In this document: piece after piece, positions 1-64,000 of the stretch
Numbering within the stretch: position 1 is the first letter of the stretch
Layout of the letters: the number at the start of each line of letters is the position of its first letter
Source of the DNA: Acidobacteriota bacterium
GTDB lineage: Bacteria; Acidobacteriota; UBA6911; RPQK01; JAJDTT01
Assembly (NCBI GenBank): GCA_965263035.1
Contig: OZ253580.1
Location: forward strand, 5,984,001-6,048,000
DNA: 64,000 nucleotides
Reading direction: 5' to 3'
Notes under the pieces: generated by a model
Databases searched by the model: none
Seen by the model: the letters and a program-made list of their open reading frames with translations, nothing else
Told to the model about the DNA's origin: nothing
Made by a program: the position numbers and the translations under genes

Positions 1-68
1 GGCAACCTCGATTTGGAGGTCCACTTCTTGTCGCCGGCGGCTCCCGGCGAAGACCACAGGGATTCGAG

Positions 69-1286
69 TCACCGTAGCGGATTCTCGTACCAGACCACGT
101 TCTGGCTGAGCCTGCCGGCCACGAGCAGGTCCAGGTCGCCGTCCCCATCCAGATCCACGGCGCGAATGTCGTAGGACTCCTGATCCCGATCCAGGACATG
201 GATCCGGAACCGGCCCGCACCGTCGTTTTCGTACCAGGCGGCCATTTTGGAGCCGAAGGCGCAGGTCGCCGCATCCATGTCCCCGTCCCCATCCAGGTCG
301 GCCACGGTCAAGGCGTGAGGTTCCCGGATCTCGGGATGGATGTCATGGACCTTCCAGTGGGGAGCTTCGAACCAGATCACACCCTGGGCATGCCCCCGAG
401 AAGCCACGAAATCGACCCGGCCGTCTCCGTTGACGTCGGCCGGATGGATATTGGTGGCTCCGGGCTCGAGGCCTCCCAACCGGTGCCGTTTCCACACCGC
501 TTCCGGATCTTTCGGGGCTTCCCACCAGGCGAACCAGTTTCCCAGACCCGTCGTATCGGAAGGACCTCCCTTGGCGGCCGAGGCGATATCGGGTCGTCCG
601 TCTCCGTTGACATCTCCGAATCCCAGGTAGTGACTGAGTCCCGGCGCGTCCCGGTGGGCGAACACGAAACGATGCCAGAAAGCGGCCTGCTTCGGATTTT
701 CCGGAACCCGGTACCAGACCAGGGAATCGCGGAACGGCCCCATGGGCTGGGCGCTGGTGGCCAACAGGTCCAGGCGCCCGTCCCGATCCACGTCACCGGT
801 GAGGAGCCCATGAATGCCGTCGACCTGATCGTCGACCAGCCGCTCCTTCCAGGCATCGGTCTCGGGGTTCTCAGGCTGCTCCAACCAGGTGATCAGGCCC
901 GGCTTGTAGCGGGCTCCGACCCAGTCCAGGTCACCGTCGCCGTCCACGTCCAAGGCCTCGCTGTGGATGAAGTTCCTCTCGTCCTCCGGCCCCAGAAGGA
1001 TCTCCTTCCAATCGGGAGCCACCAGCAGGCGGGTCCGCCCGTCGCTGTTGGCGATGACGTCGGGTAGACCGTCTCCCGTGAAATCGCCGCCCACGGCGGT
1101 GTAGGCGTTGGCGCCGGAATAGACCTGATGCTTGCGCCATTTCCCTTTTTCGCCGGCAGTTCCCGAAACCGGATCCACAAACAGGGAAAGCCCCACCATC
1201 ACGGCCACCGCGGGAAGGAAACGGAAGCAACTGAGTCTCGACGTCTCCTTCAAAAAAGCTTGGTCTGGTTGAATCGACTGCATCAT
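69..1286 (-). CDS. FG-GAP/VCBS repeat beta-propeller protein, secreted
   Basis: About 7 repeats of (A/G)DxDGDGxxD plus WYEN/WWE motifs; hydrophobic signal-like segment near the N-terminus. Confidence 0.85.
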   Translation of the reverse strand: MMQSIQPDQAFLKETSRLSCFRFLPAVAVMVGLSLFVDPVSGTAGEKGKWRKHQVYSGANAYTAVGGDFTGDGLPDVIANSDGRTRLLVAPDWKEILLGPEDERNFIHSEALDVDGDGDLDWVGARYKPGLITWLEQPENPETDAWKERLVDDQVDGIHGLLTGDVDRDGRLDLLATSAQPMGPFRDSLVWYRVPENPKQAAFWHRFVFAHRDAPGLSHYLGFGDVNGDGRPDIASAAKGGPSDTTGLGNWFAWWEAPKDPEAVWKRHRLGGLEPGATNIHPADVNGDGRVDFVASRGHAQGVIWFEAPHWKVHDIHPEIREPHALTVADLDGDGDMDAATCAFGSKMAAWYENDGAGRFRIHVLDRDQESYDIRAVDLDGDGDLDLLVAGRLSQNVVWYENPLR

Positions 1287-1449
1287 TCCTCCTGCGAAAA
1301 CCGGAACCGCCGAACGCCTTGACCGGAAGGATTCGCCTGCCGTGCCGGCTGAAGACTTCTCCGGACGGACGTGAGTCTATTCGGAGCCATGGTAGGGGTT
1401 CAAGATCCGCGTCCCGTGTCGCTGCGACCAGACGGTATACTCTCTGGCC

Positions 1450-3642
1450 ATGCACTGGGGCATGGCCTGGGCCCTGATCCTGCTCTTACCGTGCCCGGCT
1501 CTGAGGGCCTTGGAGGGAAGACTTCTCTTCCCCGACGGGACCCCGGTGGCAGGGGCCCAGGTCACGATCCTGGAACATCCCGGTCAGAGCCGAACCGACC
1601 GGGAGGGGAGATTCCGCTGGTCTCCCGACCCTCCCGTGCCCTTCGAAGTGCGAGTCGAACTCCCCGGCGGACACGACACCTTGCACATCGTCGTGCGGGA
1701 GGCGGTCCCGGAAGGGACTCTCGAGATGGTGGTCCGGCCGTTGTTCCGAGAGGACCTGACGGTCACGGCCGGAGTCCCGATACGCACCGGGACCACGCCG
1801 GCCAACGCCTTGGACCTGGTGACTCAGGAGGAGTTGGCTCAGAGCCGGCCCTCCCGGCTGATCGATGCGATCGAGGGAATCCCGGGCGTGGGCCGGATCT
1901 CGGCGGGTCACGCCGGCGTGCCCTCCATTCGGGGCCTGGCGCGGGGCCGGACGTTGATTCTCCTGAACGGCTCCAGGGTCATCTCGGAAAGGAGAGTCGG
2001 ACCCGGCGCGTCGTATCTGGATCCCTTCTTCCTGGACCGGGTCGAAGTCGTTCGGGGCCCGGGGTCCGTCGCCTACGGGTCCGACGCCTTCGGCGGTGTC
2101 ATTCACGCCCTGACCCGGAAACCGGACCCGGAATCTGATTACGGAGCACGATTCCTGGGAAGTCTCGGTTACGGCATGCCCGAGCAGAGCGCCGGTCTGG
2201 AGTTGAGCCGAAGTCTGGAATCGGGATCCGTCTTCTTCCTGGGAAGTCTCAGGAACTACGGCGACTACCGGAGTTCCGGAGTCACGGTGGACAATTCGTC
2301 CGCCCGCAACCGCTCGTTCCTGACGGGCGCCCAGTTTCAGTCCGGGGCAGGAGAACTCTCCCTTGGATGGCAGACGGACCGGGGTCACGATCTGGGCCGG
2401 CCCACCTTGCGCTCGCCCCAGATGCGAACCTTCTACCCGGACGAGAGCTCCGACCGAATGAACCTCGCCTTCGAGCCGCGGCCCGTTGCCGGCTTCGACC
2501 GGATCCGGATCGAGGGGTCGATGGGCCGATATGCCTTGATCACGGACCGGGAACGGCTCCCGTCTCCGGACCAGGAGCGTGAACTACAGAGGTCCCGAGT
2601 CTCGGCCCGTCACTTCGATCTGCGGGTGCAAGCCGTCTCCCCACTGGAGTGGACCCGGCTGGAGGTGGGGTTCGACGTCAATGGCCGCTTCGGACTCCAC
2701 TCCGAGAATACGACCCGCGACTTCGATGCCGGGAATCGCCCCACCGGCACCCATGTCGCCGCTTCCATCGAGGATGCGAGCCGCATCGTTCTGGCTCCCT
2801 TCCTTTCCGCGGAGGTGGCGGTCAACTCCTTTCTGTCCTTTTGGGCAGGCGGCCGCTGGGATCAGGTCTCCAGTACCAGCCGAGGATCTCTGGGAGACTT
2901 CAACAGGATCGGGCGGGCGCTCTCCGGCTACCTGGCAATCGTCGCACGTCCCCTGCCCCCGCTCCAGCTCACGGCCCAGCTCTCCCGGGGCTTCCGGGAA
3001 CCCACCCTTTCGGACCGCTATTTCCAGGGAGTCAGCGGCCGTGGCCTGGTTCACGGCAACCCCAACCTGGCGCCGGAAACCAGCCGGCAGTGGGACGTTT
3101 CGGCCCGCTGGTCCGGAAACGACTGGCGCTGGGACCTGTTCCTCTACCGGTACGAAATCCGCCAGTTGGTGGAGCGCTTCGAAGCCCAACCTGGCAGGTT
3201 CTTCTTTCGCAACCGCGGAGCGGCCCTCTTGAGTGGAGTGGAAATGGAGCTGCACCGCCAATTCGGAGAGGGGCTGTCCGTGGGGCTGGGAGGACACGTT
3301 GCCAGGGGCCGGACCCAAGAAGACGGGAACCCGCTGGACGACGTCCCCGCCCCCGCGCTCACGCTGATCGTCGGAAAAACTCTGGGTTCGCGAAGCCATT
3401 TCCGGCTCCATGGCCGAACCTTCGCCCGGGACTCGAGAGCCGGCCCCACAGAGACGCCCACCCCGGGTTTCGGCACCCTGGATCTCTCCTGGAGCTGGCT
3501 GTTGGACTCACGGACCCAGCTCCGGTTCCGGGTCAGGAACCTCACCGGCAAGGACTACCCGGCCAGCCCCGACCGCTGGTCGGTACCGGCTCCGGGACGC
3601 AGCCTGCTTCTGACCCTGATGTACAACCTCAATAATCGTTAA
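1450..3642 (+). CDS. TonB-dependent outer-membrane receptor
   Basis: Signal peptide, carboxypeptidase-regulatory-like N-domain (GTPVAGAQV...TDREGRF), plug motifs (SIRG, DRVEVVRGPGSVAYGSDAFGGVI), GFREPT...GNPNLAPE, C-terminal NLTGKDY...PGR. Confidence 0.93.
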   Translation: MHWGMAWALILLLPCPALRALEGRLLFPDGTPVAGAQVTILEHPGQSRTDREGRFRWSPDPPVPFEVRVELPGGHDTLHIVVREAVPEGTLEMVVRPLFREDLTVTAGVPIRTGTTPANALDLVTQEELAQSRPSRLIDAIEGIPGVGRISAGHAGVPSIRGLARGRTLILLNGSRVISERRVGPGASYLDPFFLDRVEVVRGPGSVAYGSDAFGGVIHALTRKPDPESDYGARFLGSLGYGMPEQSAGLELSRSLESGSVFFLGSLRNYGDYRSSGVTVDNSSARNRSFLTGAQFQSGAGELSLGWQTDRGHDLGRPTLRSPQMRTFYPDESSDRMNLAFEPRPVAGFDRIRIEGSMGRYALITDRERLPSPDQERELQRSRVSARHFDLRVQAVSPLEWTRLEVGFDVNGRFGLHSENTTRDFDAGNRPTGTHVAASIEDASRIVLAPFLSAEVAVNSFLSFWAGGRWDQVSSTSRGSLGDFNRIGRALSGYLAIVARPLPPLQLTAQLSRGFREPTLSDRYFQGVSGRGLVHGNPNLAPETSRQWDVSARWSGNDWRWDLFLYRYEIRQLVERFEAQPGRFFFRNRGAALLSGVEMELHRQFGEGLSVGLGGHVARGRTQEDGNPLDDVPAPALTLIVGKTLGSRSHFRLHGRTFARDSRAGPTETPTPGFGTLDLSWSWLLDSRTQLRFRVRNLTGKDYPASPDRWSVPAPGRSLLLTLMYNLNNR

Positions 3643-3707
3643 ACAAATATATATAATTAAAGGAAATTTGTTGGATACATATTTTTATACCGACTCCCGG
3701 CACCCGC

Positions 3708-3825
3708 GTAGGGGCGACCCTTGTGTGTGTGATCGCCCTTCCCTGTCGTTTCGTCGGGATGCGAATCCAATCGGATGCCGTGATGAATATCAAACCAGCG
3801 TAGGGGCGGCCCTTGTGGCCGCCCT
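3708..3825 (+). repeat. Pair of GTAG-type REP-like palindromes
   Basis: GTAGGGGCGACCCTTGTGTGTGTGATCGCCCT (3708-3739) and GTAGGGGCGGCCCTTGTGGCCGCCCT (3800-3825): GTAG foot plus GC-rich hairpin, intergenic. Confidence 0.75.
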
Positions 3826-3889
3826 TCCCCCGCCTTCCACCGGTTGTCGGGCTTGGAAAAGAGGATAATCGCAAAAGAGAGGAACCCCA

Positions 3890-4828
3890 ATGGCTGTCGA
3901 TTCCATGAATCTCCGCGAAATGGCGCTCGAGGACCGGTCGGAAGTGGCCGAGCTCATCTACGCATCCATCAACGCCTGGTACGGCCTTCGAGGCTTGGGC
4001 CAGCCCTTTCAGGGGTCGCCCAAGGTCACGGAGATCTTCCATGAGGTCTATTCGGCGACGGGTTCCAGCCGCTGCGTGGTGGCGGAAAACGCCCGCACGG
4101 GGCGTCTCATGGGCTCCTGCTTCTACCATCCCCGAAAGACCCACGTAGGACTGGGCATCATGACCGTCCATCCCAACTACTTCGGTTTCGGCGCCGGGAG
4201 CAGACTGCTGGAGTACATCTGCCGCTTCACCGACGGGAACGGGTACCAGGCCCTGCGCCTGACCCAGAGCGCCCTGAACCTGGACTCCTTCTCGCTCTAC
4301 AACCGATACGGCTTCGTCCCTCGCCAGGCTTACCAGGACATGATCCTTCAGGTGCCCGAGTCAGGCTTGGATCACGAAGTGTCAGGACTCGACCGGGTCC
4401 GGGACGCCACTCTGGACGACGTTCCGGCGATGGCGGCTCTGGAAATGGCGGTGAGCGGAGTGAGCCGGGAGGAGGACTATCGGCTCTGCATCAAGAACGA
4501 ACTGGGTTTCTGGTCGGTCTCGGTCTACGAGGGGGCCGGCGGAAACATCGAAGGGTTTCTGGCTTCGTCGTCGCACCCGGCCTTCAACATGCTCGGGCCG
4601 GGCGTGATTCGAACGGAGCAGCAAGCCGCGGCCCTGGTCCACACGGAACTGGACCGTCACCGCGGCCGCACGCCCGTCTTCCTGGTTCCGGTCGACCGCT
4701 ACGGCCTCGTCCGTCAGATGTACGACTGGGGCGCCCGGAATTGCGAGCTCCACTTCTGCCAAGTGCGTGGCCGGTACCAGCCCTATCAGGGCATCAACAT
4801 GCCGACGTTTCTACTGGAAACCGCCTGA
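3890..4828 (+). CDS. GNAT family N-acetyltransferase
   Basis: Motif A-like VHPNYFGFGAGSRLL and SLYNRYGF; RBS GAGAGG upstream. Confidence 0.85.
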   Translation: MAVDSMNLREMALEDRSEVAELIYASINAWYGLRGLGQPFQGSPKVTEIFHEVYSATGSSRCVVAENARTGRLMGSCFYHPRKTHVGLGIMTVHPNYFGFGAGSRLLEYICRFTDGNGYQALRLTQSALNLDSFSLYNRYGFVPRQAYQDMILQVPESGLDHEVSGLDRVRDATLDDVPAMAALEMAVSGVSREEDYRLCIKNELGFWSVSVYEGAGGNIEGFLASSSHPAFNMLGPGVIRTEQQAAALVHTELDRHRGRTPVFLVPVDRYGLVRQMYDWGARNCELHFCQVRGRYQPYQGINMPTFLLETA

Positions 4829-4884
4829 TCCGGAGTGACCGGCGAGTTGGAAGAGAGACCTACTGGCGATCTGGCTCGCACCGT

Positions 4885-5115
4885 CCGCCGGTGCAGGTCG
4901 CTTGAGTCACCAACTCCCATAGTTGTTTCTTGTCCTGGATTTTTCCTTAGATGTACTCTCGGATTTCCATGCGGGCCTGCCGAATAGTGACGCACTCAGC
5001 GGACCCTGCGCCAACTCGTCTGATGCCGGACACAGAGCCAGCCTAAGATGGATTCTACGTCGCCAACTCCCCTGGTTTCAGTCCGGCATCGGAGCCCCTA
5101 TCTGAGTACCGGTCT
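4885..5115 (+). ncRNA. Candidate structured leader element upstream of LRR gene (copy 1)
   Basis: Homologous to 37870-38105. Stem TCTGATGCCGGAC (5019-5031) pairs with GTCCGGCATCGGA (5081-5093, one G-U) and covaries with copy 2. Confidence 0.5.
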
Positions 5116-5135
5116 TTGATGTCCATTGAGTACCC

Positions 5136-8100
5136 ATGAAGAAACGTTGTGGTGTGTGGATGGTGTGCTTGTTGTCGGCCGTAGTGGCCGGGACGGATCC
5201 AGCGGCGGGTGTCAAACGGGTGCAACACCAGGGCACCTCCGAGACGGTTCTGTACTTCCCCGACTACGTGGATGGTGGAGGTTGGGCGGTCCAACTGGTG
5301 CTGAGCAATATCGATCCAGACGAGGCCGCATCAGTTGAAGTTGAAGTCTTCGATCAGGAAGGCCGTTCGGTTTCGGGGTTCTTCGATTCGGAGACCACCC
5401 TTGAGATTCCGCCCCTGGGCAGTCGGGTCATGCATAGCACTGGCCAGGGAAGCATTCGGCGGGGTTGGATCCAGGTCCAGATCCAATCGGCCTCGGTCAG
5501 AGGATTGTTGACTTATCGGGACACCCAAACCGGGATCGAGGTCGGAGTCGAACCGGTCCCACTGAGTGATTCCTTTGCTCTTTTTGTCGAAGAAACGGGA
5601 GCGACCGGCACCGGTCTGGCCATTTTCAAGCCGGACGCTCCTTCTAAAATCGCATTTCAAATCTGGGACGAGGCAGGAAAGAACCCGATTGGAGGGGACC
5701 TCGTCTGGGGAGATTTCAAGCAACGGGCACGAACCATCCCGGAATGGTTCGAGGAGGTCGATCAAGAGTTCCTGGAAGACTTTCGAGGCCTCCTGTTTCT
5801 GGATGCCGAGGATGGTTCGCCGTTCGCGCCAATCGGGCTGCGGTTTGGGAAGACGGGGAATCATTCGCTCTCGGCAGTTCCCGCTATCCAGGAGCAGATG
5901 GAAGAACCGATGAAGACGACCCTGTACTTTCCCGACTACGTGGTTGGGGGAGGTTGGGCCGTCCAACTCGTGCTGAGCAATGTCGATCCGGACGAGGCAG
6001 CGTCGATAGTGGTTGAAGTCCATGATCAACAAGGGCATTCGGTTCCAGGGTTCTTCGATGCCGGGAACCGCCTCGAGATTCCGCCCCTGGGCAGCCAGGT
6101 CTGGTACAGCACCGGAGAGGCGAGCATTCGGCGGGGTTGGGTCCAGATCCAGAGCCAAACGGCCTCGGTCAGGGGATTGTTGACTTATCGGGACACCCAA
6201 ACCGGGATCGAGGTCGGAGTCGAACCGGTCCCACTGAGTGATTCCTTTGCTCTTTTTGTCGAAGAAACGGGAGCGATCGGCACCGGTCTGGCTATTTTCA
6301 AGCCCGACGCTCCTTCCGAGATCGAGTTTCAAATCCGAGACGAAGCCGGGGACGTCCCCATTGGAGGAGGCCTCGCCCGGGGGGATTTCAAGCAGCGCGC
6401 TCAAACCATTCCGGAATGGTTCGCGGGGATCGATCAAACCTTCCTGAGAGATCATCGAGGCCTTCTGCTGCTTCGAACCGAGGACGGTTCATCGTTCGCC
6501 CCGCTCGGGCTGCGGTTTGGGAAGCAGGGGAACCTTTCGCTCGCGGCAGTTCCGGCGATCCGAATCATGGACGAAGACGGGATCGAAGAAGAACCATCGC
6601 GTCCCCCAACGGTGACGATGACGGTTTCTTCGAATTCGATTGAATGGGGCCAGAGTGCAACGTTGAGCTGGTCTGCCACCGATGCGGTGAGCGCGACGAT
6701 CACGCCCGGAATTGGCGACGTACCGACGTCGGGTTCAATAAAGGTGTCTCCGACCAGCACGACTACCTACCGCATCACCGTGCTGGGAGCAGACGGCCCA
6801 ATGGATACGGCGAGGGCGTCGGCAAGGGTGACGGTAGTCATCTCAGAGCGGGCGGCGCTGGTGGCACTGAATCACGCGACTGGCGGTCTGAATTGGACTC
6901 TCAATGAGAACTGGCTGACTGACCGTCCCTTGAGGGAATGGTCTGGGGTCGATGTCGATGGCCAAGGGCGGGTGATCCGTCTAGACCTCGTCAACAATGG
7001 CCTGACCGGGACAATTCCTTCGGAACTGGGGTCGCTCACGAACCTGAGATCGCTGCATCTCGGCGCCAATGGACTGACTGGGTCGATACCAGCAGAGTTG
7101 GGCTCGCTCGCCAACCTGGAAACCCTGGAACTCGGCACAAATTTCTTGACCGGGTCGATTCCGGGGGGGCTGGGCTCACTCGCCAACTTGGAAATCCTGA
7201 ATCTATTCGGCAATCAACTTATGGGGCCGATTCCGGAGGAGTTGGGCTCGCTCGCCAACTTGGAAATCCTTTGGCTCTCCCAGAATCATTTGACTGGCCA
7301 GATCCCGGAGGAGCTGGGCTCACTCGCCAACTTGGATCGGCTCTTGATCTCCTACAATGACGTGGAAGGGCCAGTTCCCTCTTCCTTTCTCGACCTCGAC
7401 CTGGACCAATTCCGGTTCAATTCGAATGATCGTCTTTGCGTGCCCGGGACCTCCGCTTTCGTGCGGTGGTCGAAAGAGATATCCAATTTCCGAGGAGGGG
7501 CCTTTTGTAACGATGCCGACAGGGCGATCTTGGAGGTACTGCATGAGGTTACAGGTGGCTCGAGCTGGACGGATTCCGCCGGATGGCGAGGCGTTGACGC
7601 GGTGGGCGATTGGTACGGAGTAACTGTGGATTCTCTAGGCAGGGTCACATCGCTGAACCTGAGTGACAACGGACTCGACGGCCGGTTGCCAGGCAACTTG
7701 GCGCTGCTGTCCCGGTTGACCGAGTTGAGGATTGACGGCAATGCTCTGTCCGGCCGATTGCCGCTGTCCTTGTCTTCTCTCCGCTTGCTTAGGGAGTTCC
7801 GGTACGTGGACACCAATCTGTGTGTCCCGACCGGAGAATCGTTCAGCGCTTGGCTGGACACTATTCCGTTGCGCGAAGGAACGGGCGTGGAGTGTGCGCC
7901 TCCGTCGGAACGGGACATCGTCATGGCCCTATACGACGCAACGTACGGGCCAAACTGGACCAACAACGAGAACTGGCTGACCGACCGGCCCCTCGGGGAA
8001 TGGTTTGGGATCGAGGTCGATGATCAAGGACGAGTGATTCGTCTAAATCTATCCCGCAATCGCCTGAAGGGGCCGATCCCGAAGGAATTCGGATCACTCA

Positions 8101-8480
8101 CCAACCTGCAAGGTCTGCTTCTTCACGAGAATGGTCTGACGGGACCGATCCCAAAGGAACTCGGGTCGCTCACCAACCTCGAATCCCTTCTTCTCCTCAA
8201 CAATGATCTGACGGGACCGATCCCGCCGGAACTGGGTTCGCTCACGAACCTGCGCTCCTTATGGCTCCCACAAAATAATTTGACGGGGCCGATCCCAAAG
8301 GAACTCGGGTCACTCACCAACCTGGAAGGGTTACTTCTCGAAGTTAACGATCTGACGGGGCCGATCCCGCCGGATTTAGGCTTGCTCACCAATCTGGATA
8401 CTCTGTGGCTCGGCAGCAATAATCTGACGGGGCCGATCCCAGGAGAACTGGGCGCCCTCGCCAACCTCAGGACCCTAGGC
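5136..8480 (+). pseudogene. 5' part of giant secreted LRR-metalloprotease gene, interrupted by IS4
   Basis: Signal peptide; two 224-aa repeats (period 672 bp); Ig-like segment; three plant-type LRR blocks (LxLxxNxLTGxIPxELGxLxxL) with LRRNT caps. Frame is cut at the IS4 TSD. Confidence 0.9.
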
Positions 8481-10945
8481 CTGCCCTATACCCACAAATA
8501 GTGCTGGACAAACAAGAATGCCTGTCGTAGTCTTCACGACATGGTAGTTCAGAACCAGATCAAGCGCACCTTGAGCCGAGAGTTGGATCGTTTGCACGCC
8601 GTGATGAGGCGGGAGAAGTTCGCCCACCGGACGGCGCTGGCGGACCGGGTCTGCTCGGAGTTTGGATTTCACGATGCCCGAGGGCGGGCGCAACGGAGCG
8701 GCTGCCTGAAGGCGCTCCGGGAGCTGGAGGCGGGCGGACGGATTCGTCTGCCGACGCCGCGACGGCGGGTGAACCATTGCGGGCCCCGAGGACTGGGCCG
8801 TGCGGTGCCGGAGCCGGTCGGGGTGCCCGAGACGGTGGACGGCGTGCGGGAGCTGGAGTTGATTCTGGTGGAGACGGGTCCGCAACGAGCGCTCTGGAAC
8901 GAGTTGATGGCGCGAGAGCATCCACGGGGCGCGGGGCCGTTGGTGGGTGCTCAACTACGCTATCTGGTGGGCTCGGCCCACGGCTGGCTGGGGGGCTTGG
9001 GGTTCGGGGCGGCGGCGTTGCGGTTGCGGGACCGGGACCGCTGGATCGGATGGGATGAGGAACAACGCCGGGCGCACCTGCACCGGGTGGTGGGGCTGAG
9101 CCGGTTTCTGATCCGTCCGTCAGTGAGGTGTCGTAATCTGGCCTCCCGGGTGCTGGGGGAGGTGTTGCGGCGGCTGGGTCCGGAGTTCCAGGCGCGCTAC
9201 GGCTACCGTCCCTGGCTGGTGGAGACCTTCGTGGAGACGGCTCGCCACGATGGGGCCAGTTTGCGCGCCACGAACTGGAGGGTTCTGGGGCAGACGCAGG
9301 GTCGAGGCCGGCAAGATCGGGCGCACCGGGGTGCGGAGACGAGCAAGGCGATCTATGGGTATGAGTTGTGCCGGGATTGGCGTCGGCGGTTGGGGGTGGG
9401 ACCGGCGCCGAGGCGGGGAGTGGAACCGATGTCGGAGGGCGAGGGACTGGAGGGAGAGGGCTGGGCTCAGCAGGAGTTGGGCGGGGCGCCGCTGGGAGAC
9501 CGGCGCTTGAGTCGGCGACTGGTGGAGAGTGCGCACCGTCAGGCGCAGGAGCCGGGGCGGGCGTTCACGGGAGTGGCGCGGGGCGATCCGGCGGCGGTCA
9601 AGGGATACTACCGGCTGATCGACCAGCCGGAAGCCTCGGCGGTGACGGTGTCCAACATCCTGGCCCCGCACCGGGAGCGGACCCGGCAGCGGATGCAGGG
9701 GCAGCGGACGGTGCTGTGCATCCAGGACGGGAGCGATCTGAACTTCACGCGGCACGGCCGGTGTGAGGGACTGGGGGTGATCGGGCGCAACCAGACGGGA
9801 GCGACGGCGCGGGGACTGCATCTGCACGCGACGCTGGTGGTGAGTGAGACGGGGCTGCCGCTGGGGGTGTTGCGGGCGAAGCTGGACGCGCCGAAGCCGG
9901 GACCGGTGGCCACGCGGAAAAAGAAGAAGACGTATCGCTGGATCGAGGGACTTCGGGACTGCGCCGAGGTGTCGCGGTCCCTCGACGGGGTGCGGGTGGT
10001 CAGCGTGGTGGACCGGGAGGCGGATTTTTTCGCACTGTTCGCCGAGCAACGAGCGTCTCCGGAGGTGGAGTTGCTGGTGCGTGCGAAGCAGGATCGGGTG
10101 CTGAAGCGGAAGACCCGGGCGAAGGCGGCCGGGAAAAGCGCGGATCCGGACCCGGAGCAGAAGCGGAAGCTGTTCGGGCGCCTGCGATCGGCGCCGGTGC
10201 GGGCCCGGATGCTGCTGGAGGTGAAGCGTCAGAGTGCGCGGATCAAGGCCAGCAAGCAGGCGGCCCGCCCGGGGCGGCTGGCGCGGGTGGCACGGATGGA
10301 ACTGCGCTACGAGACCCTGACGATTCCGGCGCCGCGCGGGAACCCAAGCGGCATCCCGTCGCTGAGACTGTCGGTGGTGCACGCGCGGGAGGTCGCGCCG
10401 CCGGCGCAGGGGAAGCGCCTGGAATGGTTCCTGCTCACCACCCTGCCGGTGACCGATGCCGAGACGGCGCAGCAACTGCTGAGATGGTATGCCCTGCGCT
10501 GGCGGGTGGAGGATTATTTCCGGGTGCTCAAGACCGGATGCCGGGTGCAACAGCTCCAGCACCAAACCGCCGAACGTCTGAAACGGGCCATCGCCATGCA
10601 CGCCGTCATCGCCTGGCGGATCATGCTGATGACGCTGCTGGGGCGAGAGGACCCGGACCTGCCGGCGCAATTGTTGTTCTCGGATCTGGAAATCCGGGTC
10701 CTGGGGGCGTTTGCCGCGTCGCGACGATACCCACCGCCGGAAGACCTGGGGGCGGCCGTGCTCGTGCTGGCCCGCCTGGGAGGATATCTGGCTCGTAAAC
10801 ACGACCCCCCACCCGGGCATCAACTGATGTGGCAGGGCTACGTCACGCTCTACGGCATGTGTCTGGGCTTCGCTTTACGAGAAGAAACATGAATGAAACC
10901 GGACCCAGGCTAATGTGCCCTGTGCAATATGTGGGTAAAGGGCAG
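8481..10945 (+). mobile_element. Complete IS4-family insertion sequence (2465 bp)
   Basis: TIRs CTGCCCTATACCCACA (8481) and TGTGGGTAAAGGGCAG (ending 10945); 8-bp TSD CCCTAGGC at 8473-8480 and 10946-10953. Confidence 0.95.
8541..10892 (+). CDS. IS4 (IS50-like) transposase with N-terminal DUF4338-like domain
   Basis: LGDRRLSRRL, IQDGSDLNF, VVDREADFF, YALRWRVEDYFRVLKTGC (YREK) and LGGY...DPPPG motifs; N-terminal GAQLRYLV...RFLIRPSV...LVETFV...NW...G.T.GRG domain. Confidence 0.92.
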   Translation: MVVQNQIKRTLSRELDRLHAVMRREKFAHRTALADRVCSEFGFHDARGRAQRSGCLKALRELEAGGRIRLPTPRRRVNHCGPRGLGRAVPEPVGVPETVDGVRELELILVETGPQRALWNELMAREHPRGAGPLVGAQLRYLVGSAHGWLGGLGFGAAALRLRDRDRWIGWDEEQRRAHLHRVVGLSRFLIRPSVRCRNLASRVLGEVLRRLGPEFQARYGYRPWLVETFVETARHDGASLRATNWRVLGQTQGRGRQDRAHRGAETSKAIYGYELCRDWRRRLGVGPAPRRGVEPMSEGEGLEGEGWAQQELGGAPLGDRRLSRRLVESAHRQAQEPGRAFTGVARGDPAAVKGYYRLIDQPEASAVTVSNILAPHRERTRQRMQGQRTVLCIQDGSDLNFTRHGRCEGLGVIGRNQTGATARGLHLHATLVVSETGLPLGVLRAKLDAPKPGPVATRKKKKTYRWIEGLRDCAEVSRSLDGVRVVSVVDREADFFALFAEQRASPEVELLVRAKQDRVLKRKTRAKAAGKSADPDPEQKRKLFGRLRSAPVRARMLLEVKRQSARIKASKQAARPGRLARVARMELRYETLTIPAPRGNPSGIPSLRLSVVHAREVAPPAQGKRLEWFLLTTLPVTDAETAQQLLRWYALRWRVEDYFRVLKTGCRVQQLQHQTAERLKRAIAMHAVIAWRIMLMTLLGREDPDLPAQLLFSDLEIRVLGAFAASRRYPPPEDLGAAVLVLARLGGYLARKHDPPPGHQLMWQGYVTLYGMCLGFALREET

Positions 10946-10953
10946 CCCTAGGC

Positions 10954-12771
10954 CTCTCCTACAATAATCTGACTGGGCCCATACCAGGGGAACTGGGCTC
11001 ACTCACCAACCTGGAAGGGCTATTTCTCTCCGACAATGACCTCACGGGTCCGATACCGGAGTCACTGGCCGGGCTGGAGAGCCTACAGGTAATGATCCTG
11101 TCGAGGAACGCCAGAATGTCTGGCGCATTGCCGACCCGCCTGACGAATCTTCGTCGGCTTGAGGAGCTTCTGGTCGGGGACACGGGCCTTTGCGCGCCAT
11201 CGGATGCCAAATTTAGAGACTGGCTGGACGATGTCTGGAAACAGCGTGTGGCACTCTGCAACGGTGGTGATCCACCGCAGGCGTATCTGACTCAGGCCGC
11301 ACAGTCTCAGGAATCCTCGGTTCCGCTAGTCGCAGGTGAGGATGCCCTGGTCAGGGTGTTCGTTACTGCTCCGGGCGAAACCGACCACTTTCTCCCTCCG
11401 GTACGGGTCCGATTCTATTTGAATGGGACGGAATCGTATGTTGCGGACATCCCACGGACAACCGCCCCCATATCGAGCGAGTTCAAGGAGGGAGATCTGG
11501 CCGCCTCCGCCAACGCCCTGATTCCTGGCCATGTGGTGCAGCCGGGGCTGGAGATGGTGATCGAGATCGACCCGCAAGGAACACTCGGTTTCAATTCAAG
11601 CGTGGCGAAGCGAATTCCGAAGAGGGGCGGCTTGAAGGTCGATGTTCGGGCAATGCCGGTATTTGACCTGGTTATAGTTCCCTTCCTGTGGAGTCCGGAC
11701 CCGGACTCGGCGGTCCTGGAATTGGTCACAGAGATGGCCCGGGATCCCGGCGGCCACTCACTGCTTCGGCTAACGCGCACGCTGCTGCCGATCGGCGAGT
11801 TGAGTGTGAGCGCCCACGAATCGGTGTTGACCAAGTCCAACAATGCCCGTGATCTGCTTCGTGAAACCGAAGCGATTCGAGTCATGGAAGGAGCGAGTGG
11901 CCACTATATGGGAACGATGACGGGCCAATTTCGCGGCGTTGACGGATTGGCCTTGACATATGGCTGGTCAATCTTCGCGAAGACTGATCGAGGAGATCGG
12001 TCCAAGTATGTTATCGCACACGAATTGGGGCACAACGTAGGCCTCCATCACCCGCCTGGGTGTGGTGCGAAAAATACTGATTTTTCCTATCCGCACCAAC
12101 TCGGGACCATCGGTGTATGGGGGTACGACTTCCACGGAAGTGGCCGCCTCGTGCCGCCGAATCGGCCCGATTTGATGTCCTATTGTGGGAGAACCAGCAA
12201 AATTTGGATCAGCGATTACCATTTCGCCAACGCGCTTCGTTTCCGCTTGCGGTCTGCCGTCACCGGCGGACCGTCGTCGTTGGTCGCCGCTCGATCGATC
12301 ACACTCATGGTGTGGGGTGGCACAGACGCAGGAGGATCTCCTTTCCTGGAGTCGGCGTTCGTCGTCGAGGCTCCGACGGTACTGCCCGGTTCCGCCGGAG
12401 ATTACGAACTCACTGGAAAAACCGCTGCCGGAGACGAACTGTTTTTCCTGAGATTTGACATGCCGGAGATAAGCGACAGCGACGGGGGATCCTCATTCGT
12501 CTTCGCTCTACCCATCCAGCCCGAGTGGGCCGACGAGTTGGCCGGCATCACACTGTCCGGCCCCGGCGGCGCGGTCACACTCGATAAGGAAACGGATCGG
12601 CCAACGACGATTCTGCGCAATCCGCGGACCGGGCAGATTCGCGGAATCCTGCGCGGCCTGTCCCCCCGCGACTTGTCCAGAGACGAAGCATTGGACGCGT
12701 TGTCATCAGACCCGCGGATGGAGATTCTGACCAGTAGCGGACTCCCGGACCCGGAAGATTGGACGAGATAG
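10954..12771 (+). pseudogene. 3' part of the LRR gene: LRRs plus M66-like metzincin protease domain
   Basis: After the TSD the frame reads LSYNNLTGPIPGELGSL, continuous with 5136-8480. HELGHNVGLHH zinc motif and DLMSY Met-turn. Confidence 0.88.
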
Positions 12772-12891
12772 AAGCGACAGATCATACGCCCAGGATCGGA
12801 CCTCAGCTTTATCGCCGCCACTGACCGAAATCACCCATGGTTTCGATCATCCCACCGCCTCCCGTTGGCTCAAGGGAAAGTGGAACACGAT

Positions 12892-13716
12892 CTATGGGCC
12901 AGAATTCCGGTCCCGGCGCCGGTCAACGAAGACAAGCATCAGGCAACCCAGCAGTCCCAGCCCCGTCAACACGGCGCCCAGCAAGACAGAAGCCGGGCGA
13001 TAAACGAACTCCAACTCGTGCTCGCCTTCCGGGACAAAGACGGCCCGTAGCGCCCCGTATGCACGGCAGAGCGTGGTCCGTTCACCATCGACATACACCT
13101 GCCATCCGGGGAAATGGGCATCCCCGAAGACCAGGTACGCCGCGCACGGCATTCGCGCCTGCGCCTTGACTCCATGAAGGGTCAACTCCTCGAACCTGAC
13201 CACGGCCTCTTGTCCGCAGCCTTCGGGTTGGGGCAGAGGACCTACCTCGTCAGCCACGATCGCTTCCGGGTCATGAAACGACCATGCTCGAGGAGAAGCA
13301 TCCGGGTTGCGAAAGACCTTCCACCCCGTGGAGCTTCTGAAGACTTCGACCGGCGATTCCCGGACCCTATCCCTGGAAACCGTGTACTAGGTGTTGAGCA
13401 TCAGCCGACGCCGGTCCCAGTCTCCCCTGAAGAAGTCGAGCATGTCCCGGCTGACCGAGGCCAGGTAACCATCGACCATCTCCAGCCCTTTCCAACCGCC
13501 GACATTCGGTTTTCGTCCCTTGGCCTCGATGTGGAATCGAAACGGCTTCGGCCTCGACTTGAGGTACTCGGCGACCTCGTCGAACTGCCCCAACTTAGGG
13601 CAGAACCTGGAATGCGACGTCCGGATTGTCCGCGATCGTGAACTGCTGACTGAGGCTGAGCCTCCAGAAGAAAAGAACGACCAGAATGAGGATAAGGGCG
13701 AGTGGAAACCGATCAA
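12892..13716 (-). pseudogene. YfhO-like membrane protein C-terminal fragment
   Basis: Two ORFs in the same frame separated by one TAG (13387-13389). Read-through gives VFRNPDASPRAW...DAHFPGWQVYVDG...RAVFVPEGEHELEFVYRP plus a TM helix. 5' part absent. Confidence 0.75.
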
Positions 13717-14018
13717 ATAAATCCGACTTCATGGCGCAATGCCCGGCGTCCCGACCAGCGGTAGCACTCATGGTCCCCGTAAATCAAGCCTGCTGCCGAT
13801 TCCACGACGACGCAAGCCACGGAAACAGGTAGGAGCGACGGTGAAGGCTGGAATTCCCCCACCCGTCAACTCGCGGCCGGTCCCCTTCCCTTCTCCAAGT
13901 CATCGGGCCCCGCTCTTCCATCCACCGTCCGGACTTCTTGCTCTCGGAACGACTTGCTATCTTGGATACGGGTCCGATTGCCGGTGTCCAGGTGCGGACA
14001 GATCGAGATTGGCGAGCC

Positions 14019-14720
14019 ATGCCGGGCAAACTGAGCGTCATCATTCCGGTCTACAACGAACGCAGCACGTTGGAGGAGGTGCTGGGCCGGGTCGCCCAAG
14101 CACCCATGGAAAAGGAGGTCATCGTCGTGGACGACGGCTCCGATGACGGGACCCGAGAGATCCTCCAACGTCTCTCGCAGGGCGCCGGCTCTTCGGATCG
14201 ACTCCGAATCTTCTTCCACGAACGCAACCGGGGAAAGGGAGCCGCGGTCCGGACCGGAATCGCGCAGGCCACCGGCGACTGGATCCTGATTCAGGACGCC
14301 GACCTGGAATACGACCCTCGGGATTATCCGATGCTCCTGGCCCCGCTCCTGGAGGGCCGCGCCGACGTGGTCTACGGCAGCCGCTTCTTGGCAGGCGCCC
14401 ACAGGACCCGGTATTTCCAGCACTACCTGGCGAACCGTTTCCTGACTTTCATGTCCAACCTGTTGACCAACCTGAACCTGTCGGACATGGAGACCGGCTA
14501 CAAGGTCTTCCGACGTCAGGTCCTGGACGGCATCCGGCTCCGGTCGAACCGCTTCGAGTTCGAACCCGAGATCACGGCCAAGGTGGCACGCAGAGGTTAC
14601 CGGATCTACGAGATTCCCATCTCCTACAACAGCCGCTCCTACCGGGAGGGCAAGAAAATCACCTGGGTCGATGGCCTCAAGGCACTGTGGGCCATATTTC
14701 GGTATCGATTTTTCGACTAG
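14019..14720 (+). CDS. Glycosyltransferase family 2 (DPM1-like)
   Basis: [49 protein letters not shown]; start placed at ATG 14019. Confidence 0.95.
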
Positions 14721-14778
14721 GAAACTCGCCCTCCACCCGGCTGGTCCCGGCCGCGGCGCGTCCTCCCACCCGACTCGC

Positions 14779-14806
14779 TGAGCCAATTCAGGCAAAAAAT
14801 ACACAT
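14779..14806 (+). promoter_or_regulatory. TGAGCC-N17-CACAT promoter-like motif
   Basis: TGAGCC aattcaggcaaaaaata CACAT; one of 7 copies with identical spacing. Confidence 0.65.
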
Positions 14807-14854
14807 TTGTCGATAAGGATGACGAGCCGCCAGATCTGGAGCAGGGAGGACGGA

Positions 14855-15442
14855 ATGTCTGGAAAACGCAGGGCAATCACGGGTTACGCTGCGATGCTAC
14901 TGCTCTCTTCGAGCTTACTCTCAGCTCGATCGAAAGCGCCGGAAGTCTTCGTTCACATGGGTACGTTCTCAGCCGGAAGCGACGAGGGAACAATCGGGAG
15001 GGCACCGAGTTTCGGCGGAGGGATTGCTATTCCCCTCAATCATCGAGTCGTCGCTGAGTTGGATATCCAGACAAGCCAAATCAGAAAGATTCGTTCTCCG
15101 GACAACTTTCGCATTCGCCGATACACACTCATCCTCCCCAACCTTTATTGCAGGTGGGGCGGAGTGCGGGCCTACGGGTTCGTGGGAGCAGGATTCGGAA
15201 CGGAGTTTTTCGACCGCATCAGTCGAACGGACAATATTGTTCCCGTACACACGCGTTTAGGCTGGCGGGAAATCAAGGCCCGGGTCTTTGAGCACAAATA
15301 TTCCACCCGGCGGACAATCTTGTTTGCACCCAGGGCCGGATTCGTTGCGTTTCCGATCCAAAGACTTGGGGTGCGGGTCGACTTCTATTTGGCCAACTGG
15401 CACATGGGCGCCAGAATCGGTGCGGTGTATCGATTCAAATGA
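14855..15442 (+). CDS. Outer-membrane beta-barrel-like hypothetical protein
   Basis: RBS GGAGG, signal peptide, alternating beta-strand pattern, C-terminal GAVYRF. Similar organisation to 50461-51222. Confidence 0.7.
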   Translation: MSGKRRAITGYAAMLLLSSSLLSARSKAPEVFVHMGTFSAGSDEGTIGRAPSFGGGIAIPLNHRVVAELDIQTSQIRKIRSPDNFRIRRYTLILPNLYCRWGGVRAYGFVGAGFGTEFFDRISRTDNIVPVHTRLGWREIKARVFEHKYSTRRTILFAPRAGFVAFPIQRLGVRVDFYLANWHMGARIGAVYRFK

Positions 15443-15613
15443 AAGTCTCGAGTATTTCCCACCGCCCCACAGAATTGCCTGGTTGAGACGCCAAGGCGCC
15501 CATGGAAAGAGAAGTCAACGGCCGGAAGGCCTTTTGGAGCGTATTCCGGTATCGAACATTGACTAGATCCCTTAACTGATCCTCGCCGACGAACCCCTTC
15601 CCAACCGACTCTT

Positions 15614-15641
15614 TGAGCCAGTTCGGGCAAAAAAATCGCAT
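15614..15641 (+). promoter_or_regulatory. TGAGCC-N17-CGCAT promoter-like motif
   Basis: TGAGCC agttcgggcaaaaaaat CGCAT upstream of the 15701 ORF. Confidence 0.6.
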
Positions 15642-15700
15642 CCATAGGTGCCTGCCTGCCCGGAGGAGGCGAGGCCGGCCGCCGGGCTGGAGGGAAGACT

Positions 15701-15961
15701 ATGGATAGCGGCGGAAACGAAACGCCAGGCTGGTTCAAGATCGTCGCCGGTGCCTGGATCGGCGTAGTTCTGATCGTGGCTTGGCGCTGGTTCGGGACCG
15801 CCTGGTACAGGATTCTGTGGTTCTTTACCTGGGTCTTGGAGCTGTTCCCGGGGCCGGGTCAGCAGCTCTACCTGTGGTGGCTGTCCGGCATCTTCCTAGT
15901 GGCGTTGATGCTCTGGGTGGTTCTGGCCGTGGCCTGGAGTTGGACTCGGGAAAGGGACTGA
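15701..15961 (+). CDS. Small Trp-rich membrane protein
   Basis: RBS GGAGGG; 2-3 hydrophobic helices; preceded by the shared promoter motif. Confidence 0.6.
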   Translation: MDSGGNETPGWFKIVAGAWIGVVLIVAWRWFGTAWYRILWFFTWVLELFPGPGQQLYLWWLSGIFLVALMLWVVLAVAWSWTRERD

Positions 15962-16183
15962 AAGAGTCTGGACTGGGACGAAATGACCAGACTCATTTGT
16001 TAAACAATAGCTTAAAAGAATTGGAAATAAGTTATTGTAAATAAATATTAAATATGAAGGACCGACCTTCCGTCCTTCGGCCTGTGATTGTGGATCCGGG
16101 GTCGAGAGCGACATCAGGCATCACCTCCTGCCCAGTAAGACTTCGTCAGCGCAGATTCAATAAGGGAGGGGATCGCCAGTCGG

Positions 16184-18799
16184 TTACTTGCGGCGCGTCC
16201 AGGTTTCGAAGTTCCAAAGCTCCGAATCCCAGGCGTTCATCCACACGCCCTCGATGTCTTTGGAGTGAGCCGAAATAAATCCGCGGTGAACCAGCGGCAG
16301 GATGGAGTAGCTCTGGATCAGCAGTTCGTTGAGCTCAACTGTAAGCTCGTCACGCCGTTGCGCATTTATCGTGCTCCGGAGTTCGGCATGGAGCCGATCA
16401 TATTCGTCCGATTGGAAGCGCTGGACGTTCGAACCATGGAACGAGTTGGACGCCCCGGCGATCTGGGACGTGACCCACGAACCCAGATAGCCCTCCGGGT
16501 CCGGAGCGGTCGCCCCGTTGGCGTACATCTGGACGTCGGCGTAGAACCGGCCCAAGGTATCGGGGTTGTCCGGGTCACCGCCGAAGAAATCCGACGGATC
16601 GATGTGCTTCAGCTCGGTCTCGACGCCGATTTCCGCCCACCAGCTCTTGATCTGCTCCTGGGTCGTCTGCCGCACCGAATTCGTCGAGGTCTGATACAGG
16701 ATCTTCAGCGGAACCCCTTCCCTCTCCCGCACGCCATCGCCGTCCGAATCCACTATCCCCGCGTCGTCGAGAATCTGGTTTGCGAGATCGATGTTCTGGG
16801 CGAGGCATTCGTCGTTGTTGGTCGAGGTCTGGGCTGGCGAACCGATCCAGACGTTGCACGTCAACCGGCCGGCCTCCCCATAACCGACCCGGACCAAGGT
16901 GTCGCGGTCGATGGCGAGGGACAGGGCCCTTCCCACGACCGGATCGGTCAGGAACGGGTGCGGGTTCGAACCGTCTGCGTACTCCGAGCGAAGCTCTCCC
17001 AGACCGGGGTCCGGGTTCGTCTGGTTGAGCATGAGGCGCTCGATCAACGTGGCGAACGCCGAGACGACGGTTCCGCCCCCGCCCTCGGCCAAGGAAGCGA
17101 GAACGTCCGGTTCGACCTGGAGATTCCAGGCATAGTCGGCTTCGTTGAGCTCCAGCACGGATCTCGCCGCCGCAACCGCGCTGTCGCCCCCCTTCAGCAT
17201 CACCTCCCCGAAATAGGGGACACCGTAATCGGCGCCGCGGTAGTGCGGATTGAACTCGTAGCGGACGGAGTCGCCGGTGCCGAAATCGGCCACGGCATAC
17301 GGGCCGGTGCCGATGGGCCGCTCGTTCGCATCCGTACATCCGATCGCCGCCACGCCCAGGCAGTCAGCGAACTGCGAGGCCTGGAGGATCGGACTGAAGA
17401 AGGACACGAACGGGGCATACGGGAACGAGGTCGGCGCATCGAACGTTATGGTGACGGTCCGATCGTCGACGGCATCCACGGAGGACACGTTCGCAAAGAC
17501 CTTTGTCTGGACGCAGCCGGCGTCCGGCGCGGTGCAGTATTGCCAGGTGAACACGACGTCGCCGGCTTTGAGGGGCGTGCCGTCGGACCAGACGACATCC
17601 TCGCGGAGGGTCCAGGTGATCCGGGTTCGGTCGGCGGAGATGCCTTGGTTCGCGAGCGTCGGGATCCGCGTCGCCAGAACCGGGACCAATTCGCCGTTGG
17701 GGTTGTACTCGGCCAACGGCTCGATGACCAGCGATGCCGCCTCGGCATCCTTGTTGCCCGACGAAAGATACGGGTTGAGGATGGTCGGCGCCTGCCAATA
17801 ACGGAGCGTCGCAGTTCCACCCTGGCCTGCAAGATCCAGGTAGTAGCCGGCGCCGATCAGGATCGGCAGCCCGTAGGAAACCACCCGCTTGACGAAGGCG
17901 ACCTTCCGGCGCTTCGTCTGAGTGGCGGGATTGAGGGATCTGTAATAGAGGAAAGTCTCGCCGAAAGCCTGCGCCACACTCAGGTCGTCCCGGTCGCTGA
18001 GTGACGTCAACTCGGAATCGGAGTAGGACCACTCTTCAAGCGACGAGTCCCCGCTGAAGAGCGTCTTGCCGTGCCGGTCCAGACCGAAGACGTAGATCGA
18101 CTTGTGTGTCCATCGCGGGTCGGCGGACAGTGAGATGGCGGCGAAGAACCCGTTCGCTTCCAGCTCCAGCGCAGCGCAACGGACGAACTCCTGAAGTTTG
18201 TCTGCAGAAGGATCGTCGGACAAACCCATGGCGTTGACGTCTTCCGGGCTGCAGGTGCCGGGGAGATCGGGCCGATAGATCCCGGCGCCGATCGCGGCCG
18301 GAGTCCCGTCCCAATCGATGGACTTGAAATACGAAGCCTTAGGGTCTTTGTTGCCCGTCGCCGGGTTGGTGGTGGAATAGTAGAGCCAGCCGTCGCCGTA
18401 ACCTTTCACGATCCGATGCAATTCCACGGAGTAATCGTGTCCGAAGATGTCCACGAGCGGACCCCACTCGGCCCCTTCCTGTGCGGGGTCAGGGGGAAAG
18501 ACGAGGGCTTGAGACAGCGCCGGGTCGGGCGCTATATCGGAGACGACGACGTAGATTTCGCCGCTGCTCCAGCGGGCATCCTCATGGAACGCCCGCCGAG
18601 CCTCCTCGTAGCCCATTTCCTGGACGTACTCGTAGGCGCATTGAACGAACGCCTGAACGTCCTCCATGGTGCGGATGGCGTCGGCCACGACGGACTTGTC
18701 CGAACAGGGCAGAGGTTCGGCAGAGACATCAATCAGAACGGCGAACAGGACAATCAAGGGAAAGAGTAACGGGGCGGTAGCTTTTCTGATCACCTGCAT
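16184..18799 (-). CDS. Tandem Cache-domain / peptide ABC substrate-binding (family 5) fusion
   Basis: Signal peptide; two Cache-like repeats (IYVVV..., GWLYY...NPATG...K.SYFK..., IGAGIY/IGAGYY); then SBP_bac_5 motifs (LNPYLSSG, WSDGTP, IGTGPY, ALSLAIDR). Confidence 0.85.
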   Translation of the reverse strand: MQVIRKATAPLLFPLIVLFAVLIDVSAEPLPCSDKSVVADAIRTMEDVQAFVQCAYEYVQEMGYEEARRAFHEDARWSSGEIYVVVSDIAPDPALSQALVFPPDPAQEGAEWGPLVDIFGHDYSVELHRIVKGYGDGWLYYSTTNPATGNKDPKASYFKSIDWDGTPAAIGAGIYRPDLPGTCSPEDVNAMGLSDDPSADKLQEFVRCAALELEANGFFAAISLSADPRWTHKSIYVFGLDRHGKTLFSGDSSLEEWSYSDSELTSLSDRDDLSVAQAFGETFLYYRSLNPATQTKRRKVAFVKRVVSYGLPILIGAGYYLDLAGQGGTATLRYWQAPTILNPYLSSGNKDAEAASLVIEPLAEYNPNGELVPVLATRIPTLANQGISADRTRITWTLREDVVWSDGTPLKAGDVVFTWQYCTAPDAGCVQTKVFANVSSVDAVDDRTVTITFDAPTSFPYAPFVSFFSPILQASQFADCLGVAAIGCTDANERPIGTGPYAVADFGTGDSVRYEFNPHYRGADYGVPYFGEVMLKGGDSAVAAARSVLELNEADYAWNLQVEPDVLASLAEGGGGTVVSAFATLIERLMLNQTNPDPGLGELRSEYADGSNPHPFLTDPVVGRALSLAIDRDTLVRVGYGEAGRLTCNVWIGSPAQTSTNNDECLAQNIDLANQILDDAGIVDSDGDGVREREGVPLKILYQTSTNSVRQTTQEQIKSWWAEIGVETELKHIDPSDFFGGDPDNPDTLGRFYADVQMYANGATAPDPEGYLGSWVTSQIAGASNSFHGSNVQRFQSDEYDRLHAELRSTINAQRRDELTVELNELLIQSYSILPLVHRGFISAHSKDIEGVWMNAWDSELWNFETWTRRK

Positions 18800-18921
18800 G
18801 ACAGATTACCATGCGTAGATGTGTTACCAACATTGCCGTTCTCTGGAAAATCTCCCACTCCTACAGCTACGATTGGATGGGGGCCGCGCCGGACGGCACG
18901 CTCACGAAGGGAGCCCGAATC

Positions 18922-19722
18922 GTGAATCTGGAGAAGATCCTGCTGCATCTGAAACTGGACGGTTTCTGCGTGGTGGAAGGGGTCGTTCCGCCGGAAGACG
19001 TCCAGACCATTCGGCGCGAGGTCGAGGCCGTCATGGCCGCGCAGGGTTCGGCCGATACCTATGAGGGTGTGAGCAGCGCCTTTGACGTGCTGGACTCGAT
19101 CCCGACGTTTCTGCCCTATCTGGCCAACGAAAAGGTCATGGCCGTGGCTCGGGAATGGTTCGGCGACCATGTGCGGATCTCCTACACGGGCAGCATGATC
19201 ACCGAACCGGGAAACGAGCGGGGCCGCTGGCACGCGGACTGGCCCTACAACCAGGAGAAGGCTGCGCATGTCCCGGCTCCCTACCCCGACTACCCGTTCC
19301 AACTCTCCTCCATCTGGATGATTTCCGAATTTACCGACGAAAACGGCGGCACCTGGATCGTCCCCGGCAGTCACCGGACGTCCGACAACCCCACCGGCGA
19401 CATCGGGGTTCCCCTGTTCGAACCCTATCCCACCGAGCGGCACGCCACCGGACCGGCCGGCAGCGTCGTTCTCTTCGACAGCCGGCTCTGGCATGCCACG
19501 GCGAGCAACGAGAGCAACGGACGCCGCATCAGCATGATCGTGCGCTACATTCCCTGGTGGCTGGACATCCGGGTCCTGATGCCGGGCACCACGGCGCGCC
19601 GGACCATGGTGGACGAGCCGGGCTTGCTGGAGAACGAGATCCCCCCGGTGAAGCCGGACGTGTACGAACGCCTCCCGGAATCTGTGAAGCCACTTTACCG
19701 CCATTGGGTCGGGAGTTCCTGA
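18922..19722 (+). CDS. Phytanoyl-CoA dioxygenase (PhyH) family protein
   Basis: DGFCVVEGV, WHAD, NGGTWIVPGSH, GSVVLFDSRLWH, N.S...R; start taken at GTG after GGGAG. Confidence 0.9.
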   Translation: MNLEKILLHLKLDGFCVVEGVVPPEDVQTIRREVEAVMAAQGSADTYEGVSSAFDVLDSIPTFLPYLANEKVMAVAREWFGDHVRISYTGSMITEPGNERGRWHADWPYNQEKAAHVPAPYPDYPFQLSSIWMISEFTDENGGTWIVPGSHRTSDNPTGDIGVPLFEPYPTERHATGPAGSVVLFDSRLWHATASNESNGRRISMIVRYIPWWLDIRVLMPGTTARRTMVDEPGLLENEIPPVKPDVYERLPESVKPLYRHWVGSS

Positions 19723-19767
19723 AGCTTTCCTCGAATCTGTCTGACCTGAAGACGAGTCCAACCGGCC

Positions 19768-20571
19768 ATGAACATGCATCGAGCGGCGGATACGCCGAGC
19801 GCCTTTCGGGAACGGTGGAACGGCTGGCTCAATTTTCCCCTGGCAGGCTCCCTGATTCCCTTCTCCTACCAGTTCCCTCCCCTGGATCGTCTGGTGGACA
19901 CCGTCCGCCAGGATGAGGAGGCGCGGATCCTCGGCGGGCGACGGGGAGACCGCATGGACGAGACCGACATCTCGCGGAGCTTCCGTTCCCTCCCCATCCA
20001 GGAAGCCCTGGATTCCCCATTCCAGATGTCCCATTTCGACCTTTCCCGGTTCCAGGGACCGGGCGGGATCCTGGATGGATTGGAAGAGCAGGTGATGGTT
20101 CCCTGGAAGGATTTCCTCTGCTCGGCCGGTTTCACCTGGCGGCGATGCTTCCCCATCCTCTTCATCTCGGGTCCCGGCTGCGCCACCAACTACCACATGG
20201 ACCTCTCCCACGTCCTGGCTTGGCAGATCTACGGGACCAAGCACTTCCATGGTCTGACGGACCCCGGCCACTGGGCGCCCCTGGACGAGGTGGTCCAGGA
20301 AGCCCGCCGGGAGGAGTTGTCCAAGCCTCGAGGTCTTCAGCCTCGTGATGTCCTCACCTTCGTCATGGCCCCGGGGGACTGCCTCTGGAACCAGCTCCTG
20401 ACTCCCCATTGGGTGGAAGCGAGTTCGGAGACGGCCGTGAGCCTGAACCTTTCCCACGGAGGGTTGCGCTACGAGGGGTGCCTCGCACCTCAGGAGCAGG
20501 CCCTGGAGGAATGGTGGAAAGCCCATCCCGACGAAGTCTGGCTGGGTCCGCCGCATCTGCTTGAGGAATAG
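19768..20571 (+). CDS. Cupin/JmjC-like 2OG-Fe(II) oxygenase
   Basis: FISGPG..TNYHMD...WQIYGTK...PGD.L......PHWV (HxD...H triad). Confidence 0.8.
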   Translation: MNMHRAADTPSAFRERWNGWLNFPLAGSLIPFSYQFPPLDRLVDTVRQDEEARILGGRRGDRMDETDISRSFRSLPIQEALDSPFQMSHFDLSRFQGPGGILDGLEEQVMVPWKDFLCSAGFTWRRCFPILFISGPGCATNYHMDLSHVLAWQIYGTKHFHGLTDPGHWAPLDEVVQEARREELSKPRGLQPRDVLTFVMAPGDCLWNQLLTPHWVEASSETAVSLNLSHGGLRYEGCLAPQEQALEEWWKAHPDEVWLGPPHLLEE

Positions 20572-20696
20572 GAGTGGCGACTTTCCTGCCGCCCGCTGGG
20601 AGGGGCGACTTTCTTGTCGCCTGCTCCGGACTGTACAGGGGGGACTTCCAGTCCCCTCTTCCCCCCAATCGGCGACAAGAAAGCCGCCGCTCCATG
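20569..20696. repeat. Cluster of REP-like palindromes (GGAG-GGCGACTTTC family)
   Basis: TAGGAGTGGCGACTTTCCTGCCGCC, TGGGAGGGGCGACTTTCTTGTCGCC, GGGGACTTCCAGTCCCC and an inverted GGCGACAAGAAAGCCGCCGCTCC. Confidence 0.7.
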
Positions 20697-20716
20697 TGGG
20701 AGAAGATCCGTCTAAA

Positions 20717-21628
20717 ATGGGGCCCATGTTCAACGGATTCACCCGCACCCGGATCGACGCCGACGGCACCTCCGTCCATCTCGTCCACGGCGGAGAGGGT
20801 CCTCCGCTTCTCCTCCTTCACGGATACCCCCAGACCCACGTCATGTGGCACAAGGTGGCTCCGCTACTGGCGCCGCACTTCACCGTGGTCGCACCCGACC
20901 TGCGAGGCTACGGAGACAGCGGCAAGCCCCCTGCACGCCCGGGCGATCTGAGCGTCTACTGCAAACGGACCACGGCCAACGACCAGGTCCAGGTCATGGC
21001 CCGGCTCGGCTTCGATTCCTTCCACGTCGTGGGCCACGATCGCGGCGCCCGGGTCGGGCACCGGATGGCTCTAGACCATCCGGACCGGGTCAGGACCCTG
21101 ACCTCCCTGGACGTAGTCCCCTCCCAGGCGGCCTTCGACAGGATGGACAAGGACCTGTCTTTTGCGTGGTTTCACTGGCATTTAATGCGGCAACCCGAAC
21201 CTTTTCCTGAAACTCTCATCGGCAACAGCGCCAAGTTCTACCTGGACTTCCTGCTGGAGCGGTGGTGCGGCATCGAAGGGTCCATCACCCAAGAGGCCTA
21301 CGACGAGTACCTGAGGTGCTTCTCCGACCCCGAGACGATCCGCGCCACCTGTCTGGACTACCGGGGAATCGCGCTGGATCTGGTCCACGACGAGGAGGAC
21401 CGGGGGCGGCGGCTGACTTGCCCGGTGCTGGCGCTGTGGGGGAGCGACACCTCCAAGCGTCCCGGATGGCAGACCGGAGCCAGCCTGGATATGCTCACGG
21501 TCTGGCGTGAGCGAGCCGAGGACGTCCGGGGCCGAGGCTTGGCTTGCGGGCACTTCCTCCCCGAGGAGCTGCCCTGGGAGACGGCCGACGAGATCATGAG
21601 GTTTTTGGGAGTCCTCCCGGCTTCTTGA
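20717..21628 (+). CDS. Alpha/beta hydrolase, haloacetate (fluoroacetate) dehalogenase-like
   Basis: LLHGYPQTH, GHDRGARV nucleophile motif, WFHW, CLDYR, CGHFLPEE. Confidence 0.85.
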   Translation: MGPMFNGFTRTRIDADGTSVHLVHGGEGPPLLLLHGYPQTHVMWHKVAPLLAPHFTVVAPDLRGYGDSGKPPARPGDLSVYCKRTTANDQVQVMARLGFDSFHVVGHDRGARVGHRMALDHPDRVRTLTSLDVVPSQAAFDRMDKDLSFAWFHWHLMRQPEPFPETLIGNSAKFYLDFLLERWCGIEGSITQEAYDEYLRCFSDPETIRATCLDYRGIALDLVHDEEDRGRRLTCPVLALWGSDTSKRPGWQTGASLDMLTVWRERAEDVRGRGLACGHFLPEELPWETADEIMRFLGVLPAS

Positions 21629-21666
21629 GCCATCGAACCGATCCCTGGATTGAAGGAGACAACCTG

Positions 21667-22965
21667 ATGAAGAGACTTCCCTGCCAGTCGATAGTCCTGA
21701 CCGCCCTTGTAATTGGAGTCACTGCCTGCCAGCCGGCTCCCGAACCGGAGATGCAAACCGACGCGCCCACGGTCCGGTTGGAAGTGGGTGAACCCGTGAC
21801 CGTGCCCACCGACCAACACCCGGGCATTTCGGTCGGTCCTCGGCTCGTGACCCTCCCGGACGGAAGAGTCCTGGTGGGACGTGGAGAGGTTTCCTTGACC
21901 ACCAGGGACTCGGGGGTCACATGGGACGTCGGCCCGGCCATCGCCAGGCCACACCTGTTGCCTCTCCGAGACGGAAGCTACTTCTTCCTGAAAGGCCGGG
22001 GCGTGCCAAGCGACGAGCCGGGCCTGTTCTCCCTGGAAATGGCGCGTGTCCAGTCCCTGGATCAAGACGCGACCGACGAACGGATCTCCTGGTCCGGCGC
22101 CACGGCGCGCGTGGACCGGTGGTCCCCGCTGACGGCCGACAACGAGACCGAGGTGGACTACTTGGGCGTGGGGGGGCCCTTTCTGGAGTTGGAGGACGGG
22201 ACCCTGCTGGCCGCGTGCTACGGAAATTTCAAGGGCGATACGGTTCCCATGGTGGGATTTCCCGCCACCAGCGGCCAGAAATGGTTCAAGTACCGGACCT
22301 ATCTGCTGGCCTCCAGCGACGATGGCGCCAACTGGGAGTACCTCTCCACCATCGCTTACGACGGGGACACGGGTCAGGAGAGCTTCTGCGAACCGGCCAT
22401 GGTGGATCTGGGTGGCGGCGAGCTCCTGGCGGTGATGCGGACCGGCCGCTTCGCACCCATGTACCAGGCCCGCTCCCTGGACGGAGGCAAGACCTGGCTG
22501 AAGCCGGAATCGACCCACATCCTGGGCTTGGCGCCGCAGATGGTCCTGCTGGAGAACGGTGCTCTGGTGTGCAGCTTCGGCTGGCGGCGGCTCAAGGTGG
22601 GCTACGGCCATGGACTCAACGACCAGGGCGGACCCTACCCCGCCGCGGCCCGGGACTATCAGGAACGATATCGCCACGACGTGGGAATCGAGGACCCGTC
22701 CGAGACCGCCGGCGACTACGTGATGGTCAGCCTGGACAAGGGAAAGACCTGGTCCGAACCCCGCAAGATCGCGGAGCCTCTGACCTCCGGATATACCCTG
22801 CTGGCCGCCACCGGGCCCGACACCATCCTGGTGATCTCAGCGAGACTCACCATCCCCGGCCAGTCGCAGGAGCGTCACCTGGAAATCTGGGAACGGGAAT
22901 GGCCCCAGTGGTCCGACCAGTCCGAAGTGGTCCGGGTAGCCCGAAAGATCCGCGTCGTCCTGTAA
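21667..22965 (+). CDS. BNR/Asp-box (sialidase-like) lipoprotein
   Basis: Lipobox VTAC; Asp boxes TRDSGVTW, SSDDGANW, SLDGGKTW, SLDKGKTW. Confidence 0.82.
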   Translation: MKRLPCQSIVLTALVIGVTACQPAPEPEMQTDAPTVRLEVGEPVTVPTDQHPGISVGPRLVTLPDGRVLVGRGEVSLTTRDSGVTWDVGPAIARPHLLPLRDGSYFFLKGRGVPSDEPGLFSLEMARVQSLDQDATDERISWSGATARVDRWSPLTADNETEVDYLGVGGPFLELEDGTLLAACYGNFKGDTVPMVGFPATSGQKWFKYRTYLLASSDDGANWEYLSTIAYDGDTGQESFCEPAMVDLGGGELLAVMRTGRFAPMYQARSLDGGKTWLKPESTHILGLAPQMVLLENGALVCSFGWRRLKVGYGHGLNDQGGPYPAAARDYQERYRHDVGIEDPSETAGDYVMVSLDKGKTWSEPRKIAEPLTSGYTLLAATGPDTILVISARLTIPGQSQERHLEIWEREWPQWSDQSEVVRVARKIRVVL

Positions 22966-22967
22966 CG

Positions 22968-23292
22968 GTAGGAGGGGGAACATCCTTGTCCCCCACAGGA
23001 GAGGGGACATCCTGTCCCCTCGTGAATCGGGAGTTAAAAACCCTCGGTCCTTGGCGTGTGGCGACCTGTTTTTGCTATGGATAGTAAAAACTGACGTGTT
23101 TTTTCCATCTATAGCAAATAACTCCCGATTCCACATAGATTGAGCCCAGCCATTTTGTCGACTCGACCATGACCGGGAGCGTAAGGATGGTAGGAGGGGG
23201 GACATCCTTGTCCCCCACTCTTTCTCGTTTCCCCATTGGGAGGGAACATTCCTGTCCCCCAAGAATCGGGGGTTAAAAACCCCCGCTCCCAT
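22968..23292. repeat. BIME-like REP cluster between convergent genes
   Basis: Four GGAGGGG(G/A)ACAT(C/T)C(T)TGTCCCC-type units and two GAATCGGG(A/G)GTTAAAAACCC units; same family at 61795-61868. Confidence 0.75.
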
Positions 23293-24275
23293 CAGGCGTG
23301 AACCGCTTCGATTCCCTGGGCAGCCCTGATCTCGGCCTCCTCCCATTCCGGAAGCCGCCGGGCGTACTCGTGCGCCTGAGCGACGAAGTCCACCCCGGCC
23401 AATCGCATCCACGCCTCGGTGAGACGCCGGAAGACGGGACCCGGGCGTCCATCCCCCACCGTCTGTCCCTCGAAACTGGCGGCGTGGACCAGGGAGTAGG
23501 TGGTCGCCGTGCAGAAGATCTCGTCGGCCTGCAAGGCCTCATACCGGCCCAGGTTCGCCTCCTGCACCGGAATCCCCAACTCATTCGCCAAGTCGATCGT
23601 GGTTCCGCGGGAGACTCCCAGCAGGATGTTTCGTCCCTCGGGCGTCAGAAGAACGCCGTCCCGGACCAGGAAGATGTTCCAACCGGGACCCTCGGCCAGG
23701 AAACCGTCCGGGTCCATGAGGACGGGCCACTTGTTCTCACCCATTCGAGCGCCCTGCAACACCGCAAACTGGTAGTGCAGGCGGCTGCGGGTCTTGGCCT
23801 TGGCATCCACCAGATGAGCCGGCAGCGCCTGCTGGGACGCGATCACCACATCCACTCCCCGCTCATAGTTGGGCGCGAAGTGACCCATGTGGGTGACCAG
23901 GGGCCAGCAGTTGATGGAGACGGTGGGCTGCACGCCCTTGGGGAACGCACTTCGGTATAGAGACAGCGGCCCGCGCGACACGTCGTGCATGATCTGCCAG
24001 TCCATGTCGGGCGGCTCGGTCGGGAAATTCCGCTCCAGAGTCTCCAAGGTCAGATCGAACATCTCCTGTGCCGTCATGCCGGGATCGATCTCCAGCAACC
24101 GGAGAGACGCATAGAGACGATCCAGGTGATGTTTCAGACAAAACGGCTTCCCCCCGAACGTCCGGGCCACCTCGAAGGCCATGTCTCCGAACATGAGGGA
24201 CGAGTCGAAAATGGAGACCCGGGCCTCGGACTCGGGCACGAACTCACCGTTGAAATAGACGATTCTTCCTGACAT
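23292..24275 (-). CDS. Class IV aminotransferase (branched-chain/D-amino acid type)
   Basis: YFNGEFVP...VSIFD...GD..FE, HLDRL, AK.RSRL, EGPGWNIF, ILLGVSR, ADEIF; RBS GGAGG before ATG 24275. Confidence 0.9.
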   Translation of the reverse strand: MSGRIVYFNGEFVPESEARVSIFDSSLMFGDMAFEVARTFGGKPFCLKHHLDRLYASLRLLEIDPGMTAQEMFDLTLETLERNFPTEPPDMDWQIMHDVSRGPLSLYRSAFPKGVQPTVSINCWPLVTHMGHFAPNYERGVDVVIASQQALPAHLVDAKAKTRSRLHYQFAVLQGARMGENKWPVLMDPDGFLAEGPGWNIFLVRDGVLLTPEGRNILLGVSRGTTIDLANELGIPVQEANLGRYEALQADEIFCTATTYSLVHAASFEGQTVGDGRPGPVFRRLTEAWMRLAGVDFVAQAHEYARRLPEWEEAEIRAAQGIEAVHA

Positions 24276-24376
24276 CAGCACTCCTCCAAGAGACCGATTG
24301 TACCCGTTTGGCTCGTCTTTCTCACGCCCGGCGCCAAGCCCGAGAGTCGAGAATCCTAGTGTAGCCGGAATGAGTT

Positions 24377-25708
24377 CTACCGAGGCATCCCTTGAATATA
24401 GGTGCTCACGCCCTGGGTAAAATCGTCCTCGACCTGATCGGTGAAGGGCGTGACGCGCCCGGGTTCGTAGCCTCCTTCCGAGAAAGCCTGCCGGGTGGGC
24501 AGATACCCCAGAAAACCATTCGTATAGCCGACGAAGAATGTGTAGGGAAAGGGAGAATGGTTGCGTACGGCGATGGCGATCTCGCAGAAAAGCTCGACCG
24601 GCGCCGTCCATAGGACAAGATCCTGGTTGATCTTCAGGAAGCGTACCGGGACCCGAATCAGGCTCACTCCGGTTTCCGTCACCCGAAGGTAATGTGCCAG
24701 CTCCTCGACCCAGCCGAAGCCTGCCTTGCGGGGAGTCTCGATGACCGTTTCACCAGTCCACAATACGACCTTCGAAGTGCCGCTCTTCAGTGAGCGGTTC
24801 GCCTGCAGGATTCGATCCCCCAGCAACACGTTGAACTGGGTAATGTGACCTCTTTTGAAATTCGGACGAGTGCTGTAGATGGGGGCGATATTCCCGGCCG
24901 CACCGTTGATGTACAGCATCGGCGCACCCAGCTTTTCCTCCACGTACTCCGCCACAATCCCCTGGGCATCTCCACTGATCAAGAGATTTTCGGACCCGAG
25001 AACGGTCCCGTGCATGGCATATTTGGCAATCAGAGCCAGCGGCGACCCGTCCAACCGGTCCAGCCGAATCAGCCCGATCTGACGGTCCACCGGTCCGTCC
25101 GGATTCATTCCCAGGGAGGCGCTTCCATCAACGTCGATGGCACGCCGGTTGATATTCGCCATCGAAAAACCGGTCGTCACTCCCAGACGCGCCGGTTCCA
25201 GTTTTGATCGAGCCTCCCGAATGCCCGCGATCAATCTGGTTTTCACCATCTCGGAATATTCAGGGTTGGGCTCGTGCAAGTATCTGCTGGCCAGCATGAT
25301 CTTGATGATTCCCGGCGAGCCCACCTCGGGAGCCGAGTGGGTGTGCGTCAGGGTCCACCACACCTGCTCGGACTTGATCCCCGTCTCCGTCTCCAATTCT
25401 CTGGAAAACTGTTCGTAGAAGGCAGGAGAAATGGCGGCCAGATCCGAGGAGACGAGAAAGAACTGCATCTTCCCATCATCCATTGCGGCGATTCGATGAT
25501 AGAGGCGGTCGTGTATACCCTCAGACTTCCTTGGGCCGTAGCCCAACAGCCACTGGGGTGTTTCCGGGGTGATATCGACTTTTACGCAGGAGGCCCGGAA
25601 ATCCCCGGAGGCGGCTCCAAGGAGCGCTCCCGCAACGGCCATGACCAAAATAGGTACGAAGATTTTTGAGCTGTGAAACAGTTTCATTGTCGGAATATAT
25701 CTCGCCAT
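24377..25708 (-). CDS. Neutral/alkaline ceramidase N-terminal domain protein
   Basis: KVDITP, LLGY, GIHDRLY, THTHSAP, NINRR, GPVD, HGT, NGAAGN, GYTNG..GYLPT...GGYE. Confidence 0.85.
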   Translation of the reverse strand: MARYIPTMKLFHSSKIFVPILVMAVAGALLGAASGDFRASCVKVDITPETPQWLLGYGPRKSEGIHDRLYHRIAAMDDGKMQFFLVSSDLAAISPAFYEQFSRELETETGIKSEQVWWTLTHTHSAPEVGSPGIIKIMLASRYLHEPNPEYSEMVKTRLIAGIREARSKLEPARLGVTTGFSMANINRRAIDVDGSASLGMNPDGPVDRQIGLIRLDRLDGSPLALIAKYAMHGTVLGSENLLISGDAQGIVAEYVEEKLGAPMLYINGAAGNIAPIYSTRPNFKRGHITQFNVLLGDRILQANRSLKSGTSKVVLWTGETVIETPRKAGFGWVEELAHYLRVTETGVSLIRVPVRFLKINQDLVLWTAPVELFCEIAIAVRNHSPFPYTFFVGYTNGFLGYLPTRQAFSEGGYEPGRVTPFTDQVEDDFTQGVSTYIQGMPR

Positions 25709-25798
25709 AACAAACTCCCGCGTTTGAGGACTTTGGATCGGAACCCATTTTCAGGTCTCATTGAATACGTTCGACGCACGGGACAGGACGTCGCATTC

Positions 25799-27745
25799 TC
25801 ACTCAGCGCCGACCGGAACGCTGATCCGACGCCGGTCCACACCGCCTCGGGTCGAATGAATCGCCACCTCCGCCTCCACCGACTCGATGCCCTTGAGCCG
25901 CACCCTCCAGGCCACGGTCCGGTTCTGCGCCGGATCCAGCCAACCCGCTTCGATGTCCTTGCTGCGAAGGGACGGCTCCAGGACCTTTACCTTCCCGCTC
26001 TCAAAAAGCTCTTCGCCGAACTTGATCCGGGCCGTGTCCGGTTTCACGATCTTGATCCGCCGGGCCTGGACCAGGGCCGTGGGGAGATGGCCCACATTAC
26101 GGTAGGTAAGCTCGATGGAATAGTCCCCGGGGGCCAGAGGCCTCACCCGGACCCGTGAAATTCGGACCTGAGGGAGTTGTTTCGCCAGGAACAGATTGAA
26201 CCGGGTGCTCTTGAGCGCCCATTCCTCGAGCAGGTCCACGGGCGGATTCCAGAAGGCGAACTTGGGCGTGAATCCCCCGATCTCCACTTCTCCCAACTGG
26301 GGATGTGCGATCTTCTTCCAGGGAATGAACTCCTTGCCGCCGCGCTCCCGGTCGTTCCAGACCAGGGCGTCGTAGTCATCCAGCCTGCCGTCCTGGTCGT
26401 AGTCCTCCATTCGGCCGATGTTCCAGAGCTCGTCGTTGTACCAGATGGAGCCGAAGTAGAAATATCCGAAGTCGGGCCCGTGGCCAAACAGCGGGAGGGG
26501 CCGGCTCGGCTCACCGGTGATGACATGGAAGGGATGGACGTTCCGGTAGTCCTCGTAGACGTCGCCGGCCCAAGGATATCCCGAGATTTCCTTCGCCTGC
26601 TGGTCGAGGTAGAGGTACCACTTGAGGTCGTCCGGGGCCATGCTCTCCTGGCTGCGGCTGGTGGAGGGAGGACGCAGGTGCATGGCCATGGGCGTGTCCA
26701 TGGACTGGCCGATGGCCACGTTGGGATGGGTCAGGAGGAAGAGGACCACGGCCCGCGTCTCCGGCTCGGACAGGGGGTATTCGCCCGCGCCCACCTGGGT
26801 GAACCCCCGGCCGGTGGCGTCCCGGCCCGGTTCCGGCCGCCAGTTCTCCGGATAGTTGCGGTGCAGGTCCAAACCGCCGATCCCGTCCTCGTTGAATTTG
26901 CCGTCGCCGTCGTTGTCCACGCCCTCCGGGTCGACCTGCCAGTCCCCCTCCCCCTCGGGCACCATCTTCATGAGCCGGTCCGGGTCTCTCGGGTCCCGGA
27001 TGGCGTTTCCCTTCCCCTCTCCCACATGGTGGCGCATCTGCAGCAGGAGCCCGTCGCCGTCCAGATCCTCCCCCGGGTCCTCGTCCAGGAGGCCGTCCCG
27101 GTCCGTGTCGTGGGGACGCACCGAGCTGCGGTTGGTCTGGGCCGTGTGCAGGAAGAGCTCGGTGCCGTCGGGATTGTTCACCGGGCGCAGGTAGAAGGCC
27201 TTCGTATCTACCAGGTGGGTGATCTCGGGGTCCTTCCCGTACCCGCTCACCAGTTGGTGGATGAGCTGGACGATGGAGACGGAGCTGGTGATCTCACCCG
27301 AATGCCGCCCCCCTTCGGCGAACATGGCCGGCTTGTCCGTATCCTTGCCCGTCTCCCGATGGGTGACGGTCACCTGCCAGATTTCGCGGCCCTCGAAGCT
27401 CCGGCCCACCGAGTAGAGCTCCAATATCTGCGGATACTCGCGGGCCCACTTCTGGAGGAAACCGTGGATCTCGCCATAGGTGGGATAGTGCCGGAAGTCC
27501 AGTTCTCCTTCCTTCAGAGGCTTCACTTCCGGGTAATGGACCCGGGGAAAGAAACTGGGACCGTCCCGTTTGCCCCCGACCCGATAGGTCTCCGCCGCCT
27601 CTTCGTCCCCAGTCTCTGAATCAGGTTGGGATTGCTCCCCGAGCCCAACTCCCGTGCTACCCGCTGCCAGGATCGTGGCAAGGATCCAGGTCAGGTTCTT
27701 CCCGCTCATCTTCATGCCGTGCCACCTCCGACGCCGAGAACGCAC
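25799..27745 (-). CDS. M14 family zinc carboxypeptidase
   Basis: GRSFEGREIW, HSGE, NNPDG, DLHRNYP, GEYPLSEPET; DxDGDG Ca-binding repeats; signal peptide. Confidence 0.9.
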   Translation of the reverse strand: MRSRRRRWHGMKMSGKNLTWILATILAAGSTGVGLGEQSQPDSETGDEEAAETYRVGGKRDGPSFFPRVHYPEVKPLKEGELDFRHYPTYGEIHGFLQKWAREYPQILELYSVGRSFEGREIWQVTVTHRETGKDTDKPAMFAEGGRHSGEITSSVSIVQLIHQLVSGYGKDPEITHLVDTKAFYLRPVNNPDGTELFLHTAQTNRSSVRPHDTDRDGLLDEDPGEDLDGDGLLLQMRHHVGEGKGNAIRDPRDPDRLMKMVPEGEGDWQVDPEGVDNDGDGKFNEDGIGGLDLHRNYPENWRPEPGRDATGRGFTQVGAGEYPLSEPETRAVVLFLLTHPNVAIGQSMDTPMAMHLRPPSTSRSQESMAPDDLKWYLYLDQQAKEISGYPWAGDVYEDYRNVHPFHVITGEPSRPLPLFGHGPDFGYFYFGSIWYNDELWNIGRMEDYDQDGRLDDYDALVWNDRERGGKEFIPWKKIAHPQLGEVEIGGFTPKFAFWNPPVDLLEEWALKSTRFNLFLAKQLPQVRISRVRVRPLAPGDYSIELTYRNVGHLPTALVQARRIKIVKPDTARIKFGEELFESGKVKVLEPSLRSKDIEAGWLDPAQNRTVAWRVRLKGIESVEAEVAIHSTRGGVDRRRISVPVGAE

Positions 27746-27900
27746 GACCGCATCATGCGCCCGCGTCCGGCCGAAGCCGGATCAGTTTCCTTCGCCGGCC
27801 CCGCCAATTCAAGAACGTCCGATGATCCCATTTTGACCCGAAGTTCCCGGATGGATAGACTCGCTGTCCATTCCTGGACAGAGGCACAAGGAGGACCCGG

Positions 27901-29415
27901 ATGATGAGATCAAGTCTACTCGCGGCTCTGCTGTTCGCAACACCGGCGTTGACTGCCGGCAGTCACCACGAGACCCAGACTCTGGACATCGGCGACCGGC
28001 TGGAGCTCATGGTGGACGGCTACTTGATCGACTCCATGACCGGGGACGTCCGGCTGGAGCTTCAAACCCCCACCTCCGGCGGCAGAGTGCTCCACTTCGA
28101 CAAGCCTTGGGAGGGCACGACCTGCTTCTACGTCTCGGTGGTCCATGGCGACGGCCTCTATCGCATGTACTACCGGGGCCACAGTCTCCCGTCCTCCGCG
28201 GTCCCGTCCCTCCTGGAACCGGGCGAGACCATGGTCCCCGAACATCCCGAGGTGACCTGCTACGTCGAGAGCCGGGACGGCCGGACCTGGACCAGGCCTT
28301 CTCTGGGGCTGGTGGAGTTCAACGGGTCGAAGCAGAACAACATCATCTGGGACGGCTTCGGCAACCACAACTTCATGGTCTTCCTGGACACCAATCCCAA
28401 GACTCCACCCGAGGAACGGTACAAGGCATTGGCCTCGGGGCAACCCAACCGCCCCTTGAAGCGGATGGTCGGGATGGTTTCTCCCGACGGGGTCCACTGG
28501 AAGCCGATCCGCGAGGAGCCTATCCTCACGCAACCTCCTACGGACTGGGGAGGGGACGGGATCTTCTGGGACGGGTTCAGAAACCGGTACGTCGCCTATC
28601 TGCGAGTCTGGTTTCCACCCCGTCACGTTGGATCCGCCGAGCGCCGGTTCCCCACGATCCGGGCCATCGGCCGGGCCACCTCGCCCGATTTCCTGAATTG
28701 GAGCAAGCTGGAGGACATCGAGCTGGGAGACGGTCCCCGGGACCAGTTCTACACCAACGGCATCACGGCCTACTACCGGGCGCCCCACATCTTCCTGGGC
28801 TTCCCCAAACGCTTCGTTCCCTGGCGGACCCAGCTTGCCGATTCGCCCGAGAACGGGGTTTCCGACACGGTGTTCATGACCAGCCGCGATGGCCTGAACT
28901 GGGACCGCAAGTTCCCCCAGTCCTTCATCCGGCCCGGGCGCGAGAAGAGGAACTGGCACAACCGCAACAACATGACGGCCACGGGGGTGGTCTCCACCGG
29001 AGACGATGAGATCTCCCTCTACGTGCTCCGCCACTACAAGTTCCCCACCATTCACATGGAGCGCATGGTCCTGCGCACCGACGGGTTCGTTTCCCTCAAC
29101 GCCGGCTACCGCGGAGGCGAGGTCGTGACCAAGCCCCTGACCTTCAAGGGGAGCAACTTGGTGCTCAATTTCGCCACCTCGGCGGCGGGGAGCATCCACA
29201 TCGAGATCCAGGACGAAGCGGGACGAGCGCTCCCTGGATTTGCCCTGGAGGAATCGCCGCTGGTCTGGGGGGACGACATCGAGCATACCGTCCGCTGGGA
29301 GCGGTCCCACGCCCGGGCGACGTCGAAAGAGCCGTTGAAGCGGATCGCGGGCAAACCAGTCCGGCTGCGCCTGGTGATGAAGGACGCCGACCTCTTCTCG
29401 CTACGGTTTCGTTGA
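27901..29415 (+). CDS. Secreted beta-propeller glycoside-hydrolase-like hypothetical protein
   Basis: Signal peptide; DKPWEG, YRMYYRG, SRDG..W repeats, LRTDGFVSL, C-terminal GKPVRLRLVMKDADLFSLRF. Confidence 0.75.
   Translation: MMRSSLLAALLFATPALTAGSHHETQTLDIGDRLELMVDGYLIDSMTGDVRLELQTPTSGGRVLHFDKPWEGTTCFYVSVVHGDGLYRMYYRGHSLPSSAVPSLLEPGETMVPEHPEVTCYVESRDGRTWTRPSLGLVEFNGSKQNNIIWDGFGNHNFMVFLDTNPKTPPEERYKALASGQPNRPLKRMVGMVSPDGVHWKPIREEPILTQPPTDWGGDGIFWDGFRNRYVAYLRVWFPPRHVGSAERRFPTIRAIGRATSPDFLNWSKLEDIELGDGPRDQFYTNGITAYYRAPHIFLGFPKRFVPWRTQLADSPENGVSDTVFMTSRDGLNWDRKFPQSFIRPGREKRNWHNRNNMTATGVVSTGDDEISLYVLRHYKFPTIHMERMVLRTDGFVSLNAGYRGGEVVTKPLTFKGSNLVLNFATSAAGSIHIEIQDEAGRALPGFALEESPLVWGDDIEHTVRWERSHARATSKEPLKRIAGKPVRLRLVMKDADLFSLRFR
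29131..29415 (+). repeat. 3' end of 27901 gene, repeated at 43921-44205 and 45830-45922
   Basis: 285-bp copy with about 22 mostly synonymous differences (hand count); a third 93-bp copy also ends at a stop codon. Confidence 0.92.
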
Positions 29416-29542
29416 TCTGGATGCGCTTGACATTGGCGTCAAGCTGAAGTCCTCTCCGCTCGTCCTGCGAACCGCTGAGAACAAAACTGTCCCTTCCTCT
29501 AAATCCGCTTTCCGATCTTTACAGCCCGGACTGAGTCCATAC

Positions 29543-31024
29543 TCACCAGATACCCCAAATGTGCGACGGCTGTTTGGGAAATAACGCGTTAAGCAGACCG
29601 CGCGTCTCTGGGGACCCCATATCGCAGTCGGGAAAGGCGTATTCGAGCTCATCCTCGGAACGGAACCCAAAGAGTAGCTGCAAGAAAACCAGCCCCGGAA
29701 AGAATGCGTCACACGTCCCGGAACTCAGCCAGTTGCCACCCATTCGCGGCTTGGCTAATCTCTCAACCTTTGCCACACGCCCGTTGTCGAATAAGAGCTC
29801 CACTCCGTAATCGACGAAGCCTATCGTAAGGGTGCCACCGTAACCCGCCACCGCCGAATCGGCCACCCGCCGTTCCAGGACTAGTGTGACCTGCCGTAGG
29901 AAGCCGGCAATGTCGGGCACTCGGACATACCATCCGCGAATCCTCTTCCATCGCGGCGACCTGTCGTTCATTACCTGATACGCAGGGTGTTCGGTACCCA
30001 GTTCGAACGCCACGTTGCGAAACGCGCGTTGCATCTGTCGCGCGGCGTACGCCTCGCCCATCCTCTTGAGATACCTCACGACGCTGGGAGTGACCTCATG
30101 CCAGGAGGCGCCGTCCTTCAGCTCGTAGAGTAGAACGCAGGGTTCACCATCCCAGAGACCCCGGACGTGCACAATGAGGCCCACCGGCTCACCAGTCGTG
30201 GCCTCCACGACGCATATCTCCAGTTCGGAATAGGTATTCTTGCTCCGCCCGTTCAGCTCGTACCTCCACAACCTCTGGTCACGGACGCAAGAGACCAGGT
30301 AGCGCCCCATTGCCTCGTCGTACAGGCGAGCTATGAATGGCAGGTCTCCCTCGGTCGCGGGGCGTACCGTGTAAGGCTCCCGGACAGCATCATCGAGTGC
30401 GAGCCAATTGGAGACGGGGCACGAGTACCCGATTCCAAACTCCAACGCCATTTCGTAGCCGAACTGGCGATAGAACCAAGGTATGCCGCTGATAACCTGC
30501 ATCTTCTCGCCGCGCCTCGCACTCATCTCATGGACGGCGTCCATCTGAGCCCGCACCAGCCCGCGTCTTCGATAGTCGGGATGCGTGGACACAAGCTCGA
30601 TACGGCCGACGCTTATTTCAATGCCGCCATAGGACCAGGTTTGTGGGATCAGGTTCAGCATCGACGCGATGGCCCCGGTACTCGTGTCTTCCACCAGGGT
30701 GAAGTCACCAGGCTGGAATCTGGGGAGGGCTCCGCTCATCAGGTCCCTGGTCCAGATTCTGAATGACTCGGCAAACACGTGGGGAAGGTGGACCTGAGCC
30801 TGAAACTCCGCAGCAGCCTCAGTATCCTCCCCGGTGGCCTGTCTCAGGATCAGCCCGTCGCCCAAGTCCCTCGGGGGGAACCCGGGCCCCTCGGCATTCG
30901 GAGGCGTCCGGTCGTACCTGCGAGAATAGGTGTGGGGTACATGCCGTTCTTGATCCCCACTACCCAGGCCAAGCTGTCTGGATCCAAGCCCGGTGCCACT
31001 CAATGTTGTTCTTGGTGAGTTCAC
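29543..31024 (-). CDS. GNAT N-acetyltransferase (Eis-like, SCP2-like C-terminus)
   Basis: VSTHPDYRRRGLVR, GIPWFYRQFGYE, C-terminal LLFGFRS...LFPK. True start may be about 80 nt downstream of the ORF start. Confidence 0.82.
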   Translation of the reverse strand: MNSPRTTLSGTGLGSRQLGLGSGDQERHVPHTYSRRYDRTPPNAEGPGFPPRDLGDGLILRQATGEDTEAAAEFQAQVHLPHVFAESFRIWTRDLMSGALPRFQPGDFTLVEDTSTGAIASMLNLIPQTWSYGGIEISVGRIELVSTHPDYRRRGLVRAQMDAVHEMSARRGEKMQVISGIPWFYRQFGYEMALEFGIGYSCPVSNWLALDDAVREPYTVRPATEGDLPFIARLYDEAMGRYLVSCVRDQRLWRYELNGRSKNTYSELEICVVEATTGEPVGLIVHVRGLWDGEPCVLLYELKDGASWHEVTPSVVRYLKRMGEAYAARQMQRAFRNVAFELGTEHPAYQVMNDRSPRWKRIRGWYVRVPDIAGFLRQVTLVLERRVADSAVAGYGGTLTIGFVDYGVELLFDNGRVAKVERLAKPRMGGNWLSSGTCDAFFPGLVFLQLLFGFRSEDELEYAFPDCDMGSPETRGLLNALFPKQPSHIWGIW

Positions 31025-31173
31025 TGACTTTGGTGTTGTATTCGAGGACTATGAAAACACCGTTGAGCACGATAACACCCTTCATCATAAGTTGAGGACT
31101 TCCACCGGACCTGAATCCAGGCCGCACCAAGCCAATATTTGCCCTCTGAGCGCGTCTTTTTCCTCGGGATCGG

Positions 31174-31203
31174 GCGGAAGTGGACTACGTGGACAATCAT
31201 TGA
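31174..31203 (+). pseudogene. higB: Remnant 3' end of higB toxin gene
   Basis: AEVDYVDNH-stop directly before the higA RBS matches the typical HigB C-terminus (VDYxDYH); the rest of the gene is missing. Confidence 0.5.
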
Positions 31204-31218
31204 AGGAGAAGATCGATC

Positions 31219-31506
31219 ATGGCCATGCACAACCCACCGCATCCGGGCGGCATCGTAAAGCGGCAGTGCCTCGAACCGCTGGGTTTGACCGTGACCCGAG
31301 CCGCCGCGGGTTTGGGCGTCACTCGGCAGGCGCTTTCGGAGTTGGTGAACGGGCGAACTGGAATCTCGGTAGAGATGGCGATACGGCTGTCGAAGGCCTT
31401 CGGCTCGACGCCCGAGACCTGGCTGGGGATGCAGATGGCCTACGATCTCTGGCAGGCCCGCGACCGCGCCGAGGAGATCGAGGTGGAGCGCTTTGCGGCG
31501 GCGTGA
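31219..31506 (+). CDS. higA: HigA/VapI family antitoxin (HTH-XRE)
   Basis: MHNPPHPG...LGVTRQALSELVNGRTGISVEMAIRLSKAFGSTPETWLGMQMAYDL; RBS AAGGAG. Confidence 0.92.
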   Translation: MAMHNPPHPGGIVKRQCLEPLGLTVTRAAAGLGVTRQALSELVNGRTGISVEMAIRLSKAFGSTPETWLGMQMAYDLWQARDRAEEIEVERFAAA

Positions 31507-32710
31507 CCGAGCCACTTGCTCCCTGGAACATCACCGTCTCCGCAACGCTGGCGGCCGTCGTGGCCGACTCGATTCATCAGGTTCTTCCTCCAAGGTCTTA
31601 ATTCCTCCGCCTCCTTCGTGCGTCCCACGAACCACCGCAGCACCCGGCTCGCGAGGCGACCCCGGACCCTGAAACACCGTAGAACAAGAACACGAACCGA
31701 GAGAAGGTAACTGTCCCCTACTCTTCCGGCCCCATTCTCGGAGCCTGTTTTGCGGAAGGTCCGGAGGGACTGGCAGGCGCCGGCGAATCGGGCGCTGATG
31801 ACATCCGGAGGGGAGGAGTGGATCAATCCGCGGAGCTTGGCCGAACTCCGGACCGAGACCCTGAAACGAGGTGACCTGGAGACGCCAGCGGGATTCAGTC
31901 GGGTGTCGAACATCCACCGGGGGCCTCAGTCTTACAGCGGGGAGCGATCCAGCGAGATGCGAATGATGGCCGATCGGGTCGAGCGCCCCAACCGGGCGCT
32001 GGCTCGGGCGCGGAACCGAAAGGAGCGGGCCATCCAGCAGGCTCTCCGGCTGGCGGAGGGGTTGACGGGAGACCTGGTCCGCGTGGTGTGCGAGACCCGG
32101 ATTCAACCTGGGGCTCTCCCGGGCTGCCGGAGGTACCAAGTGGGCAAAACGACACGGCTCGACCGACCTGCCGGCGGTCCCCGCCGACGTAGAGATGATG
32201 TCCAAAGGATACGCTTGTGCATGCTGAGCGGGCCGGTCGGGGCGACCCATTGAGCCCCGCAAGGAGGCCCCCGGCGCGTCACGCCTCCGGATCGAGGGCA
32301 AACTGGAGACAGCCCCATGAGGCCAGCGGGAGTTCCACCTGCTGGCCCGAGAGTATGTCTTGACCAGCCCGGCGCGGCATCCGAAGGACGACTCCGCTCA
32401 CCGGTCGGAGCGGACCCGGAAGATCGGGCGCGACATTGGGCCGAGCCGGTTGACGGACCAGGGAAGGCGTAGTGTGGACTGCGCCGTGCCCCGACGCGAG
32501 GTCCTCTTCCATCCTGGCCGAGAAATGTCTTCCCATCTCGCGCCAGCCACATGGGAAGAGAGTCGACGGTCAGTGTAGGAGTTGAGATTTCACCAAATAT
32601 TTACCATATCGACCCTTATTTTCATGCTAATTTCACTGATCCCTTGCTATACTCGATTCAGAAAGTGCATTCGGTGTTTTGAGGGAAGTCTTCTAAAAGG
32701 AAGAGTGGCC

Positions 32711-33034
32711 TTGATTTTCGTCATCAGTCAAGGGGCGACGGACTGGAAGCGGTTGTGGCAGAGACTGGCGCGGGTGTGCTGGGCGCCGGGATAGTGGACG
32801 GAGGAGGCATCGGGCCCGTGGAAGGGACCGAAACGGTGGGAATATCTCACCGGAAAGTCAACCTGTCGGCGGGTGACGCTCCCCCTGGCCGGCAAACAGT
32901 TTAGGACTGGTTCAATCGTCCTGTTTTCGAGCCGATTCAGTCGAATCGACAGAGGTTCAAGAGAAACCCGGCTGCGACCGCACGAAAACGCCGGGTTGGA
33001 AGCCCTTATCAACATGTCCCATGAATAATCTGGG
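32711..33034 (+). mobile_element. IS1380-family right-end fragment
   Basis: Near-identical to 58945-59268, including the transposase C-terminus (LIFVISQGATDWK) and right IR ATGAATAATCTGGG. Confidence 0.9.
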
Positions 33035-33102
33035 TCTAACGGTCCGGAATAGGTTCGATCATTCTTGTTCGATGTGGATTGCTCCCATCTCCGAAGTCGA
33101 AT

Positions 33103-33385
33103 TGTCAATGGCCATTGACAATTGCACACTTTTGGCCACTGAAAATTGCACACATCGCGGGAGCCCCCGTGAAGGGAGCGGAGCGACCCCAACGGGGGCT
33201 CCCGCGGCCGGACTTGGTCCTCTCATGCCCCCTCCCTCCCGCTCCGGCGTCCTGGGCTCTGACCGCTCGCGCGGCGGTCGGATGGATCGCCTTGGAGAGT
33301 TCGGCGTGGCGGCGCAGCCGGTAGCTGTTGCCCCGGATGTTGACGATGTGGCACCGGTGCAGGACCCGGTCCAGAAGCGCCGCCT
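33103..33385 (-). mobile_element. istB: IS21-family fragment (istB 3' end plus terminal IR)
   Basis: ALLDRVLHRCHIVNIRGNSYRLR; terminus TGTCAATGGCCATTGACAATTGCACA with internal repeat GGCCACTGAAAATTGCACA. Confidence 0.85.
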
Positions 33386-33667
33386 CCCCGCGCGCTGCTC
33401 GAATCTCTCCGAGGAGAAGCTGGACCCGGCCGGTAGAAGGAGAGGGCAAATGCAAAACCTGCGAGGGCCGAGGGAGATCCGGCCGAATCTCGCCGGCGGT
33501 GGCTGGCTGGTGGAGTTCAGCCTGGACGGGAAGCCGTTGCGCGCCGTGGTGGTCTCCACGGACGACGAGGCCCACGATGTGGCCCAGGAGTACGTGGACA
33601 CGGGCCAGGATGACAGGGACACCATTGTAGGATGGATAGCGCAGTTCTTCGCCGTACGGAGCACAAC

Positions 33668-34096
33668 ATGTGGGAAAATGATTCGCTGGAATCCCCGATC
33701 GCGCCCCGAGATCCCATTGCTCCGGGTGTTGCCCAGCAACATCCCAGGGGGCGACACGGGAAACGATCCGTCATCGGGTCCACCCTCACCATCAAGGGAG
33801 AGGTGAGCGGAGGGCAGGACCTGCTCATCAAGGGTCGTATCGAAGGGCGATTGTCCTTCACCGGGTACAGCATCACTGTGGGGAAGGAAGGCCGGATCAA
33901 GGCCGACCTGCTCGCCAAGACGATTCAGGTCGACGGTTGTGTGGAAGGGACTCTTCAAGGAGAAGAACGGATCGTCCTGAGTGAAACCGGACGTGTCCGA
34001 GGCAAGCTGATCGCACCTCGAGTCATCCTGGAAGAGGGCTGCAACTTCAAAGGCTCCGTTGACATGGACGCCGGCGCCAAGTCTTCCGCTGAATAA
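33668..34096 (+). CDS. Bactofilin (polymer-forming cytoskeletal protein)
   Basis: SVIGSTLTIKGEVSGGQDLLIKGRIEG...TGRVRGKLIAPRVILEEGCNFKGSVDM. Confidence 0.88.
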   Translation: MWENDSLESPIAPRDPIAPGVAQQHPRGRHGKRSVIGSTLTIKGEVSGGQDLLIKGRIEGRLSFTGYSITVGKEGRIKADLLAKTIQVDGCVEGTLQGEERIVLSETGRVRGKLIAPRVILEEGCNFKGSVDMDAGAKSSAE

Positions 34097-34277
34097 CCGG
34101 TTTCACATTCGGGCAGAAGATCTATCCATTCGCCCACCGCCCGGCCTGTGTGGAACGGGCGAGATCCTGCATGGTCCCCACCGGGAAAGTTCCCCCCTCT
34201 TCCTCGTGACCTGGGTCTTCGTGGCGGCGTGGCCGATGGGAGGACACCCCAGAGCCATTTGCTAGACTGCCGAGAGC

Positions 34278-34664
34278 ATGCGACCACTGGAGGGCCAAGC
34301 TCAAGGCCAGATCCAGAACCGCACGGACCCCTTTGGGAATCCCCGAAAACCCCCGATGAGGATGATGGGGCCTCTCTTCCTGCCCTGGCTGCAGGAGATG
34401 ATTCGGGACGAGGAGGTGGCCGTGATCTTCCTGAAGGAGTTCTGGCCCCAGATTGTCGGCGATCGGCTGGCCGCATCGACGGCTCCGCTCCGGCTCCGAA
34501 AGCGCACTCTGGAGATTGGCGTGTCCGGCCACGAATGGGATCGGGTGCTCCGGGAGATGGCTCAGCCCTTGGTGGCCAACGTCAATGCGTTCTGGAATCG
34601 TTCTCTGCTTCGACGCCTGGATTTCCAGGGGGTTTATCCCTGGCCGGAAGATCGCTCCGCGTGA
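34278..34664 (+). CDS. DciA/DUF721-like protein
   Basis: WPQIVGDRLAASTAPLRLRKRTLEIGVSGHEWDRVL pattern typical of DUF721; start uncertain. Confidence 0.65.
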   Translation: MRPLEGQAQGQIQNRTDPFGNPRKPPMRMMGPLFLPWLQEMIRDEEVAVIFLKEFWPQIVGDRLAASTAPLRLRKRTLEIGVSGHEWDRVLREMAQPLVANVNAFWNRSLLRRLDFQGVYPWPEDRSA

Positions 34665-34864
34665 GTCGGTTGGAGCGGGGGTTGCCGTCTGGATCCTGAC
34701 CCGTCTCGTTGAGGTCGGACCAACGCCTTCAGACGGGGAGTCGCTCGGCCATGTTGCCCGGGGCCGAGCTGTCGGCTCGGGGTATTTCTCCCGCGGCGGC
34801 ACTCCGCCATGATCGGAACTACCCAAAACTTGCCCGCACGAGCCGAGAACAGGAGGAATCCCCA

Positions 34865-35837
34865 TGCCGAGAGCGACTTGCAGCGTTGTCATGTTTGTCT
34901 TGGTGACCGCGCCTGCGGCGGGCCAGGAAGTGTGCGAGATTCCCGGCTATCGGGGCTCCCATCCGGTCCGCCAAGTCGCCCTGCAGGCCCCCAACTTCCA
35001 CCGGAGATGACGGTGGACCGTTATCTGCTGCAGGCCGAAGAGTTGATGGCCACACAAGACTACCAGGGGGCCCTCGACAAGATGGACCAGATCCTCGCCC
35101 TGCAAAAAGAGCACAACCTCACGCTGCCGGCGGAGTTCGATTTCCAGTACGCGCAAGGGGCGCTGGGGGCCGGCTCCCTCCCGTCCGCAATGGCGGCGGC
35201 CACCCGGTATTTGGCGGCGGCCGGGAGAGAGGGCGAGTACTACCGGGAGACGCTGAAGTTGCTCAACAAGGTGGAGGCGGTTCAGACGCGGCTGGAGCAG
35301 TATCCGGGGCAGGTCGAACGGCTGATGACCGCCGAGGACTATACGGGCGCCCGCGAGCTGATGGAACAGATTGCGGATCTGGGAAAAGAGCATCAGCTCC
35401 CGTTGCCGAAGGAGTTCCGCTCCCAACAGGCGGGCGTGGTGCGATTGAGTCAAACTTGCGCGGGACAGCCGGTAGGCGCCACCTGCTGGCTGGAACTGGC
35501 CAACCAACCAGGATGCTATTTCTGGGTTCCTTCTCTCATCGCGGCGGACCAGGCTATGACCTGGACAGCCGAGTGTGTCGAAGGCGTGGCTCAGGGATCG
35601 GGAAGCCTCAAGGGGGTCTGGAACAATGGCAAAATTCCATGGAAGGGACCGGTCGCCTGCAGGCGGGCAAGCTGCACGGGCAGTGGGTCGTGCGCTACGC
35701 GGACGGGAACGTCGAGGAAGGGCTTTTTTGTAGAGGGAAATCGGCAGGGGCGGTGGGTCCTGCGCTACGCGGACGGGAGGATGCTCGAGTCCACCTTCCA
35801 AAACGGCAAGCAGGTGGGCAACGCAAAGGAGTTCTGA
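34865..35837 (+). pseudogene. Secreted TPR-like / MORN-like repeat protein, frameshifted
   Basis: Signal peptide from ATG 34865 is in a different frame from the body (PPEMTVDRYLLQAE...). Further frameshifts near 35635 and 35725 in G.W..RYADG repeats. Confidence 0.65.
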
Positions 35838-35925
35838 GGTCCCTGGGCGTGCTCCCGGGGACGCCCCATTCTGTGGCCGGGCATCCGGACGGACGGCCAA
35901 GACAGCGGTTCCGGACCCACGTCCC

Positions 35926-36907
35926 TCAGACGGAGATCCGCTCGACGATGTTGCGGGTGACGCGTCGCCGGCACCGGTCGTAGATCTGCGTGGTGCGGGG
36001 ATGGGAGTGCCCGGCCAGGTACCGGACGTCCTCAAACGGCACGTTCTGGCTCAGCAGATCCGTGACCGCCAGGACCCGGAAGGAGTGGGGCGAGAGGATC
36101 TCCGGCAGCCCGGCCGCCTGGAGCCGGCGCTTGAGCATCCGCCTGACGGCGTGAGGCGAGAAGGGCCGATCGGTAAGGGTGCCGTGCCGGCTCTCTCCGG
36201 CCCGAAACATCACCGACCCCTTGGGCGCGGCGCCGAGCCCGGCCCCCTCGATGTAGGCCGTGAGCCATCGGTCCAGGTCATGGCGCACGGGGATCTCCCG
36301 GGCTTTGCCGCCCTTCTCGGCAAACAGGAGCGAGCGCAGGCTCCTAGTCCCGCAGATCCTGGATCCGGAGCCGGGTGATGGCCCCGACGTGGGCGCCAGT
36401 GTAGATCAGGGTCCCCAAGACCGCCCGGTCCCGAAGTCCGAATACATGGCTGGTATCGATCGAGGCGAGGAGTTGCCGGGCTTGGCGAACCGTCATCTCG
36501 GGGATCTTTCCGTCTCCGAACGGATTCCGGACGCCGCGAACCGACTGAAAGGGATTGAGTACCGCCGCGTGGCGGCGGACGAGGGCGTCGAAGAAGTGGC
36601 GCAATCCGGCCAGAGCCTGGTTCTTGTTGGCGGCCTCGCCGGGGAGCTGCTCGATGAAGCGGCCGGCGGTTCCTGGCGTGACTTGCCGCAGCTCGAGTCC
36701 CTGGGCCTCGCACCAGGAGAGGAACTCGCTGACGGCCCGGGCGTAGGAGCGCCGGGTGTGGGGGCTGGAGATCTGCGCCGAGAAGAACTCATCGGCCGCA
36801 AAGCAGGCGGCTTTCCCGGCGCGCACGAGGATGGCCGGGAAGGCCGTTTGGAGGTGGTTTTTCGCTGGCGTGGCCGACGTTTTCAGGGCGATCTTCTGAT
36901 GACTCAT
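35926..36907 (-). pseudogene. Tyrosine recombinase (phage-integrase family), inactivated
   Basis: SAM-like N-domain (TRRSYARAV), GLRDRA..., EKGGK, HSFR, LAGH, TTQIY. Catalytic R is replaced (YTGAH instead of YTGAR) and there is a stop/frameshift at about 36344. Confidence 0.9.
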
Positions 36908-36911
36908 TCTC

Positions 36912-36939
36912 GGGTACGATAATATGCTTTGTCGTACCC
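36912..36939. other. Putative recombinase crossover site, type A (copy 1)
   Basis: GGGTACGATAA-TATGCT-TTGTCGTACCC: 11-bp arms (1 mismatch), 6-bp spacer, 4 nt from the recombinase start codon. Confidence 0.75.
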
Positions 36940-37011
36940 TGCACCACGCCCCTGACTCCCCATTCTCTGCGACGGCCGTGCGCTATTCCATCCCCTTCTG
37001 TCCCCACCCGG

Positions 37012-37039
37012 TGAGCCCATTCCGACGAGAAAATCACCT
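37012..37039 (+). promoter_or_regulatory. TGAGCC-N17-CACCT promoter-like motif
   Basis: TGAGCC cattccgacgagaaaat CACCT. Confidence 0.65.
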
Positions 37040-37139
37040 TTCATTGTGTCGTGAAAGTGAAATCATTTCGGGAAACCAATCGGGGGAACCGGGGACCCGC
37101 TCCGTGGGTCCCCGGTTCCCCAAGACAGGAGGAAGACCT

Positions 37140-37688
37140 ATGAAGCGATGGAGTCAAAATGAAGGAACCCGTCGGCATCTGTGGAACCGGGCCCTCATCC
37201 TGCCGCTGTGCGCTTGCCTGGTGCTCGCCGGCAGTGTGACGCATCCCGTCTGGTCCGCCGGAGCCTCCGAGGACGAGCGGCTGCACGAACTTCTCAGAGG
37301 CAAGAAGATCCATGCGGCCTTCAAGAACTACGGCTTCGTGTCGGGCCAGGTCAAGGAAGTCCAAGAGAACGCCCTGAGAGTCGATGTCACTAAGAGTTTC
37401 AATCTCAGTTTGATTTCGACTGGGGTTCAGGACATCCCCATCGAGCGGATTTCCACCGTGCGCTGGACGGCAGGGTCCAAGAACAGAAAGATTTTCTTCA
37501 CGGTGGGCTTTGCAATCGGAATTGTTGGGGGGCTTTGGCTTACGGGAAGTGGAGCTAATGTACTCGCATTTATGGGAACTACAGCGGGGGGAGGACTACT
37601 TGGGTACTTTGTGGGTTCGAGAATGGACCATAGGAGCATCGACCTTGGGACCCACCGACCGCCGACGGGGCGCCCGCCCAAGAAATAA
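37140..37688 (+). CDS. Secreted protein: beta-rich domain plus Gly-rich hydrophobic C-terminal hairpin (family member 1)
   Basis: RBS AGGAGG; signal peptide; ends GGGLLGYFVGSRMD; paralogous to 40660 and 44648. Confidence 0.72.
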   Translation: MKRWSQNEGTRRHLWNRALILPLCACLVLAGSVTHPVWSAGASEDERLHELLRGKKIHAAFKNYGFVSGQVKEVQENALRVDVTKSFNLSLISTGVQDIPIERISTVRWTAGSKNRKIFFTVGFAIGIVGGLWLTGSGANVLAFMGTTAGGGLLGYFVGSRMDHRSIDLGTHRPPTGRPPKK

Positions 37689-37869
37689 GAGTGCGAGCCA
37701 TAAGCGGCCCCCTGAGCTGGCCGACAACTGGATCACGAGCTGGATGGCCGTCCCCACTGATTCGGCGAGCCAAGTGAAATCGCCCTACCGTACATGAACG
37801 GAAACCACAGCGATGACCTGTCGAGAACAATTCAGAGGGGAACCCGAGTGACCACTGGGCGCGGGCCGG

Positions 37870-38105
37870 CCGCCGGTGCAGATCGTTTAGGCCGGCAACT
37901 CAACAAGTCGTTTCTTGTCCTGAGTTTTCTCCTGCAGTATTCTTGGTGTCCTGAAGGCGAGCCCGCCAAGTGTAGCAGCACCCGGCAGGCTCTAAGCCAA
38001 CTCGACCTATGCCGGAGGACGAGCCAGCCTGGTAGATATTCTATTCCACCATCCTCCCTGGTTTCATTCCGGCATAGGTCCTCTCATCGGAGTCAGGATC
38101 TTCCG
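37870..38105 (+). ncRNA. Candidate structured leader element upstream of LRR gene (copy 2)
   Basis: Homologous to 4885-5115. Perfect stem GACCTATGCCGGA (38004-38016) / TCCGGCATAGGTC (38068-38080). Confidence 0.5.
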
Positions 38106-38193
38106 ACTGCGGAGAATGAAGGCCTCCAACCCGCGCCAGGTCCACTCCTAATTGGGCACACATGGATCCCGACCCATTCACGAGGGAGAAACC

Positions 38194-40569
38194 ATGACCA
38201 CCTTTGAACACACCGAAGACAACATCGTGTTTCGGTGCCGCTCCGGCTCGTGGGGAGGCCGATTTTTCCGAACGAGCATATTGCAAGACAAACTCGTCTC
38301 TTTCGTTTTGTCCTCGGCAGTGGGGTGCCTCACGGTCGTCTTGCTGCTGGCGGCGGCGCCCCCTTTGCAAGCCTGCGACGATGGTTGGACGGTGCCGGAT
38401 CCCGAGAACAATTCCGGTCTGGTGGAGGACTGTAGAGTCCTTCTGGCTATACGCGATGACTTGGCCGGGACCGGCTTCTTGAACTGGGAGTTTGGTTTGC
38501 CCATCGACCGCTGGGGCGGTATCCGCGTCTCGGCATCTCCCAGCCGCGTGCGGCAGTTGGTCCTGTTTGGAGACGACCTGTCAGGGTCGATCCCGTCGGG
38601 ACTGGGTCGGCTGTCCCAACTGCAGACGTTAAGGCTCCTTAGCCGGCAACTGATGGGGCCGATCCCACCGGAATTGGGACAATTGTCGCATCTGGAGGAG
38701 TTGAGCCTCTCTGGCGACCGGCTGGGAACGATTCCTGCCGAGTTGGGGCAGCTCTCCCGCCTTCGTCGGTTGGGACTCGTCGGCAATCAGCTGACGGGTC
38801 CGATCCCCGCCGAGTTGGGTCAACTGTCCAATCTCCGTCGGTTGCATCTTCAGAACAACGAATTGACAGGCCCAATTCCGGCCGAACTGGGCCAACTATC
38901 TCAGTTGGAGGCGATGTCGCTTGACCACAACAAACTGACGGGTCCGATCCCCGTCGAGTTGGGACAGCTGTCCCAGTTGGGCGAAGGGTTGCATCTCCAG
39001 AACAATCAACTGACGGGGCAGATTCCGGGCGAACTGGGTCGACTGTCTCAACTTTGGGGGGAATTGGATCTACGGAACAACCAGCTAGCGGGTCCGATTC
39101 CCGCCGAGTTGGGTCAACTGTCCCAGCTGACACGCTTGTACCTTCAAGACAACCAGCTGACCGGATCGATCCCGCCGGAACTGGGACAAATGTCCCGGTT
39201 GCTGGAGTTGTATCTCCACAACAACAAACTGACGGGTCCGATTCCCGCCGAACTGGGAAAACTCTCCCGGCTGTGGCGCCTGCACCTGCAGAACAACGAG
39301 TTGACAGGATCGGTTCCGGCCGAACTAGGGCAACTCTCCGAGTTGCAGGAGTTCGGTTTCCGGGGCAATCGGCTGACGGGATCGGTTCCCACCGAGTTGA
39401 GTCATTTGCCCGATGTGTACGTATTGAACTTGCACGCGCGCCGGACCACCCCAGAACAGATTAAGGTCACCTGGGACGATCCGGGTGACCCCAGCACCGA
39501 TTACGAGTACCGGCTCGTGCTGCGGGATGAGAACCTGAACTATACGGTGACAGACTGGACCGAAATTGAAGATCCAGAGGCGACACTGGGTGGGGGCGAA
39601 GGGGTCACCATCGAATGGACTTTGACCAACCTGCCAGCCGAACTCGATGTCGTCTCGGTCCGTTTGAGGGCGAAGAACGAGAACGGTCCAAGTCCGCCAG
39701 CATCGGCTCCAATAGAACCCTTCCAGGTTTCCGAGGATGTGGATCTACCCTACTGCCGTTCGCTGTGGCCGGGACGGGCGCGTTGCACCACCACTACAGT
39801 CCTGCCTCACGTCTTCATGGGCCCTCTCGGCGAGGATGAGGCCCGAGCCGAAATCCTCATTACCAACCGCAGCGGGTTTGTAGCTTGCGACCTGGCGCTG
39901 CTCTTTCACCAGGGAACTTCCGAAGCTCCGCAGGTATTGTTCGACAACGAGCCGCTCGAGGGGAACCTGTTCGAGACCAACCTTTCCAGGGGAGCTGCAC
40001 GGATCCTGACCTTGACGTCGGATTCGGAAGAGCTGGTGGTCGGGGCGGTCTCGGTCTTCGTCCGCGTTCCCTGCTCGATCACCTCGTTCCAGGTTCGGGG
40101 ACGTTACCTCGTAGAAGATCGGATGAGCGGAGATATCCAAGAGCTCTTTTCCGTTTCCGGCCAGTCTCCGCGGGAGTGGCTCGGAAATGGGGATTGTCAA
40201 GTCTTGACCGGAGCCTTCGGCCCGGGACGCAATCTCGGTTTTGCCTCGGTGACGACCGAACCGAATCAGGGTGCTCCGGCGGGGACCCAACTCCATTTCC
40301 AGGCCTTCGATCTGGAGGGGAACCCCATGGACGACCCACCCAGCATGGAGATCACCGGCGCACAGACCGCCTCCTTTCCCTGGAGCTTCCAGGAACCCAC
40401 CATCCTCAAGATGTGCCTGGAGGTTCCGGAGCCGGACAGTCAATTCCAGCTCTCGACCATCGCCATCGGCGTCGTCCAGAAGGGGAACAACGTGCAATGG
40501 AGTGATGAACCCGCCGTCGAAGTCACGCCAGCAGGTCAACCCTCGGGCTGGCCGGACACCCGGCCCTGA
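38194..40569 (+). CDS. Secreted leucine-rich repeat protein with FN3-like and C-terminal beta domain
   Basis: LRRNT (GLVEDCRVLLAIRD...W.G); about 12 LxLxxNxLTGPIPAELGQL repeats; VTW...YEYR...LRAKNENG FN3-like segment. Confidence 0.9.
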   Translation: MTTFEHTEDNIVFRCRSGSWGGRFFRTSILQDKLVSFVLSSAVGCLTVVLLLAAAPPLQACDDGWTVPDPENNSGLVEDCRVLLAIRDDLAGTGFLNWEFGLPIDRWGGIRVSASPSRVRQLVLFGDDLSGSIPSGLGRLSQLQTLRLLSRQLMGPIPPELGQLSHLEELSLSGDRLGTIPAELGQLSRLRRLGLVGNQLTGPIPAELGQLSNLRRLHLQNNELTGPIPAELGQLSQLEAMSLDHNKLTGPIPVELGQLSQLGEGLHLQNNQLTGQIPGELGRLSQLWGELDLRNNQLAGPIPAELGQLSQLTRLYLQDNQLTGSIPPELGQMSRLLELYLHNNKLTGPIPAELGKLSRLWRLHLQNNELTGSVPAELGQLSELQEFGFRGNRLTGSVPTELSHLPDVYVLNLHARRTTPEQIKVTWDDPGDPSTDYEYRLVLRDENLNYTVTDWTEIEDPEATLGGGEGVTIEWTLTNLPAELDVVSVRLRAKNENGPSPPASAPIEPFQVSEDVDLPYCRSLWPGRARCTTTTVLPHVFMGPLGEDEARAEILITNRSGFVACDLALLFHQGTSEAPQVLFDNEPLEGNLFETNLSRGAARILTLTSDSEELVVGAVSVFVRVPCSITSFQVRGRYLVEDRMSGDIQELFSVSGQSPREWLGNGDCQVLTGAFGPGRNLGFASVTTEPNQGAPAGTQLHFQAFDLEGNPMDDPPSMEITGAQTASFPWSFQEPTILKMCLEVPEPDSQFQLSTIAIGVVQKGNNVQWSDEPAVEVTPAGQPSGWPDTRP

Positions 40570-40587
40570 GAGCCACCCCCGACCTGG

Positions 40588-40615
40588 TGAGCCCATTCCA
40601 GCGGAAAAATCACAT
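40588..40615 (+). promoter_or_regulatory. TGAGCC-N17-CACAT promoter-like motif
   Basis: TGAGCC cattccagcggaaaaat CACAT. Confidence 0.65.
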
Positions 40616-40659
40616 TTACTGCTGCTAGGACGATCCAAACCATGAAGGGGGTACACGCC

Positions 40660-41115
40660 ATGAGAGGTCTGACGATTGAGAGTCAAGGATGGCTCAGGAT
40701 AACCACAGCGATGGGAGTGATCTCCTTGCTGCTAGCGCCAGTCACGACCGACCTATTCTGTGCTCCCCGGACAGAGAAGTTCGGGTCGGCGATTTATCGA
40801 AAAATGGTGTGGAACGAACTTCCCGCCTTTCTCGAAGGAGAAAAGAAGGTCACCATCGTGCTCGCCGAGGGGGGCGCAGTCCGCGGCGACGTGGCCGGGG
40901 TGCCGGACAATGGCATCCATCTCAGTCGCGTTTCAATGACTACCAACGGGTGGCTCTACCCGACGGGTTCGGACGCTTTGATCCCCAGATCCTCGGTCAA
41001 AGAAATACGTGTGGAGAAACGCGGTGGGCTTAATCGCGTCGGGGGTGCTGTTCTGGGCTACCGGATGGGCAAACGCGCGGATGTCGAGACCACCATCATC
41101 ATGATCGTGGACTGA
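40660..41115 (+). CDS. Secreted protein family member 2 (shortened Gly-rich region)
   Basis: Signal peptide; KVTIVLAEGGAVRG...IPRSSVKEIRV; ends GGAVLGYRMGKRAD. Confidence 0.7.
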   Translation: MRGLTIESQGWLRITTAMGVISLLLAPVTTDLFCAPRTEKFGSAIYRKMVWNELPAFLEGEKKVTIVLAEGGAVRGDVAGVPDNGIHLSRVSMTTNGWLYPTGSDALIPRSSVKEIRVEKRGGLNRVGGAVLGYRMGKRADVETTIIMIVD

Positions 41116-41199
41116 TTCCCCAAGGTATCGAGAATAGCTTGGAAGACGACCGCTCGCCGGAACCCCTCAGCAAGCTGAAAATGGCGATCCTCTGGGTAA

Positions 41200-41225
41200 C
41201 GTCTGTTAACTGAAATTAACGGACG
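41200..41225. other. Putative recombinase crossover site, type B (copy 1)
   Basis: CGTCTGTTAA-CTGAAA-TTAACGGACG: 10-bp arms (1 mismatch), same spacer as the 45677 site. Confidence 0.6.
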
Positions 41226-41464
41226 ATCTCTGGAAAAAGGGAGGATCCCGGGGCGTGCAAATCAGTCGCAAATCTCCCGGAAACACGGTTTAAGAGAATA
41301 CCACCAAGACCCTTCATGAGGGCTCGGGGTACGAAAATTGCACTTTATTGGACTCTGATACCATCCCACAGAGTCGCCGCCGCAGTTGAGATGATCCAGC
41401 ACGAGGCGGATTCTGTCCTGGCCCATGACTCCGGGAAGGGATAAAGTGGGGAGGGAGAGAACGC

Positions 41465-41749
41465 ATGTCCAACGAACAACTCCTGACCATCGTCGCTTCC
41501 ATTGCGAGCGCCACCATCGCTCTCGGTGGTCTCATCCTGGCCCAATCACGCACGATCCGTTCTGAGCTTCGAGAAGCGGCTCGGGAACGCGCTGCTCTCC
41601 GGGACCGCATGGATACCCAGATCGGAGATCTCCGGGACCGCATGGATACTCAGATCGGAGATCTCCGGGACCGCATGGGGCGGATCGAGGGAACGCTCGA
41701 CGTGCTCCGGGAGTTCTTCGTGGGGTCCGGCCGCGGCACCGCCGCTTGA
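41465..41749 (+). CDS. Small membrane-anchored coiled-coil protein with 11-aa tandem repeat
   Basis: N-terminal TM helix; 33-bp repeat x2.5 (41597-41678, LRDRMDTQIGD); RBS GGAGAG. Confidence 0.75.
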   Translation: MSNEQLLTIVASIASATIALGGLILAQSRTIRSELREAARERAALRDRMDTQIGDLRDRMDTQIGDLRDRMGRIEGTLDVLREFFVGSGRGTAA

Positions 41750-41780
41750 CCCGTCCTTGCACCTTGCACAACACGCGTGT

Positions 41781-42301
41781 TCATGTCGACCACGCGTTAT
41801 AGACCTTCTGCAATTCTTCGATCCAACACTTATCCTCATCGATCGTATCGCGTCCCCGCGACCGGGCTAGGAAATTGATCTACTGCGAAAGCGGTAGAAT
41901 CGGTCCATATTCCCCCGATTTCTCGGCGAATAGAACAACTATGCACCTCCAAATCGAGAAAATCTGGCCTCGATTCCCCACTTTCTCGCTACGATCATTT
42001 CTACCGCGCAGACTCCTAGCGTGAAGAAACCGGGTCCGGGTATCCGGTCACCCTTGTGCACGACCACGGCGGTGAGCATCCCTCGTCCTGCTTCATCCTC
42101 TTCAGTCGAGATATCCCCGAGCATCCGCGCCAAGCGGGGGTCATGGGGTTCGAGAATGCAACTCGTAATGCTGTGCACGAGGTCTGAATAAGCAATCGTG
42201 TCCCGCTGGCGGGACACGGCAATCATGGCTTTGCGGGCTTCTTCCTTGGCGGCGTTCCAGGCGATTTGAGTAAATCCGTGATTGAAGGTTTCACGCTTCA
42301 T
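41781..42301 (-). pseudogene. Small hypothetical protein translationally coupled to the MTase, interrupted by a 145-bp insertion
   Basis: Removing 41871-42019 restores ...PGPGFFTLARSRGRDTIDEDKCWIEELQKVYNAWST-stop (123 aa). Confidence 0.75.
41871..42015. mobile_element. 145-bp MITE-like insertion with CTAG duplication
   Basis: CTAG at 41867-41870 and 42016-42019; subterminal inverted GCGGTAGAA / TTCTACCGC; removal restores the frame. Confidence 0.7.
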
Positions 42302-43926
42302 GTGTTTCTCGCCCGTGTTCCACGCTCCAGACGGTAGAGGTTAAGTTCCAGCAACTCGCAGCGGACGTCGTCGTCAGTGATGTCAGCACGCCATCCATAG
42401 GCATCCGCAACCGCAGAGTCGAGCGTTGCGTGGGCGTCGGCGAGCCACTGTGGCCGGGCGTTGTAGAGATTCGTCAGCGTGCGCTTCTTGAGTTCCTTCG
42501 CCGCTGTTTCGTTGCGAGGAACGGGACGCTTCGGATAACCGGGAACCGGCTCGTCCACCCATTCGACCCATTCCGATGGGTTTAGCCAGCGGTCGCGACG
42601 CTCGACTAGTTTCTGCGCCGCTTCCGCAATGGTGACGGCGTGCGGATCGTCCGCATAGTCGGCGGAGGGAATGTCCGGAGATAGCCCCTCCGGGAAGGGG
42701 AAGGGCTCGAAAGTCGTGGTCGGGGTGTAGCGCGGATCATTGCCCTTGCCGACCGACGTCCCAAGCCGAAGAGACCAGATCTCGTGGAACCGGCTATGCA
42801 GGATGCCGAAGGTTGTGTCATCGTCGCGCGCGATGATGATCAATTGGTGATCGGGACAGATACGTGTGTCAAGCCACGAGAACACGCGATGCTTCGCGAC
42901 GGTTGGCGTAACGATGCAGCGCGAGCGCCCGGCGAGCACGGCCCACATGCCCTGTCTCGGCTCCACGTGGCGCCACCAGTACTCACGATACGTTTTCCGC
43001 CGATTCCGCTGGCGCATCGGGTAGACACGTTCCTGCACTCGTCGGAACGGCTCTTCGTATAGCGCCGCATCACCTTCCGGCATCGTCCACCCGAAGTCGA
43101 CGATCCACTTCCCCGCCGGCCGCTGGGTCACGTCCCTCCCGTTCACCCACGGCTTCAGGACATCGGCGTTCGTGCGGCCGTTCGGGTTCGCTGGCAGACG
43201 GAGCCACTCACGAGCCTGATCACCCGCAATGTCGAAGGGACCACCCTTCGTGTCGCCCATGAACGCGACGTTAGCATTCTCCGCAAGACGGCCGGCACTC
43301 GTCAGATCGACGCCAGCACCACCGCGGCGCGCTGTCAGGTCCGCATAGACCTCGTCGACAGCCTGGCCATCGAGCCAAATTCCAGCCAGGGATTCGTCGC
43401 CGGCACGCGAGAAGCAAACCGGTGACACCCGCACGGCCGCTCCGTCGACGACCCATGGCTCGTCGCTCCACGCCTCGAAGATCGACCGATTGTGCGTCGC
43501 GGTCGTTAGCATACGGCGGTTCGCTCCACCCCGGATGGAGTTGGTTGCAACAAGCCCGACCCGCTTCGCCTTGCCGGATGCAATCTGCTGGCCCGCCTTC
43601 TCGAACCAGTAGCAGACCAAGTCGGCTTCCGCCGGTACACGGCCAGCGTAGGTCGCGAACATCCGCGACACGTAGCCCTCGCCCAAGTGCGTAATCAGGA
43701 GCTTGCCGCCCAGAAACGGCGGGTTGCCGATGATGACATCGGCATCAGGCCAGTCTGGCTCGGTTCCGTCCGGCGCAAGGATCGCGTCTCGGCACTCGAT
43801 CGTGTCAAGCGGCTTCAGGATCGGGTCACGCGCCTCCGCGAAACCATTGCGCCGCATCCACTGGATCTCGCCGATCCAGACCGACACCCGCGCAAGCTCC
43901 GCCGCGTAGGGGTTGATTTCAAGCCC
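42298..43926 (-). pseudogene. Type IIL/IIG (MmeI-like) DNA methyltransferase-TRD, 5' half deleted
   Basis: GLEINPYAAELA, VIIGNPPFLG (motif IV), ADLVCYWFEKA, TNSIRGG, RYTPTTTFEPFPFP, RTLTNLYN. Upstream of GLEIN the sequence switches to the duplicated 29131 segment. Confidence 0.88.
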
Positions 43927-44205
43927 CTGACCTCCAAGGGGAGCAACCTGGTGCTCAACTTCGCCACCTCGGCGGCGGGGAGCATCCACATCGAGATCCA
44001 GGACGAAGCGGGACGGCCGCTTCCCGGCTTCGCACTGGAGGAATCGCCGCTGGTCTGGGGAGACGACATCGAGCACACCGTCCGCTGGGAGCGGTCCCAC
44101 GCCGGGGCGACGTCGAAAGAGCCGTTGAAGCGGATCGCGGGCAAACCGGTGCGCTTGCGTCTGGTGATGAAGGACGCCGACCTGTTTTCGCTACGGTTTC
44201 AGTGA
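43921..44205 (+). repeat. Copy 2 of the 27901 gene 3' end
   Basis: KPLTSKGSNLVLNFATS...DADLFSLRFQ-stop; about 92% identical to 29131-29415. Confidence 0.92.
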
Positions 44206-44478
44206 CCGGGTTGCGCATGGCCTGCCGGTAGATGCGCGGCCAAATGCGCTGGACTTGCATCTGTATTGGATCGCAGCAATTCTGAAATTCCTAGGCTGGG
44301 TGAAGATGCGGGTATTACCCGCCCCGTATTCTAGATTGAGAGCTGGGCGAATTAGGAACTTACAGCACTCTATACAGGTGGTTGTGCTGCGCATATGAAG
44401 GGGCTCGAACGGTCGCTTCCGGAACTGCTTGCTCCGGCGAGTCTTATTGTTCGAGGTTGCGATCCTCGGTGCCTCTAC

Positions 44479-44508
44479 AGAATACGATAATATACTTTAT
44501 CGTATTCT
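44479..44508. other. Putative recombinase crossover site, type A (copy 2)
   Basis: AGAATACGATAA-TATACT-TTATCGTATTCT: perfect 12-bp arms, 6-bp spacer. Confidence 0.75.
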
Positions 44509-44576
44509 AACCCCCGCCCCTGATCTCTGATTTCTGCGCCGGCCGGGACACTCGAGCTCCTCTTTTTTCAATCCGG

Positions 44577-44604
44577 TGAGCCCATCCCGGAGAGAAAATC
44601 ACAT
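44577..44604 (+). promoter_or_regulatory. TGAGCC-N17-CACAT promoter-like motif
   Basis: TGAGCC catcccggagagaaaat CACAT. Confidence 0.65.
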
Positions 44605-44647
44605 TTACCCCTGACGGGATCATCCCAACCCGGAGGAGGTCGATGCC

Positions 44648-45241
44648 ATGAGACGCCGGACCAACAAGAGCGGAGGTGGGATCAAGAACATCACCGCGAC
44701 GGGACTCGTCCCCCTGCTGCTTCTCGCGAGTATGCCAGGCTGCGGCGGGTGGTCCGTGGATCCCATGCCCACTTGGCCCAAGGTCCAAGGTGTGAAGCCG
44801 GGTACCAAGACTGAGGTTCAACTGTATAAAGATAAAGCGCCCCAAGGAAGGCAGAAGATCAAGGGGCGGTTCCTATCGGCTACGGACGACTCTGTCACGC
44901 TGGAACTCACCGAGCGCATCCACACGGATCTGAGAACCCGCACGTTGCAGAAGTCGGATGTGCGCAAGGTGCTGACCCATCGCCCGTTCTTGAAGCGATG
45001 GCCCGGATGGGCCACCATTTTGGTTTCCTCTGGTGTGGGTGCACTGGTTCCCATCAGCAATGATAAGACGCGAGCAGAAGGTTTTCTCACCAACTTCATT
45101 CTGTCCATCCCACTTTCGATCCCGTTCTTCATTGGATCACGCATGGGACGAATCTACGAGGTTCCACCCCAGCACAGAGATTCAGAGTGGTGGGATGGCT
45201 CGCCGGCGATCAAGGCGAAGAAGCTGACCCCTTCCAAATGA
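44648..45241 (+). CDS. Probable lipoprotein, secreted protein family member 3
   Basis: RBS GGAGGAGG; LLLLASMPGC; KIKGRFLSATDDSVTL...VRKV; hydrophobic hairpin ending FFIGSRMG. Confidence 0.72.
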   Translation: MRRRTNKSGGGIKNITATGLVPLLLLASMPGCGGWSVDPMPTWPKVQGVKPGTKTEVQLYKDKAPQGRQKIKGRFLSATDDSVTLELTERIHTDLRTRTLQKSDVRKVLTHRPFLKRWPGWATILVSSGVGALVPISNDKTRAEGFLTNFILSIPLSIPFFIGSRMGRIYEVPPQHRDSEWWDGSPAIKAKKLTPSK

Positions 45242-45676
45242 TTCGGAACTCCAGACACCGTGACCATTCCCGGTCTCGGTGAGCCGCCGCCGAGAACGGG
45301 CCGCAACGGCACGGTCCAAGCGTCGAAGCGGAGCGTCTCTTCCGGGGTCTTCACAGCGGCCTTCCCGCAGGGATCAATGAGAAGTGAGCGCCCCCCCCCG
45401 CATGGCAAGAGTGTGTTACACGGACGGGCCTGGCGTGAAGTGCGAGGCACGAAATAAGGGGGGTCGCTCACTTCTCCTTCCTTATTCCCCGTCCCTCCCC
45501 AAGTCCTCTGGGAGGAAGGGGGGAACTCGAAGGGGCTCAACAAGATGGGGGAAAGGGACCTCGGTACACTAGGGAGCCCCAAAATGGTACCCACCCCCCA
45601 TTGTGCGTGTACCAAACTGAGAGTGCTCCGCCTATAAGACCCCGAAGACGGTACACAGGCGGGGATCTTCTGGACA

Positions 45677-45704
45677 ACATCCGTTAACTGAAATTAACGG
45701 ATGT
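45677..45704. other. Putative recombinase crossover site, type B (copy 2)
   Basis: ACATCCGTTAA-CTGAAA-TTAACGGATGT: perfect 11-bp arms, 6-bp spacer. Confidence 0.68.
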
Positions 45705-45774
45705 AGACTGCTCACACTTGATTCAGACTCTGCGCCGTCCGTGCGCTTTCCCGTCCGCTTCTGTCCCAATCCGG

Positions 45775-45802
45775 TGAGCTCCTGCCGGTGGAAAAATCAC
45801 AT
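45775..45802 (+). promoter_or_regulatory. TGAGCT-N17-CACAT promoter-like motif (no intact downstream gene)
   Basis: TGAGCT cctgccggtggaaaaat CACAT, followed by the third copy of the 27901 3' end. Confidence 0.6.
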
Positions 45803-45829
45803 CTGTTTGTACCGTGTCGGACGAAGAGT

Positions 45830-45922
45830 TCGGAGGAACCCTTGAAGCGAATCGCGGGCAAACCGGTGCGGCTGCGTTTAGTGATGAAGGACGCCGATCT
45901 CTTTTCGTTGCGGTTCCGGTGA
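45830..45922 (+). repeat. Copy 3 of the 27901 gene 3' end
   Basis: Encodes SEEPLKRIAGKPVRLRLVMKDADLFSLRFR-stop. Confidence 0.88.
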
Positions 45923-46339
45923 AGTCGGTGGCGCCAGCCCGATCGCCCTATTCGGTGTCACAGGCGCCAGATGCGCAGTTGAATCCGAGAACGGCGATCC
46001 TGAATGGCCTACCAGGCGCGGCCACCGAAACTGCACCAAGCTTGGCGCACTAGTCCGAAGTTTCAGAGGTAAAGGCAAGTAACTCTCTCATTTGGAACGC
46101 CTTATATATTTTCCTCCCATAGTCTGTCTCGCTCCACCAGGGCGTCACTCCCAACTTTTGGAATGCCCGTCGCTGCAATTCGGTGGGCTGCGTCTTGAGC
46201 ACAAGGGTGTCCTCACGATCCTTTATCTTTGGCGTATTCTGAGCCAGCGTGCCGAGATCCTGCAGTGGCGTGCGGAAGCTGTGGACGGGGAGGTCGTCCG
46301 ATCATTCGACCTTCGTTTGGAGGACCGGAGAGATCCGGG

Positions 46340-49300
46340 CTACGAGACTTCCATACCTTCTTCGCCCTCCCGGATGCTCAAGTTGCCGTAGCGATGGTAA
46401 TCGACACTGATGCTTTGCTCCCTCAAATACCAGAGCAACTCCACCCGGCCCTGGATCAGGACGGGGGCTCGCGCCAAGTAAACCCCGGACGCGGCCGCCG
46501 CCCGGAAAACGATCTCCGGCACCCGCTCCGGCGCCGAAAAGCGGACGCGGTCGGTCTCGGATTCGCGGACCCGGCTCGCCAGCTCGTCGTCGGTTTCCTC
46601 GAGAAATTCGACACCCTCGTTCCACGATGCGGTCAGCTCCTGCAGCCAGTCGGTGGCCGGAGACCACCAGCCCCGGGGGCAACTCAACGTGGCTCGGCAG
46701 CCAACGGCCTTGGCCGCACAGACGCGCGCAAAGATCTCGAACAGCGAATCAAGGGGATCCAGGCGGATGTGGAGCCGGCGGACGGGCAGATAGCGCCGCA
46801 GGTTGTCCTGGCCCACCAGACGGAAGTGGTCATGGGTACGGCCGAATTCCTCTTGACTGTTGGCGCAGTAGCTCTCCAGGGCTACCGCGACCCGAAGCAG
46901 GTCGTCCCCGTCCGCGGCGACTCCGGGCGGACTCGGCTGTTGCAGGCGCCAACGGAGGTCGGCGAGATCGGGATCGGCGACTTCGAGGGAGCCGGCGCCA
47001 ACTTCACCGTCTCGGAAATCCATAAGCTGGGCCACGTAGTTGGGTCCTCCCGCCTTGATTCCGGGGCCGAAGGCGGACTTACCCATGCCACCAAAGGGTT
47101 GGCGGAGCACGATGGCCCCGGTGGTCCCCCGATTGACGTAGAGGTTGCCCGCCTCGACGCGGTCGCACCAGTAAGATTGTTCGCGATCGTCCAGGCTCTC
47201 GAGGCCGGAGGTCAGGCCATACCCGGTCTGACGGATGAGGTCCAGGGCCTGGTCCAGGTTCTTCACCTCCATCACCCCCAGCACGGGACCGAAGAGCTCG
47301 GTCAGGTGGGTGAAACTCCCCGGCCGGACATCCCACTTGATCCCTGGTGAGTAGAGACATGGATTGTCTTCCAGCCGTCGGGGCATCACAGCCCAGGACT
47401 CGCCCGGCTCCAGTTCCTTGAGGCCGGTTTCCAGGACACCCGAGGGAGCGCGAATCAGGGGACCCATACTGGTGTGGAGGTCCCAGGCCGAGCCCACCTC
47501 CAGACTCCGCACCGCGTCGCAGAGCGTCTCTTTGAACCTCGAATCCCGGTAGACCTCCTCCTCCACAAGGAGCAGGGACATAGCCGAACACTTCTGTCCG
47601 CTGTGACTGAAGGCGGAGTGAACCACGTGGCTGATGGCCAACTCCCGGTCTCCAAGAGCGGTCAAGGTCGTAGCGTTCTTCCCCCCCGTCTCAGCCAGCA
47701 GATTCATATCCGGCTTGGCCCGCAGCATCCACCGGGCGGTCTCGGTACCGCCGGTGAGGATGACGGCGTCCACCTCCGGGTGGGAGACCAGGCAGGATCC
47801 GGCAATCTCGTCGGAGCAGGAGACCATCTGCAGAGTCCGTCGGGAAACCCCGGCCCTCCAGAAGCAACGGCAAAGCTCGTGAGCCACCAGCACCGTGTCG
47901 GGGGCGGGCTTGAGGATGACCGTGTTCCCGGCCGCCAGTGCGGCGGCGATTCCGCCTCCCGGTATGGCGATGGGAAAGTTCCAGGGAGCAACGACGACCA
48001 CGACACCCTTGGGCTTGACCTGCAGACCTGGAAGGTCGTGGAAGTCGCGGGCCGCCAAGTCGTAGAAAACGACGAAATCCACCACCTCGCTGACCTCCGG
48101 GTCCGACTCGGCCAGGGTCTTGCCGCCGTCCGCCAGGGCGGCGCCCATGAGGTCCCCCCGGCCACGGCGCAATTCCCGCGCCACCGACTCCAGCACTTGG
48201 GAGCGCTCTTCCACCGTCCTCCTGCGCCAGCCGTCGATATCGTTTCGAGCGCAGGTCACTGCCCGCTCGATGTCCTCCCGGTTGGCCTGCCGATATCGGC
48301 CGACGACCAGGCCCGGCCGGGAGGGATCCCGGCAGTCTCGCAGCTCCCGATCCTGAAAGATCTCCTCCCCGTCCACCACCAGGGGAACTTCCACCTTGTT
48401 GTCGTCGTGTCGAGGTTTCCAGCGTTCGATGATCGCCTGGGCCCACTCGCGGTTGGCAGGAAGTGAGAAATCGGTATCCGGTTCGTTGACAAATCGGCTC
48501 CACGAACTCGGGGGTGGCGACGCACCAGTCTCGGCCAGGCGGTTCTGAACGCGTCGAGGCATCTCCGAAACTTCTTCGCGGCGACGGGAAGATTCGAGGA
48601 ACCCCGCTTCCAGTCGTTTCCACTCCGGGCTGCCGGGGACCAGCTTGAAGGCGTACCTGAGAAAATTGTCGGTTCCCGTGTTCTCGTCCAGACGGCGAAA
48701 GAGGTATCCGACGGCGTTGATGAAGTTCTCTTTCCTGGTCGCCGGCGCATAGAGAAGGAGGTCTTGCACCAGCTCGGACAGGGCACGGCGCTGGGCATTG
48801 GCCATCCCTTCCAGCATCTCGAACTGCACCCGGTCCAGGACGCCGGCCTCCGCAGCCAACAGCAGGGCGTACGAGACGTCGAAGAGGTTGTGTGAAGCCA
48901 CCCCCAGCCGCACGGCGGCAATATTCTCCGGAGCCAGAGCTTCGTGCAGCATGCGCTTGTAGTTGGCGTCGGTCTCAAGCTTTGACTCGTACGGCGCCTG
49001 CTCCCAGCCCCGCAGCGACGCCTCCACACGTTCCATCTCCAGGTTGGCGCCCTTCACCAGCCGGATCGTTACCGGCGCTCCTCCGCTCTGCATCCGTTCC
49101 CTGGCCCAGGCGTTGATTCTCTTCTGGGCCAGGTAGGAGTCGGGGAGGTAGGCTTGAAGAGCGATCCCCCCGCCGGCCTGTCGCAAGCCCTTGCGGTCGA
49201 GGGTCCGCAGAAAGACCTCCGTAGTCACCGCCAGGTCGCGATACTCCTCCATGTCGAGGTACACGAACTTGGACACCACGCTGCCATCCCTGCGTCGAAA

Positions 49301-50005
49301 GCGCCCTCTGGCCGCAGCCCGATACAGCAGCTCCAGCCGGTCGCAAAGCACGGAGACGGCGTGCTCGAAGGCCAGAGACGAGATCTGCGAGTAGATGGTG
49401 GAGATCTTGACCGAGATGACCTCAATCTCCGGGATCTGCAGCGCACTCAGGTACAACTCCAAACGCCGCTGGGCCTCGGCTTCTCCCAGGAGGGCCTCTC
49501 CCAGGAAGTTGACGTTCATCCGCACCCCGCCGGACCGGCGAGCCTCCAGGTGCCGGACTAGCAGGTCCTCCTCGGCGGGGAGGATGACGTTTGCGGTTTC
49601 TTCCCGCATCCTCTCCCGGACCAGCGGCGCCGCCACCTCCGGGAGGTAGCTGCCGAAGGAGTGAAACCCCTTGAGCAGCGTTCGGTCCAGACCGCTGAAG
49701 AAGCGAGGGATTCCCTGGATGTCCAGGATGTGCAGGATCTGGTCGACGGCGCGGTGCGGGTTGCTGGATCGGAAGGCCTGGTCGGTGAGCTGGGTGACGG
49801 TCGCTTTGTCGTGCGGACTCTGCACCATCCGCTCCAGTTCGGCCTGCTGCTTTTCTTCTTCGGGGGTTTGAAGCGTCGCCGCGTTTTCCTGAAGACACCG
49901 TGCCAGGAAGACGGCTTTCTGCGCCCGCTCGGAGTAGGGTGACCCGCAGTCCGGCCCAAACCATCCGAGAAGCTCGTGCAAGGACTTCTTCACGTGGGGA
50001 TCCAT
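46340..50005 (-). CDS. putA: Bifunctional proline dehydrogenase / P5C dehydrogenase
   Basis: NFLGE, LDMEEY, LQAYL, RLVKGAN, ASHN, EMLEGM, RRLDEN; ALDH motifs PWNFP, ETGGKNA, GQKCSA, ELFGPVL, GYGLTSG, RQPFGG. Confidence 0.96.
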   Translation of the reverse strand: MDPHVKKSLHELLGWFGPDCGSPYSERAQKAVFLARCLQENAATLQTPEEEKQQAELERMVQSPHDKATVTQLTDQAFRSSNPHRAVDQILHILDIQGIPRFFSGLDRTLLKGFHSFGSYLPEVAAPLVRERMREETANVILPAEEDLLVRHLEARRSGGVRMNVNFLGEALLGEAEAQRRLELYLSALQIPEIEVISVKISTIYSQISSLAFEHAVSVLCDRLELLYRAAARGRFRRRDGSVVSKFVYLDMEEYRDLAVTTEVFLRTLDRKGLRQAGGGIALQAYLPDSYLAQKRINAWARERMQSGGAPVTIRLVKGANLEMERVEASLRGWEQAPYESKLETDANYKRMLHEALAPENIAAVRLGVASHNLFDVSYALLLAAEAGVLDRVQFEMLEGMANAQRRALSELVQDLLLYAPATRKENFINAVGYLFRRLDENTGTDNFLRYAFKLVPGSPEWKRLEAGFLESSRRREEVSEMPRRVQNRLAETGASPPPSSWSRFVNEPDTDFSLPANREWAQAIIERWKPRHDDNKVEVPLVVDGEEIFQDRELRDCRDPSRPGLVVGRYRQANREDIERAVTCARNDIDGWRRRTVEERSQVLESVARELRRGRGDLMGAALADGGKTLAESDPEVSEVVDFVVFYDLAARDFHDLPGLQVKPKGVVVVVAPWNFPIAIPGGGIAAALAAGNTVILKPAPDTVLVAHELCRCFWRAGVSRRTLQMVSCSDEIAGSCLVSHPEVDAVILTGGTETARWMLRAKPDMNLLAETGGKNATTLTALGDRELAISHVVHSAFSHSGQKCSAMSLLLVEEEVYRDSRFKETLCDAVRSLEVGSAWDLHTSMGPLIRAPSGVLETGLKELEPGESWAVMPRRLEDNPCLYSPGIKWDVRPGSFTHLTELFGPVLGVMEVKNLDQALDLIRQTGYGLTSGLESLDDREQSYWCDRVEAGNLYVNRGTTGAIVLRQPFGGMGKSAFGPGIKAGGPNYVAQLMDFRDGEVGAGSLEVADPDLADLRWRLQQPSPPGVAADGDDLLRVAVALESYCANSQEEFGRTHDHFRLVGQDNLRRYLPVRRLHIRLDPLDSLFEIFARVCAAKAVGCRATLSCPRGWWSPATDWLQELTASWNEGVEFLEETDDELASRVRESETDRVRFSAPERVPEIVFRAAAASGVYLARAPVLIQGRVELLWYLREQSISVDYHRYGNLSIREGEEGMEVS

Positions 50006-50406
50006 CGGAATATAAGATCTTGGACCAGGAGCCTCTTTGGTGGCGCCCCCTCCACAGGATCAGCGGCCCGCATCGTCAGTTTCTTTCGCATTCCCTTCTC
50101 TAACAACCCGCAGTCGGTTGGCTCGATTGCTCGAGGCGGTTCCTTCCAACCGTTTCTACCACCGGCCCGCATTTCTCATCGGGGCCTGCACTCTTGAGAA
50201 GAGTGTAGGGATGGCGCAGAGATTCTTTGTAAGCGCCTGCACGCGACCGCAAAGCGTAGCCGGGTCCCCGTTTGAGCGCGACCGCAAAGCGGAGCACCGG
50301 ACTGTCCCCTTCTCTTCCTAAAGCATTCTACTGGACCCTGCCCCTTCCCCCTGCCCCGTCTTCAGGCGCTGGCTACGCCTCTCCGTCCTTTCTTTTTTCG
50401 ACCCGG

Positions 50407-50434
50407 TGAGCCCCTTCCGGCGAAAAAATCACAT
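50407..50434 (+). promoter_or_regulatory. TGAGCC-N17-CACAT promoter-like motif
   Basis: TGAGCC ccttccggcgaaaaaat CACAT. A decayed site (TAA-AGCATT-CTACTGGACCC, about 50319-50338) lies at the usual distance upstream. Confidence 0.65.
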
Positions 50435-50460
50435 CTGTCTATGGTGAGCTTGGAGGAGCT

Positions 50461-51222
50461 ATGAGCAATATTTCCCACCCCCCCGGAAAGCGATTCAGGA
50501 AAATCTCGACAATCGGTCAGGCACCCTCGCCGCGGGCGACTCCCTGGCGTCCGTACGTTTTCGTCCTTGCGGCAACATTGCAACTCTGCAGTTGGGAGCC
50601 GCTTTGTGCGCAGCAGCGTGATCCTGCGGTAGAGATCTACGGACTAACAGGAGCTTACTATTTTGGGAATCGTTCGAACGTATTGAAAGGCGGGGAATGG
50701 AACCTACAGCTCGGGGTCGGCGGTCTGTTTCCTCTGGGATCGAAGTGGGCGGTGATGATCGATGGAGTCACGAGCCATCTGGAGGTCAATGAGGGGCCAC
50801 ATGGCCCATATGATGGCCATCCATTCTCAGAATTCTACAGAGTGAATCCCAGGATTCAGAACAATGATGTTACGACGCAAAGACTGATTTCCATTCTGCC
50901 ATCCATCGTCAGGCTGTGGAGAAGGGACCGACTCTCGATCTACATCGGCCTCGGTCTTGGGTTTGAGCAACAGCGTCAACTGATAAGGTATCAACCGGCT
51001 CTTCAACAGGAGAATCCTGATGGAAGCCGCATCCTTGTTCGCGCCGAAGAATTTAGGGAGTCGAGGGATGTCGTATCCGTCATGCCCCTAAACTTTCGCG
51101 CGGGTATCCTGATGAGTCTTGCTCCATGTGTTGTCGTGCGAGCGGGATACTCGCAAATTGTTGCTTACGTCGATACGGCTGCCTCCAGATCTCTCGAAGT
51201 GGGGATCGGATATCGTTTCTAG
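50461..51222 (+). CDS. Outer-membrane beta-barrel-like hypothetical protein
   Basis: RBS GGAGGAG; signal-like segment; C-terminal EVGIGYRF (BamA-type signal); lower GC than flanks. Confidence 0.72.
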   Translation: MSNISHPPGKRFRKISTIGQAPSPRATPWRPYVFVLAATLQLCSWEPLCAQQRDPAVEIYGLTGAYYFGNRSNVLKGGEWNLQLGVGGLFPLGSKWAVMIDGVTSHLEVNEGPHGPYDGHPFSEFYRVNPRIQNNDVTTQRLISILPSIVRLWRRDRLSIYIGLGLGFEQQRQLIRYQPALQQENPDGSRILVRAEEFRESRDVVSVMPLNFRAGILMSLAPCVVVRAGYSQIVAYVDTAASRSLEVGIGYRF

Positions 51223-51591
51223 GGGATGGGAAGGAGCCGACCAAGAGGGGAGATCCAGAGCAGGCTCCGGCGACATGGCGGATGGCGTTGAAATTGGGCA
51301 CCCACCGAACACATAGGGCGCCCTTCAACAGTGTCATCACCGGTGGAAACCGGTTTTTCCGTCGAGAATGTAGAGCTACGGGCGAATCTCCCATCCACCG
51401 ACCAAAAGGTTTTCTACGGCACGGTTGGTCGAAGCCAGGACGAACCGCCGGACTCATCCCAAAAATCTTCCACGGCGCAGGCCACCAGCCTGGATTCCTT
51501 GGAGCGGGGGGGACGCCATCCAGGAGACCCGGACACCGGCCAATCACCGGTGACGTGGGTAGAACCTGAATCGCGCCCCATATTCAGAAGC

Positions 51592-51876
51592 CTACCAGCG
51601 GCCTCCACCGCCGCCGCCGCCGGACCGGTTCTCACGCGGACGTGCTTCGTTCACGGTCAGGGTCCTGCCGTCCAACTGAGTCCCGTTCAAGGCACTGATG
51701 GCCTTCTGGCCGTCCGCCTCGTCCATCTCGACGAAACCGAAGCCGCGCGACTGGCCGGTCATTCGATCCGTGATCACTCGAGCCGTTTCCACAGGACCGT
51801 ACTCGGAGAAGGTCTCCTCCAACCGGTCATCCGTGATTGCGTAGGGCAGGCCCCCTACATAGATGTTCTTCTTCAT
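51592..51876 (-). CDS. RRM-domain RNA-binding protein
   Basis: RNP2 IYVGGL, RNP1 RGFGFVEM, Gly-rich tail; RBS AGGAG. Confidence 0.96.
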   Translation of the reverse strand: MKKNIYVGGLPYAITDDRLEETFSEYGPVETARVITDRMTGQSRGFGFVEMDEADGQKAISALNGTQLDGRTLTVNEARPRENRSGGGGGGGRW

Positions 51877-52523
51877 TTTCTCCTCCTAATGTTGTAAGAA
51901 ATGGAATTTCTACCCTGAGACGCCAAGTGCAAACGGAGCAGGCCCCGATCCTGTGTAGTTGTACGATTCGATCGGGGATTCCTTGGGAGTCTTTCGCAGG
52001 GAAGAAACTAGCTTGGGCTCTCAACACCTGTCTTCGGTGTTACCTGTCGAACCCTCTGCTGAATTAACCGCCGCGAGCGTAGCCCTTTTTTCCATCGTTG
52101 TCAAAAGAACTTTGTCGTTAGTACGTGAAGTCTCCGGTCCATGAAGTGGGAGGTTTGAAGGTTTCCCGTTTTCGTGGACGGTTGGGTGGTACGGTTTCAA
52201 TCGGTGTTTTTTGTAATCCCCCTTCTATCGCTCAATGGCCATCGACGATGTCAGGGTTGTGGCCACTGACAGAGCGTTCTTTCTTCAGTGGGGGGGGACT
52301 GATGGAGACGTCGGCAGAAGGGCTCAGGTTGTGGGAAATCTCTGGTTTCCCACAACGGGATACCGTATTCAGACTCCTCCAAGAGGGATCAGGGCACGAC
52401 AGAAGCTCTTTATTGGACCCTGACCCGCGTCCCTGACCCCCAATTCCCCAGCCTTTTCCAGTGCTGGCTGGACAACGAAGCCGGGACGTTGCGGACCGTC
52501 CGGACGCTTCCAGCCCAAGTCGG

Positions 52524-53393
52524 CTACTGAAAGGATTCATCGCACTCGGCGATGGTGTCAGGATCGGTAGCGACCTGATCGGCCCAATCGCGTCCCTCGA
52601 ACCAATACCGGCGGTGCCGTTCGAGCCAGCCATCGGCTTGGCGAACCACAATCCAGCCATTGAAGAAATTCAAGGCATCGAGGTCACCTTTCCGCACGGC
52701 CATCGCCAGCACGTCCGAGGCAAACGGCTCGTCGAAGGGCAGGTGCAGGGTCTGCGGGTTGGCTTCAACCCAGGTGGTCCGCTTCACCGCGACCGCTGCC
52801 GCAGCATGGGCCTCACCGGTGACGAGGGCCTCGAGGACCGCGTTGTCGGTATCAAAGTGAAGGAGCATGGCATCAGGAAAAACATTTTCGATAGCAGAGA
52901 TTGACGAGGATCCCCGCCGGGTCGCAATCGTGACACTGGAACTGTTGAAATCTGCCAGCGTTTCCAAGTCGGCGGTCTGCTCTGTATTCGCCACCAGGTA
53001 GACACCGGCAACATTGTATGGTGACGTGAAATTGACCTCGAGGTTGCGTCGCGGAAGGATCGTCATGCCACTGATAATCACGTCAAACTCCTCAGCGATC
53101 AGGGAGGGGATGATATAGCTCCAGTTCGTCCGCACGAATTCAACCTCCACCCCCATGTCCTCGGCCACTTTGGTCGCGACATCGATCTCAAAGCCGATCA
53201 GTTCGCCGTCCGCATTGCAGGCGGACCAGGGCTCGAACAGGCCCAGACCGACTCTCAGCGTCCCACGGTCCCGGGCCTCCTCAATGACACTGTCAAATGA
53301 CCACCAAAGGGAAATCTGGGCCATCACCGGAGAGTTGACACCGCCGATCAGGGCAGCAACGACCAGGCCACACACGATGTGCTTTCTTTGCAT
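52524..53393 (-). CDS. Amino-acid ABC transporter substrate-binding protein (family 3), orphan
   Basis: RGTLRVG, GFEIDVA, DVIISGMTI...R...VNFT.PY; signal peptide; RBS GGAGG. Confidence 0.9.
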   Translation of the reverse strand: MQRKHIVCGLVVAALIGGVNSPVMAQISLWWSFDSVIEEARDRGTLRVGLGLFEPWSACNADGELIGFEIDVATKVAEDMGVEVEFVRTNWSYIIPSLIAEEFDVIISGMTILPRRNLEVNFTSPYNVAGVYLVANTEQTADLETLADFNSSSVTIATRRGSSSISAIENVFPDAMLLHFDTDNAVLEALVTGEAHAAAAVAVKRTTWVEANPQTLHLPFDEPFASDVLAMAVRKGDLDALNFFNGWIVVRQADGWLERHRRYWFEGRDWADQVATDPDTIAECDESFQ

Positions 53394-53528
53394 CAGACAC
53401 CTCCGTCGAAGTATGGATTCCCTCCAGGAGCGGGGGCCCTCCCCTTCTCTCGCGAGCGCGGATCAGTCCCAAGGTCCCCGGAAACACGGGCCAGAAGAAG
53501 ATGACCAGACCCCTCCAGGAGGGAACAC

Positions 53529-53660
53529 CGTACGATAAGAGCACTTTATTTTACCCTGTTCCCTCCCTCTGACTCCCCCGTCTTCTACGGCGGCCGCGGT
53601 CCCGCGCCATCCCCTTCTTTCCCATTTCGGTGATTCCATTCGGGTCATAAACGAGTCCAG
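53529..53660 (+). other. Degenerate copy of the site-linker-promoter module
   Basis: CGTACGATAA-GAGCACT-TTATTTTACC, then CTGACTCCCC...CGGCCG...CCATCCCCTTCT.TCCC...CGGTGATTCCATT, aligning with 36912-37040. Confidence 0.6.
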
Positions 53661-53861
53661 GACCCGATCCGTCAGATCGGTGGCCCCTTCCGCAATTCGG
53701 CCAGAAGGAATGTACCCGCATCACTGAATACAGTCGAAGGCCATCCTTCTGCTTGGAGGAACCGTCACGGATGTCAGTAATCTCCCTGAAGACCTCGTAT
53801 CTTTGCCGGCGGGAATCTTCTTCCCGTTTTCCAGGACCGGAGAAATTTCGAGCATAGGAAC

Positions 53862-54104
53862 ATGATCTGGGACCTGATTCTCATTGGAGCCTTGCTTTAC
53901 TTGGCCGTCGCCATCCGGGGCCAGATCCGGCACCTGAAACAGATGGAGTTGGGATTGGGTGTCAGAATCACCAGCCTGGAGACGCAGATCAGAGACCTAC
54001 AGGATTGCGCTGGCCGGATTGAGGACACGTTGGCCGTGTCCAAGAAGTCCTTCGGAGCAACCGTTCCGGATGCCCGTAATCTCCCCGAAGACCTCGTATC
54101 TTAG
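53862..54104 (+). CDS. Small membrane-anchored coiled-coil protein
   Basis: TM helix then heptads; its last ~45 nt are duplicated at about 53759-53803. Confidence 0.55.
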   Translation: MIWDLILIGALLYLAVAIRGQIRHLKQMELGLGVRITSLETQIRDLQDCAGRIEDTLAVSKKSFGATVPDARNLPEDLVS

Positions 54105-54189
54105 CCGGTAGCGATCCACGACCTCGCCCGGGGTGCCGGTCCTCTTCGACCCGAACGCACGATCCTCACAGGTCGCCGCGGTTGTCCAT

Positions 54190-54295
54190 GTGGTCGGCGA
54201 ATGGGTGCCCGGTAAAGATGTAGACTGAACGGGTCGCTTCATCGCCCAGCTTCCGACAGAGCCTCTTCACGAAGGCCCGCCCCATGCGAACCAGA
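54190..54295 (-). pseudogene. Remnant of OmpR-type winged-helix response-regulator C-terminus
   Basis: RAFVKRLCRKLGDEATRSVYIFT resembles LR.KLGDDA..P.YIFT. Confidence 0.45.
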
Positions 54296-54336
54296 TGGGA
54301 CCCAGGGGAAGAAACATTTCGGAGGAATCGCCAACC

Positions 54337-56067
54337 ATGATCGGACAAGTTCTGGCGAGGCTGGCTGTTTTACTGCTGTGCGTATCGATTCTGGTGGGCC
54401 GGTCGGACCAGGTGTACCGTGCCGAGAACAACGTCATCTACGTGACGCGCGTGGAGGATGGGGTGCTGAGGTGCGGACATGCCACGCCGGCCAATATGGA
54501 TTTAGTGGAGAGAATACAAGCTCGAGTCTCCCGTGCGAGGTCTACGCCAGTACAGACAAACTTGGCCCAGCCCGCTGCGGATATCGTCGTCAACTACACG
54601 GGGTTCACTCCGGAAGCCCAGGCCGCCTTTCAGCGGGCGGTCGACATCTGGGCGTCTACACTGATGACGACGGTGCCGATTGAAATCGATGCCGACTTCG
54701 TCTCGGCCGACGATCTGGAGAACCCTGAAGAACTGGAAAATGCTCTGGCATTCGCCCGACCCTCCCAATCTTGGGCGATAGCTATGGCAAATGATCAGCA
54801 AGTCGCGGTGCCGATTGCCATTGGCAATCAGCTTTCAAACCGGGATCGAGATCCTGACAAACCAGACTTTGCAGCGACGGTCATCGACCGCGGTGACTGG
54901 TACTTTGGGCTGGACGGACGCCCTGAGAGTAATCAGTTCGATTTGGTTTCCGTCGTCCTGCACGAGATTTCACACGGACTGGGGATCTTAGACAGCTTCG
55001 AACTGGACGACGACGGAAACGGCCAGTACGGACTGAAGTTCCGAGATAGAGAGGAGCGTATTCCCACGTTGTTCGATTATTTCGTCCGTCTAAGGAATGG
55101 GGACCAGTTGATTACAGACTTGTCCAGTCCCTCCGCCGAATTGGCTGACGCGATCACCGGCATCAAACTCTTCTGGGCGGGACCACAAACGAGGAGAGCC
55201 AATGGTGGTCGAACCCCCGTCCTGCTTTGGGCGCCAAACGAGTTTGAAGCTGCCAGCAGCATCGCCCATTTGGACGAAGATGCGTATCCTTCCGGGACTT
55301 CCAACAGCTTGATGACCCCACAAATAGGCAGAGGCGAAGTGTCGCAGATTCCGGGTCCCCTGTTGCGCGCCATGCTCAAGGACCTGGAATACACGGTTCG
55401 TGGCCAGGTTCTGCAGATTCCGCATTTTGGGGTCGGGGACGGCTTGAGCTCGGATATCGTCGTCACCAATCGTTCTTCGACCGAGACTGCCGCCGTGGCG
55501 GTCGATGCCTGGGACTCGGAGGGGAGCGAGTTGGACGGGGACACCCTGTTCGGCACGGCGGGCGCCGATCGATTCGATCTCCCCCCCTTGGGAAGCCGGA
55601 CCCTGACTCTGTCGTCCGGCGACGGAGGCCTGCTGACCGGATCGATAACGGTCTCGACGGATGATGTTCCGGTTTCCGCGGTGGTTCGTTTCGAACTCAC
55701 GGGCACCGGCATCACCGGAGTCGGCGCCAGCTCCAGACTGCGGGCAGCCGTGGCGCCGGCGCGGCGCAGCGGGGGGCTCAGTACCGGAATCGCGGTGCGC
55801 AACACCGAGCTGGCGGAGCAGAGGGTGGACCTGACACTCAAAGATGAAAGCGGGGAGGTGGTCGCCGGCGGAACGTCCGCCAGAACAATTCAGGCCGGGG
55901 GCCAATTTGCCGCGTTCATTCAAGAGATATTCCCCGACGCCGTGACCACTGATTTCAAAGGGGAGATCTGCGTTCGGACCCAAGCCGGCCGGGTCGCCGT
56001 CGTCGCCCTGGAACTGGAGCCCGGCAGGGCGTTCACGACGCTGCCGGTGGGTCCGATTGTGGATTGA
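54337..56067 (+). CDS. Secreted zinc metalloprotease with C-terminal beta domain
   Basis: RBS GGAGG; signal peptide; AFQRAVDIW, DLVSVVLHEISHGLG, SSIAHLDE, LMTP. C-terminal domain resembles the N-terminal repeats of the 5136 protein. Confidence 0.82.
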   Translation: MIGQVLARLAVLLLCVSILVGRSDQVYRAENNVIYVTRVEDGVLRCGHATPANMDLVERIQARVSRARSTPVQTNLAQPAADIVVNYTGFTPEAQAAFQRAVDIWASTLMTTVPIEIDADFVSADDLENPEELENALAFARPSQSWAIAMANDQQVAVPIAIGNQLSNRDRDPDKPDFAATVIDRGDWYFGLDGRPESNQFDLVSVVLHEISHGLGILDSFELDDDGNGQYGLKFRDREERIPTLFDYFVRLRNGDQLITDLSSPSAELADAITGIKLFWAGPQTRRANGGRTPVLLWAPNEFEAASSIAHLDEDAYPSGTSNSLMTPQIGRGEVSQIPGPLLRAMLKDLEYTVRGQVLQIPHFGVGDGLSSDIVVTNRSSTETAAVAVDAWDSEGSELDGDTLFGTAGADRFDLPPLGSRTLTLSSGDGGLLTGSITVSTDDVPVSAVVRFELTGTGITGVGASSRLRAAVAPARRSGGLSTGIAVRNTELAEQRVDLTLKDESGEVVAGGTSARTIQAGGQFAAFIQEIFPDAVTTDFKGEICVRTQAGRVAVVALELEPGRAFTTLPVGPIVD

Positions 56068-56147
56068 TTTCTTATCCCTGCGAGTCCAGGCCGCATTCCT
56101 CACCAGGTCGCCTTTGTCCCATCCTTGGTGACGGCGGCCGGTGGCAC

Positions 56148-57267
56148 CTATTTTCGACTCGGGATAATCGGCAGTGTGACGTGTGAGGGGAACTGGCTGT
56201 TGTGATAGATCTTCTGCGTGGCCACTACCGAACGGGTCTCCAGACCGATATTGTCGGCGCCCGTGTTCAAATTCCTGAGATAGTAGGGAAAGTAACTGCT
56301 GGAGACCTCGACTCGGATGCGGTGCCCTTTCTTGAACACGTTCCCGGTCGACCTCCAGAATTCGATCGTATACTCGTAGACCCTGTTGGGCTCGATCTTG
56401 CTCAGCCGTTCCGAATTGAACGCCCCTTCTCTTTGCGGGTCTCGATGCCGTGCCCGTAGCACCCCGTCACACAGGAGGGCGGCATAGCCATCGGGATGGA
56501 CGTCGATCAAGCGCACCATCCAATCGGTATCTCGTGCCGAGGTCGCCGCATAGAGCTTCGCCTCAACCGGCCCCGTCACTTCGATGTCTTCGGCCAGCGG
56601 CGGCGTCGTATAGACCAGCACATCATCCCGGATCGACGGAATTCTCGCATCCACCGCTCCATCGATATGACCATTCGTAAATGGGGCACAAGGGGTGGGA
56701 TCGGCCGGGTCGTAAACATAAGCATCCCAGGATTCCTCACCCGGCGGTGTCGTGTTCAGCACGCCGCCTCCCTTCAGCGAATTGGCCTTACCTCCACTGT
56801 GCAGGTAGTAATTCGTCCAATTTGTTTGAGGTAGCGGCCAGTCCTGCTCCGCGTACCAGCGGTTGGGTCCCATGACAAAGACATAAACGGGAGGCTCATC
56901 GGTCACCCCGTTGTCGATCCCCTTCAAGAAATGGTCAAACCACCGGCAGATCATTCCGTTCAGGTCGATCACGGCATCGGGACCGTAGTCGAATCCCGCG
57001 ACCACCCGTTGATTGATGGCGTGTTGCCAGGGTCCGATGACGAGGGAAGGACGGCGGGATTCCGGGGTCGCTCCGTACTGCTTCATCCCCTGGTAGTTCA
57101 TGGGCGAGCCGGGATAGTTCGCATCGAACCACCCTGTGATGTTCAGGGCCGGTACCGTCATTTTTGAATAGTTGTCTTTGCCCTGGTAGGAAATCTTCCT
57201 CCAGTATTCACCTGTCGAGAGATTTTGCCGGATCCACGTCTCGAACCAGGGCGCATCCAGCGCTCCC
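56148..57267 (-). pseudogene. CocE/NonD (S15) hydrolase, 3' part
   Basis: ITGWFD, IGPWQH, RWFDHFLKG, YDPADP, RDDVLVYTT, DTDW.VRL.DV, GHRIRVEVSSS. In frame with 61039-61778 once both IS are removed. Confidence 0.9.
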
Positions 57268-57272
57268 TTCAC

Positions 57273-59268
57273 CCCAGATTATTCATCACGCAAACATAAA
57301 ATGAGCAAGCGTGCCCGTCATGTCGAGTCGGATCAGAGGGTTACGGGATACCCACAGAAAACGGATGGGATCCGACCTGGGTGAAACGCTATATTTGTTT
57401 TCAACGTCGGTTTAACCCCAGGATTCAAGTGGGGCCGAAACCCAAGCATTTCCACGGTTTTCGTCCCCTCCAAGGGCGGCATAAAGAGACGGCGTGCCCG
57501 TCATTTGTGGTATGATTATAGTGCTAAGAAACAACCACAATAAACGGAGCACGCCATGCCTGAGACGATACCGCAGATCCGGCCCTCATTCAACCGATCC
57601 CTCCGCCTCGAGACCCGCCCCGAGTTGCTCAGTGCGGACACGGGAGCCCTGGTGCAACGGGAGCTGATGGAGCGCAGCGGCCTCATCGACTGGTTGACCG
57701 AGCGGTTGCACGATCCGCGACACCCGAGTTCGATCCGCTATCCGCTGTCGGATCTGCTGCGGACTCGACTCCTGCTGCTGGGTCAGGGCTGGCGCGACCA
57801 GTCCGACGCCGACCGCCTGCGTCAGGATCCGAGCTTGCGGGTGGCGAGCCGGACCCGTCGGGGCACGGCGGCCTTGGAGGAGGGCCAGGGGCTGGCGTCG
57901 CAGCCGACCTTGTCCCGACTGCTGGACACGCTCAGCCGGGAGGAGAACCTTCCGGTCCTGCACCAGGCGGTGACGGAGCTGGCGTGCCGTCGGATCGAGA
58001 TGATCGAAGGCCAGCGGCGAAAACGGGGGAAAAAGACCCCACGGAAGAAGAGACGGAAAAAGACGATGTACCTGGACGTGGACGGTCTCCCGGTCGAGGT
58101 CCATGGGCATCCCCCGGGAAGCGAATGGAACGGATACTATCGCCAGCGGATGTACCACGGGTTGGTGGCGAGTTGTGCCGAGACGGGGGACCTGATCGAC
58201 GGGGAGATTTTTCCGGGAGCCAGCTACCTGGGGAAAAAGGCGCTGAAGTTGACGCTGCGGGTGGTGGACCGCTGTCGGGGGCGTCTGTGCGGCTCGATGA
58301 TCGTGCGGATGGATGCGGGGTTCCCGGAGCCGGGGCTGCTGAAGGGGCTGGAGTCGAGAAGCGTGCCCTATATCGCTCGAATCCGCAAGAATGAGGTCCT
58401 GAACCGGATGGCGAAGCCCTACTTGACCCAGCCGGCGGGGCGATCCCCGAAAGAGCCGCCGAGGCTCTGGTTCCATGAGCTGACCTACCAGGCGGAGAGT
58501 TGGGATCGGGCGCGCCGGGTGGTGCTGGTGGTGCGGGAGCGACCGGGGGAGTTGTATCCGGATCATTTCTGGTTGCTGACGAGCCTGAGCCGGAAGCGTT
58601 ATGAGGCGGAAGCGTTGCTGACACAGTATCGAAAGCGGGGGAAGGCGGAAGGGCACATGGGGGAGTTGATGGACGTGCTCGATCCGGCCTTGTCCTCCGC
58701 GAGCCGGCCCAAGACGCACTATCGGGGCCAACCGCTGAAGTCGGAAGCCAAGCCGGAAGCGAGGACGGAGGCCGGCGTTCGACCCCACAACGAAGTCTTG
58801 TTCCTGCTGAATCTTCTGGGGTACGAGATCCTGCACCTGGGTCGGGTGCTGATGGAGCAGGCGACGCGTCGGGGCTGGAGTCTGCGTCGTTTTCGCGAGC
58901 GGGTGTTGCGAGTGGCGAGTCGGGCGCTACGTCAGGGGAGGCGATTGATTTTCGTCATCAGTCAAGGGGCGACGGACTGGAAGGAGTTGTGGCAGAGACT
59001 GGCGCGGGTGTCCTGGGCGCCGGGATAGTGGACGGAGGAGGCATCGGGCCCGTGGAAGGGACCGAAACGGTGGGGATTTCTCACCGGAAAGTCAATCTGT
59101 CGGCGGGTGACGGTCCCCCTGGCCGGAAAACGGTTTATGACTGGTTCAATCGTCCTGTTTTTGAGCCGATTCAGTCGAATCGACAGAGCTTCAAGAGAAA
59201 CCGGGCTCCGACCGCACGAAAACGCCGGGTTGGAAGCCCTTATCAACATGTTCCATGAATAATCTGGG
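57273..59268 (+). mobile_element. Complete IS1380-family element (1996 bp)
   Basis: TIRs CCCAGATTATTCAT / ATGAATAATCTGGG; 5-bp TSD TTCAC at 57268-57272 and 59269-59273. Confidence 0.95.
57556..59028 (+). CDS. IS1380-family DDE transposase
   Basis: LSADTGA, LHDPR, DADRLRQDP, LASQPTLSRL, LDVD, VRMDAGF, YRKRGKAE. Confidence 0.93.
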   Translation: MPETIPQIRPSFNRSLRLETRPELLSADTGALVQRELMERSGLIDWLTERLHDPRHPSSIRYPLSDLLRTRLLLLGQGWRDQSDADRLRQDPSLRVASRTRRGTAALEEGQGLASQPTLSRLLDTLSREENLPVLHQAVTELACRRIEMIEGQRRKRGKKTPRKKRRKKTMYLDVDGLPVEVHGHPPGSEWNGYYRQRMYHGLVASCAETGDLIDGEIFPGASYLGKKALKLTLRVVDRCRGRLCGSMIVRMDAGFPEPGLLKGLESRSVPYIARIRKNEVLNRMAKPYLTQPAGRSPKEPPRLWFHELTYQAESWDRARRVVLVVRERPGELYPDHFWLLTSLSRKRYEAEALLTQYRKRGKAEGHMGELMDVLDPALSSASRPKTHYRGQPLKSEAKPEARTEAGVRPHNEVLFLLNLLGYEILHLGRVLMEQATRRGWSLRRFRERVLRVASRALRQGRRLIFVISQGATDWKELWQRLARVSWAPG

Positions 59269-59372
59269 TTCACTTTGGGGATTATATACGAAAGTGCCGA
59301 AAAAGTTGCCCGTAGGGGTTGATAATGCCGGTACTTTCCTATAGAATATGTCTTGTAAGTCAGGAGGATGCA

Positions 59373-60323
59373 ATGAGTTACGAGACACGGAACAAGGCAC
59401 CCGGAAAGGCGTTCCGAGAGGGACTTTCACTTCGCGGATTCTTCAAGAGATTTCCCGACGATAAAGCCGCTGAGGAATGGTTCATAAAGCAGCGGTGGCC
59501 GGAGGAAGTCTGTTGCGTCCATTGCGGCTCCACCAACGTCCAGACCGGAGCCAAGCATCCTTCCATGCCGTATCGTTGCCGCGATTGCGGCAAGCGGTTC
59601 AGCGTCCGGGTCGGGACGGTTATGCAGTCCTCCAAACTCGGCTATCAGACTTGGTTGCTTGCGACCTACCTCCTTACTACCAGCCTCAAGAGCGTTTCCT
59701 CCATGAAGCTGCATCGTGACCTGGACGTAACACAGAAGACGGCTTGGCACCTTGCTCACCGGATACGGAAAGGTCTGAACCTGACTGGAATGGCCCTGTT
59801 CTCCGGCCCGGTCGAGGCTGACGAGGCGTATCTCGGCGGAAAGCGGAAGCATATGCCGAAGGCCAAACGCGCCAAACTGGAGGGACGTGGAGCCGTTGGA
59901 AAGACGGCCGTGGCTGCCGTCAAAGATCGCCCCTCCAACCAAGTGTCGGCCCGAGTCGTCCCTGACACCAAGTCTGAAACCCTCTCCCGTTTCGTCTTGG
60001 AGCACGTGGGAGAAGATGCCAAGATCTACACGGACGATTCAACCTCTTACGGCCGGCTTGTCCATCACGAGACGGTCAGGCATTCTCTTCAGGAGTACGT
60101 CAAAGGCAACTGCCACACCAACGGAGCCGAATCATTCTGGTCCATGTTGAAGCGGAGTTACCACGGAACCTTTCACCACTTCTCGGAACAGCACACCGAC
60201 CGATACGTTGGAGAGTTTGCCGCACGTCACAACCTAAGGCGCATGGACACGTTGGATCAAATGGCCCTGGTCGCTGACCGGATGGTGGGAAAGCGGCTGC
60301 GTTACAAGGATTTGGTGGGTTGA
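59373..60323 (+). CDS. IS1595 (ISXO2-like) transposase
   Basis: Zn ribbon CVHC...CRDC, VEADEAYLGG, IYTDD, HTNGAESFWSMLKR; RBS AGGAGG. Confidence 0.93.
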   Translation: MSYETRNKAPGKAFREGLSLRGFFKRFPDDKAAEEWFIKQRWPEEVCCVHCGSTNVQTGAKHPSMPYRCRDCGKRFSVRVGTVMQSSKLGYQTWLLATYLLTTSLKSVSSMKLHRDLDVTQKTAWHLAHRIRKGLNLTGMALFSGPVEADEAYLGGKRKHMPKAKRAKLEGRGAVGKTAVAAVKDRPSNQVSARVVPDTKSETLSRFVLEHVGEDAKIYTDDSTSYGRLVHHETVRHSLQEYVKGNCHTNGAESFWSMLKRSYHGTFHHFSEQHTDRYVGEFAARHNLRRMDTLDQMALVADRMVGKRLRYKDLVG

Positions 60324-60825
60324 ACGAAAATCGACTGAGCTTTGGAGACAACCTTGAAGTCATGCGGGAGGATGTCCCGGATGAATCCGTTGGGAACACA
60401 CCCAATACATTGGCCTTCCCCATACCATCACACACGCTCAGGAGCTTGCCGGCATCGATAAATTCCGGTTTGAGAGGTGGGCTGCTGCTCTGGTGGACGG
60501 TATGGAGCCGAACCGAATCCAGAGACGGGATGGCGGAATTGACGGCGTGGGACGGCTCCCGATCCGCAAGGGCCGGTTCATTGACATCGTTTCTCAGGTC
60601 AAAGGCGGCTCTACCAATCCCGGACACGTCCAAGCCTTCAACGGCGCACGTCAACAGGCCGGAGCTGATCTCGGCATCTTCACCTGCTTTCGAGACAGAG
60701 TGACCAACGGCATGAGAAATGCCGCCGTCAACGCCGGACGCTTCATGGACCTGCCCAAGATTCAAATCTACACGCCGGAAGACTACTTTGAGGGGAAGCA
60801 ACCTAGGATGCCGAGGGCCGCATGA
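60320..60825 (+). pseudogene. Internally deleted DNA methyltransferase-Mrr-like endonuclease fusion (IS passenger)
   Basis: N-terminal NRLSFGDNLEVMRE...DESV is joined out of frame to GLP...DKFRFERWA...DGGIDG...SQVKGG. The DPPF catalytic core is missing. Confidence 0.72.
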
Positions 60826-61004
60826 AGAAACCCAGACACAATCCCCAACATCCCACCATCGAACTGGTCAAGGATTCCTACCAACCGACCAAGGCCGAAC
60901 TGGAACAGGATATGCGCGTGGAAGCAGACTTCGAGGAGCTGGCCCGTGCATTGGTCCAGCCCGTGAATATCAGATGGATAGACCGGCCACGGAACCGGCG
61001 TTAA
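60822..61004 (+). CDS. Small hypothetical protein (IS passenger)
   Basis: ATGA overlap with the upstream stop; YQPTKAELEQD...FEELARAL. Confidence 0.6.
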   Translation: MKKPRHNPQHPTIELVKDSYQPTKAELEQDMRVEADFEELARALVQPVNIRWIDRPRNRR

Positions 61005-61038
61005 TGCTCAGGTTTCGGCACTTTCGTATATAATCCCC

Positions 61039-61778
61039 TTCACTTTCGGCATTTCGATATAGGGTAGATGCATATATTCTTCGTGCCGATTATTGGAAAA
61101 CCCTCCGTAGGGCCCCTCACCGATAACTTGTATGGTCCGGCCGGCCATCATTCCCGCTCCCCAATCCATGGCCCAGCACACCAAAATTCCATTCTGGTAC
61201 GGAGCATTGAAGAACTGATCCGGCGGAGCCACTTCGGGGGCGATGGCTTTCAAGGAAGGGGGGGCCTGGCTGGCAGTCCACCACTGGGTCCACCCCAGAT
61301 AAGAGCCCCCTGTCATGCCAACATTGCCGTTGGACCAGGACTGGCGAGCCAGCCACTCGACGAGGTCGTAACCGTCCGTCTTGTGTTTCTCGTCGAAGAT
61401 GTCAGTCTCCCCTTCCGAATCGTATCGGCCTCGCAAATCGGAAATGGCGAAGACGTAACCGCGTCGCGCAAACCACTTGGCTCGATCCGTTCCAAACCCG
61501 GCTCTTCCACCGAGATTGCTGTAACCCGTGTGGCTCAGTATCACGGGGAACCTTCCCGGAGCGTCGGGCCGGTAGAGGTCCACGGAGAGTCTTACCCCGT
61601 CTCTCATGGGCACCATGTTCCCCAGCACGACCTTCGATTCGTACTCTGGTTCGGAATAGTTCCCCGAATCCGGTTTCTGGGCCCCTGCCAACGCCGGAAA
61701 ACCAAGGCCCACCAGGGATAGGGTCGATACAATCCTTTGCCCGCGTCCCATCACCCCTCCCTTCCGCGCCTTCTTCAT
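61039..61778 (-). pseudogene. CocE/NonD hydrolase, 5' part
   Basis: VPMRDGVRLSVDLYRP, DLRGRYDSEG, DGYDLVEW, GGSYLG nucleophile motif. Confidence 0.9.
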
Positions 61779-61794
61779 TCCCAGAAAAACATGG

Positions 61795-61868
61795 GGGCTA
61801 GGAGGACATCCTTGTCCCCCTCTTCATCGCCAGCCCGGAATCGGGGGTTGCAAACCCCCGCTCCCACG
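61795..61868. repeat. REP-like pair, same family as 22968-23292
   Basis: GGAGGACATCCTTGTCCCC and GAATCGGGGGTTGCAAACCCCCGCTCCCAC. Confidence 0.7.
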
Positions 61869-61948
61869 CTCCCCCTTATTCTGCCAGTTGGTGTTGTGCT
61901 CACTTCTATCGTTTGGGGATAAACGGCGGCAAACTGCAATGACCGGAC

Positions 61949-63172
61949 TCAGCCCAGGGACCGGATCTCCTCGATGAGGGGCCAGAAGTTCAACTGGTCC
62001 ACCGCGTGGCCGCGGTACATCCCCACCGAGTCCGCCCCGTTCGCCAGGGCGGTCCGGGCGGCTTCCAGCATCAGCTTGGGGTCCTGGAAGCTCCCGACGT
62101 GGTAGCAGGACAGCTCCACGATGAGAGGACACCGCCCCCGGATCAATTTCGCCAACTGGCTGGTGTAGCGCTCCACCCGGGTCAGGTCGGAAGTGGTCCG
62201 GAACCAGAGGTAGAGTTTGTCCGTCAGCGACTCGTCGAGCCAGGCGCGGAGATCCTGGAAGGCGCCCAGGTAACGGTCTCCGTGAGGCCCCGCCAGATCC
62301 TGGGCGATGACGGCTATGGTAACGGGGGCTTCCGGGTGCAGGGCCTTCATGCGACGGCGCAGCTCCCGAAGCGTCTCGGTGACGAAACCGGCCCGGAAAC
62401 GCAGCCATTCCGGGTCATGGTTCGGGAGTCCTGACGGACTCTTGCCGCTCCGTTTCCGGTACGCCTCCACCATCGGGGATTCGTAACCGTGGATCGCGGC
62501 GCCGTGGCCGTCCCGGAGTTCGCTCACGAACTCCACCTGCACGCCATGGCCGCCCGATTCCTCCACGATCTCCAGGTACCGGTCGACCATGTACGACCGC
62601 ACCTCGGGAACGGCCAGGCTCATGGAGAGCCGGCTCCCCAGCTTGAGTTCGCGGTCGCCTTCCCGGTCCAGCGCCCACCAGTCCGGATGTTCCTTGGCGA
62701 ATGAGCCGATGCTCAGCATGGCTCGGGGGCTGTTCCAGATGGGGCGATGCCGATCCAGCTTTTCCTTGAGCCGGGCGGAGCCGTAGGGAAGACCGATGTA
62801 GTTGAGGGACCAGTTGGCCCGCATCCGCCTCGCGCCATGGCTGTTGAACGCCATGTAGGGATGCATCACGATCCCCTTCTCCCGGGCCGCCTGGGCCAGG
62901 ATCAGGGACCCGCGAGTCGGAACCAGATGGGTCACGCCATGCCGAGCGCACTTCTCGACGAAGTCGATGACGGCCGGCTCATCGGAAGGCTGGGTCGGAC
63001 TGATCAATCCGCCCGGAGCACACCAAAGTGAAAACCTGGGATCCCCGGAGCGTTTCGCCGCCGAAGCTGCAACCGCCTTCGCGGTCGCGGGTGGAGCCGC
63101 GGCCACGGCTCCGTAGGCCAAGCTCCTCTCCAGGAAACGGCGGCGGCTGAGATTGGAGGACGACTCGGACAT
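61949..63172 (-). CDS. Tat-exported glycoside hydrolase-like (GHL10/DUF187-type) TIM-barrel protein
   Basis: SRRRFL Tat motif; HPDWWALDREG, LAVPEVRSY, WLRFRA..VT...REL, QD...W. Confidence 0.7.
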   Translation of the reverse strand: MSESSSNLSRRRFLERSLAYGAVAAAPPATAKAVAASAAKRSGDPRFSLWCAPGGLISPTQPSDEPAVIDFVEKCARHGVTHLVPTRGSLILAQAAREKGIVMHPYMAFNSHGARRMRANWSLNYIGLPYGSARLKEKLDRHRPIWNSPRAMLSIGSFAKEHPDWWALDREGDRELKLGSRLSMSLAVPEVRSYMVDRYLEIVEESGGHGVQVEFVSELRDGHGAAIHGYESPMVEAYRKRSGKSPSGLPNHDPEWLRFRAGFVTETLRELRRRMKALHPEAPVTIAVIAQDLAGPHGDRYLGAFQDLRAWLDESLTDKLYLWFRTTSDLTRVERYTSQLAKLIRGRCPLIVELSCYHVGSFQDPKLMLEAARTALANGADSVGMYRGHAVDQLNFWPLIEEIRSLG

Positions 63173-63175
63173 GGC

Positions 63176-64000
63176 CTACTTCAAGAAGGCGGCGACCTCC
63201 TCTTTGTTCCCCTCCTGGGCCAGGGTCCGGGCGGTCTTGCCATCCTCGTTCTTGGCCTTGGCGTCGGCTCCAGCCTCCACCAGTGCCTTGACCGCTTCGG
63301 CATGGCCGTTTACCGCCGCGTACATGAGTCCGCTCCAACCCTGCTTGTCCTGCACGTTGACGTCGGCTCCCGCCTCGACCAGGGCCTTCACGGTTGCCGT
63401 GTGCCCTCCCTCGGCGGCCCAGACCACGGAGGTCTTTCCATCCGGATCCGTCCCCTCCGCGTCGACCCCCTCGTCCAGCAGGGCCGTGACGCTCTCGGTG
63501 TCGCCCAGTTTGGCCGCCAGCAGAACCGAAGGAGATCCATCGCTGGTCATGGAATAGGCGTCCGCACCATGGCTCAGGAGAGCTCGCGCCGTCTCTCCGT
63601 GTCCGGCCCCGAGCGCCATGATCAGGGCGGTTCCGCCGCTCTGATCCGCGATGTCCAGGTTGGCTCCCTTCTCCGCCAACACTCCGATGACCTCTCCGTG
63701 GCCCCGAGCCGCGGCCCAGAGCACGGCCGTCCGCTTCCGGTTGTCCTGCGCCTCCACTTCGGCTCCAGCCTCCAGCAGGGCCTGGACCGTCCCGGCATGA
63801 CCGCTCGCCGCAGCTGCCATCAGCGGCGTCCGCTCCTCGGAATCCCGGATCTCGATGTCGGCACCGCCACCGATCAGGGATTGGACCACGGCGTCGTGGC
63901 CGTGACCGGCGGCAAGGATGAAGGCGAGCTGTCCCTCCTGTCCCTCTTCCTCGCTGGCCACATTGGCATCGGCCCCCTGTGCCAGGAGTTCCTTGACGGC
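63176..64000 (-). CDS. Ankyrin repeat protein (5' end outside window)
   Basis: At least 8 ankyrin repeats (TPLMAAAASGH...LLEAGA.V...D). Confidence 0.93.
   Translation of the reverse strand, partial: AVKELLAQGADANVASEEEGQEGQLAFILAAGHGHDAVVQSLIGGGADIEIRDSEERTPLMAAAASGHAGTVQALLEAGAEVEAQDNRKRTAVLWAAARGHGEVIGVLAEKGANLDIADQSGGTALIMALGAGHGETARALLSHGADAYSMTSDGSPSVLLAAKLGDTESVTALLDEGVDAEGTDPDGKTSVVWAAEGGHTATVKALVEAGADVNVQDKQGWSGLMYAAVNGHAEAVKALVEAGADAKAKNEDGKTARTLAQEGNKEEVAAFLK

Follow-up and report, generated by a model that had tools for sequence, protein, structure and literature searches.

The window analysed here, a stretch of 64,000 nt from an Acidobacteriota genome, carries two LRR genes, each preceded by one copy (A or B) of a conserved element. 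The initial annotation had described this element as a leader of about 220 nt built around a long stem. The five upstream blocks that it named are indeed present in both copies, but the unit common to the whole family is only about 150 nt long. The upstream ~70-110 nt (CCGCCGGTGCAG..., GTTTCTTGTCCTG), which include the putative sense promoter described below, are shared within a sub-family only (six of the nine copies compared). When aligned to each other, copies A and B have a mean column identity of 75%. Copy A is the most degenerate of the 15 copies of this genome, with a fold z of -1.8 and the lowest score in the antisense model. The units and the genes behind them are as follows:

4951 to 5106, plus strand: copy A family unit; sense-model match of 139.3 bits; genome positions 5988951-5989106
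5136 to 8501, plus strand: LRR gene behind copy A, 1121 aa, with a signal-peptide-like N-terminus
37836 to 37914, plus strand: upstream block not covered by the family model and restricted to the sub-family (copies A, B and C, and three more in relatives within the genus); the copy A equivalent is at ~4850-4929
37937 to 38092, plus strand: copy B family unit; 170.9 and 153.8 bits in sense models R1 and R2; genome positions 6021937-6022092
38194 to 40569, plus strand: LRR gene behind copy B, 791 aa, with a hydrophobic segment and LQAC near residue 60

Copies, range and downstream genes

A search with a covariance model built from seven copies reported 15 full-length copies in this genome. All eight genomes of the genus carry copies; outside one family the distribution is patchy, and beyond the class there was one weak match among the sampled genomes. 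We gathered about 80 distinct copies from related Acidobacteriota, mostly of one family, and most of the family-wide counts below are based on 74-80 of them. As these copies are paralogues and orthologues and not independent samples, the p-values overstate the significance.

The comparison with Rfam that had been suggested along with the initial annotation found no family match. In Rfam 15 there were no matches on either strand of the 64-kb window, including to the antisense, countertranscript and riboswitch families and to Acido-1 (RF01686) and Acido-Lenti-1 (RF01687), with the accession numbers of these two taken from PMC2864571. Permissive scans of copy A, copy D and 16 diverse copies gave only chance-level matches (E 0.2-10) or an unrelated tRNA. 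Searches of full-text literature and a check of PMC11109978 and PMC2864571 turned up no description of the element. Among metagenome contigs one sequence pattern had no matches and a second had five, none of them confirmed by the model; as the first pattern recovers only 16 of the 77 known copies, this search says little on the range of the family.

The genes downstream of the 15 copies include three LRR genes, and others of ankyrin, BNR, HIRAN or protease-like types as well as many unnamed ones, encoding mostly exported proteins. Across the family at least 30 different cargo gene families were found, also mostly for exported proteins, and the downstream ORFs encode proteins of 66-1121 aa from many unrelated families. 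The link to eukaryotic-like genes proposed earlier is too narrow for such diverse cargo. A small toxin ORF (<~60 aa) was not found as the regulated gene among the downstream ORFs, and with ORFs of these sizes and families a type I toxin-antitoxin system was rejected. Also set aside were a diversity-generating retroelement at the copy adjoining an FGE-sulfatase-domain gene (no reverse transcriptase nearby), anti-phage defence systems (domain-level matches only, to HIRAN, ankyrin and protease) and a PEP-CTERM-type sorting signal (no such NCBIfam match at E 0.01 among 14 cargo proteins). No conserved neighbouring regulator emerged among 15 flanking ORFs at ten distant loci, where the flanks carried transposases of three families, a phage P63C-domain gene and a restriction-enzyme fragment.

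Transposase or integrase genes adjoin several copies, of Tn5-like and IS630 types in this genome and of IS1595, IS200-like and Mutator types in relatives. This neighbourhood and the patchy distribution beyond one family would fit a repeat acting at the DNA level, namely a mobile or recombination element with hairpins that a transposase or recombinase recognises in single-stranded form; DNA hairpins, too, tolerate G.T mismatches. We consider this reading very unlikely, since the neighbouring transposases come from five families with no single associated enzyme, and the helices described below are strand-specific on both strands and accompanied by rightly placed promoter signatures. Moreover, the orientation of the element and its distance to the start codon of the cargo are fixed: in 33 of 74 copies the next 45 nt contain a Shine-Dalgarno-like word and the start codon of an ORF of at least 60 aa, compared with four of 74 on the opposite side/strand. 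As the orientation is fixed, the small mobile unit proposed earlier is not supported in the sense of a transposable repeat; the cassettes do sit in transposase-rich DNA.

Helices and putative promoter of the sense leader

The long stem (P2) and its inner GAGCCAG/CTGGTTT pairing were confirmed. In copy A TCTGATGCCGGA (5019-5030) pairs with TCCGGCATCGGA (5082-5093), and in copy B (G)ACCTATGCCGGA (38004/5-38017) pairs with TCCGGCATAGGTC (38069-38081), enclosing 51 nt in both copies. A second conserved hairpin, P1 (4971-5012; 37956-37998), had been missed in the initial annotation. The features of the sense strand, together with an RNA contig that covers them in copy B, are:

4930 to 4935, plus strand: copy A -35-like TTGTCC, 18 nt ahead of TACTCT (4954-4959)
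5019 to 5093, plus strand: copy A P2, from the predicted fold
37915 to 37920, plus strand: copy B -35-like TTGTCC, 17 nt ahead of the -10-like TATTCT
37938 to 37943, plus strand: copy B -10-like TATTCT; the RNA-library contig starts 6 nt downstream, at 37949
38004 to 38081, plus strand: copy B P2; outer part 38004-38017/38069-38081, inner part GAGCCAG 38021-38027 with CTGGTTT 38059-38065
37949 to 38090, unstranded: 142-nt contig of RNA library run X19; depth 61, compared with 5-9 over the gene

The covariation of the long stem, noticed at first in two copies, goes beyond chance in the larger alignment of 80 distinct copies. Changes on both sides occurred in 30 of the 36 pairs of the sense model, and the double-change cells amounted to 273, compared with 79 +/- 7 in shuffles (none of 500 as high) and 29-61 in slid controls. 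P2, which corresponds to helices 4 and 5 of the model, had 89% and 85% of the cells paired, respectively, and double changes in 18 of its 21 pairs. Its cells comprised 1120 Watson-Crick pairs, 195 G.U and 41 A.C, and by this excess of G.U over A.C in the alignment P2 is a real RNA helix of the sense strand. The two window copies overlap with ORFs of 60 and 137 aa, as would be expected of a decayed coding sequence or a leader peptide, an alternative that we give practically no weight: there is no conserved open frame in 77 copies (the best anchored frame is open in 21 of them, with a mean of 1.6 stops per plus-strand frame), and the substitutions in the helices are compensatory.

A -35/-10-like pair was found at the matching place in 27 of 77 copies and in two of 77 control windows. 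In copy B this putative promoter has 8 of 12 matches to a consensus derived from model bacteria and lies under the threshold of the scan tool. The 142-nt contig extends from 6 nt after the sense -10 to 9 nt after P2; a second RNA run of the same study also ends at 38090, and a DNA run is continuous there. As the RNA contigs, all from one study, carry no strand, may sum several paralogous copies and could include DNA, the 142-nt contig is only a weak hint of a leader-sized transcript. Gaps in the cover by these unstranded contigs between 38091 and 38227, and a read-through upstream in run X18, were set aside as evidence.

Downstream of P2 two kinds of context occur: an automatic rule recognised a ribosome site in 30 of 77 copies, and 11 of 77 have a U-run. 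In the latter a G+C-rich stem is followed immediately by the U-run, as in an intrinsic terminator, for example before a BNR-domain gene. Such a stem and U-run were not found in window copies A and B, and their start codons do not adjoin P2, lying 43 nt (A) and 113 nt (B) past it. Pairing of the ribosome site was only a little above that of background genes, with a median unpaired probability of 0.205 in 32 copies and 0.277 in 200 genes (one-sided p 0.04). The P2 3′ arm pairs clearly with the spacer between the Shine-Dalgarno word and the AUG in a subset only, 19 of 30 falling under the background mean. Several candidates for the action of the leader were rejected: masking of the ribosome site, where the effect was weak; pairing of a 5′-terminal UUCC with the Shine-Dalgarno word, present in some copies and missing from others; and a Csr/Rsm-type GGA RNA, as CsrA (PF02599) had no match in this genome, which is 97% complete.

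Opposite strand: a putative promoter and a predicted RNA of two hairpins

For P1 the count of wobble pairs came out the other way. On the sense strand A.C combinations outnumber G.U (115 vs 20) and occur at 14 of the 15 pair positions, and fewer cells are paired than on the antisense strand (84.8% vs 93.1%). Read on the antisense strand, P1 becomes hairpin H2, in which 97-98% of the cells are paired, and the linker between P1 and P2 contributes to another hairpin, H1, whose two arms are the blocks GCCAACTCG and GAGCCAGCCT of the initial annotation. The features of this strand are:

4963 to 5046, minus strand: predicted antisense RNA of copy A, its H1 degenerate; lowest score among the 15, 60.7 bits; fold z -0.8
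4971 to 5012, minus strand: copy A P1/H2, from the predicted fold
5052 to 5081, minus strand: copy A putative antisense promoter, CTGAAA (5081-5076), an 18-nt spacer and TAGAAT (5057-5052); the sole promoter-like site in 4750-5250
37949 to 38032, minus strand: copy B predicted antisense RNA of ~82 nt; 93.1 bits in model R3; probable start near 38031; two hairpins, z -3.5
37956 to 37998, minus strand: copy B P1, which is antisense H2, from the predicted fold
37994 to 38030, minus strand: copy B antisense H1, formed by pairing between the complements of the linker AAGCCAACUCG and of GAGCCAGCCU; loop CCGGCAU
38038 to 38043, minus strand: copy B putative antisense -10 TAGAAT, on the plus strand the conserved AUUCUA 'loop'
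38062 to 38067, minus strand: copy B -35-like ATGAAA; the sole promoter-like site in 37700-38300, where 0.1 was expected from shuffles

In the antisense alignment of 77 copies 91.2% of the cells are paired and 18 of 28 pairs have double changes; there were 152 double-change cells, compared with 28 +/- 5 in shuffles (0 of 500 as high) and 25-37 in slid controls. At three positions of H1, G.U occurs in 45-58 of 76 rows, and the same cells are A.C on the sense strand; column 7-37, for instance, has UG in 35, UA in 21 and CG in 15. The predicted antisense RNAs fold as two hairpins, with z of -5.3 to -5.6 in four of the six tried, -3.5 in B and -0.8 in A. At the level of the alignments, both sets of helices are shown to be kept by compensatory change, with wobble pairs working on one strand each.

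In reverse complement, the conserved 'loop' AUUCUA reads as a -10 box (TAnAAT), and a -35 box lies at a distance of 17-18 nt; the conservation pattern of the loop in the family, T A n A a T, fits a -10 box. A third hairpin, P3, had been considered around this conserved 8-mer and was dropped (mean stem of 3.22 bp vs 3.13 bp when shuffled, 114 of 500 shuffles being as high); we read the 8-mer as the putative antisense -10. It lies inside unit positions 95-104 in 72 of 77 copies. Promoter-like sites with at least 9 of 12 matches were found on the antisense strand of 39 of 77 copies, compared with ten of 385 shuffles and none of 77 on the sense strand within the unit; the other 38 have 8 of 12 or less, against a consensus borrowed from model bacteria. 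In all three copies tried the scan tool reported this site as the only promoter-like one. As a motif, the antisense promoter is shown to be conserved at a fixed place. GCCAACTCG, GAGCCAGCCT, the first hairpin and the conserved 'loop' are all explained, as far as sequence can tell, by a promoter on the opposite strand and the two-hairpin RNA predicted behind it. Two hallmarks of a cis-antisense RNA are present at the level of sequence, a putative opposite-strand promoter in the 5′ leader and conserved stem-loops of the predicted antisense RNA itself. As no U-rich terminator follows H2 (only 1-4 U), the 3′ end of the antisense RNA is a guess.

These results bear on the reading closest to the initial annotation, in which only the sense leader functions, as a riboswitch-like or protein-binding 5′ UTR that responds to a signal by gating translation or termination in a regulon of exported proteins, and the antisense features are coincidental. 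The many copies per genome before heterogeneous exported-protein genes, the two 3′ contexts (ribosome site or U-run) and the short, abundant leader-sized contig would all agree with it. We nevertheless judge it unlikely. Every conserved 'unpaired' block is simpler to explain on the other strand, by the -10 box, the -35 box or an arm of H1; on the sense strand P1 is less well paired, pairing of the linker with the GAGCCAG block requires A.C there, and the range of the family, with its one weak match outside the class, is very narrow. Of the earlier proposal of an undescribed cis-regulatory RNA, the undescribed RNA element in cis is supported by the missing Rfam match, the covariation and the fixed orientation and distance to the start codon, but the anatomy differs: of the features named, the long stem alone is part of the sense leader.

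The opposite emphasis is that the antisense RNA is the main product, the copies being multi-copy trans-acting sRNAs of ~80 nt that bind many ribosome sites through a CU-rich, anti-Shine-Dalgarno-like sequence at the top of H1, CUCUUCCUCC, with the overlap to the leader secondary. Nowhere is the family more conserved than in the H1 region, which includes the complement of GGAGGAAGAG; of the two RNAs, the antisense one has the better promoter and the more fully paired helices; and the 11 U-run copies would yield a small sense RNA and not an mRNA leader. Against this, a search with the antisense model R3 returned the 15 known loci and one partial copy, all of them coinciding with leader units, and no free-standing antisense copy; in addition, the units keep a fixed place and direction with respect to the start codon downstream, and the selection on P2 in the sense strand requires a sense RNA. 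We see little chance for it. In the same genome only a sub-threshold Hfq-like match was found. A FinP-like RNA acting with a FinO/ProQ chaperone was rejected, as the domain (PF04352) had no match in this genome.

Also quite improbable, in our view, is a non-switching constitutive 5′ module, i.e., a promoter with a stabilising leader similar to the ompA 5′ UTR, which would have been duplicated together with strongly expressed genes for exported proteins or joined to them by recombination. It would suit a hairpin near the predicted 5′ end, a second long hairpin ahead of the ribosome site and an abundant leader-sized fragment, but it leaves unexplained two opposite-strand helices under selection and a conserved backward promoter.

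A proposed cassette of leader and convergent antisense RNA

The element is, we think, probably a portable cassette that comprises a leader and a convergent antisense RNA, two overlapping RNAs. In the proposed cassette, a sigma-70-like promoter (TTGTCC, 17-18 nt, TAnnnT) would start the mRNA a few bases ahead of P1. The leader of ~140 nt would end with P2, and in many copies the cargo gene's ribosome-binding site and start codon come next. A second and better putative promoter (cTGAAA, 17-18 nt, TAGAAT) lies in the top of P2 and faces backward, and from it an antisense RNA of ~82 nt with hairpins H1 and H2 would be made. Over its whole length this RNA would be complementary to the initial ~82 nt of the leader, which take in P1, the linker and the P2 5′ arm. 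We infer that this RNA pairs with the nascent leader, possibly starting from the complementary, copy-specific loops of P1 and H2, and that the pairing separates the 5′ arm of P2 from its 3′ arm and thereby changes the fate of the mRNA. In the U-run copies (11 of 77) antisense pairing would oppose termination, and where P2 directly adjoins the ribosome site, this site may be masked by the released 3′ arm, or the duplex may be cut. Mutual interference would be expected from head-on promoters ~80-90 bp apart. Our guess is that the cargo gene is repressed in most copies; for the mechanism downstream of the pairing, the modelled folds gave no support.

A similar arrangement is described for RnaG and icsA of Shigella flexneri, where a cis-antisense RNA is transcribed from a promoter inside the leader of an exported-protein gene, the convergent promoters are ~120 bp apart and the initial ~120 nt of the mRNA are covered by the antisense RNA (PMC2879508). 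There, the pairing remodels hairpins of both RNAs and control combines transcriptional interference with altered folding of the nascent leader; RnaG is 450 nt long and single-copy, and the pairing creates a terminator (PMC2879508). The element resembles RnaG/icsA in its putative convergent antisense promoter within the leader, at a spacing of ~80-90 bp and not ~120 bp. It differs in the ~82-nt RNA, in being a cassette repeated 6-15 times per genome before unrelated genes, and in its target, the 5′ arm of a pre-existing long helix, which itself resembles a terminator in 11 of 77 copies. Neither in sequence nor in model was a similarity to RnaG found.

The plasmid countertranscripts CopA/CopT of R1, RNA I/RNA II of ColE1 and FinP/traJ are antisense RNAs of 70-110 nt with two to three stem-loops that control genes of plasmid replication or transfer. 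They are complementary to a 5′ leader (in CopA, upstream of the ribosome site), initiate pairing through their loops and act at a distance through the fold of the leader. The predicted RNA is likewise a short stem-loop antisense RNA complementary to a 5′ leader, but it matches no Rfam model on either strand, and the genome has no ProQ/FinO-domain gene. The type I toxin-antitoxin loci hok/sok and aapA/isoA occur as modules in several chromosomal copies; in each, the mRNA leader is folded and contains the promoter of the antisense sRNA. Such loci often adjoin insertion sequences, and the N-terminus of their product is hydrophobic. The cassette shares with them the multi-copy module, the putative antisense promoter within a folded leader, the neighbouring insertion sequences and products with a hydrophobic N-terminus, but not the small toxin (<~60 aa), its cargo being of 66-1121 aa. 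In RNA-OUT/RNA-IN of IS10, as here, the opposed promoters are close and a stem-loop antisense RNA, which in IS10 is stable, lies over the 5′ end of the mRNA; the element has no transposase cargo and no Rfam match, and its overlap excludes the start codon. The c-di-GMP-I (GEMM) riboswitches, which stand many times per genome in front of varied surface-protein and secreted-protein genes and have a two-hairpin outline, are alike in gene association and outline, but there is no match to their model and the conserved blocks here are explained by the opposite strand.

Control of a leader by cis-antisense RNA is known mainly from single loci on plasmids, in transposons and toxin-antitoxin pairs and at a few virulence genes. 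Antisense leader control as such is known, as in RnaG/icsA and CopA/CopT, and the family and its multi-copy use are new. The same antisense logic appears here as a compact module of ~150 bp in an uncultured lineage. Nearly all of its conserved bases serve twice: each forms part of a helix arm in one of the RNAs, and for the other RNA it belongs to a helix arm or to a promoter box. It was the helix-by-helix comparison of G.U with A.C counts that exposed one 'motif' as two RNAs of opposite strands.

A more speculative extension, to which we give a minor though real chance, is that head-on promoters and antisense RNA make each cassette a bistable switch, specific to its copy through the H2/P1 loop. 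It would be an RNA analogue of phase variation that can be moved to new genes and would switch exported and surface proteins, including LRR and ankyrin proteins, from cell to cell in a host-associated lineage. If the proposed cassette is real, it would be a natural portable part, an 'antisense-gated promoter-leader', and would give a handle on how the lineage coordinates or diversifies its secreted and surface proteins. As an RNA run labelled sponge metagenome contains pieces 96-99% identical to the LRR gene, the eukaryotic-like proteins of sponge symbionts would then be a directly testable regulon.

Distribution of a repeated leader element

Each of the two LRR genes in the window is preceded by a unit of about 150 nt (copy A, 4951-5106; copy B, 37937-38092), and the two upstream stretches can be aligned across ~240 nt. 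Five upstream blocks reported as shared in the initial annotation were all found in both copies, and the long stem proposed there lies where it was placed (copy A 5019-5030 / 5082-5093; copy B 38004/5-38017 / 38069-38081), with the 51-nt enclosed stretch and the inner GAGCCAG/CTGGTTT pairing present in both stems. The fold of copy B is much better than those of shuffled sequences (z -6.7, 0/200 shuffles as good), and that of copy A is slightly better (z -1.8, 6/200). The initial observation thus holds, and its interest exceeds what was originally suggested.

A DNA search found seven related places in the 6.2-Mb genome, and a covariance model built from these seven reported 15 full-length copies and one 93-nt partial copy. 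Seven of the 15 lie within ~560 kb (genome 5.98 Mb to 0.34 Mb), provided that the single contig closes into a circle. The partial copy (genome 5711594-5711686, minus strand) is inverted and lies outside the window, ~330 nt upstream of a further copy, copy E, just past which there is an IS630-type transposase gene. All eight genomes of the same genus carry copies, with 5-13 matches listed per genome. A second covariance model, of 39 sequences, matched 20 of 76 genomes of the order (E 1e-4 or better). By family within the order, these were found in f1 (12/14), f14 (1/10), f7 (1/15), f12 (1/3) and the one genome each of f10, f11, f15 and f16, and at this threshold there was no match in f6 (0/16 genomes), f9 (0/5) or f5 (0/3). 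Across the class, 18 of 137 genomes matched at E 1e-6 or better, only one of them outside the order. Among 151 genomes sampled evenly across the phylum, one from outside the class gave a weak 34-bit hit. Thirteen of the 14 loci found as exact-pattern relatives belong to Acidobacteriota or Terriglobia MAGs; the model does not confirm the 14th, on a Ferruginibacter contig. Metagenome contigs were scanned with two patterns of low recall, which yielded no model-confirmed copy. In keeping with the earlier reading of an undescribed RNA, neither the scan at gathering thresholds nor permissive scans of 18 copies gave an Rfam 15 match on either strand, and the element is thus outside every described RNA family.

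Conserved helices and predicted promoters on both strands

The 84 model hits comprised 80 distinct sequences, 77 of them full-length and distinct. On the plus (sense) strand the unit is drawn as a first hairpin, P1, a linker and a long stem, P2, a structure that is 86.8% paired among the collected copies. The covariation proposed from two copies holds in this larger alignment: double-sided changes occur in 30 of 36 pairs (273 cells vs 79 +/- 7 after shuffling), none of 500 shuffles reached 273 cells, and slid controls gave 29-61. A hairpin P3, first drawn around a conserved 8-mer, was unsupported. Nor does the unit read as a coding sequence, as no frame is kept open and the best one is open in 21/77 copies.

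Two sigma-70-like boxes (TTGnnn or similar, a spacer of 16-18 nt, TAnnnT) lie at the expected distance upstream of the unit in 27/77 copies, compared with 2/77 control windows. In copy B this is:

TTGTCC 37915-37920, 17-nt spacer, TATTCT 37938-37943, plus strand: predicted sigma-70-like sense promoter

With a score of 8 of 12, the predicted sense promoter was not reported by the promoter scan tool. On the downstream side, a Shine-Dalgarno-like word and a start codon within 45 nt, opening an ORF of at least 60 aa, were found in 33/74 copies vs 4/74 on the other side and strand. An automatic rule assigned a ribosome site to 30 of the 77 copies, a U-run directly after P2 to 11, and neither to 36, of which at least eight also have a nearby start codon when inspected by eye. 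The best-conserved orthologous copy (L037 / L116-L122; genome 4823404 and orthologues in all eight genus genomes) is without an adjacent ribosome site and is followed by ~100 nt of conserved sequence with a putative arginine-rich ORF of 45-47 aa, a length kept in all nine such copies examined.

For each of the three copies scanned, the tool reported a single site, which lies inside the unit on the opposite strand (c/aTGAAA, 17-18 nt, TAGAAT). Read on the opposite strand, the "unpaired" block with the highest conservation, A-u-U-n-U-A, becomes T-A-n-A-a-T. Its conservation is that of a putative -10 box: hardly any variation at positions 2 and 6, and none of the constraint at position 3. The predicted antisense -35 is the GGUUUCA block. 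The best antisense promoter scores at least 9 of 12 in 39/77 copies, compared with 10/385 shuffles and 0/77 on the sense strand inside the unit, and the antisense -10 falls at unit positions 95-104 in 72/77.

Wobble pairs were tallied separately for each helix. P2 has 195 G.U vs 41 A.C, and is 87.9% paired as sense RNA but would be 77.6% paired as antisense, whereas P1 has 20 G.U vs 115 A.C (the latter at 14/15 positions) and is 84.8% paired as sense and 93.1% as antisense RNA. These counts place P2 under selection as plus-strand RNA and P1 under selection as minus-strand RNA.

The predicted antisense RNA of ~82 nt would extend from ~7 nt past the -10 to a few bases beyond P1 (38031 to 37949 in copy B), and folds as two neat hairpins, H1 and H2. 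Four of the six copies tried gave z of -5.3 to -5.6, copy B -3.5 and the degenerate copy A -0.8. H2 is the complement of P1, and the arms of H1 are the complements of GAGCCAGCCU and AAGCCAACUCG, two of the blocks named in the initial annotation. These blocks cannot pair on the sense strand, since H1 uses several G.U pairs. In the 77-sequence antisense alignment the structure is 91.2% paired (H2 97-98%), with double changes in 18/28 pairs (152 cells vs 28 +/- 5; 0/500 shuffles; slid controls 25-37). H1 columns 7-37 (UG 35, UA 21, CG 15) and 8-36 (GU 45, GC 14, AU 10) follow the classic path via wobble pairs. The modelled pair 14-30, paired in just 6/73 rows, is not real. Searching this genome with the antisense model returned the identical 15 loci and the partial copy, and no free-standing antisense gene.

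What is shown for the family is that helices are conserved in two sets, each specific to one strand, that a conserved backward promoter motif keeps its place in the unit, and that the unit stands in a constant cis arrangement with a downstream start codon. We consider it fairly probable that it is a two-RNA cassette of leader and antisense RNA.

The region is present in three metatranscriptome runs. One RNA run contains a 142-nt contig (37949-38090), bounded 6 nt past the sense -10 and 9 nt past P2, at depth 61 vs 5-9 for contigs over the gene; a contig of depth 18.7 in a second run also stops at 38090, but begins at 37798. A DNA run covers the region continuously. These strandless RNA contigs, both from one study and possibly summing near-identical paralogues, give a weak hint that a distinct RNA of leader size, from the sense strand, the antisense strand or both, accumulates. 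For 36800-41200, an RNA run labelled sponge metagenome has contig pieces that share 96-99% identity with the second LRR gene in its non-repeat 3′ half, suggesting that a close relative lives in a sponge.

Cargo genes and a second upstream motif

The genes downstream of the cassette copies (cargo) in this genome encode three LRR proteins (two in the window, one at genome 6.168 Mb), a 781-aa protein with no Pfam family, a BNR-repeat and a HIRAN-domain protein, an ankyrin-repeat membrane protein, a 289-aa membrane protein in two copies, and others without family. In relatives the cargo also includes trypsin-like and zincin-like proteins, a permease and numerous unnamed proteins. By a crude measure, a strongly hydrophobic segment lies within the first 70 residues in 20 of 30 hand-picked proteins, one per cargo family, compared with 22.7% of 3146 crudely called genes here (binomial p 3e-7). 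Transposase or integrase genes of differing families adjoin several cassette copies.

The first window LRR protein has a tandemly duplicated N-terminal domain (window 5242-5541 and 5914-6213, halves 84% identical in DNA), which weakly resembles (E 3e-4) the secreted cargo protein of the cassette in a genome of the sister genus, g2; the family of this cargo protein, with a (L)YFPxF/YxxG motif, is known only from hypothetical Acidobacteriota proteins. Long near-identical repeats ending at stop codons, 32711-33010 vs 58945-59244 (95%) and 29109-29408 vs 43899-44198 (90%), with a third partial copy at 45830-45922, suggest that genes were recently duplicated within the window. The repeats at 63248-63823 have a period of 99 nt, or 33 codons, which would fit putative ankyrin-type repeats.

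A second upstream motif begins with a pyrimidine-rich run, which is followed by GGTGAGCCC, a gap of 11 nt and AAAATCAC:

36981-37043, second upstream motif
40557-40619, second upstream motif
44546-44608, second upstream motif
45744-45806, second upstream motif
50376-50438, second upstream motif
53607-53641, second upstream motif

Its strict core occurs seven times in the genome, five of them in the window, and the backwards-pattern control gave 0. One occurrence lies ~40 nt upstream of the inverted partial cassette (genome 5711724-5711751, minus strand). The copy at 44546 is upstream of a small lipoprotein-like gene (MRRRT...), whose homologue in a genus relative (L131) is preceded by the cassette instead of the second motif; the two therefore look like interchangeable 5′ modules.

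A proposed mechanism and its relation to known systems

The sequence of the predicted antisense RNA is the complement of P1, of the linker and of P2's 5′ arm, and we infer that its pairing with the nascent leader would keep P2 from forming. The top of H1 (UCCUCCGGCAUAGGAC) and the 3′ arm of P2, being nearly the same in sequence, would compete for one partner. In plasmid countertranscripts, pairing is initiated by loops that carry their own specificity. The complementary loops of P1 and H2 vary among paralogues (~10 different loops in 15 copies); they could initiate pairing and give copy-specific recognition. Such pairing should lower termination in copies with a U-run, and in those with a ribosome site the freed 3′ arm of P2 might mask the site, an effect that folding supports weakly. 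The head-on promoters, ~80-90 bp apart, should also interfere with each other, as PMC2879508 shows for icsA/RnaG, whose promoters are 120 bp apart. This genome has no CsrA or FinO/ProQ gene, and its Hfq-like match is sub-threshold.

The proposed control is of the cis-antisense (countertranscript) type, acting on a leader. The cassette lacks the cargo by which type I toxin-antitoxin loci, plasmid replication controls and IS10 are defined, and full-text literature searches found no description of this element. What is new is the RNA family itself, the tight two-strand double use of nearly all conserved bases, and a repeated module ahead of many unrelated exported-protein genes in one uncultured lineage.

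Follow-up and report, generated by a model that had tools for sequence, protein, structure and literature searches.

Sites of the dif type consist of two arms of about 11 bp around a central region of 6-8 bp, with ATAA and TTAT as the inner arm bases. In XerS/difSL, Cre/loxP and TnpI/IRS of Tn4430, one recombinase acts on inverted arms with an asymmetric spacer; the site lies directly upstream of the recombinase's own gene and serves as a single-copy resolution site. Recombination sites of the vpma type sit in conserved 5′ regions of surface-protein genes.

For Mycoplasma, published accounts describe an Xer-like recombinase (Xer1) adjoining a surface lipoprotein gene family, vpma (PMC2268961, PMC5634654), and for Acinetobacter they describe dif modules, in which gene modules lie between 28-bp Xer-type double-stranded sites and are shuffled among contexts (PMC13141974, PMC6449649, PMC7399989). 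The attC sites of integrons, described in part in two papers (PMC3053210, PMC3458562), are long imperfect hairpins in which structure is conserved over sequence, located at the 3′ end of promoterless ORFs.

Here we analyse a stretch of 64,000 nt from an Acidobacteriota bacterium (contig OZ253580.1, positions 5,984,001 to 6,048,000; hereafter the window), in which a recombinase gene adjoins one of several recurring palindromes. The results suggest a gene-cassette shuffling system distinct from integrons. G000 denotes the genome under study, and G001, G003, G006 and G007 are same-genus genomes.

Results

A broken recombinase gene adjoins a palindrome

The features of the window are as follows, with T1 and T2 as two palindrome families, X as a connector and PROM as a promoter-like motif.

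35926..36907 (−): Xer-like simple tyrosine recombinase pseudogene (Pfam, NCBIfam on intact paralogues, alignment)
36912..36939 (+): T1 palindrome, 11-6-11, spacer TATGCT, 4 nt from the recombinase start codon
36940..37009 (+): linker with CTG.ACCACGCCCCTGACTCCCC, CTGCG.CGGCCG and a C/T tract
37010..37037 (+): PROM (motif pattern)
37104..37688 (+): 194-aa ORF with a signal-like N-terminus; paralogue at genome position 6167163
38152..40569 (+): LRR-repeat protein, 805 aa, duplicated together with the preceding ORF at genome 6167033-6170518
40586..41115 (+): PROM (40586-40613) and a 157-aa member of a small secreted paralogue family
41199..41226 (+): T2 palindrome, spacer CTGAAA, 84 nt past the stop of the 157-aa ORF
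41227..41325 (+): connector X between T2 and T1
about 41326..41356 (+): decayed T1, 7-nt spacer type TTGCACT, non-linker right flank
within 41356-44478: MmeI-like restriction-modification remnant, between two T1 sites
44479..44508 (+): T1 palindrome, perfect 12-6-12, spacer TATACT, no recombinase on the left
44575..45241 (+): PROM (44575-44602) and a 197-aa lipoprotein-like ORF (44648-45241)
45677..45704 (+): T2 palindrome, perfect 11-6-11; left flank unlike that of the orthologous site in G007 and G006
45773..45800 (+): PROM, downstream of T2 and a linker of another kind
50318..50340 (+): right half of a T1-like site, where homology to G007 beside putA stops
50405..51222 (+): PROM (50405-50432) and a 253-aa ORF; segment missing at the corresponding place of G007
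52391..52448 (+): decayed T1 and linker start, both flanks kept in G007 and G006
53528..53557 (+): decayed T1 preceded by X-like sequence
53624..53850 (+): conserved 5′ leader (about 150 nt) of an LRR gene family and the start of a truncated LRR gene (ATG 53771)

Pfam detected Phage_int_SAM_1 and Phage_integrase domains on the minus-strand ORFs 36344-36907 and 35926-36288, and the domain content of the recombinase is PF02899 plus PF00589 only. TCTC separates the start codon (CAT, 36905-36907) from the palindrome GGGTACGATAATATGCTTTGTCGTACCC at 36912-36939. The sequence confirms the first-pass annotation, in which a broken tyrosine recombinase gene has its start codon 4 nt away from a 28-bp palindrome. 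In the alignment, the window gene reads YTGAHVGA vs. YTGARVGA in the intact paralogues, indicating a change of the catalytic Arg to His, and its reading frame is broken after ...DLRD, with an in-frame TAG and a frameshift near 36342-36346. The genome match to the gene shows one TAG, and contigs from three of four public runs show an insertion of CC after 36342 and an A>T change at 36338. The catalytic change and the broken frame uphold the earlier claim that this gene is dead.

The intact paralogues have the motifs TGARVGA, EKGGK, HSFR, GHAHP and TTQVY, which supply the catalytic R, K, HxxR, H/W and Y, and their presence elsewhere in the genome, for example at 3683181-3684164, makes supply in trans, as had been proposed, conceivable. 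Their top NCBIfam matches were XerD and XerC at 111-128 bits (equivalog cut-offs of about 330-335 bits), and the best structure match was XerD (1a0p). A chromosomal XerC/XerD equivalog with one terminus site was rejected given these scores and the 24-27 sites per genome. From domains and motifs, the enzyme is a simple Xer-related tyrosine recombinase. Two stronger PF00589 genes are present elsewhere in the genome.

Two families of palindromes

T1 has the consensus TACGATAA-N6/7-TTATCGTA (arms 11-12, spacer 6-7) and T2 the consensus GTCCGTTAA-CTGAAA-TTAACGGAC (11/6/11), with inner arm bases ATAA..TTAT and TTAA..TTAA, respectively. Both have the geometry of Xer/dif-type core sites, and the arm and spacer measurements bear out the dif-like geometry first claimed for them. 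The spacer CTGAAA, present in 22 of 24 T2 copies, is the most conserved part of this site (1.93 bits per position, compared to 1.42 and 1.31 bits for the arms and 0.52 bits for the outer flanks). Outer arm positions co-vary in the palindromes, and six T2 sites lie 37-46 nt downstream of a stop codon. T1 spacers are of 6 nt (TATACT) beside recombinase genes vs. 7 nt (TTGCACT) beside X, so that classical two-strand exchange between these kinds of T1 should fail, which counts against shuffling.

The five units that had been described as one thing fall apart on this basis: those at 36912, 44479 and 53529 carry T1, the one at 45677 (as also the palindrome at 41199) is T2 with the spacer CTGAAA, and 50319 is a right half-site only. 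As there are two site families with different spacers, it is not established that, as proposed, one recombinase acts on one site. The further palindrome reported near 41200 is real (41199-41226); about 100 nt of conserved sequence separate it from a decayed T1.

Composition of the repeated unit

The units at 36912, 44479, 45677, 53529 and about 50319 align at 63% mean column identity. The pattern CGWTAANNNNNNTTAWCG, with one mismatch at most, has 4 matches in the window vs. 0.12 expected, a number reached by 0 of 100 shuffles, and the promoter-like pattern has 5 matches vs. 0.00 expected; a sixth promoter-like motif lies at 40586. Recurrence of a palindrome-linker-promoter-like unit, as first reported, is far above chance by these counts, and the TAA-to-TGA distance, given as 86-93 nt, reads 92, 89 and 90 nt at the three units measured. 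The unit is not a single module, being a mosaic of separable T1, T2, X, linker and PROM, and the tail of the unit at 53529 has to be corrected to the 5′ leader of a truncated LRR gene.

PROM (GGTGAGCC-N-AAAATCAC) is a putative promoter; no sigma-70 consensus was matched in the copy at 37010..37037. Of the 31 PROM copies in the genome, 20 lack a palindrome in the 200 nt upstream, and PROM is missing downstream of many T1 and T2 copies; the palindrome-to-PROM distance is 71-87 nt (T1) or 67-81 nt (T2). Connector X (about 100 nt, non-coding, hairpin-rich, in the order T2-X-T1) is 82-97% identical across loci whose outer flanks share about 20-30%, and it contains several short hairpins with a few compensatory changes. 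T2-X-T1 is a discrete unit of about 155 bp with unrelated flanks on both sides, and its ends are imperfect inverted repeats (GTCCGTTAA ... TTATCGTAC). The palindromes can also stand by themselves, with no X attached, as is the case in about 9 of 24 T2 and about 12 of 25 T1 copies. No Rfam family was matched, and there was no terminator-like prediction at T1 or T2.

The genes downstream belong to paralogue families whose N-termini are alike, with 13 of 26 ORFs in one cluster, and their description as secreted, membrane or OM proteins is based on N-terminal sequences and protein-atlas neighbours. The 194-aa ORF at 37104..37688 matched no Pfam or NCBIfam family.

Distribution and pairing with recombinase genes

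The genome holds 27 T1 (21+/6−), 24 T2 (18+/6−) and 31 PROM copies (22+/9−). Within each island, T1, T2 and PROM are all on one strand, and the co-oriented sites come after a recombinase gene that is transcribed away from them. T2 and PROM were found in 9 of 9 genomes of the genus, with copy numbers from 1 to 23 and from 1 to 25, respectively, and in 0 of 32 genomes outside it. A separate MITE is also abundant in the genome.

In the window and at the recombinase copies at 2087354, 3683181, 5547290 and 5655989 of G000, T1 lies 4-6 nt from the start codon. This arrangement is kept in G001, G003 and G007; in G006 an IS lies between the recombinase gene and T1, and in G001 and G007 the cassette of the T1 at 44479 follows a recombinase gene. 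Homologues of 39-42% identity from other families have a perfect dif-like palindrome at the same place. Among 80 loci in several phyla, 26 have a palindrome just upstream of the recombinase gene in which 9 or more of the 11 arm positions match, with arms that vary between lineages yet remain symmetric. The pairing of recombinase and adjacent palindrome noticed at first in the window is therefore conserved from same-genus genomes to other phyla.

A number of findings on this pairing count against shuffling. At 26 of 26 loci outside the genus, the 5 kb to each side of the recombinase contained a single cognate site, meaning that arrays are not a trait of the family, and in a Vicinamibacterales MAG the palindrome, which may be only an operator there, lies inside a 1.64-kb repeat. 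None of the recombinase copies, between which homology ends at the stop codon, had a T1-like site on the 3′ side, and no T2-like site was found at the recombinase start among 25 PF00589 genes checked. Many of the recombinase copies in the genome are fragments.

Flanks are reassorted at the palindromes

Left and right flanks assort independently at both families of sites. Among 276 T2 pairs, 13 share the right flank only, 1 the left only and 1 both, and among 190 T1 pairs, 8 share the left flank only, 1 the right only and 0 both. Each palindrome arm stays with the flank on its side: site 6171075 combines the left flank and arm found at 6029694 with the right arm and flank found at 3690876, which places the exchange point inside the shared central 18 nt.

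Between congeners, G000 6146644 and the orthologous L121 of G007 are about 96% identical to the end of the T1 right arm and then fall to family level, and identity between L002 and L115 falls after T1 in the same way. At the orthologous T2 beside putA, the left flank in G000 differs from that in G007 and G006, and each alternative left flank is found beside another T2. Ten of 17 sites at the loci of relatives have both flanks matched in G000, with 2 of the 10 collinear, representing one orthologous site. Homology breakpoints at the palindromes, the test that the first-pass annotation had set for itself, were found both within the genome and between congeners.

Breakpoints at PROM and at gene ends were also detected and count against shuffling: homology between window 37011-40569 and 6167033-6170518 begins at PROM, and in L115 vs. 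L114 the linker is far less similar than PROM and the gene. The same applies to the large G000 vs. G007 indels at window 33034 and 41871, which lie away from palindromes. The DNA around the window recombinase is specific to G000. In four public runs, with short contigs only, no excision circle or deletion joint was seen at a palindrome, and the search suggested earlier for reads across circular or excised junctions gave none that was clean.

Discussion

From the anatomy of sites and units, the recombinase-site pairing, the independent assortment of flanks and the breakpoints at sites between congeners, we lean towards the reading that T1 and T2 are core sites for the shuffling, by Xer-like recombinases provided in trans, of cassettes with a promoter-like motif of their own and genes for secreted proteins. 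The enzymes would form a lineage of simple Xer-related tyrosine recombinases, and their targets T1 and T2 would be Xer/dif-type core sites, with 11-12-bp inverted arms and an asymmetric 6-7-bp spacer. Within a few bases of the start codon of each recombinase gene would lie its cognate site of the T1 type, and binding there would provide a site in cis and, probably, autoregulation. The sites would have multiplied in this genus into units that run from T1 through a linker, a promoter-like motif or 5′ leader, secreted- or surface-protein ORF(s) and a 3′ end to T2, with consecutive units linked as T2 / X / T1. Two like sites, T1 with T1 or T2 with T2 because their spacers differ, would recombine and thereby remove, insert or swap cassettes, and the enzyme would come from the intact paralogues, since the window recombinase is dead. 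We infer that these recombinases bind and cut T1 and T2, that T2 is used by the same enzymes as T1 and that the process is still active.

More tentatively, this could be a natural form of cassette exchange on two orthogonal double-stranded Xer-type sites, with recombinases that sit on and regulate their own site. Recombination of T1 with T2 would be impossible due to the different spacers, in such a way that a unit flanked by T1 and T2 would be stable alone and, if so, still swappable between arrays or excisable with its connector. The system would then be an integron analogue with duplex DNA as substrate, in which genes move with their promoters, and would have diversified the repertoire of secreted and surface proteins in one Acidobacteriota genus.

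Alternatively, the palindromes could be operators of a dimeric DNA-binding protein, possibly the recombinase acting as repressor or activator only, that controls PROM some 70-90 nt downstream and the recombinase promoter, the whole having spread with the genes by duplication and homologous recombination across conserved 30-45-nt segments. Such regulation fits the narrow palindrome-to-PROM spacing, the overlap of the palindrome with the 5′ end of the recombinase gene in many lineages, its position inside the repeat unit of one MAG, the one site per recombinase outside the genus, the breakpoints at PROM and the similar N-termini of the downstream paralogue families. It is nevertheless unlikely, as 20 of 31 PROM copies lack a palindrome, many T1 and T2 sites lack a downstream PROM and six T2 sites lie 37-46 nt past a stop codon, and conservation of the spacer above the arms is unusual in an operator. 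In addition, X is 82-97% identical despite outer flanks of about 20-30%, and a drop from 96% to family level exactly at the arm edge is hard to obtain through homologous recombination on about 28 bp.

It seems quite unlikely that T2-X-T1 or the single palindromes are a REP/MITE-like non-autonomous element or a DNA/RNA hairpin, spread by other machinery and acting as a hot spot of illegitimate rearrangement, with T1 beside recombinase genes as an insertion attractor. T1 and T2 each stand alone in about 40-50% of copies, the whole palindrome is retained in both products as with conservative recombination, neither an Rfam match nor a terminator-like prediction at T1 or T2 was obtained, and the palindrome at recombinase starts is conserved across phyla with arms that change with the recombinase lineage, which is not expected of an insertion hot spot. 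These points are set against the discrete T2-X-T1 unit of about 155 bp with its unrelated flanks and imperfect inverted repeats, the compensatory changes in the X hairpins, the co-variation of outer arms, the other MITE in which the genome is rich and the IS between recombinase gene and T1 in G006. Finally, recombinase-T1 could be the int-att end of islands that target T1 upstream of secreted-protein genes, X-T1-linker being the empty attB and recombinase-T1-linker the occupied site; X-T1 followed on its right by foreign DNA would mark the far junction. The mosaic of left (recombinase or X) and right (linker or foreign) flanks, the MmeI-like remnant between T1 sites (41356-44478) and the G000-specific DNA around the window recombinase would agree with this, but no recombinase copy has a T1-like site on its 3′ side, the G000 vs. 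G007 borders (33034 and 41871) are not at sites and the arrays run 5′ of the recombinase gene and not around it, making integration of this kind very unlikely.

The shuffling system proposed here would have in common with XerS/difSL, Cre/loxP and TnpI/IRS one recombinase, inverted arms with an asymmetric spacer and a site directly before the recombinase's own gene, but its sites are present in 24-27 copies per genome, belong to two spacer classes and bound variable genes. With vpma it shares an Xer-like recombinase beside a surface or secreted family with conserved 5′ regions; vpma inverts DNA between opposed genes and moves one promoter, whereas here the units are co-oriented with a promoter-like motif each, and an invertible-promoter or vpma-type switch was rejected because all T1, T2 and PROM of an island are on the same strand.

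The likeness to integrons lies in a recombinase gene transcribed away from the primary site, a co-oriented array of small units and a site that recurs after ORF stops, and a divergent integrase with a co-oriented array is seen in the window (35926-36939 onward), in the L002 island and in G001 and G007. Despite this layout, the system is not an integron. An integron-type integrase was rejected (TIGR02249, 56.9 and 64.8 bits vs. a cut-off of 265, over the C-terminal 75 or so residues only), as were T1 and T2 as attC, these being near-perfect palindromes of 28-30 bp with conserved sequence and spacer. Integron cassettes are also promoterless, whereas those described here contain a promoter-like motif.

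The closest analogue is the Acinetobacter dif module. Its pdif sites (XerC/XerD) are alike in their 28-bp 11-6-11 format, ATAA/TTAT inner arms and module shuffling. Membership of that class (asymmetric sites, alternating orientation, plasmids, host XerCD) was rejected on the symmetric arms, co-orientation and chromosomal location found here: pdif arms are XerC/XerD-asymmetric, whereas those of T1 and T2 are palindromic and enclose two classes of spacer, and here chromosomal, co-oriented sites go with dedicated recombinase genes beside T1, a cargo of secreted-protein genes with their own promoter-like motif and an Acidobacteriota host.

The recombinase gene and its palindrome

In the window, which spans 5984001-6048000 of a single-contig genome (6.198 Mb, 62% G+C) with 27 PF00589 matches, a tyrosine recombinase gene adjoins a palindrome of the dif-like family T1:

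36344-36907 and 35926-36288, minus strand, tyrosine recombinase gene in two halves, PF02899 and PF00589
36912-36939, T1 palindrome GGGTACGATAATATGCTTTGTCGTACCC, TCTC between palindrome and recombinase start codon

The 28-bp palindrome thus lies 4 nt from the start codon, as the first-pass annotation had reported, and its view of the local recombinase as dead was confirmed by alignment to intact paralogues. YTGAHVGA in the window copy corresponds to YTGARVGA in the paralogues, meaning that its catalytic Arg is replaced by His, and it is additionally interrupted after DLRD. Where the frame breaks, contigs from three of four public runs have A>T at 36338 and two additional C after 36342, so the pseudogene state of the window copy may differ between populations or be partly a long-read assembly error.

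Eleven matches in the genome belong to the subfamily of the window recombinase, several of them fragments. The intact paralogues (325-327 aa) gave their best scores with XerD and XerC, at 111-128 bits and far under the equivalog cut-offs, and XerD (1a0p) is their nearest solved structure. As they contain core-binding and catalytic domains only, they are simple tyrosine recombinases under the classification of PMC8138268. The family comprises at least 2871 clusters at 90% identity, with at least 576 relatives confirmed in a scan of representative genomes, and is currently annotated only as 'XerD' or 'tyrosine-type recombinase'. Gene copies are 76-91% identical in DNA, and their homology spans from the stop codon to 15-60 nt past the palindrome, where it ends.

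The association between gene and palindrome is an old one. It is kept in same-genus genomes, and in homologues from other families, at 39-42% identity, the equivalent position is occupied by perfect palindromes, e.g. ACGTACCATAA-CGTCCT-TTATGGTACGT. A palindrome with at least 9/11 arm matches was found directly upstream of the gene in 26 of 80 loci from Acidobacteriota, Planctomycetota and other phyla, with arms that are symmetric yet lineage-specific. Two findings qualify this picture: each of these 26 loci has only the one cognate site within 5 kb on either side, and in a Vicinamibacterales MAG, described below, the palindrome lies inside a repeat. A second recombinase subfamily of the same genome (5708243 and 2913447) has CGGTAA-AGTACG-TTACCG 9 nt from the start, and a site of this type also heads a unit with a leucine-rich repeat (LRR) gene at 6157461. 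At 3142319 there is a hybrid site, with a left arm of the TACGATAA type and a right arm of the TTACCGTA type, the latter being the arm of the second subfamily. No site resembling T2, the other palindrome family, was found at the start of any of the 25 PF00589 genes checked in this genome.

Two further arrangements were seen in relatives. In a Vicinamibacterales MAG, two copies of 98-99% identity, 180 kb apart (L070 4345-5995 and L071), have 590 nt in common beyond the palindrome, which is therefore internal to the repeat. These 1.64-kb copies, made up of the 590 nt, the palindrome and the recombinase gene, stop within about 8 nt past the stop codon and have a small palindrome, GCCCGA-CCGACA-TCGGGC, at their left end; by its sequence, the repeat looks like a minimal mobile element with the recombinase as its sole gene. 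In a same-genus locus (L126, G006 C30), a 1.65-kb IS with terminal inverted repeats GTTCTCATCCGGAAA... lies on the reverse strand at about 3095-4745, between the recombinase start codon and T1.

Composition of the repeated units

Five units of about 130 bp had been described in the window as one kind. Their recurrence is real, with 63% mean column identity in the alignment, four window matches to a dif-like pattern against 0.12 expected and five to a promoter-like pattern against 0.00 expected, numbers that no shuffle equalled. However, whole-genome profile searches separated five parts, of which the units are a mosaic: the palindromes T1 and T2, a connector (X), a linker and a promoter-like motif (PROM). 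The site is T1 at 36912, 44479 and 53529, but T2 at 45677 and only a right half-site at 50319. A further palindrome reported near 41200 is present at 41199 and belongs to T2; X comes next, and then a decayed T1 at about 41326.

T1 consists of TACGATAA-N6/7-TTATCGTA followed by CTAAACCACGCCCCTGAC (27 matches in the genome), and T2 of GTCCGTTAA-CTGAAA-TTAACGGAC (24 sites). The spacer is the best conserved part of T2 (1.93 bits), with CTGAAA in 22 of the 24 copies. The conserved X, about 100 nt long, connects T2 with the type of T1 whose spacer is 7 nt long, and T1 copies linked to X and to recombinases differ in spacer length. A small ORF in X (ATG...TAA, ending within the T1 arm) was rejected because the copies do not conserve it, as was a stem in CCGG-TGAGCCCATT-CCGG, whose covariation by eye was inconsistent. 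Two half-sites, one at 155499 (T2 left arm and spacer joined to unrelated DNA) and one at 50318 in the window (T1 right arm joined to the putA flank), could, from their sequence, be scars of recombination with secondary sites.

The linker, between palindrome and PROM, is C- and T-rich. PROM, cGGTGAGCCcaTTCCGGCGAAAAAATCACATyT, has 31 matches in the genome, only 11 of them with a palindrome within 200 nt upstream (T1 in seven, T2 in four). By our ORF rule, PROM precedes an ORF in 26 copies; 13 of these ORFs group into a single BLAST cluster, made up of small proteins whose N-termini look signal-like, and other copies lie ahead of LRR giants or of lipoprotein-like ORFs. Outside the window, genes were called with a crude ORF picker based on GC3, so that details may be wrong, as for a 362-aa minus-strand ORF at 3684274.

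The islands are the window itself and the stretches at 3.683-3.693, 5.709-5.712 and 6.146-6.194 Mb. Each has its sites on one strand only, and that at 6.146-6.194 Mb repeats the order T1, leader, large ORF, T2. In six cases T2 sits 37-46 nt past a stop codon. Three loci of the congeners G001 and G007 show the order recombinase, T1, PROM, lipoprotein gene, PROM, small secreted-protein gene and T2 or T1. Among the genes of the region, that for the bifunctional PutA (proline dehydrogenase plus aldehyde dehydrogenase; 46340-50005, minus strand) alone is conserved in all eight congeners, at 83-94% identity, and both its flanks are variable and contain T1, T2 and PROM modules.

Expression signals and cargo

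A sigma-70 consensus scan gave no match at PROM. For a sigma-54 promoter, GG and TT would agree, but by eye CC or GG stands in place of the -12 GC; this departs from the consensus, and the assignment was dropped. No terminator-like calls were obtained at T1 or T2, and Rfam gave no match in the window at gathering thresholds and none in two compared loci (L002 and L009) at E up to 0.1.

The extension that follows the unit at 53529 is a 5' leader of about 150 nt of the LRR-protein gene family, with a truncated gene start at its end. Copies of this leader, GGTGAxCCCATxGGGGTGAAAAACGAGG...TTCGGCCAGAAGGA...GAATACTGT, are found at 53624-53770 in the window and at genome positions 6157541, 2088425, 6146728, 5173627 and 3685693; Rfam gave no match for it, and it may represent a regulatory RNA not recognised so far.

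Apart from the LRR proteins, the cargo families, represented by six small ORFs, had no match in Pfam or NCBIfam. Their protein-atlas neighbours are unnamed Acidobacteriota clusters, the nearest named ones being Gly-zipper OMP-like, with scores of 0.94 and 0.82, to be taken as leads only. An RNA contig from a public run covers 50405-51218, from PROM to the gene end. Its start was discarded as a transcript start, as it coincides with a 30-nt stretch identical elsewhere and probably reflects a break in the graph; the contig may also stem from DNA carry-over.

Putative exchange at the palindromes

Comparison of flanking sequences provides evidence that T1 and T2 are putative exchange points. Within the genome, left and right flanks assort independently. 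Among 276 pairs of T2 sites, 13 matched in the right flank only, one in the left flank only and one in both. For T1 (190 pairs from 20 of the 27 sites, leaving out five without an anchor by our rule and two partial matches), the left flank alone matched in eight pairs, the right alone in one and both in none. X is 82-97% identical between loci with unrelated outer flanks. Arm variants go with their own flank: on its left side the site at 6171075 has the flank and arm seen at 6029694, and on its right side the arm and flank seen at 3690876, which places the switch inside the common CCGTTAACTGAAATTAAC.

At the orthologous locus 6146644 (L121 in G007), identity is about 96% through a recombinase remnant and the whole of T1 and drops to family level right after the right arm, beyond which an LRR unit follows in the genome studied and a small-protein unit in G007; the same pattern was observed between loci L002 and L115. 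Beside putA, the left flank of T2 differs from that in G007 and G006, each flank type being found beside another T2, and on the other side of putA the homology to G007 stops at the T1 half-site, 50318. In G001 and G007 the cassette of unit 2 is preceded by a recombinase gene; in the window it is not. In the relatives' loci examined, both flanks of 10 of 17 distinct sites were matched in the genome studied; only two of those 10 are collinear, representing the same orthologous site in G006 and G007, and some left-flank matches are to recombinase paralogues. The expectation that gene content breaks at the palindromes between strains held at several orthologous sites, but two large differences from G007 do not lie at sites.

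The stretch is contained in 20 public runs from nine studies. The four examined, all as short Logan contigs, did not yield the reads anticipated across excised or circular junctions, with no clean T1xT1 or T2xT2 product. Candidate joints (44200>44483, 44096>45859 and 54127>45239) and pieces with inserted letters (41253>53677 and 45397>45652) were rejected, being explained by paralogous loci (6163750 and 6171057) or short sides.

Other repeats lie close to these sites. A MITE-like repeat of about 150 bp at 41871-42023 has dozens of copies of 96-100% identity in this genome and in G001, G002, G003, G006 and G007, and its bin reaches a public-run depth of 5,000-30,000 versus about 50-150 in its neighbours. 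A 600-aa ORF at 42298-44100 (minus strand) has weak partial MmeI-type methyltransferase, TRD and C-terminal matches; segment 42468-44459 has a contig depth about 5- to 40-fold higher than adjacent non-MITE bins in three DNA runs, and copies of a 300-bp piece (43920-44219), 84-91% identical, are found at many positions in genomes of the genus. The region probably belongs to a repeated element and does not represent a functional restriction-modification gene.

Discussion

On balance, we lean towards T1 and T2 being Xer-type core sites used in trans to shuffle secreted-protein cassettes with a promoter-like motif, a reading drawn from sequence comparison. The recombinases would exchange, excise or insert units consisting of secreted-protein genes with their own promoter-like motif. 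Several observations speak against this reading: breakpoints are also located at PROM and at gene ends, two large differences from G007 lie away from sites, T1 copies beside recombinases and beside X have spacers of unequal length, none of the recombinase genes checked starts at a T2-like site, and the short contigs of the public runs yielded no clean joint.

An operator-only role of the palindromes is unlikely. The T2 and PROM patterns are present in 9/9 genomes of the genus and 0/32 other relatives searched, at 1-23 and 1-25 copies, respectively, as would be expected of a mobile family in expansion more than of a regulon with fixed members. A metagenome scan with the T2 pattern gave one match, in an AT-rich unrelated contig, which was set aside as chance. 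That the sites are a palindromic repeat or a rearrangement hot spot is quite unlikely. The finding of T1 without X in about 12 of 25 copies and of T2 without X in about 9 of 24 argues against a simple T2-X-T1 MITE. It is very unlikely that they are the int-att ends of larger islands; no second site was found 3' of the stop codon in the recombinase gene copies.

If the sites are active, shuffling at T1 and T2 would constitute a second route, besides integrons, to chromosomal arrays of exchangeable genes, working on ordinary double-stranded Xer-type sites with two incompatible spacer classes and with an expression signal contained in the cassettes themselves. Such a route would reveal how a poorly studied phylum of soil and water varies its secreted and surface proteins, and would assign a function to this recombinase family. 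The small orthogonal palindromic site pairs and compact 327-aa recombinases could also serve as parts for genome engineering. If the palindromes are only operators, the interest shrinks to a lineage-specific regulatory module.

No published description of the system was found in the library of papers searched. The system does not qualify as an integron, failing both on attC and on the integrase, whose model scores the intact paralogues weakly (57-65 bits versus a cut-off of 265); this agrees with the distinction drawn in the first-pass annotation. The nearest known kind is the dif module of Acinetobacter, and the Xer1/vpma loci of Mycoplasma also pair an Xer-like enzyme with surface-protein genes that have common 5' regions.
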